DNA from: an uncultured Candidatus Saccharibacteria bacterium | GTDB lineage: Bacteria > Patescibacteriota > CALEFQ01 | Direction of reading: 5' to 3' | Assembly (NCBI GenBank): GCA_965230955.1 | Contig: OZ246404.1 | Location: 1,060,024-1,124,023 of the forward strand | Length of the DNA: 64,000 bases | Shown: piece after piece, positions 1 to 64,000 of the stretch | Layout: every line of letters starts with the position of its first letter | Position numbering within the stretch: position 1 is the stretch's first letter | The notes under the pieces: generated by a model | Database searches by the model: none | What the model was told of the DNA's origin: nothing | Seen by the model: the letters and a program-made list of their open reading frames with translations, nothing else | Program-made: the position numbers and the translations under genes

Positions 1-120
1 AACGCCAGGCCAAAATATCCGGCGACTGTGTAGTCCAGGTTATATTTTGTAGTAGTTCTCCCATGGTTTTGATTTTAGTTAATTTTAATAAAAAACTATT
101 GTTCGTCCTCTGTAGTATAC

Positions 121-196
121 CAAGTCAAAATTCAAAGGTCAAAAGCCTAAAATTTGATTATTTAACTTTTGACTTTTTATTTTTGACCTTTGACTT
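121..196. repeat. GTCAAAAG-word palindromic hairpin (heptad words AGTCAAA/ATTCAAA/GGTCAAA and complements)
   Basis: caagtcaaaattcaaaggtcaaaag ... cttttgactttttatttttgacctttgactt. Confidence 0.7.
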
Positions 197-658
197 AAAA
201 AGAAAAACCCCCACACACCTGGCGGTGCTGGGAGCCTTTCTTGCACTGGCTTTACCCAAGGAGCAAAGCCAGTCGAAATGACTTAGAAACCGTAAGTAAA
301 ATTAATGGCGCTAACCATGACTAATCCCACGCAATACGCGCCAAACGCCAGGAAGCTGTAGAAATACATCTTTTCCATAGTGTTTTTGTTTTACCTTATC
401 TCCCCATCCTAGAGACAAAGTTGTTAAGACGTCTCTTTTTACCCACAAACCGATTGGCATCGGCCAAATAGGCTCTATCAGCTTTTTAGGCTAATAAATA
501 CAAAACGGGCTGTTCACCCGTTTTGATAATATAAGTATAGCAGATATTTTTTGGCTTGTCAATCATTATCGACCGACCATCTTATTGACTTTTTCAGAGT
601 TTCCGGATAGAATCCGTTGACTGGCTGGGGCAAAGAAGTTCATCAAGGAGGTCTGATT

Positions 659-907
659 ATGTTAAATTGGTACTTTTTTCACGATCTGGACTTTACGTCC
701 GGATTCCACGGTTGTTTGATCAAAGAGGCTTGCAATCTCGTTGACGCGTCGGTACAACTTTTGGCCGAGCATCCCGACTGGTCGACGCGGAAATTCAACG
801 TTGCCTATGGTCCGGTAGGAACGGCGCGAATCAGCACCGTTCAAAATTTTGCCATGAATGTTGAACCGAAAAAAATAATTGAAAATTCGCAGAACAAAAG
901 TATCTAA
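659..907 (+). CDS. hypothetical small protein (about 82 aa)
   Basis: ATG at 659 preceded by AGGAGG at a good spacing; ORF open to 907. No recognisable domain. An overlapping minus ORF (662-931) lacks an RBS. Confidence 0.35.
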   Translation: MLNWYFFHDLDFTSGFHGCLIKEACNLVDASVQLLAEHPDWSTRKFNVAYGPVGTARISTVQNFAMNVEPKKIIENSQNKSI

Positions 908-1008
908 ACAGCAAACCTTACCCCCTGCCATTCACTCCACAAGTCCCCTGCCCGCGCAGAGGACTTTTTTTATACTCTTCTTTCTTAAATCTTATATCTT
1001 ATCTCTTG

Positions 1009-3720
1009 CTATGCAGTCGTTGTTTTTTCTTTTCCTTTCTTTTTCGCTTTACCCTTTTCAAAGACAAATTCATTGCCAGTAATATCCACTTTGACGGTGT
1101 CACCACTGCGATACTTTCCCTCCAGTAGCAACAACGATAAAGGATTTTCTATTTTCTTTTGGATTAAGCGTTTAAGCGGGCGGGCACCAAAGAGAGGGTC
1201 AAAACCTTCCTCGGCGATTTTTTCCTTGACCCGGTCGCTCAAATCCAACTTTATCCCCTGGCCATGCAACAAGCGCTGGACATCGGCCACCAAAAGATCC
1301 ACTATTTTTTTGATATCGGCTTTGGAAAGGGCTTCAAAAATAATCACCTCATCCACGCGATTGAGAAATTCCGGGCGGAAAGTCTTTTTCAAATCTTCCA
1401 TCAACTCGGCGCGTAATTCATCTTTGGATAAAACTTTTCCTTTCGTCCCGTCTTCGAAGCCGATTTTCTTGCCGGTCGCGTCTTGAATTTTTTGCGAGCC
1501 GATATTGCTAGTGGCGATGATGATTGTGTTTTTGAAATCAACCGTGCGTCCTTTGGCATCAGTCAGCCGGCCGTCATCCAAAACTTGCAGCAAAATATTA
1601 AAAACATCCGGATGGGCTTTCTCGATTTCATCAAGCAAAATCACGCTATACGGCTTACGGCGAACTTTTTCCGTCAATTGACCCCCTTCTTCGTGCCCCA
1701 CGTAGCCGGGCGGCGAACCGGTCAGTTTCGCCACGGAATGTGATTCCATATATTCCGACATGTCGATTCGGACTATCGCTTCTTCACTGCCGAAAACCTG
1801 TTCGGCCAGCGCCTTAGCCAGTTCGGTTTTGCCGACTCCCGTCGGGCCGAGGAAAATAAACGAACCGATCGGCCGGGCCGGGTCTTTCAGTCCCGCGCGC
1901 CCGCGCCGCACCGCTTCCGCCACCGCCCGCACCGCCTCGTGCTGCCCGATCACCCGTTGGTGCAAACGATCTTCCAGTTTCAATAATTTTTCGACTTCTT
2001 CTTCCGCCAATTGCGAGACCGGAATCCCTGTCCATTCCGAAACAAGCTTTTCAATGTCGCCCGCCAGCACCGTGGGCTGGCCCGTGGCCTGATCCTTACG
2101 CCAGGTGATATCCAGTTCCCGCTGTCGATCCTGCATTTTTTTGATACTTTTAGTCAATTCCACAACTTTTTTCCGATTGCGCTGAGCCGCTTGGCGCTCT
2201 TTCTCGGCGTTGCTGATTTCCTTTTCCAGTTTTTTTAGCTCCGCTGGGGCTTCCAGTGATTGAATCCTGATTTTTGAGGCCGCTTCGTCAATCAAGTCAA
2301 TCGCCTTATCCGGTAAAAATCGATCCTTGATATAGCGCGCGGAAAGTGAAGCCGCGGCTACAATCGATTCATCGGAAATGGTTGTCTTGTGGTGCGCTTC
2401 GTATTTGTCGCGCAGTCCCCGCAAGATGGAAATAGTATCGTTGACCGTCGGCTCATCAACCAGCACCGGCTGAAAGCGTCGCTCAAACGCCGCATCTTTT
2501 TCAATATATTTTTTGTATTCGTTTAGGGTTGTCGCACCGATGGCCTGTAATTGTCCACGCGCCAAGGCCGGCTTGAGGATATTAGAGGCATCAATCGCTC
2601 CTTCCGATCCGCCCGCCCCGACAATAGTATGTAATTCATCGATAAATAAAATAATCTTGCCCTGGGCAGCTTCTATTTCTTCCAGTGATTTCTTGAGCCG
2701 TTTTTCAAATTCACCGCGATATTTGGTCCCGGCCACCATGCCGGAAATATCCAACGCAACCACCCTTTTGTCTTTAAGTGTTTCCGGAACACTATTGGTA
2801 ATAATCCGCTGAGCCAAACCTTCGGCAATCGCCGTTTTGCCAACCCCGGGCTCACCGATCAAGACAGGATTGTTTTTCGTCCGCCGGGACAAGACCTGAA
2901 TCACCCGCGCGACCTCTTTTTCGCGCCCGATCACCGGATCAAGCTTTCCTTCTTTGGCCATATCCGTCAGATCCCGGCTATATTTATCCAGGGTCGGTGT
3001 TTGACTAGCGACCTTTTGTCCCGCTACTTCTTTCTTGCCAAAACCAACCGCCCCGGCCACGGCTTTGCGCGCTTTGTCCATCGTGACCCCGTATTTTTGC
3101 AAAATCTGAGCGGCCATCCCTTCTTCTTCGGCCAGTAAGCCCATCAAGATATGCTCGGAACCAATATACTGATGACCCATCTCGCGCGAAATACGAAATG
3201 CCAGCTCAAAAACTTTTTTGGCCCGCGGAGTAAAATCCACCATCGGCGCTTTTTCTTCTTCCGATTCTTCTTCCTCCGCCCGAGGAGTTTGGGGCATATT
3301 TTCTTCCAAATAACCCTGTAATTCAGCGGTTTTAATACCCAATTTGGCCAGTAGTTTCTGGCCCATTTCTTCATCTTCGCTTATTCCCCACAATAAATGC
3401 TCCGTATCCACCGTATTGGCTCCCATTTCATGAGCTTTCTGCGCCGCGCTGGAAACAACCTTTTTAGCGCGTTCGGAAAAATAATCCACCAAATTTATTT
3501 CCTGCCGAGGACGATAACTCTGGCCGAGCGAATCGCCGAAAAAAGGATCGCCGCCGGTTTGTCCGCCGAAAAAATTATCAAACAGCGAGCGGGCGCCGCC
3601 CCCGAAAACATTGCGCTCCTGGGCGCAGGTATAACATAAATTAACCTCGCTGGGACGGCCGTTACGAGTTTGTCTTATTTTGACGGTCGCGGGTCGAGAC
3701 CCGCAAGATTGGCATAACAT
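1009..3720 (-). CDS. clpE: Clp protease ATP-binding subunit, ClpC/ClpE family, with N-terminal C4 zinc ribbon
   Basis: Two Walker A P-loops ([13 protein letters not shown] and [13 protein letters not shown]) and a ClpP-docking KKIGFEDG loop. N-terminus MLCQSCGS...NLCYTCAQ has CxxC-N21-CxxC spacing, as in ClpE. The first ATG is at 3720; the ORF-track start at 3729 is TTG. Confidence 0.85.
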
Positions 3721-3727
3721 AAAAAAC

Positions 3728-3806
3728 AAGAATTAAGATATAAGATGTAAGATATAAGAAAGTTGTTTCAGTCTTAAATCTTATATCTTACTTCTTATTT
3801 CTTATT
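3728..3806. repeat. imperfect palindrome built from TAAGATATAAGA words, in the clpE leader between CIRCE and the start codon
   Basis: Left arm aagaattaagatataagatgtaagatataagaaag; right arm cttaaatcttatatcttacttcttatttcttatt (its reverse complement shares the taagatataagat core). Confidence 0.7.
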
Positions 3807-3831
3807 AGCACTCAATGAGCACGAGTGCTAA
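3805..3831. promoter_or_regulatory. CIRCE (HrcA operator) perfect inverted repeat TTAGCACTC-N9-GAGTGCTAA
   Basis: Exact match to the CIRCE consensus read directly in the sequence. It lies immediately downstream of a minus-strand -10 box, in the clpE leader. Confidence 0.8.
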
Positions 3832-3835
3832 TTCC

Positions 3836-3864
3836 AATATATGGTGTTCTTTTCTTTTTGTCAA
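3836..3864 (-). promoter_or_regulatory. sigma70-like promoter for clpE (TTGACA-17nt-TATATT on the minus strand)
   Basis: The reverse complement shows TTGACA, a 17-nt spacer and TATATT, followed 5 nt later by CIRCE. This is the classic promoter-CIRCE arrangement. Confidence 0.5.
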
Positions 3865-3949
3865 ATAAACAAACCGGTTGACTCCAGTCCTGCTTTAGAT
3901 AATAATACCATGTTGGGAAAAACATCTTTTCCCCTGAAAGGAGGCATAT

Positions 3950-4348
3950 ATGGAAGACTCTATCCGATTAAGCTTGCCGGATTGCTTGGCTATTTGCGAG
4001 CGATTAAAACAGCTTTATTCCCAAGCAACGGTCATCCGACAACCGAGCGGCCGAGATATCGATTTTCTGATAAAAATCTGGGTCGGTTTAAGAGCCGAAC
4101 TGGGTCTGGAAGAAGAAAAAGTAGATTCTCATGACGGCCACAATTACATGGCAAAGCTGGAACTGATCCGCGAAGACTGGTATAAGCACCGAGAAGAGGA
4201 AACTTCACTGATACTGCGGCGATATATCCTGATTCACTATTCTGAGAAAGATGACAAAATAGAACTGATAGCCAATCTCCTACTGGATCATCTTAGGGAG
4301 CTCGTCGGGAAAATCACCAAATTACAACTGGGACCGGATTGGACTTGA
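3950..4348 (+). CDS. hypothetical protein (132 aa)
   Basis: AGGAGG RBS 7 nt upstream of ATG 3950. No recognisable domain. Confidence 0.45.
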   Translation: MEDSIRLSLPDCLAICERLKQLYSQATVIRQPSGRDIDFLIKIWVGLRAELGLEEEKVDSHDGHNYMAKLELIREDWYKHREEETSLILRRYILIHYSEKDDKIELIANLLLDHLRELVGKITKLQLGPDWT

Positions 4349-4526
4349 TCCGTTCAAGGAAATCGCCAAACAGCAGCAGTGGTTGAAAACGGCAGGGAGA
4401 CCATCTTCGTATCGCATTCTCAATCAACAGGCACCCTGCGGCGCCTGTTTTTATTTTTGCAGACAAAAAAAGGGATGGAACATAGTTCCACCCCAGACAG
4501 GCGCACTCATTTTAGGACTCAACGAC

Positions 4527-4820
4527 CTAAGTTTTTTCCACCAAACGGATCCGGAATATAACTCGACCGGCTTCGATTTCCCAGGCATCGGATTTCAGGT
4601 CGAAATCCGGCAGGCGAACGGATAGAGCTTGAGAAATTCCGGCAGACACCAGACCGTGATAATACGGCCAGCACTTCCGGTAAATCAGCTCGTCGGGAAT
4701 CAGTCGGATGACAATTACCGTTTGACCAGCCAATAGCTTTTGGGAAAGCAGACGCTTCCAAACGTAATCCAGATCAATCTTCGCCGGTATGCACTGTAAA
4801 TCGAAATTGATAATATTCAC
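4527..4820 (-). CDS. hypothetical protein (97 aa), second gene of the coupled pair
   Basis: Start overlaps the upstream stop by 4 nt. No recognisable domain. Confidence 0.4.
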   Translation of the reverse strand: MNIINFDLQCIPAKIDLDYVWKRLLSQKLLAGQTVIVIRLIPDELIYRKCWPYYHGLVSAGISQALSVRLPDFDLKSDAWEIEAGRVIFRIRLVEKT

Positions 4821-5152
4821 ACCTTCCCTCCCTTCTCGTTAATCTGACAAGTGAAAATATAGCGCCCTATCTCAGTCGACAAATCGGCTTTGGCCAGAAA
4901 AAAATCTCCTAAAAGAAAAATCCAGAGGCTCAATTCGATGAATATTTCTTGCCGGACCAAAGCCTTCACATAATCCTGTGTCGGAACGTTATTATAGAAT
5001 CTCTCATCGTAGTTTTCGAGAGAAATCCGTAATTGATCGCCCGACTTGATTGCCAGCCCCGATAACGATTCCAAAGTTTCTCGACCGCTTAACAGCCCCG
5101 GCGGGCAATCAAACTCTAATACCCAAACTTGGTATGATTGAACCGAAAGCAT
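4817..5152 (-). CDS. hypothetical protein (111 aa), first gene of a translationally coupled pair
   Basis: Internal ATG at 5152 is preceded by AGGAGGG. The ORF-track start at 5209 lacks an RBS. The stop overlaps the next start (ATGA). Confidence 0.4.
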   Translation of the reverse strand: MLSVQSYQVWVLEFDCPPGLLSGRETLESLSGLAIKSGDQLRISLENYDERFYNNVPTQDYVKALVRQEIFIELSLWIFLLGDFFLAKADLSTEIGRYIFTCQINEKGGKV

Positions 5153-5305
5153 CACTCCCTCCTTTGGAAAAGTACATATATTTCTACTATAGCTAATAAG
5201 AAAAAGCAAGGGCGGACCAGACTCCTATGGCTTTACTGATCAAGCAAAATAGTACAAAAAAGCGGGAGCAATCGACTCCCGCTTCTCTATCTTGATTAGA
5301 GTTAT

Positions 5306-5758
5306 TTACATCCCGGCTTTGACCTGGATCTTTCGCGCCTTAGCTTTGCGTGATTTAGGCAATTTAACCGTCAAAACACCGTCTTTTAAAGTCGCCTCAA
5401 TTTTATCCGCCTCCACTTCCATCGGTAGAATAACTGACCGAGAAAAAGCGCCCCAGTAGCATTCCTGGTAGAAATAGTCATCTTCTTTAACGGTTTCTTC
5501 CTTACGACGCTCGCCTTTGATCGTCAACATGTCATTATTGATGGAAATGTCGAGGTCTTCTGGCCTGACTCCAGCAATTGTAGACTTGATTACAATATTA
5601 TCCGCGTCTTGGAATACATCCAAAGTCAGCTGTCCCTCGGTTTCGTCCTGGCTTTCAAGCCAATCTTCTTTTTTTTCGGACGAGGACGCTACAGCTTTCG
5701 GAATGATTTTCTTTTCTTCGGTCATAGTTTTTTCATCCTTTGTTTTTTTACCAAACAT
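5306..5758 (-). CDS. Hsp20/alpha-crystallin family small heat-shock protein
   Basis: Alpha-crystallin domain pattern (LTLDVF...DMLTIKGERRKEE...GAFSRSVILP...DGVLTVKLPK). Confidence 0.85.
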   Translation of the reverse strand: MFGKKTKDEKTMTEEKKIIPKAVASSSEKKEDWLESQDETEGQLTLDVFQDADNIVIKSTIAGVRPEDLDISINNDMLTIKGERRKEETVKEDDYFYQECYWGAFSRSVILPMEVEADKIEATLKDGVLTVKLPKSRKAKARKIQVKAGM

Positions 5759-5771
5759 AAATTTGATTCAA

Positions 5772-5842
5772 TTAACAAGTAACATGTAACAAATGACCTC
5801 CCGGAAAGTGTCTTTCTGTTTTGTTATCTGTTACTTGTTACC
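5772..5842. repeat. inverted repeat TAACAAGTAACA ... TGTTACTTGTTA (about 20-bp arms, 22-nt spacer) upstream of hsp20
   Basis: Arms read directly in the sequence, with 2 mismatches in 20. Candidate operator. Confidence 0.6.
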
Positions 5843-5925
5843 TGATCTTATTCGCTACTATTATACACTCTCTTTCCCGCGCCTTCAACGGGCTAAGACT
5901 GTGGATTAGTCGCGAAGAACACGCC

Positions 5926-6606
5926 TCAAACCTCCACCCGGCGCATTTTCTTGATGCCGATGGCCAGAATAACGTAAACAACCGCCAACAAAATTATAAT
6001 TAAGGGGATGGTCAGTTCGGAATCAAGCGTGATCACAAAATTGTACAGACCGTGAACAAAAATAGCACACAATAATCCAGCCGCTATTAACCAGCCCTGT
6101 TGCCGCGGTTTGAATTTTGCCAAACCCAGGAAATAGCCCATTAATCCGGAAGCGGTGGCGTGCAGCAAAGTAGCGGTGATCGCCCGGGCTAGCACGACAT
6201 TCTCACCGGACCCAATCGCCGCTAAGACGTTTTCCAGGGTGGCAAAACCAAGTCCGGCGGCGATGCCATAAATCACTCCGTCGATTTTTTCATCAAAAAC
6301 AGGCTCGTTGAAAACCGTTCGCCGAACAATCAAAAATTTCAGAATCTCTTCCACCGGCGCCACCACGGCAAAAGTCGAGATACAAATATAAGCCAGCGAA
6401 GCCACATCCAAATAATTCTGAAGCAGTGAATCGGCCAGGAGTTCAATCACGATCGCCGGAATAGTGGCCAGCATGCCCCAGACAAATACTTTCAGTACCC
6501 ATTTCAAAGGCTCGGGATGTAAATCTTTTTTATAATAAAACCAGAGCCAGAATAGTCCCGGGAGAAAACCGATGAAGATATACCAAATTATATTGATGAA
6601 AGACAT
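5926..6606 (-). CDS. PrsW-family intramembrane metalloprotease-like membrane protein
   Basis: Polytopic membrane protein carrying the EExxK (PVEEILKF), FATLEN, HATASG and HGLYNF motifs typical of PrsW. Confidence 0.65.
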   Translation of the reverse strand: MSFINIIWYIFIGFLPGLFWLWFYYKKDLHPEPLKWVLKVFVWGMLATIPAIVIELLADSLLQNYLDVASLAYICISTFAVVAPVEEILKFLIVRRTVFNEPVFDEKIDGVIYGIAAGLGFATLENVLAAIGSGENVVLARAITATLLHATASGLMGYFLGLAKFKPRQQGWLIAAGLLCAIFVHGLYNFVITLDSELTIPLIIILLAVVYVILAIGIKKMRRVEV

Positions 6607-6613
6607 GCCAACC

Positions 6614-6690
6614 GAGTCAAAAGTAAAAAGTAAAAAGTCAAAAGTGCGATTACCGATACTTCTGACTTTTGATTTTTGACCTTTGACTTA
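6614..6690. repeat. GTCAAAAG-word palindromic hairpin between the response regulator and prsW-like gene
   Basis: Left arm gagtcaaaagtaaaaagtaaaaagtcaaaagtgcg; right arm cttctgacttttgatttttgacctttgactta. Confidence 0.7.
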
Positions 6691-7062
6691 TTTAAGCACT
6701 TTTCTCACTTTTGCCACCACTTCATTGGGCGTGAAATTGGCTTTGACCAAATAATCCGCCGCGCCCAATTCCACCCCTTTCTTGATATCGCTTTCCTGGC
6801 TTAGATTTGTCAGTAAAATGACCGGAATAGCCTTAGTCGCCGGATCATTTTTCAGGGAGCGGAGCACTTGAAAGCCGTCCAACTCGGGCATGACGATATC
6901 AAGAAGAATGATAATCGGTTTTTCCTGTTTAACCAATTCCAGGGCATCAATCCCGTTTTCCGCCTTGAGCACTTCGAAACCTTCCATCTTAAACTTGGTC
7001 TCATACATTTCGATTAGATCTCGATCATCTTCAACGAGCAAAACTTTTTTAGAGGTAGACAT
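6688..7062 (-). CDS. single-domain response regulator (CheY-like receiver)
   Basis: Receiver-domain motifs: LLVEDD, phospho-acceptor Asp in ILLDIVMPELDG, and the conserved T and K. Confidence 0.85.
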   Translation of the reverse strand: MSTSKKVLLVEDDRDLIEMYETKFKMEGFEVLKAENGIDALELVKQEKPIIILLDIVMPELDGFQVLRSLKNDPATKAIPVILLTNLSQESDIKKGVELGAADYLVKANFTPNEVVAKVRKVLK

Positions 7063-7067
7063 GGGTT

Positions 7068-7140
7068 TTTATCTTTAGTCTTTAGTCTTTGGTCTTTAGA
7101 AACCGAAAGCTCGCGCTAAAGACAAAAGATCAACGACTAG
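7068..7140. repeat. TCTTTAG-word imperfect palindrome between the HK and RR genes
   Basis: tctttagtctttagtctttggtctttag ... ctaaagacaaaag. Confidence 0.55.
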
Positions 7141-7151
7141 CGACTATTATA

Positions 7152-8753
7152 TCACGCATACGGTACCGTGAACCAGAAAGTGCTCCCCCGCCCGACACCG
7201 TCACTCCGGACACCGACAGTTCCGCCATGCATCTCGATCAATTGTTTGACGACATAAAGCCCCAGACCGGAACCGGAAGTATAGGCTTTATAAACATCGT
7301 GCCCGCGAGAAAATTTCTTGAACAAACGAGGGATATCGGACGGATCAATACCGATCCCAGTGTCGACCACGCGAACTTCCAGCATTGCCGATTTCGGCTG
7401 TAAGGAGATTGTGACATTCCCGTGAGGCGTATATTTGACGGCATTATCAACCAGATTGTTCAGAACCTCATGGATGATTTTATCATCGACCTTGACCGGC
7501 CGGCTCGGGCGGCCCGGAGATTTAAAAACAAGACTGATTTGACGCGCCCGCGCTTCCGGACCGATCTCGCCCAGGACATCATTGATCACCGACTCCAATT
7601 GCAGCGGCCGTGGATGAAACTGAATATGACCGCTTTCAATCCGCGAGATATTCAACATATTGTTGACCAAAGCGATCAAACGCTCATTACTGTTATAAAC
7701 CCGGGTCAACACTTTTCCCACCGGATCGGAAACAGCCCCATAATCGCCATCCACCACCATCGAAAGATAACCCTTGATTGCGCTTAACGGCGTCCTTAAT
7801 TGATGCGAAGCGATGGAAATAAATTCCGATTTGGCTTGATCTAATTTGGTCAGTTTGGCATTGGCTTCTTCCAGTTTTTCCCGTAATTGTATTTCCCGGG
7901 AGACGCTCCGAATCAAGGAATATCCGAAAAACAGGAAAATCGCCAGGATGACAATTTTGATAATCTGCACCGGAAATTCATTCGGCAGAACAACAGCATC
8001 CAAGAACAAAAATACGGCAATAATAACCACCAACAAGGCAGTCAAAACTATGCGGATGCCAAACAAATTGCGCCTGACAATAGCATAGGCCGTAAATCCG
8101 AGAAGAAAGATGATTGAATAATTTCCGACCTGGTAGTACTGGATCTGGCCTTGAAACAACGGCAGAATGACGTTAAAAACGACATTAAAAGCGACCATAA
8201 TTGCCAAGCCGATCAAAAAATAGGAAAGCTTGGTTTTTTCCTGCGAAGGCAGAGTCAAATATTTCTTGATAAAATTTACCAGAAATAAAAGTGCCAGAAT
8301 AATCACCGACCCGTAAAACAAATTTCCCAGCGGGCCGAAGACCGGTCCCGTTCCCCAATCTTCAATATAAACACCGGCGATCAGAAGATCGGAAAATAGA
8401 GAAAGAGAAAACATTGAACACCCCAATATCACCGCCACCACATTAGCGACTCCCAGATATTTAGTCCGGGGAGATTCGATCGGAAAATAAACGGAAAAAA
8501 GATACATCCCGACTAATGAGGCCGAAATCGAAGCAAAGGAAAGCCGGATCAACCACAGGATAGTATTGGCATCCGTGAAAACGTCGGATAAATAAGCGAA
8601 TGATATCCAGCCAATAAACGCCAAAGTCAAAACCAGAAAAATTTTATTTACCAAAGACTTTTTGTTGGCAAAATATACCCAAAAACCCAGCACCAGACTC
8701 AGTAGGCTGATCAAAATCACAAACAAACGATTGATTAAATCAAGTGTTTCCAT
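7152..8753 (-). CDS. sensor histidine kinase with polytopic N-terminal membrane domain
   Basis: About 8 TM helices, then a HisKA H-box (ASHQLRTPL) and HATPase_c N, G1 and G2 boxes (NLVDNAVKYT, DTGIGI, GSGLGL). Confidence 0.85.
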   Translation of the reverse strand: METLDLINRLFVILISLLSLVLGFWVYFANKKSLVNKIFLVLTLAFIGWISFAYLSDVFTDANTILWLIRLSFASISASLVGMYLFSVYFPIESPRTKYLGVANVVAVILGCSMFSLSLFSDLLIAGVYIEDWGTGPVFGPLGNLFYGSVIILALLFLVNFIKKYLTLPSQEKTKLSYFLIGLAIMVAFNVVFNVILPLFQGQIQYYQVGNYSIIFLLGFTAYAIVRRNLFGIRIVLTALLVVIIAVFLFLDAVVLPNEFPVQIIKIVILAIFLFFGYSLIRSVSREIQLREKLEEANAKLTKLDQAKSEFISIASHQLRTPLSAIKGYLSMVVDGDYGAVSDPVGKVLTRVYNSNERLIALVNNMLNISRIESGHIQFHPRPLQLESVINDVLGEIGPEARARQISLVFKSPGRPSRPVKVDDKIIHEVLNNLVDNAVKYTPHGNVTISLQPKSAMLEVRVVDTGIGIDPSDIPRLFKKFSRGHDVYKAYTSGSGLGLYVVKQLIEMHGGTVGVRSDGVGRGSTFWFTVPYA

Positions 8754-9609
8754 ATATATAATATCCCATCATAACAAAAACCGACCAAAGAATGAATTCG
8801 CCGTCAATCAAGACGTTGTAAGTAAATGAATTGGGTTTTTCCTGCCGGACTCTTTTCAAGTAATAAAAAGCGTAAGGGACGGTAAATAGCAGGATGAGAG
8901 AGGCCGGGGGCAGAATCTTAAAGCAAACACCGAGAACGACCGGCAAAATAGAGACAATCGTCACCGCCTTCAAGAAAACTAACAGTTTTTCTTTGCCCAG
9001 AACTACCGCCAAAGTACGCAATTTTTTCCGCTGATCATCCGCCAGGTCTTTTACGTCAAAGACCGTCGTGTTGACCATCCACCTTAAAAAAACAAAGACG
9101 GTCAGCAAAATTACCGGCCAGGATAACGGCTGGTCATAATACAAAATTAAAAAAACGACCAAGGTCGACCAGCAGACAGAAACAAATATTCCTTTGAAAC
9201 CAGGAACTCGGCCGGTAATTTTTTTCAGCGAGATGCTGTAGAGGAATCCGAGCGATACGGTAAAAGAACTGAAGATCAGCGCCGGAATTTTACCGAAGTA
9301 TATCAAAATGGCAAAAAAGATGAGCAGGCAGAAGAAAACCGCCCAAGGAATTTTGGCATAAGACCCGTTCAAATGGCGAGTTCTTTCCGGATTGGTCAAA
9401 TAATCCCCGGGGAATTCTTTATACCGATTAAATAAATAAATCGCTTGAAACGCCAGATAAATGATCAGAAAAAAACCTGGCGTAGCTTGAATCCCCAGCA
9501 AGACCGAGGCGACAAAAGCGATACTGACTCCGCCCAGCGACAGTAAATGGCCGCCATAAACAAACTCGTCCCCAATATAAATCAGATACTGTTTTATTTT
9601 TGTTTTCAT
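8740..9609 (-). CDS. UbiA-family prenyltransferase-like membrane protein
   Basis: Polytopic, with Asp-rich motifs (NRYKEFPGD; DVKDLADD) like UbiA. It overlaps the HK start by 14 nt, so they are probably one operon. Confidence 0.5.
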   Translation of the reverse strand: MKTKIKQYLIYIGDEFVYGGHLLSLGGVSIAFVASVLLGIQATPGFFLIIYLAFQAIYLFNRYKEFPGDYLTNPERTRHLNGSYAKIPWAVFFCLLIFFAILIYFGKIPALIFSSFTVSLGFLYSISLKKITGRVPGFKGIFVSVCWSTLVVFLILYYDQPLSWPVILLTVFVFLRWMVNTTVFDVKDLADDQRKKLRTLAVVLGKEKLLVFLKAVTIVSILPVVLGVCFKILPPASLILLFTVPYAFYYLKRVRQEKPNSFTYNVLIDGEFILWSVFVMMGYYIYGNT

Positions 9610-9880
9610 TTTTTATCTGCACCGAACAAGTTGTCACCCAAATAGAAACAGGTCAAAAAAATAATGAAATTACATGAAAAGTATTACCGATTATCTTTCC
9701 GGAAGATCGTTGCTTGACCATCTGAAAACCATTGACATTATACCATATCCTACTTATTGTTAGATGAACTACTCTTATCGCTACGGGCGCAATAATAAGC
9801 CATAAAAAACCCCTCCCTGGCTCGAAATTACCTCAAGCCTGCTAAAAATACTGGTGCTTAGCAGGACCAAGGAGAAGCTT

Positions 9881-10639
9881 ATGGACACCAAAGAAATCTA
9901 TCCGATCAAGTTCGCCGAAAAGGTTAACGAGCTTTTGGTCGGCACGCTGGACTTCAATGAATTGGCAAGGCAAGCGACTCGAATAATTTTACAAGAGCTC
10001 CGGCTGACCGCCGTGACTCTTTTTCGGATTGATCACCGGGAAAAGGTACTAAAACCTTATGCTTATGCCACGACGGCCAGTCCGGGATTGATTAACAGTG
10101 TAATCCAGCAGCCTCTCACCAATTTCAAAGCGCCACTGGGAAGAATCTACGACAATTTGACTGAAAACACTCTGAATACCGGACAAATAAATACTTCCTT
10201 GTCGTTGGGTGATTTCGGGAAAAGAGACCTGGCGCGAAAATTGCAAACCCTACTGGGCACTAAATTTCATATATCGGTGTCGATCAAAACAAAAAATCGA
10301 GTCGAGGGCGTTTTGGTTTGCGCCACCAGGCAAAAAAATCTTTCCCCCGACCGTATTTCTCTACTGGAAACGGCAGCGGCCCAGCTGGGCTTGGCACTGA
10401 GCAATGTCATGGCGCATGAACAAATAATCGAGCGATATAAAACATTTTCCGACCAAAAAGAAAAAATCGCCGAAAAAAAACCAAAAATAAAATTTACCTT
10501 GCGGATACCAAAGGAACTAGAACAATATCTCTCTTTCAAAGTCGCTAATACCAAACAAAGCAAGGCCGAGTATGTACGAAAACTATTGCTCGACTTAAAA
10601 CAAAGCGATACCGATTACCAGGAATTTATCAAACCATAA
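9881..10639 (+). CDS. GAF-domain protein with C-terminal ribbon-helix-helix-like segment (putative regulator)
   Basis: AAGGAG RBS before ATG 9881. The central region is GAF-like. The C-terminal KFTLRIPKELEQYLSFKVANTKQSKAEYVRKLL resembles a CopG/Arc RHH. Confidence 0.45.
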   Translation: MDTKEIYPIKFAEKVNELLVGTLDFNELARQATRIILQELRLTAVTLFRIDHREKVLKPYAYATTASPGLINSVIQQPLTNFKAPLGRIYDNLTENTLNTGQINTSLSLGDFGKRDLARKLQTLLGTKFHISVSIKTKNRVEGVLVCATRQKNLSPDRISLLETAAAQLGLALSNVMAHEQIIERYKTFSDQKEKIAEKKPKIKFTLRIPKELEQYLSFKVANTKQSKAEYVRKLLLDLKQSDTDYQEFIKP

Positions 10640-10699
10640 AAAAACCCTTCGAAATTATCGAGAGGCTGTTAACGCTTCCGCTCATTTACTGGAGCGGAT

Positions 10700-13222
10700 T
10701 TATTTTACGATTTGATAAATTTTCAGTTTCCCCTCATTGAGAGTGACTACATTCCGGTCGATAGCCAAAATCAATGTATCGGCTGCGGATAAACCACTCG
10801 ATTCGGCTTCAGCTTTGGTCTGCAATTCCCCATCAGCGACTGACTCAAAAACTGACAATTTTGGGGCGGTCGCATAAAGAAAATTTCCGGCACCAAACAC
10901 TTGATTTAAAGCAACCGCCGGTGAAATTGTCTTTAAGGCTTGTGGGACAGAGACCTCCCAGACCTCAGTCTGTCCGGTACTGCCCGGATTGCCGGTAAAA
11001 ACATACATATATTTTCCGGCGGGCGCCACCTCCCGGACAAAATTGTCGCGCACTCGCTGTAAAACCGAAGGCTTGGCACTTTGGGAAATATCGACCACAA
11101 CCAAACCCTCATCTCCCGCCGCGATAAAGAGCCGATTATTTTTTACCGCCAGCGCCAGCGCCTGTGAAACTCCCAAATCGGTTTCACCAATTTTTTTAAT
11201 TTTATCGGCGGCTAAACTATAGACTAATAATTTTCCGTCGGCGATAGCATAAGCTTTGTCGGCTACCGCCACCACCGCCACCGCCGGAACAGCCTCTTCG
11301 AACGTAACTTTGGGCGCACCGGGATTGACTAAGTCAATAAACTGTAGCTTCCCGCCGGCAACTACTGCATATCGACCGCTACTAGCCACCGTAATATCCC
11401 CGCTAAAATTAGTTCGGGGCAGTGATCCGATAACCTTGGGCCGGGAGGCATCAGCCAAGCTTATTACTTCCAGAGATTTTTCGCCATCGCTGGCGCGTAA
11501 AATATTATTACCGAAAATTGCCATGGCCTCGCTCGGTGCAGAACTTAATTCCAATTGGCCCGCCGGATAAAGAGCCGGCGCCGGCGTTGACTCTTTTGTA
11601 TTAATCACCGCGCCACTGGCGGTAAAAGTATTTGCATCAACCACCGCCAAACAAGCCTCAACCGCCAATGAACTATACAAGGTTTGGCTCGTCAAATCGG
11701 CTAAGCTAATAGCTTCTAAGCGATTGTCTGATAACCAAACGACGATTTCCCGGCCTTTTTTGTCACTGATTAATTTCTTAATCGTCAAGCCATTGGGCGC
11801 GGAATAGACTTCTTGGACTTGATTATTCTTCAAATCGATAAGCTTTACTTTGTTTTCCGCGACAACCAGTACGCGCGATCCAGCCCAGGCGGCATAATTC
11901 GCTTCGCCTTGGAAAACATCAACCGGAGACGCCGACGGTTTAACCGCGACCAGACTGGCGCCATTTTGTAACAAAACCGCTCCCTCGGCCGCCTGATAAG
12001 CCGATTGGCTATCTAACAATATATTGGTCCCGGACGGTAAAACCCACTCCAGTGGCTGAGCCAAAGCCGATTTAACCGTGATTATTTTCTTGACCGTACG
12101 TCGATCAATCGCGGTTTGGGCCACTATCACTTCGTCGCCAGTGATCGCCAACGGCAACCAAGCCTGCTCGGTTGAATTATAAATAACCTGATCGCTTCCG
12201 CCAATCTTAAATAAGTGAATTTCATAATCACTTGACGCTCCGGTGACAAAACTCACCGCCGATCCGTCCGACGAGACAGTAAATTTTTCCGACAAAGCCT
12301 TATCGCTTGTCGCCACGATTTGCAAATCCCCGTTCGCGGCTAGGCGATAAATAGTAGTTTGTTTCCCTTGTTTTTGACTGAAAAATATATGCCCCGAATT
12401 GGCCACACTGATTTGCTCGACGGCCGGTTCAATTTTAAATATTGTCTCCGTTGCCCCACCGGCGGTTGACCCAATTTGCAAGACGGAACTTTCCGTGTTT
12501 TGGCTAAGTAAAACGACCTGCTCATCTTGCATGGTTATTTCGCTTGGAGTCGGCGTCGGCTGAACATCACTACCGCGCGAAACCAACAAAAACTCCAGGC
12601 TGGTGGTTTCATCAGCTTTTATCTCTATTTCCCGCTGTTCTTCTTCGAAACCATCCTGTCTCACAGTGACATTGTGACGGCCGACGCGCACGCCGCCAAT
12701 TTCGACTGGTGTCACTCCTTGTTCCTGATTGTTTAGTAATAAGGTGGCGCCGGAAGGAATAGACGTAACCTGTAAATTGCCTGTTTGAACAACTTTTGTG
12801 TCCTCGAGAACTTTTTTCACCGGCTTCGGCACATACTTTTCGTAAAATCCCGGGGAAGCCGCCGCAAAAGAAACATAAGCCGCCAAAACGGCAACCGCCG
12901 CGATCGGGGCTACCGCCCAAGCCCAGCGCCGCGGTCGAGGAAGCAAAGCATTAGAACCGGCAGTAAGCAGATTACCAGATTCTTTGGTAACCGAAGCGGA
13001 AGCCGCATGATTCATCAAATCATGGGTATTCAGAAGACGTTTTCTCAGATTTTGACTGAAAGCGTCGGCAGGTTCGGACCTATATTCGACTTGCTTGATC
13101 GCGCTAACCATATGCAAAATCTCGATCTCCTCTTGGAGTAGACCGGAGGGATCAATCGGGCGGCCGCGAAAGGCCCGGTCCAGTTGATCATCAAATCTTG
13201 TTTTGGGATTTCTGATATCCAT
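10700..13222 (-). CDS. anti-sigma-factor-like membrane protein with extracellular PEGA domain and beta-propeller repeats
   Basis: Cytoplasmic N-terminal domain of about 100 aa and a single TM (WAWAVAPIAAVAVLAAYV), then a PEGA domain (TSIPSGATLLLNNQEQGVTPVEIGGVRVGRHNVTV) and long repetitive beta-rich region. It lies directly downstream of the ECF sigma gene. Confidence 0.55.
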   Translation of the reverse strand: MDIRNPKTRFDDQLDRAFRGRPIDPSGLLQEEIEILHMVSAIKQVEYRSEPADAFSQNLRKRLLNTHDLMNHAASASVTKESGNLLTAGSNALLPRPRRWAWAVAPIAAVAVLAAYVSFAAASPGFYEKYVPKPVKKVLEDTKVVQTGNLQVTSIPSGATLLLNNQEQGVTPVEIGGVRVGRHNVTVRQDGFEEEQREIEIKADETTSLEFLLVSRGSDVQPTPTPSEITMQDEQVVLLSQNTESSVLQIGSTAGGATETIFKIEPAVEQISVANSGHIFFSQKQGKQTTIYRLAANGDLQIVATSDKALSEKFTVSSDGSAVSFVTGASSDYEIHLFKIGGSDQVIYNSTEQAWLPLAITGDEVIVAQTAIDRRTVKKIITVKSALAQPLEWVLPSGTNILLDSQSAYQAAEGAVLLQNGASLVAVKPSASPVDVFQGEANYAAWAGSRVLVVAENKVKLIDLKNNQVQEVYSAPNGLTIKKLISDKKGREIVVWLSDNRLEAISLADLTSQTLYSSLAVEACLAVVDANTFTASGAVINTKESTPAPALYPAGQLELSSAPSEAMAIFGNNILRASDGEKSLEVISLADASRPKVIGSLPRTNFSGDITVASSGRYAVVAGGKLQFIDLVNPGAPKVTFEEAVPAVAVVAVADKAYAIADGKLLVYSLAADKIKKIGETDLGVSQALALAVKNNRLFIAAGDEGLVVVDISQSAKPSVLQRVRDNFVREVAPAGKYMYVFTGNPGSTGQTEVWEVSVPQALKTISPAVALNQVFGAGNFLYATAPKLSVFESVADGELQTKAEAESSGLSAADTLILAIDRNVVTLNEGKLKIYQIVK

Positions 13223-13289
13223 AGAGATAATTATTTCCTCGTCACGATCATCGGGTCTTTGGCCGACCCTAGGCCGTAGCCGGCCGAAG

Positions 13290-13982
13290 TCAATAACTTA
13301 TGCCGCGCTTTTTTAATTCAATCCTTAGTTTCTTCAAGGCGCGATGAATCTTGACCGCCACGTGGGCGCGGCTCAGTCCCACCACTTGGCAAATTTCATC
13401 ATTAGACTTCTCGGCAAATAATTTCATCGTCAGGACCGTCTGATCATCGTCATCCAAACTCGGCAGTATTCCTTGAATTTGTTCAAAAAATAATTTTTGA
13501 CTGACAGCCACGTCCAACGCCGGCTTTTTATCCTTAATATCCGGGACACTGTCGATATCAACCTTCTGTTTACGACCGGTTTCTCGGAAATGGTCAATGA
13601 TGGTATTGGACGCAATGGTATAGAGCCAGGCTCCAAAACTAACGTTTTGCCACTGGAAATCTTTCAATTTGCGCAGTGCTTTTTCAAAAGTGAGTGAAGT
13701 GATGTCCTCCGCCACCGAGACATTTCCCACTCGTTTTAGAATAAACCCATAGATCTGGTGCAGGTAAACATCGTACAAAATACCAAAAGACTCTGAGTCG
13801 GTTTTGGCTCGTTCGACTAATTCCTTCTCCGTCACCGTCTGCTCACCGAGACTGTAATGGGAGAAGACCTTCACCCCTTCGGCGGCTTCCGGCTTGGCCT
13901 GTGCCGGCCGAGTGAAAAAGCGCCTCTTGGAGATGAATTCATTGTCACCGGCTTTACCAGTCACAAGTTTGGTTGTCCCCAC
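13290..13982 (-). CDS. ECF-type RNA polymerase sigma-70 factor
   Basis: Sigma-70 region 2 (ILYDVYLHQIYGFILKRV ... WLYTIASNTIIDHFR) and region 4 HTH (NDEICQVVGLSRAHVAVKIHRALKKLR). The track start at 13982 is GTG. The true start is probably an internal GTG near VTEKELVERAK, giving about 187 aa. Confidence 0.8.
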   Translation of the reverse strand: MGTTKLVTGKAGDNEFISKRRFFTRPAQAKPEAAEGVKVFSHYSLGEQTVTEKELVERAKTDSESFGILYDVYLHQIYGFILKRVGNVSVAEDITSLTFEKALRKLKDFQWQNVSFGAWLYTIASNTIIDHFRETGRKQKVDIDSVPDIKDKKPALDVAVSQKLFFEQIQGILPSLDDDDQTVLTMKLFAEKSNDEICQVVGLSRAHVAVKIHRALKKLRIELKKRGISY

Positions 13983-14026
13983 GCTCAGATACTGGAAAAA
14001 CTATTCCAAATCCTGAGTGTGGGGAC
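13975..14026. repeat. 14-bp inverted repeat GTCCCCACGCTCAG / CTGAGTGTGGGGAC (13 of 14 match, 24-nt spacer) at the upstream edge of the ECF sigma gene
   Basis: Read directly in the sequence. Candidate operator or structure in the promoter region. Confidence 0.6.
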
Positions 14027-14182
14027 GATTACGCGAATTAAACGGCTCCGACTTGAGTTAATTACCTCGCTAGTTTAACAGATAAATGTAAAACGTAAAA
14101 TGCCGAGACAGAAACTATCGCCTTGACTTCATTTTGTACTATGGAATAATAAGATCATCCCAATTTGGGAAAGGAGGATAAA

Positions 14183-14458
14183 ATGCCAGACAGAAAAAAG
14201 GTATCGACGACTGTCGGCCAGGTTTTTTCTGAAGCGCAGGGGCGCTATCCAGAATTGACAACTAAGTGGCCACCGGAAGCCATCCGCGACTGGGAACGAT
14301 TGGCCGAAATTTTGGGAGATGTTCCTTTACCGCCAGATAGAAAAGCGAAAGTGACGGAAGGAATGCTTTCGCTATTTCGAAATCTGCCGAAAAAACCCGA
14401 AGTCTTTGCTCCCCTCGCGACGACAGGTTCGCCCGGGCACCGCTGGAGGAAAAAGTAA
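14183..14458 (+). CDS. hypothetical protein (91 aa)
   Basis: AAGGAGG RBS before ATG 14183. An intrinsic terminator follows at about 14495-14525. Confidence 0.4.
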   Translation: MPDRKKVSTTVGQVFSEAQGRYPELTTKWPPEAIRDWERLAEILGDVPLPPDRKAKVTEGMLSLFRNLPKKPEVFAPLATTGSPGHRWRKK

Positions 14459-14602
14459 TCATCGGTAAATGTTTGGTCATCTAAACTGAACCGATAGAGG
14501 CGCCAATGGTGCCTCTTTTTATATACGGCGAGCCAGTCCGTCGATTGTATTTACCTTGCCTTGACCAAATAAACAATATAAGATATAAACGTAATTCAAT
14601 CT

Positions 14603-16534
14603 ATGCCTACTCCTCTTAAAACAACCCTACTCATAGCCTGTGGCCTCGCTATTGCGATCGGGGGGTTTTTTATTTTTTACCATTTATCGTACGCCAACAA
14701 AATATTAGCCGGAGTAAGCGCGGCTGGATTTGATGTTTCCGGGCTGACCACCGAACAAGCACACGACAAACTTCAGACGGAGCTGAACAATTTAGCTGAT
14801 CAAGATATCAAATTCACCAGTGCCGGTAAAACCTGGATAGCCAAACCGGCGGATTTGGGCATTAATTTTAATATCGATCAAACAGCGGCCGAAGCCTTTG
14901 CCATTGGTCGCGGACAAGCCTGGTATATTAATCTTTGGAATGTCGCCCAGACGCTCTGGCGCGATCTCAAAATAGACCTATGCTATGACATCAATAAAGA
15001 CGCTTGGAATTCTTATCTGGCCGAACATTTTCGGGAACTTGAAACCGAACCAAACAACGCGTCACTTAAGATTAAGGGCAGTACGGTGACGGAAATCGCC
15101 AGTAAAGACGGGATTGTGGTTGATCGCAACCAGTTACTGAATCTAATCGAGAACCATCTCCAACAGCGATTAAACACTTCGATTACCCTGCCTTTTTCGA
15201 CTGCTTTTCCGATAATCAGCGACGATGATGTGGCTCCGGCAAAACTTTCAGCCGTCAACCTGCTCGGCAGCGGATTAACAGTAAAATACAAAGAGAAAAA
15301 CTGGAATTACAGCCGCGACCGCATTGGTCAAGCGATAAACTTCGTGATCAAAAATAGCGACGGTGCGGAAATTCCGGCTGAAGAAATATTCTCCTACGGA
15401 CAAAACCTGGATAATCCCAGTGCGCGACTGGAAGTAACTTTGCGTGGCGATGATTTTAAGAATTTTCTGGAAAATATCGGCCGGGAGATTGAAAAATCCC
15501 CTCTTAATGCCCATTTTAGAATCGAGGGGGAGCCCAAAATAACCCTGGATACCGCCAAAGATCCCGCCTCAATCGTCCCGGTCAGTATCGACGAACCGGC
15601 CAAAGAAGGTCTAAAGATAAATGCCCAAAATTTGAATCATGATATCAGCACCAATATTAATAACAATCAAACCACTGTTGATCTTTTCGTCGAGGTCAGT
15701 CAGCCGGAAATCACCGAAGCCAATGCCGCCGCCAAGGGCGTGACCAAATTGATTGGCCGAGGCGTCTCTAATTTTTCCGGCTCCCCATCTAATCGACGCC
15801 ATAACATCAGCGTCGGCGCCGCAAAATTTGACCGAGTTATTATTCAGCCGGGAGAGGAATTCTCTTTCAATACCATACTCGGTAAAGTCACCGAAGAAGC
15901 CGGGTACTTGCCGGAATTGGTAATTAAAAACAATGATACCGTCCCCGACCTGGGCGGAGGTCTCTGCCAAGTATCAACCACGGCTTTCAGGGCGGCCGTC
16001 GACGCCGGTCTGCCGGTGACGGAACGGAAGAATCACGCTTACGCCGTTTCTTATTACTCCCCCCAAGGAACCGACGCCACCATTTACCCGGGATCGAGTG
16101 ATTTAAAATTCATCAATAACACTCCCGGCTCGATATTGATTCAAACTTCCATATCCGGAAGCTCGCTAACTTTTGATTTCTTGGGAACATTCGATGATCG
16201 AGAGGTTGAAAAATTCAAACCACACACCTACGAACGTTTCGGCAATGGCGGACTCAAGGTCGAATGGTCTTACAAGGTAGTCCGCCAAGGAGAGACTCTG
16301 ACCGATAAAGTGTTCAAGAGTGTCTACCGCCCGCCGGAGGAGTTCCATAAATCACAGCAGGAAGAAGAGAAGAAAGCGGCTGAAGAAGAAGCCAAAAAGC
16401 AGGAAGAAGCGGCCAAAAAAGCGGCCGAAGAACAAAAAAAGAAGTCAACACCGACAACAACACCAACTCCCACTACCACCGCCAAGCCCTCACTAACTCC
16501 GACGCCCACTCCATCCTCTTCACCTAAACCATAA
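14603..16534 (+). CDS. VanW-family protein with N-terminal TM anchor and C-terminal Glu/Lys and Thr/Pro-rich tail
   Basis: VanW-domain signature (GGGLCQVSTTAFRAAVDAGLP) and an N-terminal membrane anchor. The C-terminus is low-complexity EEKKAAEE and TPTPT repeats. Confidence 0.7.
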   Translation: MPTPLKTTLLIACGLAIAIGGFFIFYHLSYANKILAGVSAAGFDVSGLTTEQAHDKLQTELNNLADQDIKFTSAGKTWIAKPADLGINFNIDQTAAEAFAIGRGQAWYINLWNVAQTLWRDLKIDLCYDINKDAWNSYLAEHFRELETEPNNASLKIKGSTVTEIASKDGIVVDRNQLLNLIENHLQQRLNTSITLPFSTAFPIISDDDVAPAKLSAVNLLGSGLTVKYKEKNWNYSRDRIGQAINFVIKNSDGAEIPAEEIFSYGQNLDNPSARLEVTLRGDDFKNFLENIGREIEKSPLNAHFRIEGEPKITLDTAKDPASIVPVSIDEPAKEGLKINAQNLNHDISTNINNNQTTVDLFVEVSQPEITEANAAAKGVTKLIGRGVSNFSGSPSNRRHNISVGAAKFDRVIIQPGEEFSFNTILGKVTEEAGYLPELVIKNNDTVPDLGGGLCQVSTTAFRAAVDAGLPVTERKNHAYAVSYYSPQGTDATIYPGSSDLKFINNTPGSILIQTSISGSSLTFDFLGTFDDREVEKFKPHTYERFGNGGLKVEWSYKVVRQGETLTDKVFKSVYRPPEEFHKSQQEEEKKAAEEEAKKQEEAAKKAAEEQKKKSTPTTTPTPTTTAKPSLTPTPTPSSSPKP

Positions 16535-16535
16535 A

Positions 16536-16630
16536 AAAGATATTAAGAATATTAAGATATTAAGAACTTTAAGAGTTAGAGGTTGTCACTATCTTAAAAT
16601 CTTAATTTCTTAATACTCTTAATATCTTTT
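16536..16630. repeat. ATTAAGA-word palindromic hairpin, probable terminator after the vanW-like gene
   Basis: Left arm gatattaagaatattaagatattaagaactttaagag; right arm ctatcttaaaatcttaatttcttaatactcttaatatctttt. Confidence 0.7.
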
Positions 16631-16794
16631 TTCACTTATCCACTTCCGTTAATACAGCGCCCTTGCTACTCTGATATTAGTCCCTCTGGTGATGTCTACT
16701 CCTCTTTAATTAGGGGAACAGGGATCAAAACAAAATACCCTCCGAGCTCTCGGAGGGGAAACCCTCGCCCGAAACGTGGCGGGGGATTTTGTTT

Positions 16795-16872
16795 AACTAA
16801 GTCAAAAGTCAAAGGTCACAAGTTGCGAATTCCGAAACTTTTTACTTTTGATCTTTGACTTTTGACTTAGTT
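16795..16872. repeat. GTCAAAAG-word palindromic hairpin inside a 500-bp noncoding stretch
   Basis: aactaagtcaaaagtcaaaggtcacaag ... ctttttacttttgatctttgacttttgacttagtt. Confidence 0.7.
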
Positions 16873-17182
16873 AAAAAAACTCGCGCCCATAACGCTGTAG
16901 ACGGAAGACACAGCCACAGGAACAAACCAGAAACTTCTCCGCCGAAGCAGAGAGCTCCAGTAAGCCCTACAAATGCGTCCCCACTGGTGATGTCTACAGC
17001 GTAAAAAGCACGAGTATCAGCAAACGCCCCATTATATCAATTTACAGGTATTTGTCAAGCTATTTCCCGCTATAACCTCAACGGCCTGGTTATGAGGTAA
17101 ATAACAATGGGCTAAAATAGATCGACAAAATATCAAGCATTTGCTAAAACAATATGGTCTACCACAGCCAAAGGAGGGCAAA

Positions 17183-17521
17183 ATGGGATCAGAACCCAAT
17201 CGTATTCTAATCATCAGTTCGGATTCTTCGGCACTACAGGATACCGCGATCATGAGTGGAGCTTCGGTAAATTGTTTGCCAACCCCCGATCCGGAAGCAG
17301 TAATAATGCAACTGAGAACCTGGCAATTCAAGCTTGTCGTCCTGGTTCCTAGTAAGAATAACCCGCCGGATCATTCTCGTTCCAAGATCGCGCCGTTGAA
17401 GACTCCCGAAGAAGCGGAAAAATTCCTGGAACAGTTACTAGAAAAATGCCTGACAGCCAGCATCACCTTACCACTGGTACTGATTAATCCCCGACCGCAA
17501 GATCTTATCGCTCATCTATAG
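17183..17521 (+). CDS. hypothetical protein (112 aa)
   Basis: AAGGAGGG RBS before ATG 17183. Two intrinsic terminators follow. Confidence 0.4.
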   Translation: MGSEPNRILIISSDSSALQDTAIMSGASVNCLPTPDPEAVIMQLRTWQFKLVVLVPSKNNPPDHSRSKIAPLKTPEEAEKFLEQLLEKCLTASITLPLVLINPRPQDLIAHL

Positions 17522-17527
17522 AAGAAG

Positions 17528-17571
17528 CGCCTCGTTGCCAAATATTTCCCGATTGGCAACGAGGTTTTTTC
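17528..17571 (+). terminator. rho-independent terminator (12-bp stem cctcgttgccaa/ttggcaacgagg then a T-tract)
   Basis: Perfect stem followed by TTTTTT. Confidence 0.75.
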
Positions 17572-17598
17572 ATGACATTTTAATTTAAATCTAACTTT

Positions 17599-17632
17599 TA
17601 AAAAGCCCGCCGATTCGGCGGGCTTTTTTATC
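17599..17632. terminator. bidirectional terminator hairpin aaaaagcccgccgattcggcgggctttttt
   Basis: GC stem with A and T tracts on both sides. It shares the cccgccgattcggcggg core with the hairpin at 44066. Confidence 0.75.
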
Positions 17633-17660
17633 TCGAGAACCGGAATTGATTTAAATATTA

Positions 17661-19079
17661 TTAGTAATGAATCACTACCGGTGTACCAACTTCGATCATG
17701 TTATAAAGTATCGGGGCCTCTTTCATACCAACACGGACACAGCCATGAGACACGCGAATCCCCAAATGATTTTCACCTTCAACGTATCCGCCGGGCCATT
17801 CCGGCAACTGATGAATATAAAACCCGCCTGAATGAAATTTGAGGCTATAAGGCATCCAGAGGCCGTATTTTCCCGACCAATGGCGAGCTTCTTTGCTCAA
17901 GACGGTGAATTGTCCGTCCGGTGTCGGCATGCCGGGCCGTCCGGTTGAAGTAATCGCCTCCAGGCGTTGGCGGCCATTTTCGTAAACACGCAGACGCTGA
18001 TTGGTTAGGTCAATATCGATATATTTATGCAAGTCGCGCCGCCCTTCCCAAATGAATTTGCGCGGTCCGGTGATTATTTCCGCCCGACCATCAGCATTCA
18101 GATCACCCGCCGCTACATTAACCCCGCCGCGAAAATCGTTTTCATACACAACCTTGCTGAATTTCGACGGCTGGCCGCCGTATTCGAAACTTTTTACTTC
18201 CGGGACGCTATTGGACGCCCGCGACGCCAAAACTTCTTCCGCTCCATCGCCATCAATATCGCCCGCAGCCACTCTAGCCCCGTCTTTATAATCCTCCGGG
18301 AAGGCTATAAAACTCCCGATTATGGTTTTGGTTGAATCGGGACGATAAACCTTGATACTAGCCGTACTCATCGAAGCGGCGCTGGTGATAATTTCATCTA
18401 CGCCATCTTTATCGACATCGCCCAAAGCCACATCAACCCCGCCATGGAAATCAGCAGGTTGCGGGAAGAAATCCAAGCCCAGATATTTACCCGATCCGTC
18501 AAAAACTCGGACATGAGGATTACCTCCTAGGCCGGCACCGACTACCACTTCCGCCCGTCCGTCTTTATTGATATCGCCAACGGCGACATTAACACCGCCT
18601 TTGAACTCCGGAGCAAAAGCCAACCACTCCACCAAAACTTGTCCCGAAGGTTTGTAAACTTTGACTCGCGTATCGCCATCACTGGCCTGGGAAACGATAA
18701 TTTCACTTTTGCCGTCGCCGTTTGTATCCCCCAAAGCAATGTCGGACGTGCCGCGAAAATTCGGATGAAAAGGAAAAATTGAAATACCGTTAAAAACACC
18801 GCGCTCGGTGAAACCTCTGATATGAGTCCGGCCGCCTTGTCCGGAAACAGTCACAATTTCAGACTTCTCATCACCAAGAATATCGCCCACCGCTACCGCT
18901 ACTCCCCCGCCAAAAAGACGTGAATAAGCCATGATATTAGCATCCAGATTGCCGCCGGCGCTATAAACTCTAACTTCCGGCGCACGGGCCTCAATCCCCG
19001 CCATGGCATCCGCGACCGGAATCGTTAGCATGGCTCCGGCAATAATCGCGATCCAAAGGAATGTTTTTGTTTTAAACAT
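17661..19079 (-). CDS. secreted FG-GAP-repeat protein with C-terminal L,D-transpeptidase (YkuD) catalytic domain
   Basis: Signal peptide, then five or more GDxNxDGxxEIV repeats. The C-terminus carries the catalytic HxxSHGCVRV motif of L,D-transpeptidases. Confidence 0.75.
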   Translation of the reverse strand: MFKTKTFLWIAIIAGAMLTIPVADAMAGIEARAPEVRVYSAGGNLDANIMAYSRLFGGGVAVAVGDILGDEKSEIVTVSGQGGRTHIRGFTERGVFNGISIFPFHPNFRGTSDIALGDTNGDGKSEIIVSQASDGDTRVKVYKPSGQVLVEWLAFAPEFKGGVNVAVGDINKDGRAEVVVGAGLGGNPHVRVFDGSGKYLGLDFFPQPADFHGGVDVALGDVDKDGVDEIITSAASMSTASIKVYRPDSTKTIIGSFIAFPEDYKDGARVAAGDIDGDGAEEVLASRASNSVPEVKSFEYGGQPSKFSKVVYENDFRGGVNVAAGDLNADGRAEIITGPRKFIWEGRRDLHKYIDIDLTNQRLRVYENGRQRLEAITSTGRPGMPTPDGQFTVLSKEARHWSGKYGLWMPYSLKFHSGGFYIHQLPEWPGGYVEGENHLGIRVSHGCVRVGMKEAPILYNMIEVGTPVVIHY

Positions 19080-19241
19080 GGCTTAATAATCTAATATTTT
19101 CAAAAAATAACGTTTACTTTAAACCTCAAAATCTAACAATTTTTCTAATATTTAGATTTTTGTTTCTACTGCCGGATTAAGTCCTCTTGAAAGCCAAAGA
19201 ATCTTCAAGGCTGTCAGCAGTACTTAATTTTCCCAAAATAA

Positions 19242-19266
19242 AAGGGCGCACCGATTGGTTCACCCT
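19242..19266. repeat. 25-nt hairpin element AAGGGCGCACCGATTGGTTCACCCT; a second copy lies at 46730
   Basis: The two copies share an identical 13-mer ATTGGTTCACCCT and match at 21 of 25 positions. Both lie in long noncoding stretches. Confidence 0.6.
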
Positions 19267-19405
19267 ATTTCACTGTTTCTAGTATAGCATAAAAATAAAA
19301 CCAAAGCAAGGGAAAAACTGGGGAAAATAACAAAAATTATACTAGAATTGATTATCTTGGCCGACATCTTCTTTTTTTGTTCTTTTATAGACAAACCAAA
19401 GAGAA

Positions 19406-19476
19406 AGAATTAAGATTTAAGAAATAAGATATAAGAAGATTCTTACGTCTTATCTCTTATTTCTTAAATCTTAACC
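19406..19476. repeat. TAAGATATAAGA-word palindrome immediately upstream of the aminopeptidase-like gene start
   Basis: Left arm agaattaagatttaagaaataagatataagaag; right arm cttacgtcttatctcttatttcttaaatcttaac. Same word family as the clpE leader palindrome. Confidence 0.7.
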
Positions 19477-19485
19477 TTTTTACTT

Positions 19486-20475
19486 ATGTTGCGTCGCGCC
19501 GCTCGAAATGCTCTGACCACCTGCCTCGCCGTCAAAAAAAACGAGGAAGTTTTAATCGTGTCTGATTTCAAAAGACTGGCGATTGCCACGGCCCTGTACC
19601 AAGAAGCGTTGATACTAGGCGCCGAACCAATGATCAAACTGATGCATCCCCGAGTCGGTCACGGGATTGAGCCGCCCCGCACCGTCGCCCGAGCCATGGC
19701 TGAAGCTGATGTCGTGCTTTGTCCCACAGAAAAAAGCCTGACACACACCGATGCCCGCCGGATAGCTTGTGAAAAACACGGCAGCCGCATTGCCACCCTA
19801 CCGATGATCACGGAGGAAATATTTATCCGCGGTCTGTTGGCTGATTATTTGGATATAAAAAAACAATCGGAGAAACTTTTGAGCCTGGTGAACTCGGCCC
19901 AAACCGCCCGGATCACTTCCCCCAGCGGAACCGATTTAACCATAAATCTCAGTAATCGCTTTCACGCTGATATCGGCGTAATCCCCAAACCGGGAATGTA
20001 CACCAATTTGCCCGCCGGTGAAGTCTGCGGCGCACCGCTGGAAGGCACGACTGAAGGTATTTTTGTCATAGACCAGATGGGTGAGGTTGTCGATCAACCG
20101 ACACGGGTCGAGATCCGTTCCGGCATCGCCGTAAAAATCGAATCTAACCCCAGCGGCCGGCGACTAAAAAAAATTCTGGATTCTGCCAGTAAACGGGATA
20201 AGAATAACCACGCCTTTAATATAGCCGAATTGGGTATTGGCACCAATCCCGCCGTAAAATTGTCCGGCTGTGTATTGGAAGACGAAAAAGTATTAGGCAC
20301 TGTTCATGTCGCTCTGGGGGATAATACCAGCTACCATGGCGGACAAACCTCGGCTTCAGTGCATGAAGACGGCATTATGATCAGGCCGACGCTAAAACTA
20401 GATGATCGGGTGATTATGAAAGATGGAAAGATGGTAAAATCAAGTCAAAAGTCAAAAGTCAAAGGTCAAAAGTAA
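19486..20475 (+). CDS. aminopeptidase-like protein (M29 / AmpS-like family, tentative)
   Basis: Overall resemblance to thermophilic-metalloprotease (M29) family proteins. The last 10 codons are encoded by one arm of a GTCAAAAG palindrome. Confidence 0.45.
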   Translation: MLRRAARNALTTCLAVKKNEEVLIVSDFKRLAIATALYQEALILGAEPMIKLMHPRVGHGIEPPRTVARAMAEADVVLCPTEKSLTHTDARRIACEKHGSRIATLPMITEEIFIRGLLADYLDIKKQSEKLLSLVNSAQTARITSPSGTDLTINLSNRFHADIGVIPKPGMYTNLPAGEVCGAPLEGTTEGIFVIDQMGEVVDQPTRVEIRSGIAVKIESNPSGRRLKKILDSASKRDKNNHAFNIAELGIGTNPAVKLSGCVLEDEKVLGTVHVALGDNTSYHGGQTSASVHEDGIMIRPTLKLDDRVIMKDGKMVKSSQKSKVKGQK

Positions 20476-20520
20476 TGATAATCGAGACTTTTTACTTTTA
20501 ATTTTTTACTTTTGACTTAT
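20441..20520. repeat. GTCAAAAG-word palindromic hairpin overlapping the 3' end of the preceding CDS; probable terminator
   Basis: caagtcaaaagtcaaaagtcaaaggtcaaaag ... ctttttacttttaattttttacttttgactta. Confidence 0.7.
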
Positions 20521-20601
20521 TAAAAAATCCCGCATTAAGCTTGCCTGCGCAAGCAAGACGGGGTTTTTATAAACCTCGCGACTAAGTTTTGGGGCGTACT
20601 C

Positions 20602-20838
20602 CTACACTCGCACTTGGTTGTCGACAACGACCGCGTTAGCCAGAAGGCTTTTGAGATGGTGGATCTCCCGGTCGATGTCCTGCTTCATCTCGTCCAGAAT
20701 GATGAAAGCCGGTGAAGATTGGTCCGTAATGCTGGCCATCTTCTGGGCGATCTTCCTGACTTCGACCATCTCAAGCTGATTGAGACGGTGGCGAATGTGG
20801 TCTATCCCCTGTGGCGGAAGAAAAACTTCTTCAGACAT
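20602..20838 (-). CDS. hypothetical small coiled-coil protein (weak GreA-N-terminal-like pattern)
   Basis: 78 aa, predicted helical. Resemblance to the Gre-factor N-terminal coiled coil is faint, and there is no FKBP-like C-terminal domain. Confidence 0.3.
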   Translation of the reverse strand: MSEEVFLPPQGIDHIRHRLNQLEMVEVRKIAQKMASITDQSSPAFIILDEMKQDIDREIHHLKSLLANAVVVDNQVRV

Positions 20839-20944
20839 AGGGATAAGCTTACTAATCTATTTTTAGTATAACACACTGGGAGACCCAGGCAAATGGGCTG
20901 AAATAAGAGCAGAAATGGCTAAGAATAACCAATCATAAATAATA

Positions 20945-21040
20945 AATATCCAATAAAATACAACTTTTGAATTACCAAACACTTAGTTATTGAAGCTTGA
21001 ATTTCATTGAATATTTGTTATTTATTATTGGATATTTATT
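20945..21040. repeat. perfect 16-bp inverted repeat AATAAATATCCAATAA / TTATTGGATATTTATT flanking a 64-bp AT-rich spacer, in the divergent region upstream of yebC
   Basis: Read directly in the sequence. The arms extend imperfectly to about 25 bp. Confidence 0.65.
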
Positions 21041-21100
21041 CTCTTTACTTTTGCCACTCTTTGCGGTAAAATTAGTCCAGTTTTTGTTGGTGAAAATCAT

Positions 21101-21802
21101 ATGTCGGGACATTCCAAATGGTCGCAAATTAAACATAAAAAAGGAGCCACGGACGCCAAGAAAAGCGCGGCTTTTACCAAAATTGCCAACATGATCACCA
21201 TTGCGGCCAGATTGGGCGGCGGCGATCGCGGCAGTAATCCCCGCTTGGATATGGTCATGGGGAAAGCCCATGAAATGAACATGCCCAAAGATAATATTGA
21301 ACGGGCTATAAAAAGAGGAACGGGAGAACTGGAAGGTGTGACCTTGGAAGCTCTGACTCTGGAAGCTTATGGTCCGGGCGGTTCCGCCTTGATCATTGAA
21401 GCCATTACCGATAACAAAAACCGGACAATTACCAATATCCGAAACATTCTTGGCCAGCACGGAGGAAAACTGGCCAATAGCGGCAGCGTCATTTATCAAT
21501 TCCAGAAAAAAGGTGTTATCCGCGTAAAAAATCCCAGCGATGAATTGGAGCTGAAAGTTATTGACGCGGGAGCCGAAGATACAAAAAAAACCGACACGCT
21601 TTTGGAAATATACACGCGGCCGGAAGACCTGCAAAAAGTAAAAAATAATTTACCGGGGTTGGCGATTGAATCAGCTGATTTGGAGTATTTGCCCCAGACA
21701 ACAATTTTACTTAATGGAGAAACAAAAAAACAGACCGAGGAACTGCTGCAAACTATCGCCGAACACGACGACGTCCAAGAAATCTACAGCAATCTGGCCT
21801 AA
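21101..21802 (+). CDS. yebC: YebC/PmpR family DNA-binding regulator
   Basis: N-terminus MSGHSKWSQIKHKKG...KSAAFTKI is diagnostic of the YebC family. It has the conserved position upstream of ruvC. Confidence 0.9.
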   Translation: MSGHSKWSQIKHKKGATDAKKSAAFTKIANMITIAARLGGGDRGSNPRLDMVMGKAHEMNMPKDNIERAIKRGTGELEGVTLEALTLEAYGPGGSALIIEAITDNKNRTITNIRNILGQHGGKLANSGSVIYQFQKKGVIRVKNPSDELELKVIDAGAEDTKKTDTLLEIYTRPEDLQKVKNNLPGLAIESADLEYLPQTTILLNGETKKQTEELLQTIAEHDDVQEIYSNLA

Positions 21803-21806
21803 AAAT

Positions 21807-22289
21807 ATGCGTACGATTCTTTCTATAGATCCCGGGACGGCGACGACCGGTTTTGCGATTTTAAAATCAGACAAAAAAGTCATCCGCTTAATCGACTGTG
21901 GCTGTATTATTACCAAGCCGAATCAACCGCTCTCCCGGCGCCTAGTCATAATCGCCAAAGATTTGCGAAGCCTGATTACCCGTTACCGCCCCCAAGAATT
22001 GGCCGTCGAACAGTTGTTCTTCGCCAAGAATGCCAAAACCGCTCTCTCGGTCGGACAAGCCCGAGGTGTCGTCTTACTGGTCGGCGCCGAAAACAAATTA
22101 AAAATAGGCGAGTATACTCCCCTACAGGTCAAACAAGCTCTGACCGGCTACGGGAAAGCTGACAAAAAACAAATTCAAAACATGGTCAAAACAATTCTTG
22201 ACTTGGCCACCATCCCCAAACCGGACGATGCGGCAGACGCGGTGGCGATAGGACTTTGTCATCTGCAAACCAATAATTTCATTAATTAG
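21807..22289 (+). CDS. ruvC: Holliday junction resolvase RuvC
   Basis: ILSIDPGTATTGFAIL catalytic N-terminus, GYGKADKKQIQNMV and DAADAVAIGLCH motifs. The start was moved to ATG 21807, inside the longer track ORF. Confidence 0.9.
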   Translation: MRTILSIDPGTATTGFAILKSDKKVIRLIDCGCIITKPNQPLSRRLVIIAKDLRSLITRYRPQELAVEQLFFAKNAKTALSVGQARGVVLLVGAENKLKIGEYTPLQVKQALTGYGKADKKQIQNMVKTILDLATIPKPDDAADAVAIGLCHLQTNNFIN

Positions 22290-22293
22290 ATTT

Positions 22294-23862
22294 ATGGTTA
22301 TGTTTAGAAAAATTTCACTGTCACTGGCTTTGGTCGCGGTTATCGCCGTGATCGGTTTAAGTACGCCAAAAACTAACGCGGAAGACGCCGTCCCGGCGCC
22401 CAGCCAGACTACGGCGGTGGAAGAAACTCTGCCCCAACGACAACTGGAAGCGGTGGCCGGAGAAGATCAAAATGTCCCGGTCGGAAGCAAGGTGATTTTC
22501 GACGGTTCCAAATCGGTCAATTCAAAAGATGGCGAACTGCGCTATAACTGGGATTTCGGCGACGGCACGACAGTCGATGGTGTGAACGAACTCCATGTTT
22601 ATAATGATCCGGGAATATACATCGTCAGATTAACCGTCACGAACGGCGAACAATCCGACACCGATGAAATTGTGGTCTCGGTCTATGAAAATTTGGTTTT
22701 ATTGATTACCGATAGTTCCACCAAAGAAGAATCCTTGCAAGACTTGGAACGTAGCGCCGCCCGCGAAGGAGTTCTAATTATACGAGTGCAGGACACAAGC
22801 GGACAGCCGGACTATATCGCGGTCGAAACTCTGGCGAAAGCCTTGGCGGAACAGCGGACCAATATTCAAAAATCAAACCTGCTGATCGACTGGACCAGCG
22901 GCTCGGTCGGACTCAACGCCCTGACAAAATTCATTCAGCCGGCGGAAAACATCAAAGAACTTGACCTGACTCATAAAGCGATCGTTTCCGTGACAACCAA
23001 AGCCGGCGTAACCTCGCGTATCGCCCAGCAGACTTATGATCTGGTGAAACCGGAATTCATCGTCCTGACCGACGAAAGCGCTTTGAAGAATCTAATTTCA
23101 GCAAAAACTCCGGCGGAATTATTGGAAAATCTGCGACGCTCGCCGGTGGAATATAAAATAATCGGCATACATAGCGAACGCTCCATCAAAGAACTGGGCT
23201 GGACCAATTTCATGTCCTACACCATCAATTACATGGTCAATAACGGCGTACCGATCAACACTATTTTCCTAATATTGATCATCCCGATTATCGCCACCAT
23301 AATCGCTCTCTCCCGCCAAGTGATCGGAATCAAGGCCTTTGGTTTATACATACCGACTATTCTAACCCTGGCCTTTCTGGTAACCGGTATTAAATACGGC
23401 TTGGCTATTTTTATTGCCATCTTGATCGTCGCCACTCTAGTCAGAATCCTGTTGAAATATCTGCGTATTCTTTATTTGCCGCGCATGGCCATGGTTTTGA
23501 CCGCCACCGCGCTGGCGATCTTTGTCATGTTCGCCTTCGGCGCTTATTCCAATCGGACCGGATTCATTGCCATTTCAATATTCCCCATACTGATCATCGC
23601 TATTTTGGCCGAGGAATTTGTGAAAGTCCAGATTGAAAAGGGTTTTGTCACCGCCATTCAATTGGCGGTCGAGACTCTGATTATCGCCACCCTGTGCTAC
23701 TTCCTTGTCAGCTGGGAAGCGGTCAGAACTTTCTTCCTCAGTTATCCCGAAACAATTTTGCTCACTATCCCACTCAACTACTTACTCGGTAAATGGACCG
23801 GATTACGCTTAACCGAATATTTCCGGTTCCGTGAATTACTAAAACATGATAAGTCCGCGTGA
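22294..23862 (+). CDS. signal peptide + PKD domain + extracellular domain + C-terminal 7TM domain membrane protein (7TM-inactive-transglutaminase-like partner of the ATP-grasp)
   Basis: PKD signature (YNWDFGDGTT...YIVRLTVTN), then a domain of about 200 aa, then seven predicted TM helices. The stop overlaps the downstream ATP-grasp start by 17 nt. Confidence 0.6.
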   Translation: MVMFRKISLSLALVAVIAVIGLSTPKTNAEDAVPAPSQTTAVEETLPQRQLEAVAGEDQNVPVGSKVIFDGSKSVNSKDGELRYNWDFGDGTTVDGVNELHVYNDPGIYIVRLTVTNGEQSDTDEIVVSVYENLVLLITDSSTKEESLQDLERSAAREGVLIIRVQDTSGQPDYIAVETLAKALAEQRTNIQKSNLLIDWTSGSVGLNALTKFIQPAENIKELDLTHKAIVSVTTKAGVTSRIAQQTYDLVKPEFIVLTDESALKNLISAKTPAELLENLRRSPVEYKIIGIHSERSIKELGWTNFMSYTINYMVNNGVPINTIFLILIIPIIATIIALSRQVIGIKAFGLYIPTILTLAFLVTGIKYGLAIFIAILIVATLVRILLKYLRILYLPRMAMVLTATALAIFVMFAFGAYSNRTGFIAISIFPILIIAILAEEFVKVQIEKGFVTAIQLAVETLIIATLCYFLVSWEAVRTFFLSYPETILLTIPLNYLLGKWTGLRLTEYFRFRELLKHDKSA

Positions 23863-26248
23863 CATTCTCGGGATGAATGCGCGCAACCTGCGCTACCTTC
23901 GTCCTTCCAATCCGCGCTCGGCTGTCCGCTTGGCTGATTCCAAGCTGAAAACAAAACTGATTTTGGCCGAAGCGAAAATACCCACCCCAAAAGTTTTCGG
24001 GATGTTTAAGCATGCCCGGCAAATTGATAAATTCAATTGGGATAATCTGCCGGAAAATGTAGTGCTCAAGCCCAATCGCGGTTTCGGCGGCGAAGGGATT
24101 GTGGTTTTTTCCAAAAAGGAAAAAGGTCCGGATAATCGCCCGGTCTGGCTGACCGGCGACGGCGAGCGCTGGACGATCGAAGATATTCGGCGGCACATCC
24201 TGAATATTTTGGACGGTGACTTTTCACTGCAGAACATTCCGGACAATGCCTTCTTTGAGGAAAAAATAGTGACCCATCGGGTGATGAGACGTTATACCTA
24301 CAAGGGACTGCCGGATGTCCGGGTGATCGTTTATAACAAGGTCCCGGTGATGGCGATGTTACGCTTGCCCACCAAATGGTCTAAAGGCAAGGCTAATCTG
24401 GCCCAAGGCGCGATCGGAGTCGGAATTGATATGGCCACCGGACAAACTACGACCGCCGCGACCAAAAAGCCGGTGCACAAACCAGTTTTTAAGCATCCCG
24501 ATACCCTTCAAGACCTGAAAGGTTTGGTTGTCCCTTACTGGAACGAAATTTTAGAAATGGCTATCCGCTGCCAAGAAGTGACCAAGATTGGCTACATTGG
24601 AGCTGATATTGCCATCGATGAAAAATACGGGCCGCTGATTCTGGAGCTCAATGCGCGCCCGGGCTTGGAAATTCAGAACGTCAATCTCGCACCACTGGGT
24701 TCGCGCTTGCGTCGCCTGGAAGGATTAAAAGTTCGCACTTTGGAAAAAGGCGTGCGCTTGGCCAAGGAATTGTTCGGCGGCGGAGGAGAAAAAAAAGTTG
24801 ATGAGCTGATCAGTAAGACGGTCATCAGCCCGGAGGAAACTTTGGAAATAATTTCACCGGACGGACAACGCCACCGGATACTGAGTCGAATTGACACCGG
24901 CGAAGGTTTGACTCTGATTGACTCGTCCCTGAGCCAAAAACTCGGCTTGTCTAACGCTAAAATAGAGACTACCGACAGTCTGGAAAAGCACCACAGTGAA
25001 TTAGTGAATCTAACCTTAGCGCTGGCTGGAGAAAAAATCAGAACCAAAGCGGCGCTGACGGACCGAACGGGACACCGTCATTTGATTGTTATCGGCCGTC
25101 GTGATTTACGTCCATTCTTGATCGATACCAGCCGAAGAGAACAACTGGAAAAAACCAAAAAACTGGATTATACCAAGATTGATCAGGTCCTAGTCGAAGT
25201 CAGTCGTAAAATTCCCCTGCTCTCCGCCTTGACTCCGGTCAATTTGGAAATCGAAAAAGAAAAGTTTTTCGCGCAAGAAAATTATTCGCCGCAATTCGTT
25301 TACAAAAAACCTTCGAGCAGTGAGCTGGATTTACTGAGATCCCGCTTGGAAATTTTTCAACTGGCCAATGATTCTTCCACCCTGGGTCGATTGTTTTATC
25401 GGAAACAACAAGAACTTCTTAAAAAAATCGAAGCGGTCCGAGCGATTGGATCAGCGGAATTTACCGCCCGGTCTTTGGAGCTATACGGAGAGCCCAGTCA
25501 AGAGTTGGTGGAATTAGCGGAAAAAAATTATCAGAACAAGAAACCGGTGGAAAACAATGGTGCCTATCTGAAACAGCCGGAAGTAATCAAGCTTTTGAGC
25601 GATAAATTAGATCAGGTAAAAATCCCCTACAAGATTGTCGTGGTTAAAGATTTGTCAGCTCGGATCACTGTTAAAACTCTGGAAAAATCCATTTTAATCA
25701 ACTTGCGAGCCGAAGCGCTTTTCAAACATTCCGATCTGATCGGCACGATCGCCCACGAAATAGAAACTCATGCCTACCGCTACGCCAACGGTATGCAGCA
25801 GACTTATAAATTATTCAGTGAAGGTTTGGGCGGATACTTGGCCACCGAAGAAGGCTTGGCTATTTACAGTAAAGAACAAGCCTATAAAAATCCGCGTAAA
25901 TTCATCACTCGCGCCCTGGATGTTCTGGCGGTACACTGGGCCCTGACCGATTCGTTCCACGAAGTTTATCAGCGCCTGCGCGCCAAAGGCGTCCTACCCA
26001 AAACGGCTTTTTCAGTCACTTATCGCACCAAGCGTGGCTTGTCAGACACCAGCCGCCCCGGCGCCTTTACTCGAGACTTTTTGTATCTAAAAGGATTGTT
26101 GGAAATCGAGAAATATCTCGACCAGGGATTTGATCTCCGAAAACTATATATCGGCAAAATCGGGATCAGTGATCTGCCGGAAATTAAAAAGCTAAGCGGA
26201 ATTAAGGAGCCGAAATATCTACCGGAATGGCTGATGGGTAAAAAATAA
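23846..26248 (+). CDS. fusion of a RimK-like ATP-grasp ligase, a retropepsin-like (PF05618-like) domain and a DUF1704/MATCAP-like HExxH domain
   Basis: N-terminal region of about 320 aa: MNARNLRYL...LADSKLKTKLIL, VVLKPNRGFGGEGIVVF and LILELNARPGLEIQN are ATP-grasp motifs of the alpha-L-glutamate-ligase-like family. Middle: RIDTGEGLTLIDSSL ... VIGRRDLRPFLID resembles a retropepsin. C-terminal region of about 320 aa: HEIETH plus TEEGLAIY resembles the QEGLA/DUF1704 family. Confidence 0.7.
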   Translation: MISPRDILGMNARNLRYLRPSNPRSAVRLADSKLKTKLILAEAKIPTPKVFGMFKHARQIDKFNWDNLPENVVLKPNRGFGGEGIVVFSKKEKGPDNRPVWLTGDGERWTIEDIRRHILNILDGDFSLQNIPDNAFFEEKIVTHRVMRRYTYKGLPDVRVIVYNKVPVMAMLRLPTKWSKGKANLAQGAIGVGIDMATGQTTTAATKKPVHKPVFKHPDTLQDLKGLVVPYWNEILEMAIRCQEVTKIGYIGADIAIDEKYGPLILELNARPGLEIQNVNLAPLGSRLRRLEGLKVRTLEKGVRLAKELFGGGGEKKVDELISKTVISPEETLEIISPDGQRHRILSRIDTGEGLTLIDSSLSQKLGLSNAKIETTDSLEKHHSELVNLTLALAGEKIRTKAALTDRTGHRHLIVIGRRDLRPFLIDTSRREQLEKTKKLDYTKIDQVLVEVSRKIPLLSALTPVNLEIEKEKFFAQENYSPQFVYKKPSSSELDLLRSRLEIFQLANDSSTLGRLFYRKQQELLKKIEAVRAIGSAEFTARSLELYGEPSQELVELAEKNYQNKKPVENNGAYLKQPEVIKLLSDKLDQVKIPYKIVVVKDLSARITVKTLEKSILINLRAEALFKHSDLIGTIAHEIETHAYRYANGMQQTYKLFSEGLGGYLATEEGLAIYSKEQAYKNPRKFITRALDVLAVHWALTDSFHEVYQRLRAKGVLPKTAFSVTYRTKRGLSDTSRPGAFTRDFLYLKGLLEIEKYLDQGFDLRKLYIGKIGISDLPEIKKLSGIKEPKYLPEWLMGKK

Positions 26249-26319
26249 GACTTTCCTGCTGATTGGCAATATTTTGCCAAAATAAAACAGCCCGGGGTAA
26301 ACATTGGGCTGTTTTTAAT

Positions 26320-27780
26320 CTATTTTTTTTGATCTAGCTTGTCTAAATCTTCGTCGTTAATTTCTAATTGATCTAATACCCAGAGATGCCTGGCGTTATG
26401 CGGATCATATTTACCAACACAAAATCTCTGCATTTCGTCAGGATTTGTTCTGATTACTTCCCAGGTATTAAGAGTCCCCTCACGATAACCCATATCCTTG
26501 GGGTAACAAGCTCCGGGAGTTTTACAATCGGTACCCCGGAAAATGCGCGTACAGGTATTGTAAGCCGTTTGTTCTGCTGCTTTTTCCGCCTCGGGCAATT
26601 TTTTCCCTTGAGCCATTTCTCGCACCGTCCACTGTTTTTTCAAAACTTCAAATACCCCTCGGAAATCTCTTTTTTGCCCATCAAGACCTTGGGCTAAGCC
26701 AATACCCAATATGTATTTCATATCAACATCAAAGGGATCGACGTAATTATCCATAGCTTGTTCCATCGCCCCGGTCACCCCTTCCTCGCCTGCAATAAAT
26801 CGATCCAATCCTAAACCCAGCAACATTAATTTACTGCGCTCTCCTTTTATTCTTCGAGCCACATGGGTGCCGATTTCGTGAATTATTAATTTGGCCATAT
26901 CTTTCGCCGGCTTTGAAACTGGTATTTTTGTAGGAATAAATACTTTTTCCTGAGCCTGGTTAACCGCCATAGTCACACGACTCCCGGTGTCAATTACTAC
27001 CTGCCAGTTATCCGCTCCCACCACCTTAAAAGCCGCTTCAAAAGCCAGGCCTATTTGTTCTCGGTTCAATTCCTCTTCTCCGCCACCAGTGAGAGCTATC
27101 AAATTGCCCATCTTTTTCTCGGTGAACTCACGCAATGTATTAACGTCGCTTTGTTCCGGAGGAGTGAAAGCAACCGCTCTTTCCAAATTTTGCGGTAAGA
27201 TCGCCAGAACATCTTCGGCCGCCTTTTTTTCTTGGGGATCGACCGAGGTTATAAAACGATCAGTATCCGATCGAGCAAGATCGACCACATAAGAGAAAAC
27301 ATCTTTAGACGGTTTTCCGTAAATAAAATCAGCGTAACGTTTAAACCTCCGCATATCACCGCTCGCCGTAGCTTGTAACATCCTCAGTTCTGCCACTTTT
27401 TCGTTTATTTTCCAGCGATAGGCCTGCCGGACTACTTCATTTGGTTCTTGATCAATAATCTCTTCCTTTAATCGAAGTAAGGAGTCTTCCTTTTGCTGAA
27501 AAACTTCCGGCTTGGCATCGGGATAATCAAATTTAGGGTTATCAATTTTACCCTCCAGAAAATCGGCTTTCTGTTGGCTGCGATTGTCTGGATTTCCTTC
27601 AAAGAATTCTATGTCGGAGAAAGCGCCCGCTTCTCGAAAACGAGAATACCATTTCACGTCCAGAGCCTCTTTTGTGACTATTTCTTTTGACAATCCTTCC
27701 GCGCTTATTTCTTTTTCCGACTTTGTTTCCGGAACAAATTCCGGCTGTTCGGTTGGCATCGGCTTGAAATTTTCACCCAT
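26320..27780 (-). CDS. DUF1704/MATCAP-like putative zinc metallopeptidase (HEIGTH and GEEGVTG motifs)
   Basis: HExxH (LIIHEIGTHV) followed by an EEG-containing motif, like the C-terminal domain of the upstream fusion. Convergent with it, and they share a bidirectional terminator. Confidence 0.5.
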   Translation of the reverse strand: MGENFKPMPTEQPEFVPETKSEKEISAEGLSKEIVTKEALDVKWYSRFREAGAFSDIEFFEGNPDNRSQQKADFLEGKIDNPKFDYPDAKPEVFQQKEDSLLRLKEEIIDQEPNEVVRQAYRWKINEKVAELRMLQATASGDMRRFKRYADFIYGKPSKDVFSYVVDLARSDTDRFITSVDPQEKKAAEDVLAILPQNLERAVAFTPPEQSDVNTLREFTEKKMGNLIALTGGGEEELNREQIGLAFEAAFKVVGADNWQVVIDTGSRVTMAVNQAQEKVFIPTKIPVSKPAKDMAKLIIHEIGTHVARRIKGERSKLMLLGLGLDRFIAGEEGVTGAMEQAMDNYVDPFDVDMKYILGIGLAQGLDGQKRDFRGVFEVLKKQWTVREMAQGKKLPEAEKAAEQTAYNTCTRIFRGTDCKTPGACYPKDMGYREGTLNTWEVIRTNPDEMQRFCVGKYDPHNARHLWVLDQLEINDEDLDKLDQKK

Positions 27781-27784
27781 AAAA

Positions 27785-28813
27785 TTAATTTTTAATTATT
27801 CTATTATAAATCTCCAAATATTTCTCCGCCATTTGCCGGCTATCAAAATTTTCTTCGGCATAGCGGCGGCACCGCTCCCGATCAAAAATTTTATCCACTG
27901 ACTTGATCGCCGTTATTAATCGGTGATCATCATTTGATAAACAAGCGATTTGGGGCTGACCGCCGATTATTTCCGGCAAGGGGCCAATATCGGTCGCAAT
28001 GACCGGCGTCCCGCAAGCCGCCGCTTCCAAAACCAGCAAGCCGCAAACTTCCGGCTTAGCGATAGTGAACAAAAGAGCCTTGGCGTTTTTCAGATAAGAC
28101 AAAACGTCGTCATGGCTTTTTTCTCCCAAGTATTCGATTTTTTCATCCAAATGCGGCTTTATTTTTTCGGCAAAATATTTTTGTCGATCTGGTTCATGGC
28201 CGATCCGGCCGATAATCAGCAATTTCTCTCCCGCTGTCTGCGCCAGTTTGATCGCTCGGTCGATCCCCTTTTGCGGCGTTAACCTGGCGACACAAATCAG
28301 ATAACGGCCCGGCTTGGTGGAAAAAGCGATTTGCCCGACCGGAATTCCGTTATGGATCGTGGCGAAAGAATCCAATTTCCCCTTCTGCGTCTCGGATAAA
28401 GTGATGGTATAAATTCCGGCTTGTTTTAATTTGATAAAATCCTTAGGCTCAATCATGCTGTGAATTGAGAGCAAACACGGTTTCTTCGCCTGAGACGCGA
28501 CAGAAGCCGCCTGCCGCTGAGAATGGAGATGAATCAGATCAAATCGATCTTGATGCATCAGAACTTTTTGCTGGCTCTGGGTAATGAGTTTCTGCTTTTC
28601 CTGATCGCTCATTTGGCCCAATTGGGGCATATTCCAGAGGCTGCGCGGTAAAGTGGCAATATGTTTAGCCGAAGTGACCCAATCCGCCGGCGCAAAAAGA
28701 GTGACATCAACTTTTAATTTCACCAATTCTTCCGTCAAATTGTAAGCCACTTGTTCCGGCCCGCCGGTAATCCCAAAGGGCGGCACCACCATGGCTAATT
28801 TGAATGACGACAT
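27785..28813 (-). CDS. glycosyltransferase family 4 (GT-B, group 1)
   Basis: GT4 C-terminal pattern (EGFGLP-like region PEVCGLLVLEAAACGTPVIATD). The start is 5 nt after the upstream ATP-grasp stop. Confidence 0.8.
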   Translation of the reverse strand: MSSFKLAMVVPPFGITGGPEQVAYNLTEELVKLKVDVTLFAPADWVTSAKHIATLPRSLWNMPQLGQMSDQEKQKLITQSQQKVLMHQDRFDLIHLHSQRQAASVASQAKKPCLLSIHSMIEPKDFIKLKQAGIYTITLSETQKGKLDSFATIHNGIPVGQIAFSTKPGRYLICVARLTPQKGIDRAIKLAQTAGEKLLIIGRIGHEPDRQKYFAEKIKPHLDEKIEYLGEKSHDDVLSYLKNAKALLFTIAKPEVCGLLVLEAAACGTPVIATDIGPLPEIIGGQPQIACLSNDDHRLITAIKSVDKIFDRERCRRYAEENFDSRQMAEKYLEIYNRIIKN

Positions 28814-28817
28814 AAAA

Positions 28818-29780
28818 TCAAATAAAGTTTTTCATCACACTGTCGCGGAAAAATTTCTCGCGATCGTCTTTTGTTCCGGTCAGATAAATTATATCCAAGC
28901 CCGGGCTAGTGTTCAGCTCCATCAACCAAGGACGTTCCCGGTCGTCAAAAATAAAATCAAGGGTATAGAGCGAATATGGGAAGAAAGACAGTCGTCGGTC
29001 AATTTTTTTTGCGATGGTCATGGCGGTCTTAGGTATGGCCTCTAAGGAAACCTTTTCCGCCTTAGCTCCTTGGTGAATATTCGTGAACAAAGAATCTTCC
29101 TTGGCTCGCCGTGAAAGCGCATAAATCAGCTCATGATTGGAAAAAATCAAACGCAAATCGGCCAACCCCGGTGCTTGGGAAACTCCCGGCACTCCTTTGG
29201 TATTCTCTTTAAATTCTTGCACCAACACCGGAAAGGGCAGATCTTTTTTGATAATTTCCAATGGAGAATCAATAGAAATTCCAAACCCACCGGAACCAAA
29301 CAGCGGCTTGACCACTATTTGCCCTGATTGTAACTGCGACAACGCTTCTTTTAATTCCCTGGGGCTGGAGGCGATGAAAGAAGCGGGCATAAATTCTCCC
29401 AAGCATAAAAATTGCGCCGCCTTACTACCCAGTAACGAACGAAACAAAGGATGATTGAATATCCGACAATTTTCGGAAATTTTCAATTTCAGGTCCAAGA
29501 GACCGCTTCCTTTAGCGCCGACCGTCTTATCAAAAACCAGATCCGGCACAATCAGTTTTTCGTGTTTTTCCCAGCGTCCCCCGACACTGGTCCAGGCTTT
29601 GGTAAATCCTTTTTTAGCGGTGTCATACCAATTTATCTCGGCGCGATAAACCGACACCCCTTGTTTTAGGCCAAATTCACACCACTCGGCCAAAGCCGCA
29701 GCGGTGGTTTCTGATCCGGTTTCGGGTAATTTTTTCGCCCAATCATCACCGGTATAAACTATGACTAATGATTTATTCAT
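28818..29780 (-). CDS. ATP-grasp fold enzyme (sugar-transfer-associated type), co-operonic with GT4
   Basis: IVVKPLFGSGGFGISI and WLMELNTSPGLDI ATP-grasp motifs. Tightly coupled to the GT4 gene. Confidence 0.6.
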   Translation of the reverse strand: MNKSLVIVYTGDDWAKKLPETGSETTAAALAEWCEFGLKQGVSVYRAEINWYDTAKKGFTKAWTSVGGRWEKHEKLIVPDLVFDKTVGAKGSGLLDLKLKISENCRIFNHPLFRSLLGSKAAQFLCLGEFMPASFIASSPRELKEALSQLQSGQIVVKPLFGSGGFGISIDSPLEIIKKDLPFPVLVQEFKENTKGVPGVSQAPGLADLRLIFSNHELIYALSRRAKEDSLFTNIHQGAKAEKVSLEAIPKTAMTIAKKIDRRLSFFPYSLYTLDFIFDDRERPWLMELNTSPGLDIIYLTGTKDDREKFFRDSVMKNFI

Positions 29781-29895
29781 AAATTTATTTAAGTATACCA
29801 GCTTTAGTATAGCAATTTCTGGATTTATTGAAAGCCTGGCAACTTGTCGGTGCGGGTCCGATCTGTTATGCTACGATAATCATTAAATAAAAAAC

Positions 29896-30684
29896 ATGGG
29901 ACCAACTACTAATTTAGAGAAACCGTTAGTAACGGTAATTACCCCCACGCTGAATCGCGCCCGCCGGATTCCCGACGCTATCAAAAGCGTTCTCAATCAG
30001 ACTCTGAAAAACTGGGAGCATATCATTATCGACGACGGCAGTAAAGACAACACCGAAGACGTCGTCCGCCGATTTCCTGATCACCGCATCATCTACATCA
30101 ATCGCTTTGAACAACGCGGGATTGGTGATACCAGAAACTTGGGTCTGCGCTTGGCTTCGGGAAAATACATCGCCTTTCTAGACTCAGATGATATGTTGCC
30201 CCGCGATAGCTTGGCCACCAGGGTAAAATTTTTCAAATCGCATCCGGAAACAGCGTTGGTTTTCGGACGTATGGATGTAGAAAAAAGCAAAAAGTACCTA
30301 AAGGAACTGAAGAAAATATCGCCTCAGCAAGGCAAAGCCGTCGCCGGCAAAAAGAAACTTTCCAGTCCGCCGGAAATGGAGATTATAAAAAATCGCAAAT
30401 CGGCCAAAGAAAAATTCGATTTACTAATTAAGGGGAATTTTATTCCTTCGGGCAGCGTCATGGTTCGCAAAGAAGTGCTAGACAAGCTGGGCGGCTTTGA
30501 TACATCATTTGTCGTCGCGGAAGACTATGATTTATGGTTGCGCATCGCCAAAAGACATGATATTTCTTTCATCGACAAGGTCTTGCTCCACTATCGCCGA
30601 TTTGAGGACTCTGTATTCCTGAGCGCGAAAAAACAGAAGCGCAACCAAAAATTCACCAGATTGGCCCAAGACAAAAATCGTTAA
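29896..30684 (+). CDS. glycosyltransferase family 2
   Basis: VITPTLNRA...IIDDGSKD...LDSDD GT2 DxD motifs. Confidence 0.8.
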   Translation: MGPTTNLEKPLVTVITPTLNRARRIPDAIKSVLNQTLKNWEHIIIDDGSKDNTEDVVRRFPDHRIIYINRFEQRGIGDTRNLGLRLASGKYIAFLDSDDMLPRDSLATRVKFFKSHPETALVFGRMDVEKSKKYLKELKKISPQQGKAVAGKKKLSSPPEMEIIKNRKSAKEKFDLLIKGNFIPSGSVMVRKEVLDKLGGFDTSFVVAEDYDLWLRIAKRHDISFIDKVLLHYRRFEDSVFLSAKKQKRNQKFTRLAQDKNR

Positions 30685-30730
30685 AATATTAAAAACCCTG
30701 CACCGTAAGGTATAGGGTTTTTAATATAGC

Positions 30731-31918
30731 TTATTTAACTCGGATAAATTTTCTCTTCCCCGCCTGAATAATCGTTCCTGCCTTGATCAAAACTCGGCTC
30801 TGCCAATCTTTTACGACCTGATCGTCAATTTTGACGCCGCCTTGTTCAATCAGCCGTCGCCCGACACTTTTACTGCTGATCAGCTTAGCTTCACTCAGAA
30901 GATCGATCACCGGCCACTCGCCTGATTTAATTGCAATCACCGGCATTTCAGTCGGTTTTTCTTTTTGGGAAAAGACACGAACAAATTCAGACGCCGCCAT
31001 GTCGGCAGCCTTTTCTCCATGATAAAGCTTGGCTATTTCCCGACCGAGCCTAATTTTTATATCACGAGGATTGCTTCCGCCAGATAATTCTTTTCGAATC
31101 ACTTGCAACTCGGCGTCAGAAATCTCGGTAGCCAGTTCAAAATACGGAACAATCTGCTCATCGGGAATGCTCATGACCTTGCCAAACTGTTGAATGGCTG
31201 ATTCGCTGATACCGATATAATTATCCAAACTCTTGCTCATTTTTTCGTGCCCATCAAGCCCAACCAAAATTTTCATAGTCATAATATCCTGAGGCGCTTG
31301 CCCCATCTTTTTTTGTAATTCTCGTCCGGCCAATAAATTAAATTTTTGGTCGGTTCCGCCCAGCTCAACGTCCGCTTTAAGCGCGACAGAATCATAGGCT
31401 TGCATCACAGGATATAGTAATTCATGCAGCCCGATATCAGCTCCTGATTTAAGACGTTTGGTAAAATCATCCCGCTCCAGAATCCGAGCTGCAGTAAAAT
31501 GTGATGCCAGTTTCAGAATATCAGCAAAACTCATCTTTTTAAACCACTCACTATTAAATCTAACCTCCGCCCGAGAAGTATCTAACACTTTACCAACCTG
31601 CTCCAAGTATGTCTTGGCGTTTTCTTTTACCTCCGGCGCTGATAATTGCGGTCGGGTCTTTGATTTTCCAGAAGGATCACCAATTAGGCCGGTATAATCA
31701 CCGATTAAAAAAATGATCGTGTGCCCTAAGGCTTGAAATTCTTTTAGTTTATTAAAGACCACACTGTGGCCCAAATGCAAATCTGGCCGTGACGGGTCAG
31801 CGCCAAACTTAATACGCAGCTTTTTACCTGATTTTAATCTTTGCTTTAATTCATCCGCCACCACAACTTCGGCCACTCGCCTATTCAAGAGAGTTTCAAT
31901 TTGTTGATCCATAGACAT
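30731..31918 (-). CDS. tyrS: tyrosyl-tRNA synthetase
   Basis: HLGH (HIGH-class) and KMSKS motifs, plus a C-terminal S4-like domain. Confidence 0.95.
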   Translation of the reverse strand: MSMDQQIETLLNRRVAEVVVADELKQRLKSGKKLRIKFGADPSRPDLHLGHSVVFNKLKEFQALGHTIIFLIGDYTGLIGDPSGKSKTRPQLSAPEVKENAKTYLEQVGKVLDTSRAEVRFNSEWFKKMSFADILKLASHFTAARILERDDFTKRLKSGADIGLHELLYPVMQAYDSVALKADVELGGTDQKFNLLAGRELQKKMGQAPQDIMTMKILVGLDGHEKMSKSLDNYIGISESAIQQFGKVMSIPDEQIVPYFELATEISDAELQVIRKELSGGSNPRDIKIRLGREIAKLYHGEKAADMAASEFVRVFSQKEKPTEMPVIAIKSGEWPVIDLLSEAKLISSKSVGRRLIEQGGVKIDDQVVKDWQSRVLIKAGTIIQAGKRKFIRVK

Positions 31919-32104
31919 AAGATGTAATTTAATCTTTCTACATTGTAGCGTGTTTAAGGTGAAATTCCAAGCATTAAATGTAAAATATATTTGTCGGCCG
32001 GTAATCTCATTTTCCGTTATTTACCGTCTAAATCATCGTTTTATTGTTGCTAGAAGTGATAAAAACGCCTTGTTTTTTCTTATTTTTAAGCTATAATTCA
32101 TCAT

Positions 32105-35011
32105 ATGACACCTCGCCCCGCCCAATCATGGTTTTATCAAGAATCCCGCCCCAGCGGGACTCTTTGGGGTAAAAAAGGTAAATCCCAACCGGATAAACCG
32201 AAAAAAGAGTCCGGCCAGGCAAAAGATCCGCTGAAAAAGAAGAAGCGCTGGAAGAAAACCCTGAAAATCATCGGATATACTTTTCTGGTATTGGCTTTGT
32301 TTATTGTGGCTGTTTTCTTATGGGTCGCCAAAGATTTACCATCCAGCAAAGACATCTTGAGCGGACGCCTGGTAGATCAGGCCACGCAAATTTATGACCG
32401 CACCGGCGAACACCTCTTGTTTGAAATTCACGGCGATGAAAACCGCACTCTGGTAAAAATCAATGATCTGCCGGCTTATGTCCACCAAGCCACCGTGGCG
32501 ATCGAAGACGATTCTTTTTACCGCCACCCGGGCTTTGATGTCATGGGTATTATGCGCGCCGCCTGGAAAGATATCACCGGGCAGGGGTATTCCCAGGGCG
32601 GTTCGACCATAACCCAACAGCTGATCAAAAATACCATTCTGACTCCGGAAAAAACTTTCACGCGCAAGGTGAAAGAATTAATTATGTCGATTGAGTTGGA
32701 AATAAAACTTAGCAAAAGCGAAATTCTGGAATTATATCTAAATGCCATTCCTTACGGTTCAAATGCTTATGGAATCGAAGCCGCGGCGCAGACATTTTTC
32801 GGCAAGCCGGCGGAAGAATTGACCGTTAGCGAATCGGCTTTACTGGCCGGACTCCCCCGGGCGCCGACTTATTATTCCCCTGTCAATCATCCCGAACGAG
32901 CCAAAGCCCGGCAAGAAAAAGTTCTCGATCGCATGGCTGAATTAGGCTATATTTCAGAGGAAAAGGCGGCTGAGGCCAAAGCGGAAAACATAAAAGTCAC
33001 CATCAGAAAAAATATCGCCACAGCGCCACATTTTGTCGATTATCTGAAAGAAGTGCTGGTTGATGAATATGGCATAAAGAAAGTAGAAACCGGCGGACTA
33101 AAAGTCATCTCCACCCTAAATATTGATCATCAAAAAATAGCAGAAGAAGTCATTTCGGAACAACGCGCGGCTAATACCAAATACGACGTTCATAACGGCG
33201 CGTTAATCTCTGTTGACGCTAAAACCGGCGAAATTTTATCAATGGTGGGATCGGTTGACTACTATACCGATGATGACGAAGGTGGAAAAATGGACGGCCA
33301 AGTGAATGTTACCACCGCCTACCGCTCCCCCGGATCTTCGATCAAACCATTGGAATATTCCACAGCCTTTGCCAGAGGTTTCCCGCCGACCACGATGGTT
33401 TATGACGTAAAGACGTCTTTCCCCGACGGCAGTGGTAAAGATTACACTCCGAAAAATTTCAGCGGAGGCTTTGCCGGACCTATTTCTTTTCGCTCGGCCC
33501 TGCAGCAATCATTGAATATTCCAGCGGTAAAAGCGTACTACCTGGCGGGAGCGGAAAATGTTTCCACGATGGCCGCCAAACTTGGTTATGATAATTTTGT
33601 CGCCGGCAAGGAATACGGCTTGGCCACCGCCATTGGCGGCCGAGAAGTTACAGCGCTGGATCACGTGGGGATGTATCAAACTTTTGCTAACAGAGGAAAA
33701 TTAAAAGACCCCACCGGAATTATAAAAGTAACCGATTCGACCGGCACTGTCCTGGAAGAAATCGACCCTAATCGCGGCGAACAAGTCATGGATCAAAATG
33801 TCGCCGATACGATGAATAATGTGCTCTCTGATAACGGTGCCAGAACATGGGGAAAGCGGGAATTGGTTCTCAAGGATCGTCCGGTGGCCGCGAAAACCGG
33901 CACCAGTAATAAAGAATTTGGTTCCGGTATCCGGCCAAATAATCTCTGGACTTGCGGCTATACGCCTCAGATCGCCACGGCTGTTTGGGTCGGTAATAGC
34001 AACGGTTCGGCGCTCGCCGCCAGCGCCGAAGGATTGATAAACGCCGCGCCGATTTGGCAGAAATATATGAACCGCGTACATGAAGGTTTGCCGGTCGAAG
34101 ATTTTTCTGAACCAAAAACAATCGAATCAAATAAGCCGATGCTGCAAGGAAAAATATCGGGAGAAATTGAAGTTGAAATCTGCCAGCCCTCCGGTTTGCT
34201 CGCTAATGAGTATTGCCCGGCTTCAAAAAGAGAAAAAAAGAAATTTCGCGATTCTCATTGTATTCTCTATTATGTCAATCGCAAGGATCCCATGGGCGAC
34301 CGCTTGAAAAACCCTAAGGAAGACCCGCAATTCCAAAATTGGGAAGAAGGCGTGAGAGCTTGGGCCCAATCCAGTGATTACGGCGGAATTCCGCCCACTG
34401 AAACCGACACCCTGCACAATCCTGAAAACTGGCCGTCAATTTCAATTACCTCGCCCAATAGCGGAGAAACGATCACTTCCGGGATTTTCTCGGTCACCGT
34501 AAACGCCTCGGGCAAAAATCAGCTCAAAGAAGTGATTTACAGCGTGGACGGGAAAAAGGTCGGATCTTCGACCAAAAGCCCATTTAGCGCCAGTTTGGTG
34601 CTACCGGCGGGTATTACCAACGGCTTTCATACCCTAAGCGCCACGGTCTATGACATTGCCGACAACAAAGCCGAGACCAATATCGATCTGAATTTCAAAG
34701 TCACTAATGTCAAACCTTCGGTGTCGATGCTCTCGCCCGGCAGCGGAACATCTGTTTCCGCCGGAGCCGCCGTCTTGGTATCAGCCAAGGCCTCAGGGAG
34801 TACTCCTATTACCAGAGTGGAGTTTTTTGCCCAGTCGCCGGACGGCGCCGTGACGTCTTTTGGGGCCGATTCTTCGCCCGACGGATCCGGGACATACGGA
34901 ATGACTTGGACCGCGGCCGGTGCCAAAGGCACTTATTACTTATTTGCCCAGGTTCAAGATGAATCTGGCAATAGCGCTCAGAGCGGAAAAGTTTCGGTAG
35001 CGGTTAATTAA
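32105..35011 (+). CDS. bifunctional class A penicillin-binding protein (glycosyltransferase GT51 + transpeptidase) with C-terminal Ig-like domains
   Basis: GT51 motifs (AIEDDSFYRHPGFD, GGSTITQQL), SxxK/SxN/KTG transpeptidase motifs, and an N-terminal TM anchor. Confidence 0.9.
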   Translation: MTPRPAQSWFYQESRPSGTLWGKKGKSQPDKPKKESGQAKDPLKKKKRWKKTLKIIGYTFLVLALFIVAVFLWVAKDLPSSKDILSGRLVDQATQIYDRTGEHLLFEIHGDENRTLVKINDLPAYVHQATVAIEDDSFYRHPGFDVMGIMRAAWKDITGQGYSQGGSTITQQLIKNTILTPEKTFTRKVKELIMSIELEIKLSKSEILELYLNAIPYGSNAYGIEAAAQTFFGKPAEELTVSESALLAGLPRAPTYYSPVNHPERAKARQEKVLDRMAELGYISEEKAAEAKAENIKVTIRKNIATAPHFVDYLKEVLVDEYGIKKVETGGLKVISTLNIDHQKIAEEVISEQRAANTKYDVHNGALISVDAKTGEILSMVGSVDYYTDDDEGGKMDGQVNVTTAYRSPGSSIKPLEYSTAFARGFPPTTMVYDVKTSFPDGSGKDYTPKNFSGGFAGPISFRSALQQSLNIPAVKAYYLAGAENVSTMAAKLGYDNFVAGKEYGLATAIGGREVTALDHVGMYQTFANRGKLKDPTGIIKVTDSTGTVLEEIDPNRGEQVMDQNVADTMNNVLSDNGARTWGKRELVLKDRPVAAKTGTSNKEFGSGIRPNNLWTCGYTPQIATAVWVGNSNGSALAASAEGLINAAPIWQKYMNRVHEGLPVEDFSEPKTIESNKPMLQGKISGEIEVEICQPSGLLANEYCPASKREKKKFRDSHCILYYVNRKDPMGDRLKNPKEDPQFQNWEEGVRAWAQSSDYGGIPPTETDTLHNPENWPSISITSPNSGETITSGIFSVTVNASGKNQLKEVIYSVDGKKVGSSTKSPFSASLVLPAGITNGFHTLSATVYDIADNKAETNIDLNFKVTNVKPSVSMLSPGSGTSVSAGAAVLVSAKASGSTPITRVEFFAQSPDGAVTSFGADSSPDGSGTYGMTWTAAGAKGTYYLFAQVQDESGNSAQSGKVSVAVN

Positions 35012-35030
35012 AACAAATAAAGTAAATACC

Positions 35031-35378
35031 ATGAAAAAATTAGTCTATATCGTCACTAGGAAAAAACATTCCGGCAATCTGGTCAAAGATCTGCTGGCTC
35101 AAGGTTTTTATGTGACTGAATTGGAAGCTAATGGCGGTTTTTCCAGGGAGAAAATTTCCATCATCTTGATCGGGACAGAGGCGGAAAAGATTGAAACCTT
35201 GATTCAGATCGCCAAGAAGAATTGCTCATCGCACGAAGAAATAAATGTCAACGGTGTTCCCCTGCCGGTGCAGGGACAGGAAGATTTAATCCAGTCGCAA
35301 ACCGGCGATAAAGTCAGAGTCAAAGTCGGCGGAGCCACTATTTTCATTTCCCCGCTCGACCGTATTGAAAAAATATAA
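35031..35378 (+). CDS. DarA/PstA-like PII-fold protein (DUF970, c-di-AMP receptor family)
   Basis: GGFSREKISIILIG and GGATIFISPLDRIEKI align with the YaaQ/DarA family (GGFLKAGNTTFLIG ... GGATVFVLPVERFEQF). Confidence 0.65.
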   Translation: MKKLVYIVTRKKHSGNLVKDLLAQGFYVTELEANGGFSREKISIILIGTEAEKIETLIQIAKKNCSSHEEINVNGVPLPVQGQEDLIQSQTGDKVRVKVGGATIFISPLDRIEKI

Positions 35379-35380
35379 TC

Positions 35381-36691
35381 ATGTCAAAAATAGACCCTGA
35401 GTTAAAAAACTCTCTCGATCAACTGGATCAAGAGAAAAAAAAGAAAAGAAAAAAAGGCTGCCTGCGAGCCTTTTTGATCGTCTTGGCCGCTTTGGCCATT
35501 TTGATCGGTGTGGGATATTTATTGTTTCTCTCTCCTTTTGCCATTCCGGGCTTGGGGCTACACGGCGAAACCAGCGGGCAAATCAATGTTTTGGTGCTTG
35601 GTCGGGGCGGCGAAGGCCATAGCGGTGCCAACCTCACCGACACGATAATGATGGTTATGATCCGCCCGAAAGAAAAACGGGTGGCTATGCTCTCTATCCC
35701 CCGTGATTTATGGGTCAATACGCCCAAATATGGCGAAAGTAAAATTAATGCCGTCTTTAGCGAGGCAAAAAACTCCGGCAAAAGCGATGAGGCGGCGATC
35801 GACCTGGTTAAACAACACGTAGAAGATATTACCGGCTTTAAACCGAATTATTACGCTTTAATCGACTTTGAAGGCATGCGGGAGATGGTTGACGCTATCG
35901 GTGGAATCGATGTTAATGTTGATACGGAATTCAATGATACCTTGCACAAAATACATTATAAAAAAGGAGGTAATCATTTCGACGGCGAACAAGCGGTGAT
36001 GTATTCCCGCGCCCGTTACGCCGATTCCGGCGAGGGGACAGATTTTCAGCGCGCCGATCGCCAGCAAGATATCATTATGGCCATCAAAGATAAAGCCATG
36101 ACTTCGGAAGTTTTACTGAATCCGGGAAAACTCAGCGCCCTGTCGGAACAATATCAGAAAAATATCATTACCGACATCAGCCTGATGGAATTGAGCCGAT
36201 TGCGGGTCCTGGCCGGCGATCTATCCGACGATAAAACAATCAAAGCGGTGTATAGCACGGCCAATGTTCTGGTTTCGGGTAAATCGAGCGGCGGTTCCTA
36301 TATCCTTAAGCCGAAATCCGGCGATTGGACCGAAACAAAAGCTTTTGCTAAAAACATCTTCAAGGATCAGCCTTCGGTGATGATCCTTAACGGCACTAAG
36401 GAAATCGGCAAAGCAAAAAACGAAGCGGAGAGTTTAAAGGCCTCCGGCTATAATGTTCTGGGACAGGCCGATGCCGATAATCATACCTATATCCAAACTT
36501 TGGTTTATGATAATCGTGAAAATTATAAAAAAGAAGCCCAGAAATTAGCTGGACGATATCAGGGCGTGGTTGCTGAGGGAAAATATAAGGAAGATCGAGC
36601 CGATTTGGTTGTTGTCCTGGGACAAGGAGAAGTGAAAACGGCTTGGTACGAGAAGCTTTGGGATTGGCTGTCACCGGATAAAAATATTTAA
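35381..36691 (+). CDS. LytR-CpsA-Psr (LCP) family cell-envelope phosphotransferase
   Basis: N-terminal TM, then LCP core (NVLVLGRGGEGHSGANLTDTIMMV ... LSIPRDLWV ... RARY). Confidence 0.8.
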   Translation: MSKIDPELKNSLDQLDQEKKKKRKKGCLRAFLIVLAALAILIGVGYLLFLSPFAIPGLGLHGETSGQINVLVLGRGGEGHSGANLTDTIMMVMIRPKEKRVAMLSIPRDLWVNTPKYGESKINAVFSEAKNSGKSDEAAIDLVKQHVEDITGFKPNYYALIDFEGMREMVDAIGGIDVNVDTEFNDTLHKIHYKKGGNHFDGEQAVMYSRARYADSGEGTDFQRADRQQDIIMAIKDKAMTSEVLLNPGKLSALSEQYQKNIITDISLMELSRLRVLAGDLSDDKTIKAVYSTANVLVSGKSSGGSYILKPKSGDWTETKAFAKNIFKDQPSVMILNGTKEIGKAKNEAESLKASGYNVLGQADADNHTYIQTLVYDNRENYKKEAQKLAGRYQGVVAEGKYKEDRADLVVVLGQGEVKTAWYEKLWDWLSPDKNI

Positions 36692-36693
36692 TT

Positions 36694-36984
36694 TTACTTA
36701 ATGATAATCTTTATCCGCTCGATTTTTTGGGCGGATTTTTTGTTTATTCGTTCCAAGAGTTCCGGTTCCCGCCAATGCAAGGCCTGGGCATAATTAGACG
36801 AAGGAACGGATATTTTTATGACACCTTCGGCAAAAGAAATTGTTTCCATCGGCGCCAAAACTTCGGCGGGAAATATTTGAGCCGCTTCGGTTTCAAAAAT
36901 CTGACAAACGGAAGTGGCGGCGATAGGCGCTTGTAAGCCGTAACGACTGACGATTTTTTGTAATTCATCCTTAATATTGTTCAT
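36694..36984 (-). CDS. DUF721 (DciA-like) small protein downstream of recF
   Basis: Size, and the conserved position after recF with a 4-nt overlap. Sequence similarity is weak. Confidence 0.4.
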   Translation of the reverse strand: MNNIKDELQKIVSRYGLQAPIAATSVCQIFETEAAQIFPAEVLAPMETISFAEGVIKISVPSSNYAQALHWREPELLERINKKSAQKIERIKIIIK

Positions 36985-38117
36985 TGCGATATTTTTAATT
37001 GCCCGCCGGTAACTTGGAAAACTTTAGCCGGATTAATATAATCCTTATCCAGACTGGATAAATCGGTGGTGGTTAAAAAGCACTGCGAACCGCTCAATCT
37101 GCGAGCTAAGGTGGCGCGACGAAAAATATCCAGTTCGGAAAAAACATCGTCCAAAAGCAATACCGGTATTTTTTCTACCTGGTCTTCAATAAATTTCTTC
37201 TCGCCTAATTTCAGAGACAAGACCGCACTGCGCCATTCTCCGCGCGATCCGCTTTTTTCTAATGGCCGCCCGTTAATGTTGAAAATAAAATCATCGCGAT
37301 GCGGGCCGAGAGTTGTTTGCTTCATAACCAGATCGCGGTTCCAGCTCTGCAGCCAGTTTTTCTGTAGCAAAGCTTGTAGCTGTTTTATCTCAACCAGCGA
37401 CTCGATTCCCGGCAGGTGCAGTGCCGGCTGATAAGATATTTTTAAATCGCTTTTATCTCGGCTGATTTCCCGATAATCAAAGGACAGTCTTTGATTAATG
37501 GCTTCGATAAAGGCGGAGCGCTCTTTGATTAAACGGCTTCCCTCTTCGGCCATTTGGGCTTCCCATATTTCCGCTTCACCGCGCTTGGCTTGAACGCCTA
37601 AAGGAGAAAAAAACAAAGAATTACGCTGTTCCAGAGCCTGTTGATAGCGTTGCAAAGATTCATAATATCTGGGGGAAATTTGCCCTAAAACTATATCGAG
37701 ATAGCGGCGTCTTTCCTTGGGGGCGGCGGCCACCAGCATTAAATCATCCGGTGAAAATAAAACGGTCAGAAACTTTCCCACCACAGAACGAGTTGAAACT
37801 TTGGAACTATTAAGAGTAATTTGTCTTTTTACCGGCAGGTCTGCGCCTTCATTAACCAGCGCCGCCGCGATTTTGTGATTTTGCCCCGATTCCATGATAT
37901 CTCCTTCTATTCTCGCCACTTGTGTCCCCCAAGCAACCAAATCAAGTCCATGAGAGGCGCGCCAAGATTTAAACAATGACAAAAAACGAATCGCTTCCAA
38001 GAGATTCGTTTTTCCAGCCGCGTTGGCGCCAACCAGAATAGTCGCCTGATCAACAAACTGGACCGCTAGCTGTTTATAATTTCTAAAGTTTTTAAGTTTA
38101 AGCGAAGTTAAATACAT
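36981..38117 (-). CDS. recF: DNA replication and repair protein RecF
   Basis: Walker A GANAAGKTNLLEAI, plus signature and Walker B regions. Its position follows dnaN. Confidence 0.9.
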   Translation of the reverse strand: MYLTSLKLKNFRNYKQLAVQFVDQATILVGANAAGKTNLLEAIRFLSLFKSWRASHGLDLVAWGTQVARIEGDIMESGQNHKIAAALVNEGADLPVKRQITLNSSKVSTRSVVGKFLTVLFSPDDLMLVAAAPKERRRYLDIVLGQISPRYYESLQRYQQALEQRNSLFFSPLGVQAKRGEAEIWEAQMAEEGSRLIKERSAFIEAINQRLSFDYREISRDKSDLKISYQPALHLPGIESLVEIKQLQALLQKNWLQSWNRDLVMKQTTLGPHRDDFIFNINGRPLEKSGSRGEWRSAVLSLKLGEKKFIEDQVEKIPVLLLDDVFSELDIFRRATLARRLSGSQCFLTTTDLSSLDKDYINPAKVFQVTGGQLKISQ

Positions 38118-38122
38118 AGCCC

Positions 38123-38416
38123 TTATTTTTTGGGCGAGGTGAGCGGATCAAAACCGGAATCAATCTCTTGTTTATCATTGTAACCATCGCCATCGGTGTC
38201 TTTATTACGCGGATCGGTTCGATAAATATCTTTTTCCTGTTTATCGGTCAAGCCATCGCCGTCGCTATCAATCTTGTCATCAAGTAAACCGCCTGAAACC
38301 GGTGCCTTTTGGGTATCGCCGGACCAATAATAAGCGGCGGCAAAATAGGCGCTTGTGCCCAGGGCACATACACCCAAAACCGCTAAAATCAGAGCAATAA
38401 TCAAGAGGATTTTCAT
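38123..38416 (-). CDS. small secreted protein with thrombospondin-type-3-like Ca-binding repeats (DxDxDG)
   Basis: Signal or TM segment, then DSDGDGLTDKQEKD and DTDGDGYNDKQE repeats. It is inserted between dnaN and recF. Confidence 0.5.
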   Translation of the reverse strand: MKILLIIALILAVLGVCALGTSAYFAAAYYWSGDTQKAPVSGGLLDDKIDSDGDGLTDKQEKDIYRTDPRNKDTDGDGYNDKQEIDSGFDPLTSPKK

Positions 38417-38417
38417 T

Positions 38418-39524
38418 TTATTGCTTAATCGGCATTACCACATAGGTATAGCCGTCTTTTTTGGCGCTTTTGAAGACGCCGGGGCCGGAAGAACTATTGG
38501 TCAAAAATTGAACTTGCTCATCTTTAAGGCAATTAAGACCATCCAACAAATAGCGATGATTGAAAATGACTTCTGAAGTTTCCCCTTTTATTTTGGCTTT
38601 TATTTTAGAATTATTTTTACCTACCTGGGAGGAAGATGCTTCGAGCGATGTTATTTGGGCCGGCACATTAAATTCAAAACGAATATCATTAGCACCTTCG
38701 CGTGAAAATAAACCGGTTACTTTTATACCCTGGAGTAGTTGATCGCGGTCATAAAGCGCCTCGGTTTGAAAATTGTCAGGGATAATTTGCTTGTAATCTG
38801 GGTATTGTCCCTCAACTAATCTGGTAACCAAGCTGGAATCTCCGTATTCAAACATCATTTCATTGTCGGATAAAGAAATAATCAATTTTTCTTCGGTTTC
38901 TTGTCCGATGATATGTAATAACTCAGCGAAGGTTCGGGAAGGGACAATGGCGTTTTTAGGCTTGCCTTCAATTTTTGCTCCGGAAATAATACCTTCAGCC
39001 AAACGATAACTGTCGGTCGCCGCCAAAGTCAATTGGCTGCCGACAAAAGACATAAAAACACCGGCTAATTCAGGGCGTGATTCATCCGAAGCGGCGGCAA
39101 AAACAACTTTTGAAATCAGAGAGACAAAGTCGGAAGCGCTGACAGTACAAATTTTCTTATCTTTTATTTTTGGAATCAGAGGAAATTCTTCAGGATCTAT
39201 GCCGTTTAGCGTGGCATTAAAATCGCCGCAAGAGATTTTTAATATTTTATCTTGTGATTGCAGGGTTATATTTTCAGGCGGTAAAGACCTGACATATTCG
39301 GATAATAATTTTGCGGGGACAGTCACAGATCCAGGTTCTTCGACTTTACCCCTTATTTTAACGGTAATTCCGGTTTTTATGTCGGTCGCTGAAAGTTTCA
39401 GTTGCCCATTTTCCGTTTGAATTAAAACATTAGCCAAGACCGGTAAGGTGGCGTCAGTCCCGACGGCTTGACTGACTATTGAAAGCCCGTGATTTAAATT
39501 TTCCTGAGTACAAATAATTCTCAT
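38418..39524 (-). CDS. dnaN: DNA polymerase III beta sliding clamp
   Basis: Three-domain clamp pattern. Its position follows dnaA. Confidence 0.9.
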   Translation of the reverse strand: MRIICTQENLNHGLSIVSQAVGTDATLPVLANVLIQTENGQLKLSATDIKTGITVKIRGKVEEPGSVTVPAKLLSEYVRSLPPENITLQSQDKILKISCGDFNATLNGIDPEEFPLIPKIKDKKICTVSASDFVSLISKVVFAAASDESRPELAGVFMSFVGSQLTLAATDSYRLAEGIISGAKIEGKPKNAIVPSRTFAELLHIIGQETEEKLIISLSDNEMMFEYGDSSLVTRLVEGQYPDYKQIIPDNFQTEALYDRDQLLQGIKVTGLFSREGANDIRFEFNVPAQITSLEASSSQVGKNNSKIKAKIKGETSEVIFNHRYLLDGLNCLKDEQVQFLTNSSSGPGVFKSAKKDGYTYVVMPIKQ

Positions 39525-39646
39525 AATAGTTAGTAATTTATTTAAATATCTTTATTGTATATAGTAAGGGTTGTGAATTCAGGGGAAAAGTGGTTTAAAG
39601 CTCTGAGTAGAAAGAAATTATTTGGGGATTGTAATTGGGTAAAGTT

Positions 39647-39765
39647 TTTGGATAAGGTGAATAAGATTCGTGATTAAATTTTTACTTGGTGAGAGAGTGG
39701 AAAACCGTATGTTTTTTCCACAATTTTTTCCACCCTATTTTTTACTTATACTCCGTTTATCCACT
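39647..39765. other. candidate oriC: cluster of DnaA-box-like 9-mers in the dnaA-dnaN intergenic region
   Basis: TTTGGATAA (39647), AGTGGAAAA (39696), TTTTCCACA (39714), TTTTCCACC (39726) and TTATCCACT (39757). Each is 1-2 mismatches from TTATCCACA/TGTGGATAA. Flanking AT-rich sequence lies at 39525-39600. Confidence 0.45.
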
Positions 39766-41182
39766 AGGGGAGATAAAGACGTTGGCGAATTAAATCAACT
39801 TCCTGGCGTAATTGTTCATTAGCATCAACTTCATCCTTTATTTTTTCACAAGCATGCATCGCGGTAGTATGATCTCGCCCGCCCAGTTCCGTACCGATTG
39901 AAGGGAATGATGCATTTATTTCCTCGCGCATTAAAAACATCGCAATCTGACGCGGATTAACTATTTCTTTTTTTCGACTCACTCCCTGTAAATCAGCAGC
40001 AGTCAGATTATAGAAGGTGGTGACGGTATCGATTATCTGTTTAGGCGATAAGGCTTTTTTCTTGGGATTGGCGATGATATTAGCCAAAACGTTTTTAGTC
40101 ATCTCAATGTCCGGCAGGTGGTCATTCAGTTGTGCATGGGCGATTACTCGGTTCAGCGCCCCTTCCAGTTCCCTGATATTGTGCTGAATATTATTGGCAA
40201 TATAATCAATAATATCATCACCGACATTGAACTTTTTATCCCTAGCTTTAGCGGAAAGAATCGCTTTTCTTGTCTCAAACTCAGGTTGCCCGATATCGGC
40301 AATCATCCCGCCCTCAAACCGGGAACGCAGACGATCTTCGATCGTCGGTATGGCTTTGGGCGGTCGATCGGAAGTAAAGACAGTTTGTTTATTGGCGTTG
40401 TAGAGAGAATTGAAAATATGAAACAGTTCTTCCTGGGTTTTTTCTTTACCGGAAAGAAATTGAATGTCATCAATCACCAAGACATCGTATTCCATATACA
40501 TGTTTTTGAATTTCTCGATGGAATTGTTCTTGATGGCATTGACCAATCCGCTGGTGAATCTCTCGCTGGTGGTGAAAAGTATGGTTTTTTGCGGAGCGCT
40601 GATTCTGATATGGTTTCCGATGGCGTGGAGAAGGTGTGTCTTCCCCAAACCGACCCCGCCGTAGATAAAGAGCGGATTGTATTGTTTGCCGGGGTTTTTC
40701 GCGACTGATTGGCAAGCGGCGTGGGCGAGTTCATTTGATGATCCGACCACGAAATTTTCGAAGGTATAACGTGGATTCAGGTTGGTCTTGCTGTCAACTT
40801 CTTCAAAAACAGGGATGGGAACCTGATTTTCTTGGACGGCCCGAGCGATAGGCAGCGCGGTGGCCGCTTGATGAGGAACCGTACCTATTTGATACGCCAC
40901 ACGCCGTATTTTGTTATTGGTTACTCGTTGGAGAGCGGAGAAGATCTCTTTATTGAGTTTGTTTTCAAGCCATTCTTTGGCGAAACCATGCGGAACGCCG
41001 ATAATAAATTCCCCGTTGTCCGAGGAAATAATGCCGGTACCTTTAAACCAGGTATTGAATTTAGCCTTACTAATGACGAGTTCTAGCTCACCAAGAACTG
41101 TTTGCCAAATTTGGTTATTATCCATGCCGGCCCTTAGGTAAACGCCTGCCTTAACCGGCTCTGGAGCCGGTATCAGGGGCAA
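39764..41182 (-). CDS. dnaA: chromosomal replication initiator DnaA
   Basis: AAA+ Walker A GGVGLGKTHLLHAIGN, sensor motifs and C-terminal domain IV. Confidence 0.95.
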   Translation of the reverse strand: MPLIPAPEPVKAGVYLRAGMDNNQIWQTVLGELELVISKAKFNTWFKGTGIISSDNGEFIIGVPHGFAKEWLENKLNKEIFSALQRVTNNKIRRVAYQIGTVPHQAATALPIARAVQENQVPIPVFEEVDSKTNLNPRYTFENFVVGSSNELAHAACQSVAKNPGKQYNPLFIYGGVGLGKTHLLHAIGNHIRISAPQKTILFTTSERFTSGLVNAIKNNSIEKFKNMYMEYDVLVIDDIQFLSGKEKTQEELFHIFNSLYNANKQTVFTSDRPPKAIPTIEDRLRSRFEGGMIADIGQPEFETRKAILSAKARDKKFNVGDDIIDYIANNIQHNIRELEGALNRVIAHAQLNDHLPDIEMTKNVLANIIANPKKKALSPKQIIDTVTTFYNLTAADLQGVSRKKEIVNPRQIAMFLMREEINASFPSIGTELGGRDHTTAMHACEKIKDEVDANEQLRQEVDLIRQRLYLP

Positions 41183-41409
41183 GTGCTTAGAGTTATTTTT
41201 AGTTTCACGACAAGTATAGCATAGAGAGGTGATAGATAGACGTCAAGGATTGTTTAAAAAGTGTTGATAGAATGTGTATGAAAATTTATTGACAGAATAT
41301 TTAATTTGTAAATTATTTTAAAATTTTGATATTTTTAGTCTCTGCGTTGACGCCTGTCAGAATCCAAGCTATACTGCTACTTGCTTATTATCACTTAAAT
41401 GTTGTTCTT

Positions 41410-41553
41410 ATGGGCAAAACTAAACGAACTTATCAGCCCAAGAAGCGGAAACGCGCCAGACAACACGGCTGGCGGAAACGAATGCGCAAGCGCGATGGGC
41501 GCAATGTTATCAAGCGCCGACGGGCTAAAGGTCGCCGTAAACTGACGGTTTAA
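41410..41553 (+). CDS. rpmH: 50S ribosomal protein L34
   Basis: [54 protein letters not shown]-17-TATACT promoter lies at about 41347-41375. Confidence 0.9.
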
Positions 41554-41555
41554 TT

Positions 41556-41903
41556 ATGTTACCCCGTTCTTCTCGATTGTCAAAAGACTGGCTAATTAGC
41601 AAGGTCCGGCGTCGCGGGCGGCGGATATCGGGGCGTTTCTGCTTGGCTTTTGTTCTGGCCATGCCGAATTCTTCCTCCCCTACCAGATGCGCGATTATTG
41701 TGGCCAAGCAAGTTTCTAAACTGGCGGTCGAGCGAAATTTAGCCAAGCGCCGGGTCAGTGAAGTTTTACATGAGTTTTGGCCACGGCTTCGTCCCGGCTT
41801 TTCCTTGGTGTTATCGCTTTCGCCTCGTGCGCGACAGGTCTCATATCAAGAGTTGCGCCGGGATTTGGCTTCAACCTTGCTCAAAGCTCGTTTACTTGAC
41901 TGA
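41556..41903 (+). CDS. rnpA: RNase P protein component
   Basis: Basic RnpA motif pattern and the conserved rpmH-rnpA order. Confidence 0.85.
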
Positions 41904-41904
41904 G

Positions 41905-42156
41905 ATGACTATAATTACATCGTTTATTCTACGCCTGATCCGGTTTTATCAAAAGTACTTATCGCCGGATCATGGGATGCTATTTTCTCACCTCTACCCG
42001 GGCGGTTGTTGTAAATTCTACCCCACTTGCTCGGAATACGGCTATCAAGCGTTTAGCCGCTATGGGGTGATAAAGGGCGGATGGCTCACGATTAAGCGGA
42101 TTGTGCGCTGTAATCCTATCAGTTTGGGCGGGATTGATGAAGTTCCTAAGGCTTAA
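41905..42156 (+). CDS. yidD: membrane protein insertion efficiency factor YidD
   Basis: [11 protein letters not shown] ... [16 protein letters not shown] signature. Start ATG 41905 overlaps the rnpA stop. Confidence 0.8.
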
Positions 42157-42165
42157 AATGAATTT

Positions 42166-42975
42166 ATGAATTGGTTTATCTTAATCTATACCGAAGTTCT
42201 CTATAAACCGTTGTTTAACGCGATGGTTTTTTTGTATGATCTGATCCCTTGGCAGGGCTGGGCGTTGGCATTTGCGATCATTATTCTGACCCTGATTATA
42301 AAACTGGCCCTCTACACCATGTCTTCTCGCTCGATTATTGCCCAGCATGAAATGCAAGAGCTTCAGCCCAAACTGAACGATATTAAAGAGAAATACAAGA
42401 AAGACAAAGAAAAACAGAGCCAGGAGATAATGAAGTTTTACAAAGAAAACAAGATTAATCCTTTTTCTTCTTGTCTGCCATTACTGATCCAGCTGCCCAT
42501 ACTTATCGCTTTGTATCGGGTTTTTCTCAAGGGAATCAGTGATCCCAATGAATTAACCACCAATCTTTATCCTTTCATCACCAATCCCGGGCAGTTACAA
42601 GCCAATTTTTTGGGAGTTCTTGATTTTTCAACCCCAAATATAACATTGGCGATTCTGGCCGGAGTAGCTCAGTTTTTTCAATCCTGGCTGATGCTAAAAA
42701 TGCGGACCAAGAAAGAACTTGAACGCGAAGCGGAAAGAAAACGCCGAGCTAAACTAAAAGGCGGCGCTCCTGATTTTGCCGATACCGCCACCAATATGAC
42801 CAAGCAGATGACCTATGTCATGCCGGTCATTACTGTGTTTATTTCCCTCAGCTTACCCAGCGGACTGGCTTTTTACTGGATTATTACTACCCTCTTCGCT
42901 ATCGGCCAGCAATGGCTGGTCATGAAAAAGAAAGAACAGCTGGAATTAGCCGCCGAGAAAAAGAATAATTCCTAG
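42166..42975 (+). CDS. yidC: YidC/Oxa1-family membrane protein insertase (short form)
   Basis: Conserved core (KLALYTMSSRS...MQELQPKLNDIKEKYK...NPFSSCLPLLIQLPILIALYRV). Confidence 0.85.
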   Translation: MNWFILIYTEVLYKPLFNAMVFLYDLIPWQGWALAFAIIILTLIIKLALYTMSSRSIIAQHEMQELQPKLNDIKEKYKKDKEKQSQEIMKFYKENKINPFSSCLPLLIQLPILIALYRVFLKGISDPNELTTNLYPFITNPGQLQANFLGVLDFSTPNITLAILAGVAQFFQSWLMLKMRTKKELEREAERKRRAKLKGGAPDFADTATNMTKQMTYVMPVITVFISLSLPSGLAFYWIITTLFAIGQQWLVMKKKEQLELAAEKKNNS

Positions 42976-43036
42976 TATTCGCTTTTTGCCTTACCGCTCT
43001 GGTGTTAAAGATCAAAGATAAAGGATCAAAGAATAT

Positions 43037-43501
43037 ATGTCGCCAGAACAGCAAAAAATACTCCAGAAAATAATCTCTGAAATAGGCTATTATTTAGGGG
43101 AAAAAGCCAAGGTCGATTTTGATAATTCGAGCGATCCTTCGATCACACAAGTAAACATTACCGTTTCCGATCCATCTTTATTGCTAAGCGATGGTGGTGG
43201 AAATTTGATTGCCTGGCAGCATTTGTGCCGGATACTCTTTCGCAAACGAACTGAAACGGCGGTCAATTTTGTCCTGGATATCAATAATTATCGCCAGGAT
43301 CGGCAAAAATACCTGGCTTCTCTCGCCTTTGATATGGCTCAAAAAGTAGCCGAAGAAAAACGCTTAGTGATACTAAAGCCGATGAATTCCTACGAACGGC
43401 GGTTGATTCACCTGACTTTAGCGGAAGACAAGAGAGTATCGACCGAAAGCCTCGGTGAAGCGGAGGAACGACGAGTAATCATCAAACCTCAAAATAAATA
43501 A
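43037..43501 (+). CDS. Jag/KhpB-like RNA-binding protein (KH + R3H)
   Basis: C-terminal R3H motif (LKPMNSYERRLIHLTLAED) and the conserved position after yidC. Confidence 0.7.
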   Translation: MSPEQQKILQKIISEIGYYLGEKAKVDFDNSSDPSITQVNITVSDPSLLLSDGGGNLIAWQHLCRILFRKRTETAVNFVLDINNYRQDRQKYLASLAFDMAQKVAEEKRLVILKPMNSYERRLIHLTLAEDKRVSTESLGEAEERRVIIKPQNK

Positions 43502-43503
43502 AC

Positions 43504-44049
43504 ATGTCCAAGTGTCGCGCGTCTAATTTGGTCGGGAAGGTATTAAAAAATACCGATCCGAAAATTTCCGATGATAAATTGCTCCATTTATTAGTCAATG
43601 CTGATAATGGGGCTATTTTGGCTTTTATCGGCCGGAAGCAGATACTTGTGCCGGATAAAATTATACTCTCCCCCGCTCCGGTCAAGCTCCTGGGCCGATT
43701 ACCGGAGACAGAAAGTAAAGAATTTATCCATTTGGCGCTGAAAAATCGCCAGTTTGTGCTGAAAAGCCGGGTTGAAACCGAGAGCGGGCACTATTTGGGA
43801 CGAGTTTTCGATTTTGAATTTGATGATATTTCTTGGAAAATACAGCGTATTTTTATTTCTGATCGGATTTTGTTTCGAGCGCTGACCGAGCAGTTGCAAA
43901 TCCCCAAAGAAGATATTTTATTTATCGGCAAAGACAAAATAATCGTCCGGGACGGGCTAATCAAGCGCGAAAACATGGCTCGAGTGGCTCAGCCCAACTC
44001 GGAATATGTCGGCGCGGACAGCGGTGCCACTTTGAGTAGAAACCTCTGA
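43504..44049 (+). CDS. hypothetical protein with two internal repeats (possibly PRC-barrel-like)
   Basis: Two halves of about 80 aa each with similar patterning. The assignment is weak. Confidence 0.35.
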   Translation: MSKCRASNLVGKVLKNTDPKISDDKLLHLLVNADNGAILAFIGRKQILVPDKIILSPAPVKLLGRLPETESKEFIHLALKNRQFVLKSRVETESGHYLGRVFDFEFDDISWKIQRIFISDRILFRALTEQLQIPKEDILFIGKDKIIVRDGLIKRENMARVAQPNSEYVGADSGATLSRNL

Positions 44050-44065
44050 ATCAATCTTTTTTACA

Positions 44066-44096
44066 AAAACACCCGCCGATTCGGCGGGTGTTTTTC
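44066..44096. terminator. bidirectional terminator hairpin aaaaacacccgccgattcggcgggtgttttt
   Basis: GC stem with a 3-nt loop and flanking A and T tracts. Same cccgccgattcggcggg core as the hairpin at 17599. Confidence 0.75.
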
Positions 44097-44105
44097 TCTT
44101 ATTCT

Positions 44106-45074
44106 TTAAAGCGAAATCAGTTCCGCGCGGACCACAATTCGCTGGTGATTTGTCCCGACCGGATAGCAGGAAATTATACTTAGCGTCGGCCGATTGGTTT
44201 TGCGGAAAATATTCGGATCGGCCGGATCGTAATCGTTTTTCCGTGAAGTTATTCGATAGCGCAATTTAATCGAACCGCCGGTGATGACTATTTCATCACC
44301 ACGCTCGACTTTATCCAAATTGGCGCAGAGAGTATCGTAATCTCCGCGCGATCCAAAACGGCCGGAGCTGTGACAGAAAAATACCGCATCTCCGTCTTCG
44401 CCCGGGAAAGCCGTTTTATCGTAATGGACATAGCCTCCCTTGAGCCCTTCATAAATTTCCGGCTCGTCACGCGAAGTGACAAAGACCAAAGGAGCCGATG
44501 TCCCTATTTTTGAAATTTCCATGGCATAATTTTCCAAATCCGGATTGATTCTGATAATTGATCCGTCGAGCGGGTTTGAGCCGCTCATGATTTCTATCCC
44601 GTCATTTACTCCATCGCCGTCCGAATCAGGCAGAGAGGAATTTGTTCCATATCGATCACGTTCCCATTCGTCTTTAATCAGGTCGCGGTCGCTGTCCACC
44701 ACTCCTTGGTAAGTACTTCGAGGATCGTAGCCGTTTTCCAGCTCTTCTTTATCGCTAAAACTATCTCCGTCGGTATCGGTATTTTTCGGATTGGTTTGAA
44801 AGAAACTTGTTTCCAGGTAATCGGGCAGTCCGTCTTCATCGGTGTCAATTTTGGCCAGGGCGGTAGGCTTTTCGCCGTTTATCGTCGCGCCTTCGGCTGA
44901 TTCTTCGGTCGGCTCCGCGCTCATACTATTGGTGCTAAACCAATAACCGACTTCCGCCTTAATTTGGTCAAACATAATGATTGCCGGAGCGATCGCCAGC
45001 CCTAAAAATATCACAAAAGTGATCCAAAAAAGTTTTGATTTCCGTTTAGGTTGCGGGAAGATCACTTCAGCCAT
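44106..45074 (-). CDS. sortase-family transpeptidase with N-terminal TM anchor and TSP3-like Ca-binding repeats
   Basis: Candidate catalytic triad: His in VFFCHSSG, Cys in TLSIISCYP (a TLxTC variant) and Arg in QRIVVRAEL. Upstream are DTDEDGLPD, DTDGDSFSD and DSDGDGVNDG repeats. Confidence 0.55.
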   Translation of the reverse strand: MAEVIFPQPKRKSKLFWITFVIFLGLAIAPAIIMFDQIKAEVGYWFSTNSMSAEPTEESAEGATINGEKPTALAKIDTDEDGLPDYLETSFFQTNPKNTDTDGDSFSDKEELENGYDPRSTYQGVVDSDRDLIKDEWERDRYGTNSSLPDSDGDGVNDGIEIMSGSNPLDGSIIRINPDLENYAMEISKIGTSAPLVFVTSRDEPEIYEGLKGGYVHYDKTAFPGEDGDAVFFCHSSGRFGSRGDYDTLCANLDKVERGDEIVITGGSIKLRYRITSRKNDYDPADPNIFRKTNRPTLSIISCYPVGTNHQRIVVRAELISL

Positions 45075-45083
45075 AAGGATTTT

Positions 45084-46562
45084 TTATAAATACGCTTTCC
45101 GTCGGACAAAAACCAGGGTGATACCGGCGATTATTGTCAGAGCCATGAAAACAAAGAGATAAGTTAAGGAATTTCCGCCGGTCTTTACCATTGTTTGATC
45201 TTCCGGAGCCACACGATCGGCTGTTTCTTCCGGAGCGATAGTGGTGGTGGGTGTTATCGTCGCCGTGGTGGCGGCTGTTACCGTCACGGTTGGGGTCGGA
45301 GTGACTACCGGAGTGGCGGTGGGAGTCAAAACAGGAGTCGCTGTCGGAACCGGCGTTGTGGCAGGAGTAGGCGTGATAACCGGAGTATTGGCCGGTACCG
45401 GAGTGATGTTTGGTGTCAAAGCCGAAGCAATCGCCAGGGAGGAAGGGCTGTTATTATTACTTACTTTGCGTGAGCCATTCATAGCCAAGGTTGCGGTATT
45501 GGTGATGGTAGTTTGATCCGCAGTGTCGCTTTTAACGGTGACCTGAAAACGAATCAGCTGGGTTTGGCCGCTCTGTAAGGAAATATTGGCAATTTCCACA
45601 TTAGTTTCGCTGGAATTGTCCTTGGAACCGGTTGGGGTACTCAGTACTGTTAATCTTTCAGTGGCAGCCGGAATAGCATCCGAGACGGATAATCCATCCA
45701 GTTCGGATTCGGCGGAATTGTGCAGAGTTAAGGTATATGTTATCCGGTCGCCTTTTTGAAGCGAGGTCCCGCTGGCGGGATCGGAGGTCTCGGTAAAGGT
45801 AATATCATCCAGTGAGGCTAATTTAGGGGTGGTGGAAATGGTATCGGACGGCACGGTGGCGAGAGGAGAGGTTTTTTCGATTCCCACTGCCACTAAAACT
45901 TGATGATAGGTGTTTTTCACTTCAGTCGGAAAAACGAAGTATCCGACCAATCCGGCCGCGACTAAAGCAAATACAACAATCATTGTCGTCATTAGTGCCG
46001 GTGATAGCCGCCGGGAGCGAAAACTCTTCGGGGGTAAAATTGTTTTAGCGGTATCGGCCGCCGGAGTTGGTCTCGATTTCGGTGTTAAGGGAACTGATTT
46101 AGGTCGAATCGGCATCGGCTGGGGTCTTTGAAATTGAGACGCAGAAGTTGATCCTGAAGAAACCATCCGTTTTGGCGCCGTGGAGGGAGAAAAACGCTGG
46201 TATCGGTAAGGCGTGCCGGGAGTCACCGGTTTGGGCGGGATAGGCGGTGTCGGCCTGGCGGGAGCCTGGTTGTAGTCACCTGGCGTGGTTTTAGGCCGTA
46301 TTGGTGATGTAATTGGCACGGAGGGTTTCATTGTAGGGGTTCCGGTCTGTCTGAGGTCCTTATAGTTAACGTTTTTAACCGGCGGTGTCGGTGTTTGAAA
46401 AGGCTTATCTCCCCTGTCAAAAGGGCGCGGGGTATTCTGATTAGCCGAAAAACGCGATGGAACCATCGGTGGTTTTGCTGGCTTCTGAGCCGGAGATCCC
46501 GAGGACAAGGGACGAGAAGTCAGCGGTGCCCGAGGTTGGGAATTGTCAAAGAGGTTAGCCAT
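45084..46562 (-). CDS. surface protein with Pro-rich N-terminal region, TM or signal segment, beta-rich repeat domain, Thr/Pro/Val linker and C-terminal sorting-signal-like tail
   Basis: The C-terminus MVKTGGNSLTYLFVFMALTIIAGITLVFVRRKAYL is a sorting motif, hydrophobic span and basic tail (cell-wall sorting-signal architecture), with MVKTG in the LPXTG position. It lies directly downstream of the sortase gene. The 190-aa Pro-rich N-terminus may be real or the start may be the internal ATG at 45992. Confidence 0.5.
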   Translation of the reverse strand: MANLFDNSQPRAPLTSRPLSSGSPAQKPAKPPMVPSRFSANQNTPRPFDRGDKPFQTPTPPVKNVNYKDLRQTGTPTMKPSVPITSPIRPKTTPGDYNQAPARPTPPIPPKPVTPGTPYRYQRFSPSTAPKRMVSSGSTSASQFQRPQPMPIRPKSVPLTPKSRPTPAADTAKTILPPKSFRSRRLSPALMTTMIVVFALVAAGLVGYFVFPTEVKNTYHQVLVAVGIEKTSPLATVPSDTISTTPKLASLDDITFTETSDPASGTSLQKGDRITYTLTLHNSAESELDGLSVSDAIPAATERLTVLSTPTGSKDNSSETNVEIANISLQSGQTQLIRFQVTVKSDTADQTTITNTATLAMNGSRKVSNNNSPSSLAIASALTPNITPVPANTPVITPTPATTPVPTATPVLTPTATPVVTPTPTVTVTAATTATITPTTTIAPEETADRVAPEDQTMVKTGGNSLTYLFVFMALTIIAGITLVFVRRKAYL

Positions 46563-46729
46563 AAAAGATATTTACGAGTGTCCAGAGGGCTGTTTTGGCT
46601 TTTTATAAGCCAAAACTTAGCTTATCTTCCGAAACACTCTATTTAAGCATAAAAATACCAATAGGTCAATAAAATGGATTGTATTTTAGTCTTATTACCT
46701 TTAATTACCATTGTTTTTGGTAAATCTGA

Positions 46730-46757
46730 GGTAAAAAATAAGGGAGAACCCATTGGT
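46730..46757. repeat. second copy of the AAGGGAGAACCCATTGGTTCACCCT hairpin element
   Basis: See the copy at 19242. Confidence 0.6.
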
Positions 46758-47020
46758 TCACCCTTACTTATTTTTTACTTTGTAATCTAATTATAGCAGG
46801 AAAATTAAAGTCTGTCAAAGGGAAAAGGTGGAAAAAAGGATATTGGAGTAAAGAGTCTTTCGTAAAACTCTTTATAACAATATCCTCTCGTCAGAGTTGA
46901 TTTAGGCTTGTCCTGATTCGTCCGGTATTCTTTTCTGTGGTTTAATTTGACCGGTGCAATAAGATTGAGCCAATGGGTAATCACTGGGAGTTGGCGGTTT
47001 CCCTTTTTTTCTTATGATAG

Positions 47021-47146
47021 TTATTTCGCAATTTCACATTCGAATGGGGCAGAGTCAAACTTGGGTGGTCCAAATATTATTTGAACCTCTTTGCCGGCGA
47101 GAAAATCTGACAATAGTTCTCCCGGTACCTGAAAGAAGATTTTCAT
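47021..47146 (-). CDS. small ORF (41 aa, MKIFFQVPGELLSDFLAGKEVQIIFGPPKFDSAPFECEIAK) with a strong RBS
   Basis: GGAGGAAAAATG. Upstream, on the same strand, are TTGACA-16-TAAGGT and a perfect palindrome GTCACAATCTTGTGAC between promoter and RBS. Confidence 0.35.
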   Translation of the reverse strand: MKIFFQVPGELLSDFLAGKEVQIIFGPPKFDSAPFECEIAK

Positions 47147-47359
47147 TTTTCCTCCTGTTTCCGTCACAAGATTGTGACCAATTACCTTAGCAAATGCCGA
47201 GATTGTGTCAACTGCGCAGAAAAGTAAACAATTGACTTTTGGCTTAAATAAGGCTAGAATCCAGATATATTTATCGTCTTTCTTTCTTGTGAATCTAGCC
47301 TGATTTCACTTAGTGAATCAGCTTTAGGAGATTTTTGGCAGTTTAAGAAACATCGTTTT

Positions 47360-48817
47360 ATGTCCTTTGTTAAGCGTAAAATTGCCATTTCCACCGCCTT
47401 TCAGTTTTCCGGGAAAATAATCTCCACCCTATTGGGACTGGTTTCTATCGCTATGATTACCAGGCATCTCGGGGTGGAAGGCTATGGCCAGTATGCTACC
47501 GCAATTACTTTTGTCGGTATTTTTTCGATTATCGCCGATATGGGGCTGTACATCTATGTGGTGCGGGAGATTTCCAAAAAGGCGGAGGAATCGGAATATA
47601 TCGTCAGTAATGTCTTTACTTTCCGAATTATCAGCGCCTTGGTTTTACTGGCACTGGCTCCTTTAACGGCACTATTTTTCCCATATGGTTCGGTCGTGCA
47701 GACGGCGATACTGATCGCGACTTTGTCATTCTTTTTTATTTCACTGAATCAGGTTTTGATCGGAGTTTTTCAACGGGAGTTTGACACCAAGATGGTGGCG
47801 GCGGGAGAAATAGTCGGACGGGTGGTATTAATTGCCGCTTTGGCTCTGGTCATCTGGTGGAATCTCGGTTTAACGGCGGTCATCTGGGCACTGGTAATCA
47901 GCAGCGCCGCTAATTTTTTCCTTGTTTTTTTCTCGGCTCGTAGCCGAATCAAAATCCGGCTAAGGTTTGATATAAAGTTTTGGAAAGAAATTTTCAAGGT
48001 TACCTGGCCGATCGCTATTTCCGTCGTGCTTAACGCGATATATTTTAAACTGGATATGGTATTTTTGTCTGTCATGAAATCGGAATATGACGTGGGGTTG
48101 TACGGCGAAGCTTATAAAATTCTGGAAGTTCTAATCGCTTTCCCCGCCATGTTTGCCGGCTTACTCATGCCGTTGCTAAGCCAGAGCGCCTTTGTCGATT
48201 GGCCTAAATTTAAAAATGTTTTAGGGAAAGGTTTTGATTTTTTAATTATGGCCGCCCTGCCGATCTTGGTGGGCGGCTGGGTATTGGCGGAGCCGATCGT
48301 GGTTTTTGTGGGCGGACGGGATTTTGTCGGCGCGGCGCCGATTTTAAGGATTCTGGTGATCGCGACGGCGCTGATTTTCATCGGCAATTTATTTGCCAAT
48401 GCGGTCGTGGCGGTTAACAAGCAGAAACAAATGGTCTGGATGTACCTCCTGACCTCTGTCGCCGCGGTCATTTTATATTTTGTGACGATTCCCCCTTTTT
48501 CTTATTTCGGAGCGGCCTGGTCGACGGTGGCGGTGGAAGCCCTGATGGCTTTGTTGGCTTTTATCATGGTTTGGAAAACATCTCGCGCCCGGCCGTCACT
48601 GAAGAATTTAGGCAAGGCGATTTTGGCCGCGGCGGTGATGGCCGGCGTCCTGATTATCGGGGTGAATTGGTGGCCCGGGGACATGGTCTGGTGGAAAATG
48701 GTAATATTGTTAGCACTGGGCTTATTCGGGTATATCTCTATTATCCTTGGTACTGGAGCAATAAGTCGAAAAGATATCAACGAGATTGTTAGGACTAAGG
48801 CGCCCAGTAAAGTTTAA
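47360..48817 (+). CDS. polysaccharide flippase (Wzx/MOP superfamily)
   Basis: About 14 TM helices with the oligosaccharide-flippase pattern. TTGACT-17-TAGAAT promoter at about 47241-47269. Confidence 0.7.
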   Translation: MSFVKRKIAISTAFQFSGKIISTLLGLVSIAMITRHLGVEGYGQYATAITFVGIFSIIADMGLYIYVVREISKKAEESEYIVSNVFTFRIISALVLLALAPLTALFFPYGSVVQTAILIATLSFFFISLNQVLIGVFQREFDTKMVAAGEIVGRVVLIAALALVIWWNLGLTAVIWALVISSAANFFLVFFSARSRIKIRLRFDIKFWKEIFKVTWPIAISVVLNAIYFKLDMVFLSVMKSEYDVGLYGEAYKILEVLIAFPAMFAGLLMPLLSQSAFVDWPKFKNVLGKGFDFLIMAALPILVGGWVLAEPIVVFVGGRDFVGAAPILRILVIATALIFIGNLFANAVVAVNKQKQMVWMYLLTSVAAVILYFVTIPPFSYFGAAWSTVAVEALMALLAFIMVWKTSRARPSLKNLGKAILAAAVMAGVLIIGVNWWPGDMVWWKMVILLALGLFGYISIILGTGAISRKDINEIVRTKAPSKV

Positions 48818-48918
48818 AGATTTAAAGTTCAAAATTTAAGGGAAATTGAAATATAGTAATATAAAAGTTCAACTTTAACACTTTGAGTTCCGAACTTGCT
48901 GGCGTAATCAATTTACTT

Positions 48919-50049
48919 ATGAATATATTAATTATCAAAAATCCGATTTCTTCACAGCCGCACGGCGGCGGAGAGCGGCATACCATGCAATTGGTTGATC
49001 ATTGGCGGAAGAATGGCCACAAGATCTATTTTGCCACAACTTGTCCTTATCTGCGTGATATGGCACGGCATGACCGATTCAAAGTTGACGATATCAGTTG
49101 GGCGGGAGCCGAAGCCGTGACGGAAAAAGCCCTGGCCGCTTTTATTTTTTCTTGGCCGATACTGCGCCAGCGCTGGCAAAAATATTTGGCTAGAATGAAA
49201 AAGGAATACCAAATCGAGGTTTTGTATATATATTCCTGGAACGAAAAATTTCTTCTTGGCCCAATCGCTCGCAAGCTTGGAATGAGGCTGGTTTTTGTGG
49301 AGCACCGTTTGCTGGAAAATTTCATCCGCCTCAATCCCTTTCGGAAATGGTATGTGAAAAACTCCGCCTTGGGCGCTGTGGTGGCGGTATCGGAAGCTGT
49401 TAAGCGCGGTGTTTTGGCGGTCGGCGTTCCAGAAGAGAGAGTAAGAGTAATTTATAACGGCATTGATTTGGCTGAGTTTGAAAACTTTAAGAAACAGCCC
49501 CATCGCGGATTGCGCTTCGGCACGATCAGCCGTCTTTCCGGCGACAAAGGTTTGGGAAACCTGATTGGAGCGGCGATGAAAATCAGGGAAACAATACCTG
49601 ACATTATGGTGGAAATTGTCGGTGACGGTCCGGATCGAAAAATGTTGCTGGATTTGGTGAAAAAGCTCGGGTTACACGATACGGTCCGGTTTCACGGCAG
49701 TCTCCCGCGCAATCAGGTGGTAAGATTCTTGGGCACCTTGGATATTTTTACTCTGACTCCGACTCACGGCGAATCTTTTGGCTTGGTCTTGGCCGAAGCC
49801 GGTGCCGCCTTTCTCCCTTGTGTTGTGACTGATGTCGGCGGGGTGGCTGAAGTGGTCAAAAATAACGAGACCGGAATCGTCGTTCCGGCGGAAAATTCGG
49901 CGGCGCTGACCGTGGCGCTGAAAAAACTTTTGGATAATTCCGCCTGGCGGGAAAGATTGGGACGCGCTGCCAGGGCGCGAGTGGAAAAGATGTTTACGCT
50001 GAAGAGGATGCTGAATGATTTTGATCAATTATTATTACCCGAGCGGTAA
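48919..50049 (+). CDS. glycosyltransferase family 4
   Basis: GT4 N-terminus (MNILIIKNPISSQPHGGGERH) and C-terminal GES...EAGAAFLPCVVTDVGG motif. The track start at 48883 is TTG; ATG 48919 is preferred. Confidence 0.8.
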   Translation: MNILIIKNPISSQPHGGGERHTMQLVDHWRKNGHKIYFATTCPYLRDMARHDRFKVDDISWAGAEAVTEKALAAFIFSWPILRQRWQKYLARMKKEYQIEVLYIYSWNEKFLLGPIARKLGMRLVFVEHRLLENFIRLNPFRKWYVKNSALGAVVAVSEAVKRGVLAVGVPEERVRVIYNGIDLAEFENFKKQPHRGLRFGTISRLSGDKGLGNLIGAAMKIRETIPDIMVEIVGDGPDRKMLLDLVKKLGLHDTVRFHGSLPRNQVVRFLGTLDIFTLTPTHGESFGLVLAEAGAAFLPCVVTDVGGVAEVVKNNETGIVVPAENSAALTVALKKLLDNSAWRERLGRAARARVEKMFTLKRMLNDFDQLLLPER

Positions 50050-50069
50050 TTAATCTTAAGTATTATCAA

Positions 50070-51176
50070 ATGGTGATCGGTATTGATATTCGCGCTCTGT
50101 CAGGACAGAAGGCCGGCAAAGGCTGGTCCGTTTATCATATCCTGAAAAAGTTGGCTTTTTTACCTGAAGCCAGCCAGCACCGATTCGTTTTGTATGCCAA
50201 AGACAAGCCGTCTTTGGACTTCGCCCTGCCCGCTAATTTTTCCGTCCGGATAAAAAAGCACCCCAGCCTCTTGTGGCATTGGGCGGTGGCCAATGAATTA
50301 AATTTTTCACGCCGAATTGATGTTTATTTTTCCCCGGTTTCTTTTATTGTCCCGGCCCTGGTGCCCGGGAAATGCGTGGTGATGGTAAATGACTTGGTGG
50401 CTCGTCTTTTCCCGACCGCTCATAACCGCAAAGCGATGGTGATTGAAAATCTGACTTTGTCGCCGGCGCTGAAGAAATCCCGAGCGATTATCGCTATTTC
50501 GGAGAGCACGAAGAATGATCTGATAAAGTATTATCCTTTTACCAAAAGTAAAATCACCGTTGCATATTTGGCGGGCAATGGTTTTCCCGATGTGGCCAGC
50601 GAATCAGAGCAACAGGCCGTGCTTCTGAAGTATAAATTGCCGACGAAATTTTTGTTTTTTATCGGAACCTTTGAGCCGCGCAAAAATATAGTGCGAATTA
50701 TCGAGGCCTTTGCCCGCGTCCAGGGTGAGATTGGCGCGGATCTGGTTTTGGCCGGAAAAAAGGGCTGGCAGTGGGAAGAAATTTTTGAAAAGATTAAACA
50801 CTTGAAACTGGAGTCGAAGGTTCGTTATTTAGATTATGTTGATAGTAAAGATTTGCCGCTTTTGTATCAACTGGCCGATCTTTTGGTTTTCCCTTCGCTT
50901 TATGAGGGCTTTGGCTTGCCGGTGTTGGAAGCCATGCAGGTGGGTTGTCCGGTATTGACCAGTAACGTTTCTTCGTTGCCGGAGGTGGCTGGCCAAGCCG
51001 CGGTTTTGGTCAATCCTCGGAGTATTTCCGAAATTGCCAACGGTATTAAAGAAGCGTTGCGCCGACGTGAGGAATTGATTAATCTGGGGATAGTTCAGGC
51101 CGAAAAATTTTCTTGGAAGAAAACAGCCGAAATCATTTTAGAGATATTGTCTGAAAAAAAAACGGCGACACCGTAA
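50070..51176 (+). CDS. glycosyltransferase family 4
   Basis: EGFGLPVLEAMQVGCPVLTSNVSSLPEV motif. Confidence 0.8.
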   Translation: MVIGIDIRALSGQKAGKGWSVYHILKKLAFLPEASQHRFVLYAKDKPSLDFALPANFSVRIKKHPSLLWHWAVANELNFSRRIDVYFSPVSFIVPALVPGKCVVMVNDLVARLFPTAHNRKAMVIENLTLSPALKKSRAIIAISESTKNDLIKYYPFTKSKITVAYLAGNGFPDVASESEQQAVLLKYKLPTKFLFFIGTFEPRKNIVRIIEAFARVQGEIGADLVLAGKKGWQWEEIFEKIKHLKLESKVRYLDYVDSKDLPLLYQLADLLVFPSLYEGFGLPVLEAMQVGCPVLTSNVSSLPEVAGQAAVLVNPRSISEIANGIKEALRRREELINLGIVQAEKFSWKKTAEIILEILSEKKTATP

Positions 51177-51204
51177 AGATGTCGCCTGGGAGTGGTTGAT
51201 TCCG

Positions 51205-51453
51205 TTAGATTTCTTTTTCCCAGCCGTCGGCCGCGGCCAATTCAGTTATTTTGGCGATTAGCGCGACCAGGCCAAGTGACTGGTTTTCCGGAGCCGTTAT
51301 CAGGGTGTGAGCGCGACGCGCGCAATTAGATTCCGCTTGTCGGGCACGACTGTCCAGATACATAGCTAAGCCTGTAGATCCGTTTTTTTCCGCTTCCCTG
51401 ATAATTTCTGGCATCAGCCAATTCCACTGTGATTTTGCGACAATGTTTCCCAT
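51205..51453 (-). CDS. hypothetical protein (82 aa)
   Basis: AAGGAGGTG RBS before ATG 51453. Convergent with the GT4 gene. Confidence 0.4.
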   Translation of the reverse strand: MGNIVAKSQWNWLMPEIIREAEKNGSTGLAMYLDSRARQAESNCARRAHTLITAPENQSLGLVALIAKITELAAADGWEKEI

Positions 51454-51497
51454 AGGCACCTCCTTTCGCAAAAATCAGCATATCATAACGAAATCAG

Positions 51498-53000
51498 ATG
51501 AAAATAGCAACTAAAAAAGGAAAATTTTTCTCCTGGTTGATACTGGCTGGTACCGCGGTTGTTTTGATCGGGGCTTTTTTAAGCGCCTATTTTACTTGGC
51601 TGGCCATTCCGATTATTATCGGCGTTGTTTTATTTATCGCGGCATTGGTATTGATTCTGGATAAGCCTTGGCTCGGCGTGCTGTTAACGGCTTTCTTTTT
51701 GCCTTTTGAAAGAATCGGCGGCTTCGATCTCATCGGCCAAAATACCATCAAAATCAATCAATTGTTCGCCGCGGCGACAATTATCGCCTGGCTGCTTTGT
51801 TATCTGATTATTACCAGAAAATCTCCGACCCGCACCCCGATTACCTGGCCGATACTCGCCTATCTGGCGGTGGCGACAATTTCACTCATCAATGCCGTCA
51901 ATTTGGAACGCGCTTTGATGATTTGGATTTTCACTTTTTTCGTCATGATGTTTGCTCTGACAATTTCTCAGGTGGTGACCGAAGCAACCCATGTCCGTAA
52001 AATAGTTTTGGCCTTGCTGATCTCGGCCGGTTTGGTGGCGTTGTTCGGCCTTTATCAATTCGCCGGTGACGTGGTGGGACTGCCGGCCACCTTGACCGGA
52101 TTGAGGAAGCAGTACACCGATATGGTTTTTGGCTTTCCTCGGATTCATTCCACCGCCCTGGAACCGCTCTATTTCGCGGATTATTTATTGATCCCGATAT
52201 CAGTCGGTTTTATGGTTTGGGTCACGGCGCGCAAGGATGAAGCCAAGAGACTCTCCTGGCGCAAAATAAAAATATCCCACCGGACGATATTGCTGGGGAT
52301 TTTAGTGCTTTCGGTTTTGGCTTTGGTTTTGACCCTGTCTCGGGGCGGGTATCTCGGCCTGGCCGCGGCCGGGGCCGTATTATTGGCGCTAAGTTGGCGA
52401 AAAATATTTCACTGGAAAAATTTTGTTCCAATTATTCTGATTATTGCTTGTGCTTCTTTGGGCGTGATTGCTTTTCTTAATTTTTCCGGAAAGTTCTCGA
52501 TTGATAAATTTTGGCAGCAAGCCACAGAGTATAAAAAAGGAATCAGTGTCGAAGAGCGTTATGATTCTTATAGCGAAGCCGAGAAATTATGGGACGAAAA
52601 TATTTATTTTGGGATCGGTCTGGGAAATTTCGGTCCGCGAGTGGCGCCGTCTCCCCGAGTGATGCCCAAAGAAGGCTGGGCGATCGTGAATAATGAAACT
52701 TTGGAAATATTGGCCGAAACCGGTATTTTCGGCCTGGCGGCGATAGTTGGGCTGTTTATTTTGGTGTTGTGGCGGGCGGTGGCGGGATTGATCAGAGCTC
52801 GCATGATTGCCGATGAAAAAAAGAGGGTTTACCTTTTTGCGGTTTTAGGCGGCTTGTTGGCCGCGCTGATAGGTATTCTTGTCCAGTATCAGACATTTTC
52901 CACTTTATATATTCTCCATGTCTGGTTCGTGGTCGGGATGATTGAGGCGGTGCGAGCCGTGATTGACCGACAGTTACCAAACAGTCTGTCGAAAAAATGA
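51498..53000 (+). CDS. O-antigen ligase/polymerase-like (Wzy_C) polytopic membrane protein
   Basis: About 12 TM helices with a periplasmic loop. The LSRGGYLGL region is typical of the Wzy_C family. Confidence 0.6.
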   Translation: MKIATKKGKFFSWLILAGTAVVLIGAFLSAYFTWLAIPIIIGVVLFIAALVLILDKPWLGVLLTAFFLPFERIGGFDLIGQNTIKINQLFAAATIIAWLLCYLIITRKSPTRTPITWPILAYLAVATISLINAVNLERALMIWIFTFFVMMFALTISQVVTEATHVRKIVLALLISAGLVALFGLYQFAGDVVGLPATLTGLRKQYTDMVFGFPRIHSTALEPLYFADYLLIPISVGFMVWVTARKDEAKRLSWRKIKISHRTILLGILVLSVLALVLTLSRGGYLGLAAAGAVLLALSWRKIFHWKNFVPIILIIACASLGVIAFLNFSGKFSIDKFWQQATEYKKGISVEERYDSYSEAEKLWDENIYFGIGLGNFGPRVAPSPRVMPKEGWAIVNNETLEILAETGIFGLAAIVGLFILVLWRAVAGLIRARMIADEKKRVYLFAVLGGLLAALIGILVQYQTFSTLYILHVWFVVGMIEAVRAVIDRQLPNSLSKK

Positions 53001-53011
53001 TATAATCACCG

Positions 53012-53081
53012 TTTCCTGCGGTAATAATTTTCTCGCCTGAAAGCCCTTCGGCAACGGCTCGAAAATTATTACCGCAGGAAA
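53012..53081. repeat. perfect 21-bp inverted repeat TTTCCTGCGGTAATAATTTTC / GAAAATTATTACCGCAGGAAA enclosing a 28-nt loop with a small inner GCC/GGC hairpin
   Basis: Read directly in the sequence. No downstream T-tract. Lies between the ligase-like gene and the GT39-like gene. Confidence 0.8.
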
Positions 53082-53115
53082 TCTCTTAAGGATACTAATT
53101 ATCAGAATTTGTTAA

Positions 53116-54579
53116 ATGGTGCTATCTCGCCAAAATTTGATTACCATAATACTCTGTCTCGTCTTGTCGGGCGGGGCTTTTTTACGTCTGTATCAATTAC
53201 CTTCCCTGTTGCATTTCGCCGATGATGAAGGGCGCGATATGCTGATTGCGGAAAAAATAGCGGCCGGAGAGGATTTCCCCTCGCTTGGCCCATCTTCCAG
53301 CACCAGGAATTTTTATCTGGGACCGGTTTTTTACTATGCGATGGGGTTGACTTTAAAAATCTGGGATCATCCGGCATCCCCGGCGATTATGGTGGCGCTG
53401 ATCAGTGTGGTTACCGGATATTTGCTTTATCGCCTGGGTAAAGATGTTTTTTCGCCGTCAGCCGGTTTGATTATGACCGCGCTTTGGTCTTTTTCTTATG
53501 CCGCGATTCTCCAGGGCCGTTGGGCTTGGCATCCAAATGTTTTACCTCTGTTCGTCACGGCGATAATTCTTTGTCTTTTCCATTTGCGGCGTCCCGAGAA
53601 TAACGGCTGGCACGGCGATAATTGGTATGTGATCGGTTTATTTGCCAGTGTGGCGATTGCCGTTCAGCTTCACGCTACGGCCTTCCTGTTGATCCCCGCC
53701 ATAATCATCTATTGGCTCTTTTTCCCACCTAAAATCAAGCAGCCATGGGCTTGGACGGCGGGATTAGTCGTCGCTCTGGGCTTAGTAGCTCCCGTACTGG
53801 CCTATGAATTGAGAAACAACTGGAACAATATCGGCGGGGCTTTTAATCAATTACGCCAAGGCGAACCATATCCGGTGGATAATAGGTTTCTTTATGCGGG
53901 CAAAAGCCTGATGTGGTCCATCGCCGATTTGTTTGGAAATATTAAATATATAGGGCTATGGCTGGTCTTGGTAACAATTCCGGTGTCAGTAGTTTTTATC
54001 TGGAACTTAGTGAAAAATGTCATTATAAAATTCCGGCCTATCAAATGGTTTTTGACTATTTTTCTGCTTATCATCGGATCTTTCTATGTGTTCTTTAGCG
54101 GGCAGTTATTTCCGCATTATTTTATTTTGATTTTTCCGGTGGTTTTTATGTTGATCGGCTTGTTATGGGAAACTCTTAAAAAATATACCTGGTGCCGCTA
54201 TCTTTTGATTGCCAGCTTTGTCGCTATTAGCTATGCTGGAATCAGCGCGACGATTAATCTGGTGGGCGCCTTACAGCGCGGCGATGCGGTTGGTTCGTAC
54301 GGTGTTCCAATCAAAGACGAACAGGCCGCGGTGTCTGCGATCAAAGCTAAATTTGTCGACCGGGTCGAGCTCAATACCCGCGCGCTTGATTCCTATGATC
54401 GGGCTTATCAGTATCTTTTGGAAAAAAACGGGATAACAGTTTCGACGGATGCGAGTACAAAAGTTGTTCTCTATCGCGTTAGCGAATCGCCCGACCTGAG
54501 TGACCTGGAAGAATCCTTTGATTCTTTTGAGCGCGAGACTTTCGGGACAGTCGGATTATTAATCGGTCCTAAAAAATAA
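53116..54579 (+). CDS. GT39/GT83-like (PMT/ArnT-type) membrane glycosyltransferase
   Basis: N-terminal pattern LRLYQL...HFADDEGRDML with a DE motif in the first periplasmic loop, typical of the dolichyl/undecaprenyl-phosphate-sugar transferase superfamily. About 11 TM helices. Confidence 0.6.
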   Translation: MVLSRQNLITIILCLVLSGGAFLRLYQLPSLLHFADDEGRDMLIAEKIAAGEDFPSLGPSSSTRNFYLGPVFYYAMGLTLKIWDHPASPAIMVALISVVTGYLLYRLGKDVFSPSAGLIMTALWSFSYAAILQGRWAWHPNVLPLFVTAIILCLFHLRRPENNGWHGDNWYVIGLFASVAIAVQLHATAFLLIPAIIIYWLFFPPKIKQPWAWTAGLVVALGLVAPVLAYELRNNWNNIGGAFNQLRQGEPYPVDNRFLYAGKSLMWSIADLFGNIKYIGLWLVLVTIPVSVVFIWNLVKNVIIKFRPIKWFLTIFLLIIGSFYVFFSGQLFPHYFILIFPVVFMLIGLLWETLKKYTWCRYLLIASFVAISYAGISATINLVGALQRGDAVGSYGVPIKDEQAAVSAIKAKFVDRVELNTRALDSYDRAYQYLLEKNGITVSTDASTKVVLYRVSESPDLSDLEESFDSFERETFGTVGLLIGPKK

Positions 54580-55895
54580 TGCTTACTATATTAATAATCA
54601 GTTTAGTGGTGGCGCTGGTCGTCGCCTTGGCGATGTGGCGTCTGGATTGGGCCGTTGGCCTAGTTATTTTGTTATTACCCTTTTATGGCGTGCGCTTCAG
54701 TCTGGGCGGCATTCCATTCACTTTACTGGAAATTGCCTTGCTGGCCTTGGCTGTCGTATTTCTTTTCCGTTTTCAGCTTTATCGCTTAAGTTTCTTCAAG
54801 CAGGCGCTGGATCGTGTTCCTTTTAAAATACCGATTGTAATATTTTTGGCGGCGGCTTCTCTGGGTGTGATAGTTTCTCCGGCACTTTATGACGCCCTGG
54901 GAGAATGGCGTGCCTATTTTATTGAAGCGTTGATTTTCTTCTTTATCTTTGTAAATGTAGTACGCCGTGAGCGGGAACAAAAAACTGTGCTTTGGTCGCT
55001 GGGCGCGACGGCATTGGTTGTTTCTATTTATGCGATCATCCAGCACTTCAGCGGTCTAAATATTCCCGAGCCCTGGGCCGGCGAGGCGGTTCGAAGAGTG
55101 ACGGCGTGGTATGGCTATCCGGTGGCGGTGGCTCTCTTTTTAGCTCCATTGTCAGCTGTTTTCGCGGTCCTGTTGCTGTTACGCCAAACCGTATTGCCCC
55201 GGTTGTTTTCCCTGGCGGTGGTGGCCAGTGGTTTTACCGCAATTTATTTCACTCATTCCCGCGGAGCGATTATCGCTTTGTTGATAGCGATGATTGCTCT
55301 CGGCTTACTACCGACGAAACTTACTGGATTTAGTCCAAAGCTTACTCGTTGGTGGAAAATCGGAATTCTTGTCGTGGCGCTGGCCGGTTTTTTGGTGCTA
55401 TTTCTGGCGCCGGGAATTTCCGAAAGCTTTGTCAGTGTTTTCACCGGCCAGGATAATTCCACCAATGTCCGGCTGGTGATGTGGCAAGGAACCTGGCGAT
55501 TGATTCAGGATCATTGGCTTTTTGGCGCCGGTCTGGCCGGGTTTCCCGCTCTGTACGACCAGTATCGGGAAGCGCGCCATACCGAGTTGCTGTTGTATCC
55601 ACATAATATTATTCTTAATTTCTGGGTGGAAATAGGTCTGGCCGGATTGGTCGCTTTTGTCTGGCTGGTGATTAATTTTTTTCGCAAAGGATTTTCCGCC
55701 CTCCAAAAGCGCAGTCATGTCACTCCCTTGGTCTTGGCGGCTTTGGCCGCGATGTTGGTTATGTTAATTCAGGGAGTGATTGATGTTCCTTATTTCAAAA
55801 ATGATTTGTCCTTATTATTTTGGATTATCATCGGGCTGGTAACTTCCAGTTATGAAATATATCGCTTGGCCGCGAACAAGGATGGTGTTCATTAA
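54579..55895 (+). CDS. O-antigen ligase-like (Wzy_C) membrane protein
   Basis: FTHSRGAIIALLIAMIALGLL region with a periplasmic loop, polytopic. The start overlaps the upstream stop. Confidence 0.6.
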   Translation: MLTILIISLVVALVVALAMWRLDWAVGLVILLLPFYGVRFSLGGIPFTLLEIALLALAVVFLFRFQLYRLSFFKQALDRVPFKIPIVIFLAAASLGVIVSPALYDALGEWRAYFIEALIFFFIFVNVVRREREQKTVLWSLGATALVVSIYAIIQHFSGLNIPEPWAGEAVRRVTAWYGYPVAVALFLAPLSAVFAVLLLLRQTVLPRLFSLAVVASGFTAIYFTHSRGAIIALLIAMIALGLLPTKLTGFSPKLTRWWKIGILVVALAGFLVLFLAPGISESFVSVFTGQDNSTNVRLVMWQGTWRLIQDHWLFGAGLAGFPALYDQYREARHTELLLYPHNIILNFWVEIGLAGLVAFVWLVINFFRKGFSALQKRSHVTPLVLAALAAMLVMLIQGVIDVPYFKNDLSLLFWIIIGLVTSSYEIYRLAANKDGVH

Positions 55896-55899
55896 GCCA

Positions 55900-55928
55900 T
55901 TGACCGAAGGGCTCGGATGCGCTATAAT
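55900..55928 (+). promoter_or_regulatory. consensus sigma70 promoter TTGACC-17-TATAAT
   Basis: Read directly. About 65 nt upstream of the small ORF at 55995. Confidence 0.6.
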
Positions 55929-55994
55929 GATAATACTAATTAATAAACGGTCGATCTAAAAAACAAAAATTTCTCCGGGTGACGGAGAATTACA

Positions 55995-56108
55995 ATGGAT
56001 AGCAACGTTTTCGATGATTTCTTCTGGAATTATGGCCAGTATTTTGCCGCTTTCTTCGTGGTTGACGGTGAAATTTACGACATAACCGAAATGCTTCAAG
56101 CTAAATAA
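55995..56108 (+). CDS. small ORF, 37 aa, aromatic and acidic-rich (MDSNVFDDFFWNYGQYFAAFFVVDGEIYDITEMLQAK)
   Basis: GGAG RBS 7 nt upstream. Own promoter, and an intrinsic terminator immediately after the stop. Confidence 0.4.
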   Translation: MDSNVFDDFFWNYGQYFAAFFVVDGEIYDITEMLQAK

Positions 56109-56110
56109 CC

Positions 56111-56137
56111 AACGGGTGGAGACCTCCACCCGTTTTG
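56111..56137 (+). terminator. intrinsic terminator aacgggtggag-ac-ctccacccgtttt
   Basis: 11-bp perfect stem, 2-nt loop and a T-tract. It overlaps the GTG that the ORF track used as the start of the next gene. Confidence 0.65.
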
Positions 56138-56148
56138 TGATGATTCAA

Positions 56149-57615
56149 ATGAAAAAAATTATTACCAAGCTAATTGTTGTTTTTCTGGGCGTGACTATGT
56201 TTTTTCCCTTGATCAGTCAGGGGCAAGGTTTTAATAAGAATAATGTTATTTCCGATGAGTTTCTGGCGACCAGTGATAAAATGAGCGGATCAGAAGTGCA
56301 GAATTTTTTGGAAACTCAGCGTGGGCGCCTGGCCAGTTACCGCACGCGGGATATTAATGGCGTGGAAAAAAGCGCCGCCGAAATTATTTACGAGGCGGCG
56401 GCTCAATTTAAAGTTAATCAGCGTTTCCTTTTGGCTTTGTTGGAAAAAGAGCAAGGTTTACTCTCTAATCCGAATCCTTCGGCCAAGGCTTTGGACTGGG
56501 CGACCGGTTTTGGACCGCTGGCCTCGGCCAAGTATCGAGGATTTGGCGCCCAGGTTTACTACGCGGCCAAAGCGATGGGGCGTGATTATGATCTTTATTC
56601 TGATTATTATCGCGGTTTCCCGGTGGGGAGAGAAACTATTACAGAGGACGGAGAAAGAGTGCGCCCAGAGAACAACGCCACTCGTAAATGCTATATCTAT
56701 AATCCCCTGGTCGGCGGACCGGACAAAAATTGGGGTGCCAATTGGCTGTTATGGCAATTAATTAATGTAAAATTTGCATCAGCGTTTGCGCGGTACACCG
56801 GCACGGGAATTGACGACAGAAACTTTATGGCGGCTGATTTCGCCGCCGGCAAGTACTTCTACCGCGAAGGAACGGCGGTAAAGGTGGCGGGCGGACGAGC
56901 GACTTACGTGATCGAAAACGGCCGCCGCTATCACTTCACCGGTCCCAATGCCCTGCGACTGCGCTACAATCCGAAGGAAGTGGTCACTATATCATTGGAA
57001 GAATTTTCTTCATATCCCGAAGGTGGCGCCATGGGACTACCTGACGGTATCGCTGTTCAGCGTCAAAAGGGAGGCGCGGTCTATATTGTGGCGGATGGTG
57101 AGTTGCATGGCGTGCCCGATGCCCAAGTCTTGAGCCAATTGGGATACCACCCTTCCCAAGTGGTCAAAGTGACCGACGCGGAAATAAACAGTCAGCCCAA
57201 AGGAGAATCAATTTCTTCGACGAATCTGTCTCGTCCCAATAACCAATTGGTTAAAATCGCCGGGCAAAACTCTCTGTATGTCTATAAACAAAACAAGCTT
57301 TATCCGCTTTGGGACGGCAAGGTCAAAGAAGTCAATTTCCCCCACCACCCAGTAATTTTGATCAGCCAAGCCGAAGCCGATAATTACCAAATTGTGCGCC
57401 AGCGCCCGGTGTTATTCCGGGACGGGACTCTCTTGATGGCCACCGATGGATCGCGCGCCAAAGCTGTCTTTGTGATATCGGAGGGCGATCGCTATATCTT
57501 CAATTCCCGCGAGGCGCTGGAAGACAACGGCTATCAAATGAAAAATGTGATCAAAGTATCAAACAAAATATTACAGATGCATCGGGAGGGGCAACGCCGG
57601 GTAGAGGCGGAATAG
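56149..57615 (+). CDS. secreted hypothetical protein (about 489 aa), possibly cell-wall associated
   Basis: MKKIITKLIVVFLGVTMFFPLISQG signal peptide. No confident domain. The start was moved from GTG 56116 (inside the terminator hairpin) to ATG 56149. Confidence 0.5.
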   Translation: MKKIITKLIVVFLGVTMFFPLISQGQGFNKNNVISDEFLATSDKMSGSEVQNFLETQRGRLASYRTRDINGVEKSAAEIIYEAAAQFKVNQRFLLALLEKEQGLLSNPNPSAKALDWATGFGPLASAKYRGFGAQVYYAAKAMGRDYDLYSDYYRGFPVGRETITEDGERVRPENNATRKCYIYNPLVGGPDKNWGANWLLWQLINVKFASAFARYTGTGIDDRNFMAADFAAGKYFYREGTAVKVAGGRATYVIENGRRYHFTGPNALRLRYNPKEVVTISLEEFSSYPEGGAMGLPDGIAVQRQKGGAVYIVADGELHGVPDAQVLSQLGYHPSQVVKVTDAEINSQPKGESISSTNLSRPNNQLVKIAGQNSLYVYKQNKLYPLWDGKVKEVNFPHHPVILISQAEADNYQIVRQRPVLFRDGTLLMATDGSRAKAVFVISEGDRYIFNSREALEDNGYQMKNVIKVSNKILQMHREGQRRVEAE

Positions 57616-57635
57616 TAGATTAGATGATCAATTGA

Positions 57636-57674
57636 AAAGGTGCGGCCTGCCGATTCGGTAGGCCGCACCTTTTG
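57636..57674. terminator. bidirectional terminator hairpin aaaaggtgcggcctgccgattcggtaggccgcacctttt
   Basis: 13-bp GC-rich stem with flanking A and T tracts. It contains the gccgattcgg core seen in two other terminators. Confidence 0.75.
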
Positions 57675-57716
57675 TAATTCACTTGACTGATTTTAACTAG
57701 TTGCTAGAATACAAAG

Positions 57717-57970
57717 AAGTAAAAATGCTGCTGAAGGGTAATTCCTCCGGAGGGGAAGATGCCGGGTAATGGGAAACATGCAGGCAAGGTGGAAATAGAG
57801 AGAGGGGCCACTTTTTCTGGATCTGCCGCGCTAGCCGTCCGCTAATCGGCGAGAATCCTATATTAAAGCGGCTTGGTGTCTTCTACCATTCAGTGGCGAC
57901 CATTTTGGCCAGCCAGTTGGCGATTCTAGTCGAAAGACTTCAATCAACGACTGGCTTGGCCTCTTTTTTT
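57717..57970 (+). ncRNA. candidate independent transcript of about 250 nt (small RNA and/or mRNA for a 28-aa peptide)
   Basis: TTGACT-16-TAGAAT promoter (57683-57710). Intrinsic terminator ggccagccagt...actggcttggcc plus T-tract (57907-57970). No downstream plus-strand gene. It contains an ORF at 57759-57845 (MPGNGKHAGKVEIERGATFSGSAALAVR) with GGAGGGG 5 nt upstream. Confidence 0.35.
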
Positions 57971-57980
57971 TATTTTAAAC

Positions 57981-58011
57981 AAAATCCCCCAGAATCAGTC
58001 CGGGGGATTTT
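57981..58011. terminator. terminator hairpin aaaatccccc-agaatcagtcc-gggggatttt for the radical SAM gene
   Basis: 7-bp GC stem with flanking A and T tracts, just downstream of the minus-strand stop at 58049. Confidence 0.6.
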
Positions 58012-58048
58012 ATTTCCTGTTTTCACAGGCTGGTATGGGAGAGATTGA

Positions 58049-59446
58049 TTATAGTTTACCTTCGTCCCAGGCTTTGCCGACAACTTTCTTTCGTTCTTCG
58101 GCCAGCTTGTCCAGTTCCGGTGCCAGAGAAGTAATAGTGATTTCCCCGCCTTCGTAACTGGCTTTGACGTTTTCGCCGGCTTTGCGTCCGTCGGCGACAG
58201 CTTTTCGAAGATTTTCCGGGTGATCAATGACGCCGCAAGGTCGGAAAAGATCATTGATACCTTCGATCGATTTTCGGTAGGATTTGAAGAATTCCGATTT
58301 CAAAGCTTCGCGGATGGTAGTCTCGTTGATATTATGGACATGGAATTGAGCGAAGACACAAGGTTCGATGGCGCCATTACCGCTAATGTGAAGATAAGCG
58401 CGGCCGGCAGCCAGGCAGCCTTCGGTCAAAATCCCGTCGCCCCAGAAATCAGCCATCAAAAATGGTCTATCGCTCTCGCGCATAGTACGAACGCGATTGC
58501 GGACGTAATTGCGCTGTTCCGGAGTGACCATCAGAGATGTGTCGGGTTTCTTTCCTACCGGCATATATTGGAAATACCAGGCAAAACCGGCGCCTTTGGC
58601 CATCCAGTAATCGATAAATTCATCGGTGGTGACTAGTTTGGCATTGTTTCGAGTGACTGTGACGGAGATCGCAACCGGTACGCCGTATTTGCGAAGGTAA
58701 CTCATGGCGCGTACGATTCGATCGTAAGTGCCTTCACCTCGGCGGGCATCGGTTTCTTTTTGGTAGCCCTCGACGCTGATGCACGGGGTGACATTACCGA
58801 CTTTTTCCAATTGCTTGGCCGTTTCTTCATCGATCAAAGTCCCGTTGGTATAGGTGATGAAGTACATGTCGTTGTGTTCTTTGAAGAGGCGGAGCAAATC
58901 AGCTTTGCGGACATAGGGCTCGCCGCCGGTAATGACGATAAAGTAATTGCCGAAACTTTTCATTTCTTTGCAAACGCGATCCATAACTTCATAGGATAAA
59001 TCGCCGGTCTTTTTCTTGTTGTATTCGAAGGCATAGCAACCGGTACAGGTCAGATTGCAGCGCATGGTCGGACTCATGACACAGAGTGCCGGAGGAGCAA
59101 ATCCTTCTCGTTCTTTGAATTCAGCGCGTAAAACACCGCCCTTAAAAATGGCGTTATTGGCCAGGTTATTTACCAGTTTAAATCGACAATTTGGTGACAG
59201 TTTTTTTGACCAAGCCAAGAAAACGTCGGTCATTTTTAGGGCAAATCCCTTTTGAAACCGCAGTTTGCGCGGATCGAGCTTTTTGGGATTTTCATCAAAG
59301 GATTTTATGATTTTCTTCCGGAAACCTTTGACGATTAAATCCAAGCCGGCGCGAGGAATGCGGGGCAAGGCCCAGGAGCCGGTTTTCGCGGCCAGGTGTT
59401 TTAATTTTTTAGTCAGTTTCGGACCGGATTTACTGGTGGTTGCCAT
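58049..59446 (-). CDS. radical SAM enzyme, HpnH-like core with an N-terminal extension of about 75 aa
   Basis: CxxxCxxC (MRCNLTCTGCYAFEY) at about residue 135. ITGGEPYV and ITYTNGTL motifs. The C-terminal domain has only 3 Cys (EGC, EPC, RPC). The Cys box and downstream motifs resemble adenosylhopane synthase HpnH (FRCNLACAGCGK, GGEPLL, CTNAILL). Confidence 0.75.
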   Translation of the reverse strand: MATTSKSGPKLTKKLKHLAAKTGSWALPRIPRAGLDLIVKGFRKKIIKSFDENPKKLDPRKLRFQKGFALKMTDVFLAWSKKLSPNCRFKLVNNLANNAIFKGGVLRAEFKEREGFAPPALCVMSPTMRCNLTCTGCYAFEYNKKKTGDLSYEVMDRVCKEMKSFGNYFIVITGGEPYVRKADLLRLFKEHNDMYFITYTNGTLIDEETAKQLEKVGNVTPCISVEGYQKETDARRGEGTYDRIVRAMSYLRKYGVPVAISVTVTRNNAKLVTTDEFIDYWMAKGAGFAWYFQYMPVGKKPDTSLMVTPEQRNYVRNRVRTMRESDRPFLMADFWGDGILTEGCLAAGRAYLHISGNGAIEPCVFAQFHVHNINETTIREALKSEFFKSYRKSIEGINDLFRPCGVIDHPENLRKAVADGRKAGENVKASYEGGEITITSLAPELDKLAEERKKVVGKAWDEGKL

Positions 59447-59518
59447 ATTTTTTCGTTGACCCGCCGAACAGAAAGCCGAAGGGTCTTTAAGGTTAATTAA
59501 TAAACAAACGCAAGTTTG

Positions 59519-59546
59519 ATTATACTAAATGGGAGTTAATTGTCAA
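59519..59546 (-). promoter_or_regulatory. consensus sigma70 promoter (TTGACA-16-TATAAT on the minus strand) for the radical SAM gene
   Basis: Reverse complement reads gtcaaTTGACAattaactcccatttagTATAATcaaac. The leader of about 60 nt contains a gaccc...gggtc hairpin. Confidence 0.55.
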
Positions 59547-59736
59547 TTGACGGCTGTTTATCGATCAAAATTAGGGACGGGATTTTTATTTTTGGGCCTT
59601 TTCGGTATCCGCTTCCCCACTTTTTGGCAAAAACGGCAATTCGGACTGTTTTTATCTTGTTAGTCCAATTTAGCAGTTAATGATGCCCGTGAGAAGTGGA
59701 TAAGTGAATCAAAAAAGTAGAAATAAAGGCCAGATT

Positions 59737-59768
59737 AATAAAAAAGCCTGTGAGGATTTCACAGGCTT
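59737..59768 (-). terminator. intrinsic terminator gcctgtga-aatcc-tcacaggc + TTTTTTATT on the minus strand
   Basis: 8-bp stem and T-tract immediately after the stop of the 158-aa gene. It separates that gene from the radical SAM gene. Confidence 0.7.
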
Positions 59769-59787
59769 CGCGACATCGATTGTTGTT

Positions 59788-60264
59788 TTAGCGGCGTTTC
59801 TTTCCTTGTCCCGGAGCACCACCAGGGAACATGCAGATTTTCCTACCGGGGAGTCTTGAATGATGCTGGATGTATCCTTCATAATGATCGGGATTTTTCT
59901 GAAATTCCGCCAGGCGAAAAACTAGGTGCTGGCGACAGGCTTCTTCGGGGTCGGTACCGCAGGAAATTTCACGACGGATTTCTTCCAGTTGGGTTAGGAT
60001 ACCAGTAGAGAAGGAAACTGTTGATATTTTGTACCGATCGCAGTAGATACGTTGTTCCGGATCGACAGCCATGGCATGCTCGGAAATTTCCTGACCTGGC
60101 CAGATCATCAGCCGGATGAGAACATTTAATTTGCCTATCTGGCAAAATAACTGGACTCCGTGTTCCCCATTCCGAAATTTGACATCGGTAACCTGGTTTT
60201 GGACAGCCTGTGTCCATTGCCATTCAAACCATTCCATAAACTTTATTATCTGATTATCATCCAT
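59788..60264 (-). CDS. hypothetical protein (158 aa)
   Basis: Own terminator. No recognisable domain. Confidence 0.45.
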   Translation of the reverse strand: MDDNQIIKFMEWFEWQWTQAVQNQVTDVKFRNGEHGVQLFCQIGKLNVLIRLMIWPGQEISEHAMAVDPEQRIYCDRYKISTVSFSTGILTQLEEIRREISCGTDPEEACRQHLVFRLAEFQKNPDHYEGYIQHHSRLPGRKICMFPGGAPGQGKKRR

Positions 60265-60374
60265 AGGTATTTATACCTCCTTAGTGCGGGATTATATTAT
60301 TTATTGGTAAATGTCAATAATATCAAATGCAGTGATTGACCGACCATCAGTGTACCGCTACAATAGCCTTGCTT

Positions 60375-60459
60375 GGGAACGTGGCGGAACTGGTATACGC
60401 GCATGGCTTAGGACCATGTCCCGTAAGGGGTGAGGGTTCGACTCCCTCCGTTCCCACCA
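60375..60459 (+). tRNA. tRNA-Leu (anticodon UAG), class II with long variable arm, CCA encoded
   Basis: Acceptor stem GGGAACG/CGUUCCC, D-arm, anticodon stem CAUGG/CCAUG with loop CUUAGGA, long variable arm, T-arm GAGGGUUCGACUCCCUC, discriminator A and CCA. Confidence 0.85.
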
Positions 60460-60834
60460 AGTGATCCTTATTTATTTGTCGCTGGCCGGTTGATGACAAG
60501 ACTCATGTTTTAAGGGCCCAGGATAAAAAAGTATGGATTTTTTGTTTTATTTAAGGCAAAAATAGATAGATAAAATACTTGACAAAAGATAGCGTATATG
60601 ATACAGTGTGGGGTCTGAAAGTAGGCTACTAAGCCTATTTCCAGCGTTCTTTAAGAAAGCGGTAAGAATGCCAATTGCTTGGTTTTCAAGTAATTTGGTT
60701 TTTTCTACCTCATCTTGGCTAGAATCCTCCTTGGTAATTCCCTACAGAGTGATTTTGTCTCTAAATATTTTGGAGGCAGGATCACTTTGTAGGGTTGATT
60801 GGAATGTAACAGTTTTACCGTAGGAGGTAATGAA

Positions 60835-62235
60835 ATGAACTCAATATTTTGGTTTGGTTTGTTCGGTCTCGGTTTGGTTGGTGTGGTGTTTGCTTTGATT
60901 TTCGGGTGGAAGAAGTATCGGGAAAGCTATCCGAAAACGGTACGGTCTCTCGCTGATCTTCCGCGCGACATCGACGACCTTGATGCGGAAGCAGAAGCGC
61001 CGGTTGTTGTCCCGGCTGAAGAAGAACCTCTAATCGAGAACCAGAGAAAAGTTCTCTGGAAGTTCAATCTTGTTGGGTTCTCTGCCTGGAATTACCCCGC
61101 CTGGCTGAAGAAGCCGTGGCTGTGGGCAATCATTGCCGCGCCGGTTCTCCATCTTGTTTTCTCGACTTGGCTGAAACTCGTGCCGGCTATCTTGATCTGG
61201 GTTATCGCGTTGGCGGTAATCTTCTCAAAGCCTGTGGTGAACAAGTTCAAATTGATGGATCTTTTTCATCAGGCCATGGCCGACTTCCACAACCCCAAAA
61301 AGGGTTTTGTCTGGTCTTTGGCTTACTGGGGCGGCTGGGCGGCGGTTTGGTTCGGTTGGCTACTCGTTCCGGTTCTGGTTCTCCTTCTCTCCTGGGTGCT
61401 GGTCGAGGTTCCAATCCTTAATCGGATTTTGGAACAGGCGGCTAACTCGCCATTGGTGGTCATAATGGTCTCAATGGTGGCGCAAGGATTGGTGCTGGCG
61501 CTGTACAGCTGGAAACTCTTTCCTGAGGGTGTCCTGGTTCGGGAAATCGTCTTGAAAAAGACATCTCGGACGCTGGCCGGTGGTAAGTATCGTTTTTATC
61601 ATCCGTTGGCGACACTCCGAGGCTACTTCAGCGGTGAACACACAGTTGACGATGAGCGCACCGACGCTATCGTGCGTGACTCCACGAACTTTGATTGGAT
61701 CGCCGACATGGCAATCGTAATCAAGTTTCAGGATGTTACCAAGCTGGCTGGCGGTGAGTTCGAGAGAGATCTCGATAGTCTGAAGTTATCTAATCCGGAT
61801 GATCTTACCACCTTCGATCCGGCCAAACTGGAAGCTTCGCAGATCCTTAAAAGGGCTTACGTCCTGGTTCAGAACGGGGCCCAGATTGGAGCAAAAAAAC
61901 TCACACCAGACGAGATTCAGGAACCAGATGGAAAAACAAAGATTGCCAAAGCGGTCAATGAAGCGATCGCCAAAGACATCTACCAGAAAGACAGCGCAGA
62001 TAACGTGTTACCAGATGAGCAACAGCCATTCATAATTGTTGCCCAGACGAACCAGATCACGGCAACCACTCGGACGGCTCAGTCCTTAGGACTGATTGCA
62101 GAAGTGCAGACACTCAAAGACAAACAGATGCTGGACGATGAAGGTGCGAGGGAGTATCTCCTGCGCAAAGCAACTGGTGGAAAAGGTGGCGGAAGCATGA
62201 TTATCGAAAACCGGAAGGGGGGTAATCGCAACTAG
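60835..62235 (+). CDS. hypothetical polytopic membrane protein with a large cytoplasmic C-terminal domain (466 aa)
   Basis: TAGGAGGT RBS before ATG 60835. N-terminal TM, acidic linker, 4-5 TMs, then a soluble domain of about 230 aa ending in a Gly/Lys-rich tail. Confidence 0.5.
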   Translation: MNSIFWFGLFGLGLVGVVFALIFGWKKYRESYPKTVRSLADLPRDIDDLDAEAEAPVVVPAEEEPLIENQRKVLWKFNLVGFSAWNYPAWLKKPWLWAIIAAPVLHLVFSTWLKLVPAILIWVIALAVIFSKPVVNKFKLMDLFHQAMADFHNPKKGFVWSLAYWGGWAAVWFGWLLVPVLVLLLSWVLVEVPILNRILEQAANSPLVVIMVSMVAQGLVLALYSWKLFPEGVLVREIVLKKTSRTLAGGKYRFYHPLATLRGYFSGEHTVDDERTDAIVRDSTNFDWIADMAIVIKFQDVTKLAGGEFERDLDSLKLSNPDDLTTFDPAKLEASQILKRAYVLVQNGAQIGAKKLTPDEIQEPDGKTKIAKAVNEAIAKDIYQKDSADNVLPDEQQPFIIVAQTNQITATTRTAQSLGLIAEVQTLKDKQMLDDEGAREYLLRKATGGKGGGSMIIENRKGGNRN

Positions 62236-62379
62236 CCAAGATGAATTCGCGGGGGCGGCCATGGAACAGCAATGTTTCTAAGCCGCCCCTAATCTTTTTA
62301 GAAGGCAAATATGTATTCACTCTGGTGGATATTAATGTGTCTTTTAAAAACTTATCAATCAAGAAGAGGGGGAAATATC

Positions 62380-63537
62380 ATGAGACGGATGCAAACGTTT
62401 GGCGGAATGGATTGGTTGGTCTGGTCGGTCAAGATGATCCTAAGCGTCTTAATTGACGCGATAGATATCATCGTGCGACTGGGACTGGTCACGCTTAGCT
62501 GGGGGCTGTCATTGGCGATCCCTGATCCGGTCAACTTTATCCTGAATATCCTTCAGGTACTGTTGGCCTCGGCCATCTGGGGAAAAGCGGATGCGGCTCT
62601 GCAACTCGGGGAAACGCTGCTGGAATTCGTTCCGGTGGCCGGCAAAGTGATTGATTTCACCCCTGTTCTCACGATCGGTGGAATCATGTATCTGCTGGGT
62701 GAAGTAGACCCGAGCCAAATCCCTGCCCGGCACAAGAAGAGCCGAGGGGAATTGGTTCAGCTGTGGGTGATCTTGTTGGTCTGTGGTGGTATGGGCTTAG
62801 TGCTGTGGCACTTCCATATTGCCAGCTGGTCCACCGCGGTCATCATTGGTTTGGTTCTCTGGACGATTACCTGGGGGATATTCCAAGTTGACTGGGCCAG
62901 AGTCACTCGTCCGGCGCAAAGAGTGTTGACAGTGATCTCCGGGATAGTAATCGGCATTTCCCTACTGCCAGTAGGATATTATGCCGTTATGAACCCGGAA
63001 AACTTACGGTCCACCGCTTGGCAGCAGATGACCGATAAAGGATTGGCCGAGTACTTCCCGGGCATTGAGGAACGGGCGAAAGAATGGGAAGTAAAAGCCA
63101 ATGGGGTTTCCGAAGCGGCCAAAGAAATCGGAGCCAATCGACTACGAGACTCGATGAATGAAATTTGGTCTCTGATATTGGACACTGAAGTCAAGCGACG
63201 AGAGGAAAATCCGAAGGGCGAAGAGACCAAGATAGCGGCCGAGATCCAAGAGCTTCGCGATCAGGGTTTGGATGTCAGATCAGCTCTCGATATCGAGAGA
63301 TATCGTGGCCCTGTCACTCTGAAGGTGGCCAACCAGATTCGGAGGCAACGAGCAATGGGCTTTCTGGCAATCGGTGGTGGCTTACTGATAATCATGCTTC
63401 TGATACTACTCTGGCCAGCTATCACACAGGTCCCACTGAAACCAGATTCTCGTCTTGGATCAGGATCAAGAACTCTTCCGGAAATGAAGCCGACTGTACT
63501 GGTGGAAAATACTCCTCCGAAACAGATCGACTCATAG
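62380..63537 (+). CDS. hypothetical membrane protein with coiled-coil region and C-terminal TM (385 aa)
   Basis: GAGGGGG RBS before ATG 62380. No recognisable domain. Confidence 0.5.
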   Translation: MRRMQTFGGMDWLVWSVKMILSVLIDAIDIIVRLGLVTLSWGLSLAIPDPVNFILNILQVLLASAIWGKADAALQLGETLLEFVPVAGKVIDFTPVLTIGGIMYLLGEVDPSQIPARHKKSRGELVQLWVILLVCGGMGLVLWHFHIASWSTAVIIGLVLWTITWGIFQVDWARVTRPAQRVLTVISGIVIGISLLPVGYYAVMNPENLRSTAWQQMTDKGLAEYFPGIEERAKEWEVKANGVSEAAKEIGANRLRDSMNEIWSLILDTEVKRREENPKGEETKIAAEIQELRDQGLDVRSALDIERYRGPVTLKVANQIRRQRAMGFLAIGGGLLIIMLLILLWPAITQVPLKPDSRLGSGSRTLPEMKPTVLVENTPPKQIDS

Positions 63538-63627
63538 CGATTTCAGAAGACACTAAAACCCTCAAGCGAAAGCTAGAGGGTTTTTTCATGGCTTGAAGAT
63601 TAATTGTGGGTGAATTTTAAATAACGA

Positions 63628-63659
63628 AAATGGCGAGGGAATTAATTCCCTCGCCATTT
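63628..63659. terminator. perfect 30-nt palindrome AATGGCGAGGGAATT|AATTCCCTCGCCATT, probable bidirectional terminator
   Basis: Read directly. A second hairpin (cccccagc...gctggggg) lies at 63685-63735. Confidence 0.6.
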
Positions 63660-63754
63660 AAATCGGTGTAAGAAAAAATTTTGCCAAAGAAAAACCCCCA
63701 GCGCTATCGAGGATATTATCCAAGATTTTGCTGGGGGCTGCGTTCATGAACCTG

Positions 63755-64000
63755 CTATTTCGTTTTCATCCGGACAGACGACGGAACTGCGGGATCGGCT
63801 CCGATACTGGTTTCCACCACGTCGCACCAGCCGTCATCATCAGTATCCGATAACTCGAATATGTTCACATCGAGCCAGTTTCTGACGATGGCCCGACCGA
63901 ATTTTCCTCGGTCGAGTTCCACCTTGTCGGTGGCAGTGGTCGTGGTCGACTGGGCGGCCATCATATCGAGTGCCGATGAAGTGATGGCGGGGATGATGAC
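63755..64000 (-). CDS. partial CDS (3' part; reading frame open to the window edge) with a TSP3-like DTDDDG motif
   Basis: The ORF continues past 64000. The C-terminal region contains SDTDDDGWCD. Confidence 0.35.
   Translation of the reverse strand, partial: VIIPAITSSALDMMAAQSTTTTATDKVELDRGKFGRAIVRNWLDVNIFELSDTDDDGWCDVVETSIGADPAVPSSVRMKTK

What the first reader, a model, noticed from the sequence alone, without database searches (positions are those of the whole stretch)
22294..27780. Peptide-ligase module: PKD-7TM protein, ATP-grasp fused to retropepsin-like and DUF1704-like domains, plus a second DUF1704-like protein
Seen in sequence: three genes form one unit. A signal-peptide/PKD/7TM protein is translationally coupled, with a 17-nt overlap, to an 800-aa protein. 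That protein has a RimK-like ATP-grasp N-terminal domain, a DTG-containing retropepsin-like middle domain and a C-terminal HEIETH/EEGLA domain. A second HEIGTH/GEEG protein is encoded convergently and shares a terminator with it. Established knowledge: RimK-type ATP-grasps ligate amino acids onto protein or peptide C-termini. A three-gene association of a RimK-related ATP-grasp, a 7TM-inactive-transglutaminase protein and a PF05618 retropepsin-like protein has been predicted computationally but never characterised. DUF1704 is the family that contains the eukaryotic tubulin tyrosine carboxypeptidase MATCAP. Inference: fusing an amino-acid ligase to two putative peptidases in one polypeptide, with a second copy of the DUF1704-like domain alongside, suggests a write-and-erase C-terminal tagging cycle acting at the membrane. 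That would be a prokaryotic analogue of the tyrosination/detyrosination logic. The PKD N-terminal decoration and the triple fusion are features I do not recognise from described versions.
Basis: partly seen in the sequence, partly recalled or inferred. Interest (0 to 1): 0.8.

Follow-up and report, generated by a model that had tools for sequence, protein, structure and literature searches.

The report
Membrane-coupled glutamate-ligase with built-in trimming peptidases
This is a candidate-phyla (Patescibacteria) version of the recently described bacterial Rlo/Rim polyglutamate system, in which an amino-acid ligase is fused to two peptidases, one of them a relative of the human tubulin-trimming enzyme MATCAP, and is paired with a seven-helix membrane protein; the genes are real and widespread, but what they act on is untested.

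Summary
Three real genes lie at the stated coordinates, with a 17-nt overlap and a shared hairpin terminator.

- **Domains.** They are confirmed by HMMs and confident AlphaFold models. The 7TM protein has a PKD domain, an α/β domain and a 7TM_transglut region. The 800-aa protein has a RimK/RloC-type ATP-grasp, a RimB/RloA-type retropepsin-like domain and a MATCAP domain (HExxxH…EEG).
- **Not unique.** The fusion and its PKD-7TM partner occur in many Patescibacteria.
- **Core versus accessory.** The conserved core is two genes: the 7TM protein and the ATP-grasp–retropepsin protein. MATCAP (fused, split or standalone), the PKD ectodomain and extra RimK-like ligases are accessories.
- **The 486-aa gene.** It is missing from the 87%-identical relative but recurs near other cassettes.
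- **Prior work.** The parent system is no longer uncharacterised (rloABC, mBio 2025).
- **Chemistry.** Characterised relatives of all three enzymatic domains act on polyglutamate. Glutamylation and trimming is therefore more likely than tyrosination.
- **New point.** The retropepsin DTG motif is kept in 48 of 53 two-domain proteins. It is canonical in only 5 of 28 MATCAP fusions, which suggests functional replacement.

Verdict: a new variant of a known kind, of moderate-to-high interest.

The parts
22294..23862 (+). RloB-like membrane protein (522 aa): signal-peptide-like N-terminus, PKD domain (aa 53-130), flavodoxin-like alpha/beta ectodomain (aa 133-299), 7TM_transglut bundle (aa ~321-500) and a conserved cytoplasmic C-terminal helix (aa 505-521)
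23846..23862 (+). 17-nt overlap between the 7TM gene stop and the fusion gene start (translational coupling)
   Evidence: Sequence read directly. The two genes are adjacent or overlapping in nearly all relatives.
23846..24778 (+). ATP-grasp amino-acid ligase domain (aa 1-311), RloC/RimK type
   Evidence: PF14397 1e-71 and TIGR02291 3.7e-79, which at 266 bits is below the 314-bit equivalog cut-off. Foldseek matches RimK 5zk6/5zct/7qys at E~1e-9 and LysX/ArgX. 27 invariant charged or polar residues across 61 homologues.
24812..25135 (+). RimB/RloA-type retropepsin-like domain (aa ~323-430) with DTG at aa 350-352 (nt 24893-24901)
   Evidence: 6 of 25 family members hit PF05618 (best 4.6e-11) and 14 of 25 hit Asp_protease_2. 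The family profile's top two PDB hits are the RloA structures 9g58 and 9g59, E 0.003. The domain is all-beta in the AlphaFold model. The window keeps R348-x-D350-T-G, D406-R407 and GRRDL.
25163..26248 (+). Fused MATCAP/DUF1704 metallocarboxypeptidase domain (aa ~440-800); HEIETH at nt 25754-25771, EEG at nt 25847-25855
   Evidence: PF08014 3e-47 and TIGR02421 1e-53. Foldseek matches human MATCAP 7z5g at E 8e-14, TM 0.65. HExxxH is present in 60 of 61 homologues; H637, H642, E669 and G670 are invariant.
26284..26315 (.). Bidirectional terminator-like hairpin between the convergent genes
   Evidence: 12-bp stem with 5 G-C pairs, an A-run upstream and a T-run downstream.
26320..27780 (-). Standalone MATCAP-family protein (486 aa); HEIGTH at nt 26863-26880. 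An accessory, lineage-variable member of the cassette.
   Evidence: PF08014 2e-19. Only 26% identical to the fused domain. E302, H306, E333 and G334 are invariant in 47 homologues. The family profile hits only human MATCAP in the PDB. Present next to the cassette in L007-L011, L013, L044, L046, L050, L069, L072 and L086; absent in L001-L006.
28818..29780 (-). Second, distantly related RimK-like ATP-grasp ligase (320 aa); a probable accessory member
   Evidence: PF08443 1e-11. 23% identical to the fused ATP-grasp over 123 aa. Homologues lie next to the cassette in at least 18 of 80 genome loci and in L001, L003, L007 and L010.
27785..28813 (-). GT4 glycosyltransferase between the standalone MATCAP gene and the second ATP-grasp; membership of the system is uncertain
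   Evidence: PF00534 1e-23. Conserved only in the closest relatives (L001, L007, L009). In L002 and L003 its place is taken by further ATP-grasp genes.

Best explanation
This is a Patescibacteria variant of the Rlo/Rim type of system.

Proposed mechanism:
1. A seven-helix membrane protein (N-terminus outside, C-terminus inside) is made in step with a cytoplasmic enzyme, which it probably docks through its conserved cytoplasmic face.
2. The RimK/RloC-type ATP-grasp domain of that enzyme uses ATP to add L-amino acids, most likely glutamate, onto a carboxyl terminus. This builds an alpha-linked acidic chain, either free or on a carrier.
3. Two built-in hydrolases keep the chain in check. The RimB/RloA-like retropepsin domain would act as a dimer and cut within long acidic runs. 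The MATCAP-like zinc carboxypeptidase would nibble from the C-terminus.
4. The 486-aa standalone MATCAP and the second RimK-like ligase are accessory enzymes of different specificity.
5. The physiological role is probably cell-envelope or osmotic homeostasis, as for rloABC.

Shown here: the domain identities, the intact catalytic motifs and the gene linkage.

Inferred: the substrate (glutamate), complex formation with the 7TM protein, and the physiological role.
For: Domain identities come from HMMs, a PDB profile search and structure comparison.

Characterised relatives of all three enzymatic domains act on polyglutamate:
- RimK is a poly-alpha-L-glutamate synthetase (PDB titles).
- RloA and RimB cut runs of at least 8 Glu, and the RloA D48N mutant is inactive.
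- MATCAP/TMCP enzymes use HExxxH plus EEG and shorten polyglutamate chains.

The catalytic motifs are intact in the window protein.

Gene linkage:
- The 7TM gene lies upstream of the ligase gene in 75 of the 80 best genome loci, immediately so in nearly all of them; 3 of the other 5 are cut by a contig end.
- The pair is also adjacent in two unrelated genomic settings.
- In one locus (L070) the 7TM and ligase parts lie in one ORF.

Genetics in P. aeruginosa: deleting rloB or rloC suppresses loss of the proteases, so the ligase and the 7TM protein make something that must be trimmed.

MATCAP and ATP-grasp pairing recurs independently. MATCAP is fused, split into an adjacent gene (L017) or standalone in Patescibacteria. 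In Shinella, Sinorhizobium and Photobacterium it sits next to GshB-like ATP-grasps.

In Photobacterium damselae, genes annotated as a QEGLA-motif (MATCAP-family) protein (RS17025) and glutathione synthase GshB (RS17020) are induced 27- and 38-fold at low salinity. Their adjacency is inferred from the locus tags.
Against: - No substrate is identified. No window-encoded protein has an acidic C-terminus.
- Amino-acid specificity cannot be read from the sequence. The ATP-grasp scores below the TIGR02291 and RimK equivalog cut-offs.
- The retropepsin catalytic Asp/Gly is lost in most triple fusions, so endo-cleavage is not a general property of the family.
- The ectodomain differs from RloB's, and here the protease is cytoplasmic rather than secreted, so the Pseudomonas phenotypes may not transfer.
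- The model's pTM of 0.51 gives no reliable inter-domain arrangement.
- The variable islands of extra ATP-grasps and glycosyltransferases nearby fit a more complex product than plain polyglutamate.
Confidence: 0.55

Rival explanations
1. The module runs a reversible C-terminal tagging cycle on one specific protein at the membrane, as RimK does on ribosomal protein S6 or TTL/MATCAP do on tubulin. The ligase adds a residue or short tail, and the peptidases remove it as a regulatory switch.
For: - RimK and TTL-type ATP-grasps modify protein C-termini, and RimK/RpsF and LysX/ArgX/LysW structures are among the closest folds.
- MATCAP enzymes act on protein C-terminal tails.
- Weak TTL-family Pfam hits: 17.4 bits for the fused domain (below the 20.1 cut-off) and 21.9 bits for the second ATP-grasp.
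Against: - No candidate target with an acidic C-terminus is encoded in the window.
- The C-terminal tail of the 7TM partner is basic, not acidic.
- The P. aeruginosa study found no genome-encoded polyE substrate and leaves free polyglutamate open.
- Fusing the eraser to the writer in one polypeptide suits chain-length control better than a regulated switch (inference).
Confidence: 0.2
2. The ligases decorate a cell-surface glycopolymer or peptidoglycan precursor with amino acids or short peptides. The 7TM protein is the membrane platform or exporter, and the peptidases edit or recycle the peptide part.
For: - PF14397 is named 'sugar-transfer associated ATP-grasp'.
- GT4 and GT2 genes flank the second ATP-grasp in the window and its closest relatives.
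- In other relatives the same position holds a variable island of four or five ATP-grasps, some Ddl-like, plus a DegT aminotransferase.
- Cell-wall genes lie nearby in both genomic settings: YkuD, PBP1A, LytR, VanW, Mur ligase, MurJ.
- rlo mutants show cell-shape and beta-lactam phenotypes. Disrupting an RloB-type gene in Shewanella alters vesicle production.
Against: - The glycosyltransferases are not conserved with the core pair.
- The fused hydrolases belong to families known to cut alpha-peptide chains, not sugar-amide bonds.
- Patescibacteria genomes are small, so cell-wall genes are often nearby by chance.
Confidence: 0.15
3. The peptidase domains are maturation enzymes rather than erasers. 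They cut a ligase-made precursor to a defined-length peptide, which the 7TM protein exports as a signal or osmolyte.
For: - The 7TM partner is universally coupled to the ligase.
- In P. aeruginosa the protease acts on the far side of the membrane from the ligase, which implies the product or its effect crosses the membrane.
Against: - No transporter-like fold was detected for the 7TM bundle.
- Loss of the retropepsin active site in most MATCAP fusions shows that the two peptidases are interchangeable rather than sequential.
Confidence: 0.1

Closest known systems
RloABC operon of Pseudomonas aeruginosa (Lormand et al., mBio 2025, PMC12239564)
   Same: - A PF14397/TIGR02291-type ATP-grasp lies next to a PF14402 seven-helix membrane protein, together with a PF05618 retropepsin-like protease.
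- The protease family cuts polyglutamate.
   Different: - Here the retropepsin domain is fused inside the cytoplasmic ligase, rather than being a secreted protein with a signal peptide.
- The 7TM protein carries PKD plus a flavodoxin-like domain in place of the inactive transglutaminase domain (bare 7TM in many relatives).
- MATCAP domains are added.
- The host is Patescibacteria, whereas RloB was reported as 96% proteobacterial.
RimK/RimB (with RimA) ribosomal protein S6 glutamylation system
   Same: - A cytoplasmic alpha-L-glutamate ligase is physically associated with a cytoplasmic retropepsin-like protease that removes polyglutamate.
- RimK is among the closest solved folds.
   Different: - RimK/RimB has no membrane partner and no MATCAP.
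- The two proteins are separate rather than fused.
- The window ligase scores far below the RimK family cut-off (53.9 against 143.4 bits).
- Whether S6 is the substrate here is unknown.
Eukaryotic tubulin tail cycle: TTL/TTLL ATP-grasp ligases with MATCAP/TMCP1-2 carboxypeptidases
   Same: - An ATP-grasp writer is paired with an HExxxH...EEG MATCAP-fold eraser of C-terminal Tyr/Glu.
- The fused domain superposes on human MATCAP (E 8e-14, TM 0.65, 22-24% identity).
   Different: - There is no tubulin, and no sign of a microtubule-binding region.
- Writer and eraser sit in one polypeptide.
- The ligase is of RimK/RloC type, not TTL type.
Proteobacterial 'QEGLA motif protein' clusters (TIGR02421): FGase, FGase-MATCAP and GshB-like ATP-grasp
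   Same: A MATCAP-family peptidase is encoded next to an ATP-grasp amidoligase.
   Different: - The ATP-grasp subfamily differs (GshB-like).
- MATCAP is fused to an N-formylglutamate-amidohydrolase-like domain rather than to the ligase.
- No 7TM partner was seen in the loci examined.

Membership tests
RloABC system | RloC-type ATP-grasp (PF14397 / TIGR02291) | tested here: met
   PF14397 at 241.9 bits, above its 31.4-bit cut-off. TIGR02291 at 266 bits (E 3.7e-79), below its 314.2-bit equivalog cut-off. So it is a family member but not an equivalog.
RloABC system | Adjacent 7TM_transglut (PF14402) membrane protein | tested here: met
   PF14402 at 106 bits, above its 25-bit cut-off. Adjacency is conserved in 75 of 80 genome loci.
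RloABC system | Periplasmic inactive transglutaminase domain on the 7TM protein | tested here: not met
RloABC system | Separate, secreted RloA retropepsin with a signal peptide | tested here: not met
   The retropepsin-like domain is internal (aa ~323-430) to the 800-aa protein. That protein has no signal-peptide-like hydrophobic N-terminus and starts with a cytoplasmic-type ATP-grasp domain.
RloABC system | Role in hypo-osmotic tolerance, with ligase or 7TM loss suppressing protease loss | not testable with these tools
   This needs genetics. The organism is known only from metagenome-assembled genomes.
RimB/RloA retropepsin-like peptidases (PF05618) | Significant match to the family model | tested here: inconclusive
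   The window domain alone has no PF05618 hit; its best hit is Asp_protease_2 at E 0.08. Homologues at 48-54% identity hit PF05618 at up to 4.6e-11. The family profile's top PDB hits are RloA 9g58 and 9g59 at E 0.003.
RimB/RloA retropepsin-like peptidases (PF05618) | Catalytic D-T/S-G and the basic residues that line the polyE channel | tested here: met
   The window has R348-I-D350-T-G, D406-R407 and GRRDL. In the HMM alignment these align with the K-x-DTG, TDR and LIG...L segments of the RloA structure. Across the triple-fusion class the motif is canonical in only 5 of 28.
MATCAP / DUF1704 (PF08014) | Match above the Pfam gathering score | tested here: met
   161.8 bits for the fused domain and 70.1 bits for the 486-aa protein, against a 27-bit cut-off. 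Both are below the TIGR02421 equivalog cut-off.
MATCAP / DUF1704 (PF08014) | HExxxH plus a downstream Glu (EEG) metal site | tested here: met
   The fused domain has HEIETH and EEG, with H637, H642, E669 and G670 invariant. The 486-aa protein has HEIGTH and GEEG, with E302, H306, E333 and G334 invariant. The motif is as defined for TMCP1 in PMC10499314.
MATCAP / DUF1704 (PF08014) | MATCAP fold | tested here: met
   The fused domain matches 7z5g at E 8e-14, TM 0.65 normalised to the target. The 486-aa protein was not modelled; its family profile hits only 7z5g in the PDB, at E 0.0015.
MATCAP / DUF1704 (PF08014) | Carboxypeptidase activity on C-terminal Tyr/Glu | not testable with these tools
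   This needs an enzyme assay.
RimK alpha-L-glutamate ligase | Family-level HMM match (TIGR00768) and Glu specificity | tested here: not met
   TIGR00768 scores 53.9 bits against a 143.4-bit cut-off. The similarity is at the fold level only. Specificity is untested.

The most novel reading that the evidence does not exclude
The ancestral job of the MATCAP/DUF1704 family in bacteria is to erase amino-acid tails written by ATP-grasp ligases. The eukaryotic tubulin writer/eraser pair (TTL/TTLL plus MATCAP/TMCP) would then descend from, or recapitulate, such a bacterial ligase-carboxypeptidase module. In Patescibacteria this module exists as a single polypeptide, in which MATCAP has functionally displaced an older retropepsin eraser.
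Probability: 0.3. Interest if true: 0.8.

Novelty: new variant of a known kind. Interest (0 to 1): 0.6.

Why it matters
- **A role for bacterial MATCAP proteins.** In the literature I could search, nothing links bacterial MATCAP/DUF1704 proteins to ATP-grasp ligases. Their repeated fusion or adjacency to such ligases gives a concrete, testable role: trimming ligase-made acidic tails. It also suggests a possible evolutionary root for the tubulin detyrosination/deglutamylation enzymes.
- **Wider range for the Rlo system.** The just-described Rlo system extends from Proteobacteria to the candidate phyla radiation, in a compact form. That form suggests which parts are essential (the 7TM bundle plus the ligase) and which are dispensable (the ectodomain and the type of peptidase).
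- **An easier handle on the open question.** A single soluble 800-aa protein that carries writer and erasers should be an easier biochemical route to the unknown product of RloBC-type systems.
- **A natural experiment.** The DTG decay pattern shows one peptidase apparently replacing another.

Tried and rejected
- **Direct Pfam scan of the window's middle domain.** It gave only sub-threshold aspartyl-protease hits. The assignment rests on homologues and a profile search.
- **Tandem retropepsin domains ('retro-retro' calls).** These proved to be split HMM hits of one domain with a longer insertion.
- **The 486-aa gene as a recent duplicate of the fused domain.** Rejected, since the two share only 26% identity.
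- **Anti-phage defence system.** No PADLOC hits.
- **Nearby substrate or carrier.** No window ORF of at least 60 aa has an acidic C-terminus. The conserved 78-aa ORF at 20602-20838 has no acidic tail.
- **Literature.** Searches for DUF1704/MATCAP with ATP-grasp or with bacterial homologues found nothing relevant. Iyer et al. 2009 (PMC3268129) is not held, so what it says about these neighbourhoods could not be checked.
- **Not used.** The representative-library search, the third fold search, and the viral and metagenome scans would not have changed the verdict.
Full report
**Observation**

The first two overlap by 17 nt, with ATG at 23846 and TGA ending at 23862. A 12-bp hairpin at 26284-26315, with an A-run before it and a T-run after it, lies between the convergent stop codons.

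The array is tight on the + strand: yebC (21101-21802), ruvC (ATG at 21807, ending 22289), the 7TM gene four bases later, then the fusion gene.

**Domain content**

Pfam and NCBIfam give the following.
- 522-aa protein: PKD (PF18911, 1e-20) and 7TM_transglut (PF14402, 2e-30). The NCBIfam model for RloB is matched only over its 7TM half.
- 800-aa protein: ATPgrasp_ST (PF14397, 1e-71; TIGR02291 'alpha-L-glutamate ligase-like', 3.7e-79) at aa 13-291, and MATCAP (PF08014, 3e-47; TIGR02421 'QEGLA', 1e-53) at aa 473-797.
- 486-aa protein: MATCAP (2e-19).

The metal motif in both MATCAP domains is HExxxH (HEIETH, HEIGTH) followed by EEG. This is the motif defined for the eukaryotic enzymes (PMC10499314), not HExxH.

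**The middle domain**

On its own, the window's segment (aa ~312-436) gives only a faint aspartyl-protease hit (E 0.08-0.14). Among 25 homologous segments, 6 hit PF05618 (best 4.6e-11) and 14 hit Asp_protease_2. A profile of the segment finds, as its two best PDB matches, 9g58 and 9g59 (E 0.003). These are the RloA crystal structures.

That alignment pairs the window's R-I-DTG, LTDR and IGRRDL..FLID with the K-L-DTG, LTDR and LIGSEAL..LVD segments of the RloA structure. The AlphaFold model of the whole protein (mean pLDDT 87.9) shows an all-beta domain here, between two low-confidence linkers. I accept the retropepsin-like assignment, noting that it is made through homologues.

**Structures**

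Foldseek with the 800-aa model returns human MATCAP first (7z5g; E 8e-14, TM 0.65 on the target, 22-24% identity). Next come RimK, the 'poly-alpha-L-glutamate peptides synthetase' (5zct, 5zk6, 7qys), and LysX/ArgX.

The 522-aa model (pLDDT 87.0) has these parts:
- an N-terminal hydrophobic helix;
- a PKD sandwich;
- a confident beta-alpha-beta domain (aa 133-299);
- a helical bundle.

By the positive-inside rule the topology is N-out, C-in. The invariant polar residues of 59 homologues (R341, Q342, R384, E440, Q446, R505, E508, R511, F512) then all lie on cytoplasmic loops or the C-terminal helix. I read this as a docking face for the cytoplasmic enzyme; that is an inference.

**How common it is**

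The 800-aa protein has at least 120 full-length homologue clusters at 38-89% identity. Sources name Patescibacteria, Peregrinibacteria and Gracilibacteria, and one names Nitrospirota. Automated names include 'tyrosine/phenylalanine carboxypeptidase domain-containing protein' and 'alpha-L-glutamate ligase-like protein/TIGR02421 family'. The PKD-7TM protein has a similar number of clusters.

I scanned the 80 best loci with domain HMMs built from my alignments.
- 27 loci carry the triple fusion. 53 carry a shorter ATP-grasp-retropepsin protein without MATCAP.
- A 7TM gene lies upstream in 75 of 80, immediately so in nearly all of them. Three of the other five are cut by a contig end. In L070 the 7TM and ligase parts lie in one ORF.
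- The PKD plus alpha/beta ectodomain is present in 19 of the 27 triple-fusion loci, but in only 9 of the 53 others. In those the partner is usually a bare ~220-aa 7TM protein.
- MATCAP is a separate gene directly after the ligase in L017. It is a standalone gene within 8 kb in 8 of the 53 two-domain loci and 2 of the 27 triple-fusion loci.
- A homologue of the window's second ATP-grasp (28818-29780) lies in the flank in at least 18 loci.

Contig look-ups with precomputed Pfam annotation agree. The pair sits in a yebC-ruvC...tyrS setting in L001-L003 and L007-L010, and in a different setting (Big/fn3 protein...queA-spoIIE-STAS) in L004-L006.

**The 486-aa gene**

It belongs to a distinct, widespread family of ~455-aa standalone MATCAP proteins in Patescibacteria. 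It is only 26% identical to the fused domain, and its metal site is invariant.

It is absent next to the fusion gene in relatives at 87%, 63% and 43% identity. It is present in the 95% relative and duplicated in tandem in L009. In the Moranbacteria locus L010 the ligase has no fused MATCAP, and the standalone gene is present there.

It is therefore an accessory that comes and goes, not a fixed third member.

In the two-domain class the retropepsin motif is DTG in 48 of 53, plus one DSG. In the triple-fusion class, with the window included, it is a canonical D[TS]G in only 5 of 28. The rest read DPT, NTA, NST, ETG and so on. In the 61-sequence protein alignment, 30 of 61 are canonical, while HExxxH is kept in 60 of 61.

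The RloA D48N mutant is catalytically dead, so many triple fusions must have an inactive retropepsin domain. The simplest reading is that the fused MATCAP took over the trimming role and the older domain survives as a structural or substrate-binding module.

The window's own clade (P0001-P0010) is one of the few that keep both sites intact.

**What is known about the parts**

- **rloABC.** The RimK-like/7TM/retropepsin association was characterised in 2025 as rloABC. The secreted RloA proteases are needed for hypo-osmotic tolerance, biofilm formation, beta-lactam tolerance and cell shape. They cut runs of at least 8 Glu. Deleting rloB or rloC suppresses their loss (PMC12239564). The authors report RloB as 96% proteobacterial.
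- **Shewanella.** Disrupting an RloB-type gene raises vesicle production (PMC12096838).
- **MATCAP/TMCP.** These enzymes remove C-terminal Tyr and Glu and shorten polyglutamate chains (PMC10499314).
- **Proteobacteria.** MATCAP homologues are fused to an FGase-like domain. In Shinella, Sinorhizobium and Photobacterium they sit next to a GshB-like ATP-grasp; in one Vibrio plasmid they do not.
- **Photobacterium damselae.** The QEGLA gene, the gene annotated GshB two locus tags away, and rimK are all strongly induced at low salinity (PMC10308900).

I found no paper that links DUF1704/MATCAP to ATP-grasp ligases or discusses bacterial homologues. Iyer et al. 2009 could not be read.

**Mechanism**

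I favour, at about 0.55, a membrane-coupled Rlo/Rim-type system. The ligase builds an alpha-linked, probably glutamate-rich, chain on a free or carrier carboxylate. The retropepsin (endo) and MATCAP (exo) domains limit its length. The 7TM partner docks or regulates the enzyme, or passes on the product.

Rival readings:
- amino-acid decoration of a surface glycopolymer or cell-wall precursor (0.15), hinted at by the GT4/GT2 genes, the variable ATP-grasp islands in L002 and L003, and the recurrent cell-wall neighbours;
- peptide maturation for export (0.1).

No substrate candidate is encoded in the window, and no defence-system signature is present.

**Verdict**

The locus is a new variant of a known kind: a Patescibacteria form of the Rlo/Rim system with a cytoplasmic, fused protease, a different ectodomain and added MATCAP domains.

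Its value lies in three things:
- the MATCAP/ATP-grasp linkage;
- the apparent replacement of one eraser by another;
- a single soluble protein that could reveal the chemistry of RloBC-type systems.

Noticed in passing
window 36981-41182 (- strand); cumulative GC-skew minimum near 32-36 kb: RecF, DnaN and DnaA genes lie about 11-15 kb downstream of the cassette, and the cumulative GC skew turns in this region. The window therefore probably spans the chromosomal replication origin. In the Moranbacteria locus L010 the cassette is also within ~7 kb of dnaA-dnaN.
   Followed up: partly
window 21101-23862; loci L011-L090: ruvC lies directly upstream of the 7TM gene on the same strand in 30 of the 62 genome loci that have enough upstream sequence. 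The yebC-ruvC-7TM-ligase order holds down to 43% identity. This is unusually stable synteny between DNA-repair genes and this cassette, and it is unexplained.
   Followed up: partly
L002 10361-17881; L003 10352-14760: In relatives, the stretch between the fusion gene and tyrS holds a variable island of four to six ATP-grasp genes (RimK-like and Ddl-like). In L002 there is also a DegT aminotransferase and a DUF3541 gene. In the window the same stretch holds GT4, one ATP-grasp and GT2. This looks like a diversifying peptide or glycan-modification island.
   Followed up: no
L070 7272-9341: One genome has the 7TM, ATP-grasp and retropepsin parts in a single open reading frame. Either this is a true fusion that supports physical association, or it is an assembly or frameshift artefact.
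   Followed up: no
L064 7119-7664; L071 4320-4802: Two loci carry an extra standalone retropepsin-like gene (~160-180 aa) directly after the ATP-grasp-retropepsin gene, which recalls a separate RloA/RimB.
   Followed up: no
L007 8499-9062 (also L008 1853-2416): The 95%-identical relative has an extra 187-aa gene with no Pfam hit between the standalone MATCAP gene and the fusion gene. In the window that position holds only the 71-nt terminator spacer.
   Followed up: no
window 17661-19079 (-), 14603-16534 (+), 32105-35011 (+), 35381-36691 (+): The cassette is surrounded by cell-wall genes: an FG-GAP/YkuD L,D-transpeptidase, a VanW/PG_binding_4 protein, a class A PBP with Big_7 domains, and a LytR-CpsA-Psr protein.
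   Followed up: partly
window 19486-20475 (+): A Peptidase_M29-like (aminopeptidase T-like) gene lies upstream of yebC and is also present in L009. L003 has an M20 peptidase in the same place. A link to the cassette was not examined.
   Followed up: no
L091 5113-7104; L094 4113-6101: Proteobacterial 'QEGLA motif' proteins are 617-663 aa. In the Vibrio and Photobacterium examples they are fusions of an N-formylglutamate-amidohydrolase-like domain with MATCAP. This architecture differs from both Patescibacteria forms.
   Followed up: partly

Follow-up and report, generated by a model that had tools for sequence, protein, structure and literature searches.

A TSP3-repeat sortase and an adjacent surface protein with a probable proline-less sorting signal in a small clade of Patescibacteria

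To our knowledge, nearly all sortase signals are defined by a Leu-Pro dipeptide. The 64-kb window considered here, that is, the whole stretch of DNA examined out of a genome of roughly 1.14 Mb, raises the question of how a sortase and a surface protein encoded side by side could work together when the C-terminal tail of the latter has neither residue at the corresponding positions. The explanation that fits best, and that we consider likely, is a dedicated sortase–substrate pair in which the enzyme would recognise a lineage-specific signal without proline.

Both open reading frames are present on the minus strand where the first-pass annotation had located them. The gene order it gave, with the sortase gene upstream, had to be reversed: transcription runs from the substrate gene into the sortase gene.

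45084..46562, minus strand: substrate gene, encoding a 492-aa CLIPPER (DUF11)-domain surface protein with a C-terminal sorting signal
44106..45074, minus strand: sortase gene, encoding 322 aa and starting 9 nt past the substrate stop codon
46790..46818, minus strand: candidate operon promoter (TTGACA, 17 nt, TATAAT, with an upstream TG; 12/12 consensus match)
46563..46789, minus strand: structured leader of about 220 nt between the candidate promoter and the substrate gene
about 46733-46765, minus strand: leader hairpin, AAGGGTGAACCAATGGGTTCTCCCTT followed by a T-run, directly past the promoter and fully conserved
44065..44095, minus strand: intrinsic terminator past the sortase gene (14-bp stem with 8 G-C pairs, T-runs flanking in both orientations)

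The substrate and sortase genes form a two-gene operon, as follows from the 9-nt intergenic gap and the strong terminator past the sortase gene. Promoter-like sites show no enrichment in the region (5 found versus 4.8 expected), and the promoter candidate is based on its consensus match only; its -10 box and the downstream leader are kept in two orthologous loci, L001 and L089. The minimum free energy of the leader is -62.1 kcal/mol versus -37.5 ± 4.2 kcal/mol for shuffled sequences (z = -5.8), and its nucleotide identity to the same two loci is 72–76%, with a near-identical hairpin block. No Rfam family reached its gathering score in a scan of the leader, which may act as an attenuator or a small RNA. 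Near the operon there are genes for an LCP family protein, a polysaccharide flippase, and a glycosyltransferase, and the locus is set among peptidoglycan and wall-polymer genes. In the window and in locus L095, the two loci with enough visible flank, the operon adjoins the replication origin; the sortases share 55% identity, yet the whole oriC-proximal neighbourhood is common to both.

The enzyme has a modular structure, with the following parts.

44967..45035, minus strand: N-terminal membrane anchor of the sortase (aa about 14–36, preceded by PKRKSK; from hydropathy)
44586..44852, minus strand: TSP3-type repeats of the sortase (aa 75–163), four DxDxD calcium-binding-type units
44112..44522, minus strand: sortase catalytic domain (aa 185–321)
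44370-44372, minus strand: His235, predicted catalytic residue
44166-44168, minus strand: Cys303, predicted catalytic residue
44139-44141, minus strand: Arg312, predicted catalytic residue

By profile, catalytic triad, and fold, the 322-aa protein is a member of the sortase superfamily. The Pfam model PF04203 (Sortase, peptidase C60) matches aa 185–319 over the whole profile length with 59.2 bits (cutoff 26.6), and the sortase-like His, Cys, and Arg motifs noticed earlier were all located in the protein (VFFCHSSG, aa 231–238; TLSIISCYP, aa 297–305; QRIVVRAEL, aa 311–319), with H235, C303, and R312 invariant in an 18-sequence alignment of homologues that reaches down to 27% identity. The AlphaFold2 model, with the eight-stranded β-barrel fold of sortases, has a mean pLDDT of 76, mostly 80–90 in the catalytic domain. 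A Foldseek search with this model returned 138 PDB matches at E <= 0.001, the top 50 of which are all sortases; the best ones belong to classes D, C, and E (E 1e-11 to 1e-9), headed by class D SrtD from Clostridium perfringens (4D70; E 1.4e-11, TM-score 0.68 on target).

The single TM-like segment, in agreement with the anchor described earlier, spans aa 13–40 by hydropathy and appears as a helix of aa 15–44 in the model, which suggests a type II membrane protein. Three DxDxDG repeats had been reported behind it; their TSP3 type is confirmed by Pfam TSP3_bac (37.9 bits, three stretches), but inspection by eye gives four DxDxD units, at aa 77, 100, 127, and 150, and just two of these are strictly DxDxDG. 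The Asp positions are invariant across the clade, and the repeats (pLDDT 83–92) are predicted to form a stalk linking the anchor to the catalytic domain; the sortase may depend on calcium.

Placement among classes A–F by HMM, which the first-pass annotation had left to be done, shows the sortase to be unplaceable: none of the NCBIfam models for these classes or for the Gram-negative “marine” sortases reached its cutoff. The class D models score best, yet far below their cutoffs (39.6 bits with a cutoff of 140; 38.7 bits with a cutoff of 165), followed by the models for class C (33.3 bits, cutoff 160), class E (27.6 bits, cutoff 160), class F (20.7 bits, cutoff 166), and the marine sortases (13.9 bits, cutoff 158), while those for classes A and B give no match at E <= 1. 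The general model TIGR01076 also remains below its cutoff (31.8 bits, cutoff 39.35). Since no class model reaches its cutoff, specificity is not transferable from a characterised class.

46011..46562, minus strand: N-terminal region of the substrate (aa 1–184), basic, Pro-rich, and predicted to be disordered
45918..46010, minus strand: first hydrophobic segment of the substrate (aa 185–215, preceded by KSFRSRR; from hydropathy)
45429..45815, minus strand: single-copy CLIPPER (DUF11)/DUF7927 Ig-like domain (aa about 250–378)
45237..45428, minus strand: Pro/Thr linker (aa 379–442), disordered, a predicted wall-spanning stalk
45192..45236, minus strand: acidic segment APEETADRVAPEDQT (aa 443–457), just upstream of the motif and conserved
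45174..45191, minus strand: sorting motif M-V-K-T-G-G (aa 458–463), predicted scissile bond T461/G462
45087..45173, minus strand: C-terminal helix (aa 464–486) and basic tail RRKAYL (aa 487–492)

A protein identical to the substrate is already deposited, on an NCBI contig of 1,136,458 bp. The unusual Pro-rich N-terminal region of about 190 aa, already noticed in the first pass, is borne out by composition: these 190 residues contain 22% Pro and 30 Lys and Arg versus 6 Asp and Glu (pI 11.8), and the first hydrophobic segment follows at aa 185–215. The region is probably cytoplasmic. The model gives pLDDT below 50 for aa 1–175; orthologues share conserved islands there (MANLFDNSQ, VPSRFS, FDRGDKPF, KRMVxSG, and KTILPPKSFRS), and dN is well below dS where estimable (dN/dS about 0.09–0.17, with dS saturated). 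In L089 the gene-caller model is shorter, and the substrate frame is open from the MANLFDN start. The first hydrophobic segment, modelled as a helix of aa 188–225 with invariant G204, Y208, and F209, may serve as a signal-anchor or, if the signal peptide is very long, as its h-region. A cytoplasmic region of 184 aa together with an apparently uncleaved first helix would be atypical of sortase substrates.

The Ig-like domain is recognised by Pfam as DUF7927 (50.3 bits, cutoff 31) and DUF11 (37.3 bits, cutoff 24.6), and it is modelled with a CnaA-like fold and pLDDT above 90; its best Foldseek match is the CLIPPER structure 9IFR (E 4.9e-07), with the pilins EbpB and BcpA next in rank. The invariant E258 aligns by eye with what we take to be the isopeptide-forming Lys of the DUF11 consensus, which makes an isopeptide bond between Lys and Asn within the domain appear unlikely; N355 is invariant as well. 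CLIPPER (DUF11) fibrillar adhesins (PMC12617251; 9IFR) are likewise surface proteins with a sorting domain; they have tandem CLIPPER stalk repeats, whereas the substrate described here has a single copy. The linker between this domain and the tail is rich in Thr and Pro (34% and 21% of aa 376–445), with pLDDT below 50 at aa 400–462.

The tripartite tail (MVKTGG, a hydrophobic helix, and RRKAYL) was found at the C-terminus of the substrate as previously described, with a hydropathy span of aa 463–488 and a modelled helix of aa 464–491, and the layout of motif, helix, and basic tail is kept in all orthologues. In 18 aligned tails, T and G of the motif are each present in 18/18, position 2 is V in 15 and L in 3, position 3 is K and E in nine each, and the residue past T-G is G in all but one. 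Position 1 varies (T, D, S, E, K, or M), with M in the window only. Thus, the non-canonical nature of the signal holds, but the Met of the proposed “MVKTG” was an over-reading of a single sequence. The recognition motif, as deduced from the alignment, is x-[VL]-[KE]-T-G-(G), and none of the 18 tails has the canonical Leu at position 1 or Pro at position 2. In the acidic segment upstream, P, E, E, D, and E are invariant.

Such a tail is not a chance pattern, since the substrate is the sole ORF of more than 100 aa in the 64-kb window that combines a hydrophobic helix, a basic end, and an xxTG tail, and since the tail is conserved in orthologues. When isolated tails are searched with the LPXTG anchor model TIGR01167, 10/10 match at E <= 10 (best E 0.0018), and the window tail exceeds the cutoff (18.9 bits, cutoff 15.9); its alignment begins at model position 4, and the score therefore owes nothing to the L-P positions. 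The same tail stays below the cutoff of Pfam Gram_pos_anchor (PF00746; 16.9 bits, cutoff 20), and a scan of the full-length substrate reported neither of these two models. Among the variant tail models, Microco_LAVTG matches 5/10 tails but stays below its cutoff (18.9 bits, cutoff 27), and strep_LAETG matches 1/10 (E 0.75). An exhaustive search of 1.84 billion proteins with an extended-tail profile yielded 6 representatives, all of them orthologues, and this restriction fits a dedicated pair; the genome beyond the 64-kb window may still encode a second sortase or canonical LPXTG proteins.

Pairing of the two genes is also conserved. In every orthologous locus with a recovered flank, nine besides the window, the substrate gene lies directly upstream of the sortase gene (the loci named for the pairing are L001–L004, L009–L011, L089, L094, L095, and L096), and this adjacency is strictly kept down to 50–55% identity. 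Outside the clade, three sister TSP3-sortases of Patescibacteria (P0016, P0018, and P0019), about 31% identical to the window sortase, have the same membrane anchor, TSP3 repeats, and sortase domain, and a single substrate gene immediately precedes each of their genes. The C-terminus of these substrates consists of LPKTG, APKTG, or TPATG, then a TM helix and a basic tail; all three motifs have the Pro that the window substrate lacks. Unlike the latter, the sister substrates carry ordinary signal peptides, and their passenger domains are unrelated. The enzymes differ as well: the β6/β7 regions are acidic in the sisters and basic in the window clade, and the clade-specific Cys234 and Cys250 are missing from the sister TSP3-sortases.

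Among characterised enzymes, the loss of proline is shared with class E sortases (LAXTG; SrtE1 of Streptomyces coelicolor and SrtE of Corynebacterium glutamicum), whose signals have no Pro at position 2 and keep x-T-G, and whose structures are among the Foldseek matches of the window sortase. However, class E signals have Ala at position 2 and Leu at position 1, whereas the window clade has the β-branched Val (or Leu) at the former and a non-conserved residue other than Leu at the latter; class E enzymes are housekeeping sortases with many substrates and no TSP3 stalk, while the window sortase has this stalk and apparently a single substrate. Class D (SrtD of C. perfringens; SrtC of Bacillus anthracis, LPNTA) resembles the window sortase in having few dedicated substrates, but its signals keep L-P and vary the last position (LPXTA), whereas the window clade loses L-P and keeps T-G. 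A dedicated enzyme encoded beside its substrate is known also for class B sortase and IsdC (NPQTN). Position 1 is not Leu in this signal or in the (S/P)PXTG signals of Clostridioides difficile SrtB (PMC8225981), but, unlike the window clade, class B keeps Pro at position 2 of its signals.

What could set the specificity of the window clade is suggested by two features of the enzyme. Like class E sortases, it has a tyrosine in the β3/β4 loop (Tyr218), at a site proposed to favour non-proline residues; this residue is invariant in the clade and aligns with Phe of “GHF” in C. perfringens SrtD, which has been equated with the class E tyrosine (PMC5148588). Tyr218 is also found in 4/5 outgroup sortases with Pro-bearing neighbours, and so the loss of proline is not accounted for by this residue. 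The second feature is charge. In a comparison of one clade with three outgroup pairs, the net charge of the β6/β7 loop is 0 to +4 in 10/11 clade members (+2 or above in 8) versus -1 to -5 in the outgroup, and that of the substrate stretch preceding the motif lies between -3 and -7 in every orthologue versus 0 to +6 in the outgroup; one member, P0015, has a loop of net -2 with a substrate that is still acidic. The conserved acidic stretch may add specificity. On comparison of the tails, the signal appears to be a lineage-specific derivative of the sister (L/A/T)-P-x-T-G, in which Pro is replaced by Val or Leu and position 1 is left without information.

The dedicated pair suggested by the first-pass annotation is therefore supported by the sortase profile, the conserved pairing, and the conserved tails, and its probable mode of action can be outlined. 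The 492-aa substrate would be inserted into the membrane via its internal hydrophobic segment, leaving the basic Pro-rich N-terminal region in the cytoplasm and exposing the CLIPPER Ig-like domain and the Pro/Thr stalk outside the cell, while the C-terminal helix and the RRK tail would retain it in the membrane. The sortase, as a type II membrane protein, would hold its catalytic domain off the membrane on the stalk of four TSP3 repeats. Cys303 would attack the T461-G462 bond of the x-V-K-T-G-G signal, the T-G bond that would also be cut in a peptide such as PEDQTMVKTGGNSL; the substrate would then be joined to an amine, for which a peptidoglycan precursor is the most likely candidate.

A more elaborate reading, which we hold to be unlikely, takes the charge pattern and the N-terminal region together. 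The sortase would be independent of Leu-Pro and would read V/L-K/E-T-G along with the acidic APEE..D..PED by means of its basic β6/β7 loop; the substrate, never released, would keep its 184-aa basic Pro-rich cytoplasmic domain and first helix while its C-terminus is covalently fixed to the wall, and in this way would form a covalent wall-membrane-cytoplasm tether.

It is rather improbable that the operon represents a pilus-type system, in which a class C-like sortase joins Thr of the CLIPPER protein to Lys of another copy or of another surface protein so that a fibre or an attachment of the basal-pilin kind is built. In both sequence and fold, class C sortases rank among the best matches, the structural matches of the CLIPPER domain that follow 9IFR are Gram-positive pilins (EbpB being a basal pilin), the substrate has a weak NCBIfam match to an isopeptide-forming fimbrial domain (E 0.02), Lys366 in the GSRK(V/I)SNNN block is invariant, and the two genes form a dedicated operon, an arrangement known from pilus islands. 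However, each locus has a single pilin-like gene, with no tip or base pilin partner and no further sorting-tail gene within 10 kb, the substrate sequence has no YPKN-like pilin motif, and the class C model gives 33 bits against a cutoff of 160. In addition, with so long a region in the cytoplasm and no evident site for signal peptidase at its first helix, the substrate would not be released into a fibre.

Quite improbable is the possibility that the substrate is a plain two-pass membrane protein, with T-G-G serving, for example, as a helix cap or hinge and the sortase acting on canonical substrates encoded elsewhere. A motif without both Leu and Pro, the full-length scans that reported no LPXTG-anchor domain, and a view that covers a 64-kb window of the genome would be in line with it. 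Against it, the spacing between the invariant T-G (18/18 tails) and the helix with its basic tail is canonical, the window tail scanned alone scores above the TIGR01167 cutoff, and no orthologue without an adjacent sortase was seen among the recovered loci, where adjacency persists to 50–55% identity. Moreover, the sister sortases adjoin genes with clear PxTG tails and unrelated passenger domains; the same arrangement despite unrelated passengers means that adjacency tracks the enzyme–substrate relation.

Highly improbable, finally, is a hydrolytic role with water as the acceptor, by which the C-terminal anchor would be clipped and the ectodomain kept by the N-terminal helix or shed: with an N-terminal anchor that is apparently not cleaved there would be no need for a second, covalent one, and class A sortases hydrolyse substrates in vitro without an amine nucleophile, but we know of no characterised sortase whose main activity in vivo is hydrolysis, the peptidoglycan and wall-polymer genes around the locus suggest that amine acceptors are at hand, and a long Pro/Thr stalk is what segments spanning the wall typically have.

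According to an earlier study, sortases are common among CPR/Patescibacteria, where over half of the genomes encode one (PMC6744442), and no description of their sorting signals in these bacteria was found in the searchable literature. Variant sortase motifs are already a well-populated category, and the family described here is small; what is new is a rare clade whose cognate signal loses both Leu and Pro and keeps Thr-Gly. Together with its PxTG-using sisters, this clade provides natural enzyme–signal sets for dissecting specificity at positions 1 and 2, and a relaxed or orthogonal x-V-K/E-T-G sortase could serve protein ligation beside LPXTG- and LAXTG-specific enzymes. The signal of the clade is also a warning that LPXTG-based searches under-count CPR surface proteins, and the long, probably cytoplasmic Pro-rich region of the substrate could point to a wall-to-cytoplasm linkage in these poorly understood envelopes.

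The substrate and sortase genes lie in the region around the replication origin of a small genome and follow each other on the minus strand. Both encoded proteins also occur, unchanged in sequence, on an NCBI contig of 1,136,458 bp. The first-pass annotation placed the sortase gene upstream; by transcription the order is the reverse, with the substrate gene first and the sortase gene second.

39764-41182, minus strand: dnaA, in one flank of the locus together with rpmH, rnpA, yidD, yidC and a Jag/R3H gene
45084-46562, minus strand: substrate gene (492 aa), first in transcription order
44106-45074, minus strand: sortase gene (322 aa), starting 9 nt past the substrate stop codon
44065-44095: strong hairpin terminator after the sortase gene
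Other flank of the locus: polysaccharide flippase and glycosyltransferase genes

Convergent on the sortase terminator is a 181-aa ORF (43504-44049, plus strand) without a Pfam match, whose position is filled by a similar-sized gene in two orthologous loci, L095 (173 aa) and L096 (191 aa).

Upstream of the operon lies a perfect match to the extended promoter consensus (TTGACA, 17 nt, TATAAT), with a hairpin and T-run immediately behind it (46733-46818, minus strand); the same stretch occurs in the orthologous loci L001 (about 8300-8615) and L089 (1-360), where the hairpin is identical and almost identical, respectively. The leader of ~220 nt folds much more strongly than shuffled controls (z = -5.8), and no Rfam family matches it at the gathering score. 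The hairpin could act as an attenuator of the substrate-sortase operon or, alternatively, represent a ~50-nt small RNA. Further upstream of the promoter, the intergenic region holds a 36-aa ORF (47036-47146, minus strand; MKIFFQVPGELLSDFLAGKEVQIIFGPPKFDSAPFECEIAK) with a strong AGGAGG ribosome-binding site and no Pfam match; it is likewise among the genes called on Logan contig L005.

The pairing of the two genes is conserved. Homologues of both proteins belong to Patescibacteria or 'Candidatus Saccharibacteria', which marks the organism as a CPR bacterium. Orthologous sortases (50-85% identity) are rare: in 5.8 billion proteins they form about 15 clusters. In every locus with readable flanks (L001-L004, L009-L011, L089, L094, L095, L096), the substrate gene directly precedes that of the sortase, and in L095, at 55% identity, the entire neighbourhood is as in the window. 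A genome-collection scan with a closer sortase alignment gave four loci. A metagenome scan gave 80, among which only L009-L011 are orthologues; the other 77 were rejected as relatives, since only the TSP3 repeat pattern was matched and the proteins are unrelated.

The enzyme is a genuine sortase, as had been proposed from its sequence motifs, all of which were found. It passes the Pfam Sortase model (59.2 bits vs a cutoff of 26.6), and His235, Cys303 and Arg312 are invariant in 18 homologues with identity as low as 27%. In the AlphaFold2 model (mean pLDDT 76), aa 15-44 form a helix, the repeat region is confidently predicted and the catalytic domain is a beta-barrel. Its top Foldseek matches in the PDB are sortases only (E 1e-11 to 1e-9), with SrtD of C. 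perfringens first and enzymes of classes C and E after it. The class is unassignable with the HMM models for classes A-F, none of which comes near its cutoff (best, class D, 39.6 vs 140). TSP3-like repeats are present as annotated, their number being four DxDxD units rather than three; three are scored by Pfam. Sortases have been reported as common in CPR bacteria (PMC6744442), and a literature search found no paper connecting sortases with TSP3 repeats.

Two extra cysteines of the sortase are invariant in the clade and missing in the outgroup sortases: Cys234 (44373-44375), directly preceding the catalytic His235 (FFCHSS), and Cys250 (44325-44327), within TLCANL. They may form a disulfide beside the active site. 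TSP3 repeats also occur elsewhere in the window. A 97-aa protein (38123-38416, minus strand) between dnaN and recF combines an N-terminal membrane helix with calcium-type repeats of this kind, an arrangement kept in the 55%-identity relative L095 (16518-16808), and a further TSP3-like C terminus is found at 63755-64000. Such repeats seem to have been used repeatedly as an envelope module in this lineage.

The substrate begins with a basic, proline-rich, disordered region of 184 aa (pI 11.8); next comes a hydrophobic helix, which KSFRSRR precedes. A mis-called start was considered for this region and rejected. The region is judged to be real coding sequence because in the orthologues the frame stays open from the conserved start, MANLFDN, and several islands within the region are kept at 40-60% identity; the 301-aa versions of some orthologues are gene-caller truncations. 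As dS is saturated, the dN/dS estimate is only roughly informative. Inspection by eye revealed no convincing signal-peptidase site at the first helix.

The ectodomain carries one CLIPPER/DUF11-DUF7927 Ig-like domain, which exceeds the Pfam cutoffs and is modelled with pLDDT above 90; structurally it matches 9IFR, a CLIPPER domain (PMC12617251), best, with Gram-positive pilins next. A PDB sequence search with the substrate matched only low-complexity Pro/Thr linkers. The invariant Glu258 (45789-45791) occupies what we take, from a manual comparison, to be the position of the isopeptide-forming Lys in the DUF11 consensus; therefore, the usual Lys-Asn cross-link is probably absent from this domain. 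An invariant Lys366 is located at the end of the domain within a conserved GSRK(V/I)SNNN(S/T)PS block. Some orthologues (L094, 298-2022; L096, 1-1329; L002, 356-2284) have a second domain of ~130-200 aa inserted after the CLIPPER domain and before the Pro/Thr linker, so that the passenger part is modular, in contrast to the fixed N-terminal islands and tail.

The C-terminal part runs from the Pro/Thr linker through a conserved acidic stretch to MVKTGG, a hydrophobic helix and RRKAYL; the sorting-signal segment of the window substrate, APEDQTMVKTGGNSL, includes M458, V459, T461, G462 and the acidic PED segment.

Residues of the sorting signal in 18 tails of the clade
Position 1: T 8, D 4, S 2, E 2, K 1, M 1
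Position 2: V 15, L 3
Position 3: K 9, E 9
Position 4: T 18
Position 5: G 18
Residue after position 5: G 17, S 1

Because of these counts, the conserved signal of the clade is read as x-[VL]-[KE]-T-G-(G). Thus, V-K-T-G of the MVKTG motif originally annotated belongs to the conserved signal, and its Met is incidental, position 1 being varied. All ten isolated tails examined match the LPXTG-anchor model TIGR01167 at E <= 10, that of the window with 18.9 bits (cutoff 15.9) in an alignment beginning at model position 4; the model is not reported for the full-length substrate, and the clade tails do not pass the NCBIfam LAVTG and LAETG tail models. Variant sortase signals are well documented, among them LAXTG, (N/S/P)PXTG and LPXTA (PMC8225981).

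The outgroup helps to define what is specific to the clade. Three sister sortases (~31% identity) share the anchor-TSP3-sortase architecture and a single substrate gene directly upstream, and therefore gene adjacency tracks the enzyme-substrate relation over a wider group. The passenger domains of their substrates are unrelated, and the signal peptides are ordinary. The outgroup tails read LPKTG, APKTG and TPATG; position 1 is therefore relaxed across the whole group, and, since Pro is kept in these tails, the clade-specific novelty is its replacement by Val or Leu.

In characterised sortases, the beta6-beta7 region contacts signal positions 1 and 2. This region is basic in the clade, with a net charge between 0 and +4 in 10 of 11 members (+2 or above in eight), and acidic in the outgroup (-1 to -5); the part of the substrate that precedes the motif has a net charge of -3 to -7 in the clade and 0 to +6 in the outgroup. 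These opposite charges suggest an extended, charge-complementary recognition surface, with few independent contrasts and one misfit, the clade member P0015 (-2). Tyr218 of the window sortase aligns with the class E site through which acceptance of a non-proline residue has been proposed (PMC5148588). It was rejected as a sufficient cause of proline loss, since this Tyr is shared by the Pro-using outgroup; it may allow the change without explaining it.

By the proposed mechanism, the N terminus of the inserted substrate would face the cytoplasm and its ectodomain the outside, and the C-terminal helix and basic tail would keep the protein membrane-bound. From its stalk of calcium-type repeats, the sortase would cut after Thr461 and pass the substrate to an amine acceptor, for which a peptidoglycan precursor is the likeliest candidate. 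That the acceptor is instead another protein, as in pilin-type ligation, is improbable. An exhaustive HMMER profile search with the last 52 residues against 1.84 billion representative proteins found six, all of them substrate orthologues, and within the 64-kb window neither a further ORF with such a tail nor another sortase is present. Both results fit a one-enzyme, one-substrate system. Slightly less probable still than pilin-type ligation is a substrate C-terminus serving as a plain membrane anchor, with the sortase acting on substrates encoded at other genomic loci. Removal of the anchor by hydrolysis is very unlikely.

The evidence for the proposed transfer of the substrate by its adjacent sortase is entirely computational. 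If the first helix is not removed, the mature substrate would be fixed at both ends, which would be unusual.

Follow-up and report, generated by a model that had tools for sequence, protein, structure and literature searches.

A candidate small RNA gene in a self-contained, apparently young transcription unit between convergent genes of an uncultured Saccharibacteria bacterium

Among described systems, the unit reported here recalls the lineage-specific, trans-acting small RNAs (sRNAs) of bacteria, with which it shares a sigma-70 promoter of its own, an intrinsic terminator whose U-run is long, a length of ~250 nt, a position between convergent genes, freedom from long open reading frames (ORFs), and a narrow distribution. 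It differs from them in having no identified target, seed, or homologue even in a congener, and in its host, a member of the Saccharibacteria within the CPR. Genomes of this group are thought to evolve mainly by loss. To our knowledge, regulatory RNAs are almost unstudied in the Saccharibacteria, and a full-text literature search for small RNAs of the group found nothing relevant. Phage "morons" offer another comparison, being autonomous promoter-gene-terminator cassettes that sit between two genes and are recognised by their absence in relatives; here, too, a self-contained promoter/terminator cassette lies between genes that are adjacent in relatives. However, the locus has no prophage context, its flanks carrying glycosyltransferase, O-antigen-ligase-like, and radical SAM genes; no match was obtained in phage records or IMG/VR; and no protein gene is evident in the cargo. 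Two other systems bear on parts of the unit. Known SPASM maturases, partners of RiPP precursors, cross-link Cys or aromatic/Lys-Trp motifs, and in SAM-III (SMK box) RNAs of Lactobacillales the SD forms the 3' strand of helix P1, ahead of metK.

The window, meaning the whole 64-kb stretch of DNA that was analysed, belongs to a genome of roughly 1.1 Mb (1.14-Mb chromosome) in which spacers are mostly short. Between the gene for a 499-aa protein and a convergent radical SAM gene there is a gap of 433 bp whose G+C content, at 46%, is coding-like, compared with 30-40% in many short spacers. Nearby genes include PMT_2 and Wzy_C-type envelope genes (glycosyltransferase and O-antigen-ligase-like). The features of the locus are as follows.

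56116-57615, plus strand: 499-aa gene without a family match, left neighbour of the unit
57637-57669, plus strand: T1, terminator hairpin of the 499-aa gene, a long near-perfect stem forming the insertion's left border
57683-57710, plus strand: sigma-70-type promoter TTGACT-16-TGcTAGAAT, matching 10 of 12 consensus positions, with a TG extended -10
57717-57971, plus strand: predicted primary transcript of ~250 nt, starting 7 nt past the -10 hexamer and ending in the U-run
57725-57769, plus strand: 14-codon ORF MLLKGNSSGGEDAG, nearly leaderless, starting ~8 nt past the predicted transcription start
57727-57897, plus strand: predicted 5' domain, with a long-range closing helix (57727-57740 / 57884-57897) drawn from base-pair probabilities
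57759-57845, plus strand: 28-codon ORF MPGNGKHAGKVEIERGATFSGSAALAVR, overlapping the 14-codon ORF, with GGAGGGG (57749-57755) ahead of its start
57907-57976, plus strand: T2, the unit's own intrinsic terminator, a 55-nt imperfect hairpin (57907-57961) followed by TC-T8-A-T4 (57962-57976)
57981-58012, both strands: T3, bidirectional terminator hairpin serving the radical SAM gene and forming the insertion's right border
58049-59446, minus strand: radical SAM/SPASM gene, 465 aa (Pfam PF04055, PF13353, and PF13186), a neighbour outside the unit

A preliminary description of this DNA had pointed to a sigma-70 promoter and, about 270 nt later, a strong intrinsic terminator with an inner GUC-GAAA-GAC tetraloop hairpin, and both signals were borne out. 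The promoter consists of TTGACT (57683-57688), a 16-nt spacer, and TAGAAT (57705-57710). Promoter-like sites with at least 10 of 12 consensus matches are mostly intergenic in the window (19 of 30), though intergenic DNA makes up only 17% of it, and some stand before genuine genes: a 12/12 site at 59546 precedes the radical SAM gene, and a site at 60336 precedes a tRNA-Leu gene. Because such sites concentrate between genes and precede real ones, a consensus promoter at the unit is meaningful, even if the local count taken alone (3 found within 3 kb, versus 3.5 expected from shuffles) is not above expectation. The terminator T2, ~245 nt past the promoter, has a folding energy of -28.7 kcal/mol as a hairpin alone and -32 kcal/mol in a 56-nt window, and ranks second by strength among all hairpin-plus-U-run sites on both strands of the 64 kb. 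A simple consensus terminator scan had overlooked it because of its internal loops.

The earlier statement that no plus-strand gene lies 3' of the unit also held, as did the distance of about 75 bp to the stop codon of the radical SAM gene (58049-58051), which we measured at ~75-80 bp from the U-run. T2 followed by T3 makes a plus-strand tandem, so transcription should stop short of the radical SAM gene and the unit should function independently of its neighbours. A separate, independent Logan assembly (L006) has the identical 7.4 kb, unit included, so the unit is not an assembly artefact; the identical contig is also found in run SRR10083292. Since the promoter and terminator signals exceed chance, lie 245 nt apart on the same strand, and enclose no gene, we judge from the sequence that the unit is a real anatomical one and not noise.

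The history of the locus was examined by scanning the radical SAM protein against 185,579 species genomes, in which its relatives were MAGs, four of the five labelled Candidatus Saccharibacteria, and the window is accordingly assigned to a CPR/Saccharibacteria genome. Relatives with the same flanking pair have radical SAM proteins 94% (L016), 93% (L001), 91% (L007), 82% (L014), and 77% (L002) identical to that of the window, and none closer than 94% was present in a 15-billion-protein collection. In all five, the spacer measures only ~57-110 bp, compared with 433 bp in the window, and the whole unit is missing at the syntenic site. Furthermore, L014 has a hairpin at the position equivalent to T1 (whose own energy in the window, with A/U flanks, is -35.1 kcal/mol), and a homologue of T3 (AAACAAAATCCCC...GGGGATTTT) directly abuts it. 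Because relatives hold the same gene pair with a short spacer, and because the T1 equivalent and T3 homologue adjoin in L014, the unit is best described, on these comparisons, as a clean ~300-bp insertion (about 57674-57976) that entered between two pre-existing terminators on this lineage's branch. In a neighbour-joining tree of radical SAM proteins the window falls in the midst of lineages devoid of the unit, so that a single gain on the terminal branch is the parsimonious history. The sole other copy of the unit, which is of the same strain, shows 100% identity over 7.4 kb, with no within-species variation seen.

Immediately 3' of the stop codon of the radical SAM gene (window 58016-58045, plus coordinates), the window shares a box, TGGTATGGGAGAGAT, with L007 and L014 without any difference in sequence. 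The hairpin beside this box varies in sequence and is kept as a hairpin (CCTGTTTTCACAGG in the window, CCTGAGATGCTCAGG in L007, and CGCTGTAATAGCG in L014); L016 and L001 have lost both. Box and hairpin together may constitute a 3'-UTR element conserved in the mRNA of the radical SAM gene.

Searches for known families and homologues returned little. The Rfam covariance scan that the preliminary description had called for over 57717-57970 gave no match at gathering thresholds, at which the only match in the whole window was the tRNA-Leu gene; at E <= 10, the locus yielded terminator-driven noise and one sub-threshold SAM-III match. ARAGORN likewise reported no tRNA or tmRNA at the unit and only the tRNA-Leu elsewhere in the window. 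The earlier observation that hallmarks of RNase P RNA, SRP RNA, and tmRNA are absent agrees with these results. Housekeeping RNAs (6S, SRP, RNase P, and tmRNA) were rejected as candidates on the lack of any Rfam match at E <= 10 and on the unit's absence from the syntenic site in relatives. No similarity to phage or plasmid records was found by blastn, and neither 18 related loci nor the remainder of the window yielded a homologue to nhmmer or tblastn. IMG/VR and the JGI metagenomes, scanned with back-translated multi-pattern queries, gave no relative of the unit or peptide, and the stop-free segments of six frames, concatenated and compared with 5.8 billion proteins, had nothing at E <= 10. 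Complementarity of the unit to potential targets within the window was nowhere above chance. The tRNA-Leu gene (anticodon TAG; 60375-60459, plus strand) has a long variable arm and its own promoter, TTGACC-17-TACAAT at 60336; L001 and L005 have conserved it beside their radical SAM region, and L002 and L004 match it in part.

Two small ORFs lie near the 5' end of the predicted transcript. The 28-codon ORF, with GGAGGGG upstream, is present as previously described, the GGAGG core standing 5 nt before the ATG and forming a duplex of -10 kcal/mol with the anti-SD. Across the 46 long ORFs of the window, however, most starts follow A/T-rich tracts (mean 76% A+T at positions -15 to -1), and only ~4 of the 46 reach a pairing energy of -6 kcal/mol or better with the anti-SD, so GGAGGGG is weak evidence for translation in a genome that rarely uses SD sequences. 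Strong GGAGG exceptions in the window are the ORFs at 3950-4348 and 59788-60264. The SD of the 28-codon ORF is, moreover, predicted to be sequestered in a local hairpin in which GGAGG pairs with CCUCC. Its codon score of 0.11 is matched by 9% of spurious ORFs and falls at the 26th percentile of real windows. The 14-codon ORF had been overlooked in the preliminary description. Its start context is 80% A/T, where real genes of the genome average 76%, and its codon-usage score of 0.41 exceeds that of 99% of 95 spurious ORFs of 11-17 codons. It thus appears the better candidate for a micro-ORF, with a coding signal that is suggestive only, the ORF being short and one of several tested.

No longer reading frame recommends itself. 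There is no ORF of at least 39 aa inside the unit, and the only one in the gap, of 51 aa, passes through T2 and T3. A 92-codon stop-free frame scores -0.15, which equals the off-frame null and lies ~4 sd below real genes (0.20 +/- 0.09), and its G+C is flat over codon positions, without periodicity. An interrupted ORF made of the 14-codon ORF, one TAA, and this frame (107 codons, to 58048) was accordingly rejected on its off-frame codon score, its lack of GC periodicity, and its passage across two terminators. A type I toxin-antitoxin system, whose hallmark is a short hydrophobic toxin ORF overlapped by an antisense RNA, was also rejected: both peptides are hydrophilic, and no promoter turned up on the minus strand within 56500-59500.

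The folding of the unit is modestly informative. With its terminator, the whole unit has a predicted energy of -98.2 kcal/mol (z = -3.7). Without the terminator, the body of roughly 190 nt gives z = -2.06, a fold matched by 9 of 200 shuffles (p about 0.045, for a single sequence), and its reverse strand is weaker at z = -1.42. The closing helix of the predicted 5' domain has 13 of 14 positions paired, where we estimate that ~0.5 such helices would be expected by chance in 184 nt when G-U pairs are counted. Past the 28-codon ORF, ~130 nt of untranslated RNA would fold well. Taken together, we consider the structure evidence for the unit modest.

The sub-threshold SAM-III match (RF01767) is the only Rfam match in the unit body, at 57715-57797, and raises the possibility of a ligand-sensing or attenuator-type leader, such as a SAM-III-like aptamer, that gates antisense read-through into the radical SAM gene or was left behind by a lost downstream gene. 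In the alignment, the letters left unpaired at the junction (GA, A, GAUG, and GUAA) match the consensus exactly, the first 80 nt of the unit fold locally into the three-way junction that also characterises SAM-III, and a short leader ORF followed by a terminator gives the unit an attenuator-like anatomy. Set against this are a score of 17.5 bits versus a gathering score of 45, and an E value of 0.14-0.33; since a search of only 201 nt already gives 0.14, the value for the whole window would be well over 1. Unlike in SAM-III, P1 and P2 are imperfect (three of nine pairs non-canonical), the 3' strand of P1 is GGCAA and GGAGGGG sits in P3 and not in the P1 strand that SAM-III requires, neither metK nor any other gene lies downstream, and the organism is outside the Lactobacillales. 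A metagenome scan with the shared core motif GAAGATGCCNNGTAANNGGAAA produced 24 loci, which are unrelated and show no flanking similarity. SAM-III identity was therefore rejected on the broken P1/P2 pairs, the misplaced SD, the low score, and the unrelated metagenome loci, and the resemblance is best treated as chance. A leader-peptide attenuator fares no better: T2 remains folded under every constraint mimicking a ribosome on the ORFs, so no antiterminator and no attenuator logic are evident, T3 follows as a further terminator acting in this direction, and there is no plus-strand gene beyond. We accordingly regard a leader function of either kind as very unlikely.

The preliminary description had also proposed that the 28-aa peptide might be a precursor for the neighbouring radical SAM enzyme, which would make the locus a RiPP pair like those of sactipeptides, ranthipeptides, mycofactocin, or PQQ. 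The likeness is that of a short ORF adjoining a SPASM-domain radical SAM gene, to which may be added a weak NCBIfam similarity of the enzyme to peptide maturases, among many radical SAM families that all fall far under their cutoffs. No NCBIfam equivalog passes for this protein (best <=92 bits, against cutoffs of 265-650), and its top match is the heme b synthase AhbD, not a peptide maturase. In contrast to RiPP pairs, enzyme and ORF do not co-occur, the enzyme being kept and the ORF missing in every relative examined from 94% to 77% identity (94, 93, 91, 82, and 77%). Homologues of the enzyme number 2145 at E < 1e-30 and span many phyla, and because this widespread family persists without the ORF the precursor-maturase pairing is unsupported. 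The two genes are convergent and separated by three terminators, the radical SAM gene has its own 12/12 promoter, and the peptide lacks Cys, Trp, and Tyr, its core offering neither cysteines nor aromatics, and no conserved peptide family or relatives of it were found. By its non-co-occurrence, composition, orientation, and enzyme distribution, the precursor reading appears contradicted, and we give it hardly any credence. Of the earlier alternative between a novel small RNA and a peptide precursor, the first half thus remains a candidate, with no Rfam family, credible start and stop signals, and a modest structure, and the second is unsupported, for want of co-occurrence. The neighbouring enzyme should not be annotated as a peptide maturase because of the 28-codon ORF.

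The reading that we favour, tentatively and with somewhat less than even confidence, is that of a young, species-specific, stand-alone transcription unit whose product would most likely be a small RNA of ~250 nt, possibly of dual function with a micro-ORF. A self-contained cassette of ~300 bp, made up of promoter, folded body, and strong terminator of its own, would have entered a convergent gene pair, between its two terminators, along the branch that gave rise to this Saccharibacteria species. It would be transcribed independently into a discrete RNA that is the presumed functional product, that would regulate in trans, and that may also carry a translated micro-ORF. A predicted intergenic transcript within 50-400 nt, bounded by its own promoter and intrinsic terminator and free of a long ORF, has the anatomy by which sRNA genes are recognised. 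The extended -10 promoter, given that consensus promoters point to real genes in this genome, the second-strongest terminator in 64 kb, and the coding-like G+C of the gap all argue for this reading, as do the exact T1/T3 insertion and its single-gain tree. So do the lack of any ORF of at least 39 aa, the apparently non-coding 92-codon frame, and the absence of any six-frame protein relative, along with a plus-strand fold predicted to be better than shuffles and the minus strand. Conservation, the other mark of an sRNA gene, was not found: the unit is missing at the syntenic site in all relatives and has no match elsewhere in the databases searched, which would leave selection, covariation, and conservation without support, and the only other copy, from the same strain, adds no variation to judge by. 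The body z-score is modest, the predicted closing helix may be due to chance, target complementarity within the window is not above chance, and the codon scores of the two small ORFs would be compatible with translation.

A serious rival, though one we consider somewhat unlikely, is that the unit is a functionless remnant of a foreign or duplicated cassette, moron-like in origin, that has decayed until only promoter, first codons, and terminator remain, any transcript being evolutionary noise. A singleton that is missing in all relatives and without a homologue of any kind is what such a remnant would look like; the 14 codons after a typical start context resemble a real N-terminus and then stop abruptly, the 28-codon frame has the mildly coding-like character to be expected of a frameshifted relic, and the structure evidence is no more than modest. 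However, promoter and terminator are intact and near consensus, which is unexpected for decaying DNA in a genome of this size with mostly short spacers, residual protein similarity was found in no frame, and the long stop-free frame is not coding-like. Alternatively, the unit may be a small-protein gene for the 14-aa peptide, the 28-aa peptide, or both, with RNA structure only modulating translation. The genome-typical start and high codon score of the 14-codon ORF, and the strong SD and intermediate codon score of its neighbour, point this way; the brevity of the ORFs, of which several were tested, the rarity of SD use and sequestration of this one, the well-folding stretch after the 28-codon ORF, and the absence of relatives of either peptide from IMG/VR, JGI metagenomes, and 5.8 billion proteins make it doubtful. 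Finally, there is a slim chance that the unit represents a functional structured RNA, newly acquired and without described relatives. It could be a SAM-III-like ligand binder that works in trans or gates antisense transcription running toward the radical SAM gene, or else an RNA of dual function that encodes the 14-aa peptide.

The window contains further elements. A second orphan promoter-to-terminator unit lies at 16870-17058 on the minus strand, with a perfect TTGACA-16-(TG)TATAAT promoter (17058..17031). Its RNA of ~150 nt (17026..16870) is predicted to form one long rod-like hairpin of -68.6 kcal/mol that ends in U7; at z = -6.8, with no shuffle as good, it surpasses the ~300-bp unit in structure signal. 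It has no ORF of at least 39 aa on its strand and no Rfam family at E <= 1. Kinship between the two units was rejected, since their local alignment was no better than those of shuffles (47 of 300 scored as high). A 14-mer, GTAGACATCACCAG, occurs twice on the minus strand ~300 nt apart (16984-16997 and 16686-16699), once within the rod-like RNA and once downstream, after AAAGAGGAG. Intergenic tandem-heptamer arrays are found at 153-196, 3734-3806, 6615-6689, 7064-7099, 16537-16628, 16837-16868, 20442-20522, and 48808-48839, often as inverted pairs (TAAGATA x3.7 facing TCTTATA x4.9, and AAGTCAA x4.6 facing ACTTTTT x5), and would form long periodic hairpins at gene ends. Rfam scores likening these arrays to plant-miRNA-like hairpins were dismissed as noise.

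In sum, if the newly acquired structured RNA described above were real, in either of its forms, it would offer an uncommon glimpse of a regulatory RNA gene being born in a minimal, host-dependent CPR genome. Should the unit prove to be transcribed and functional, it would represent a cleanly dated gene gain in the Saccharibacteria, present in one species and missing at the same site from relatives whose radical SAM proteins are 94% identical.
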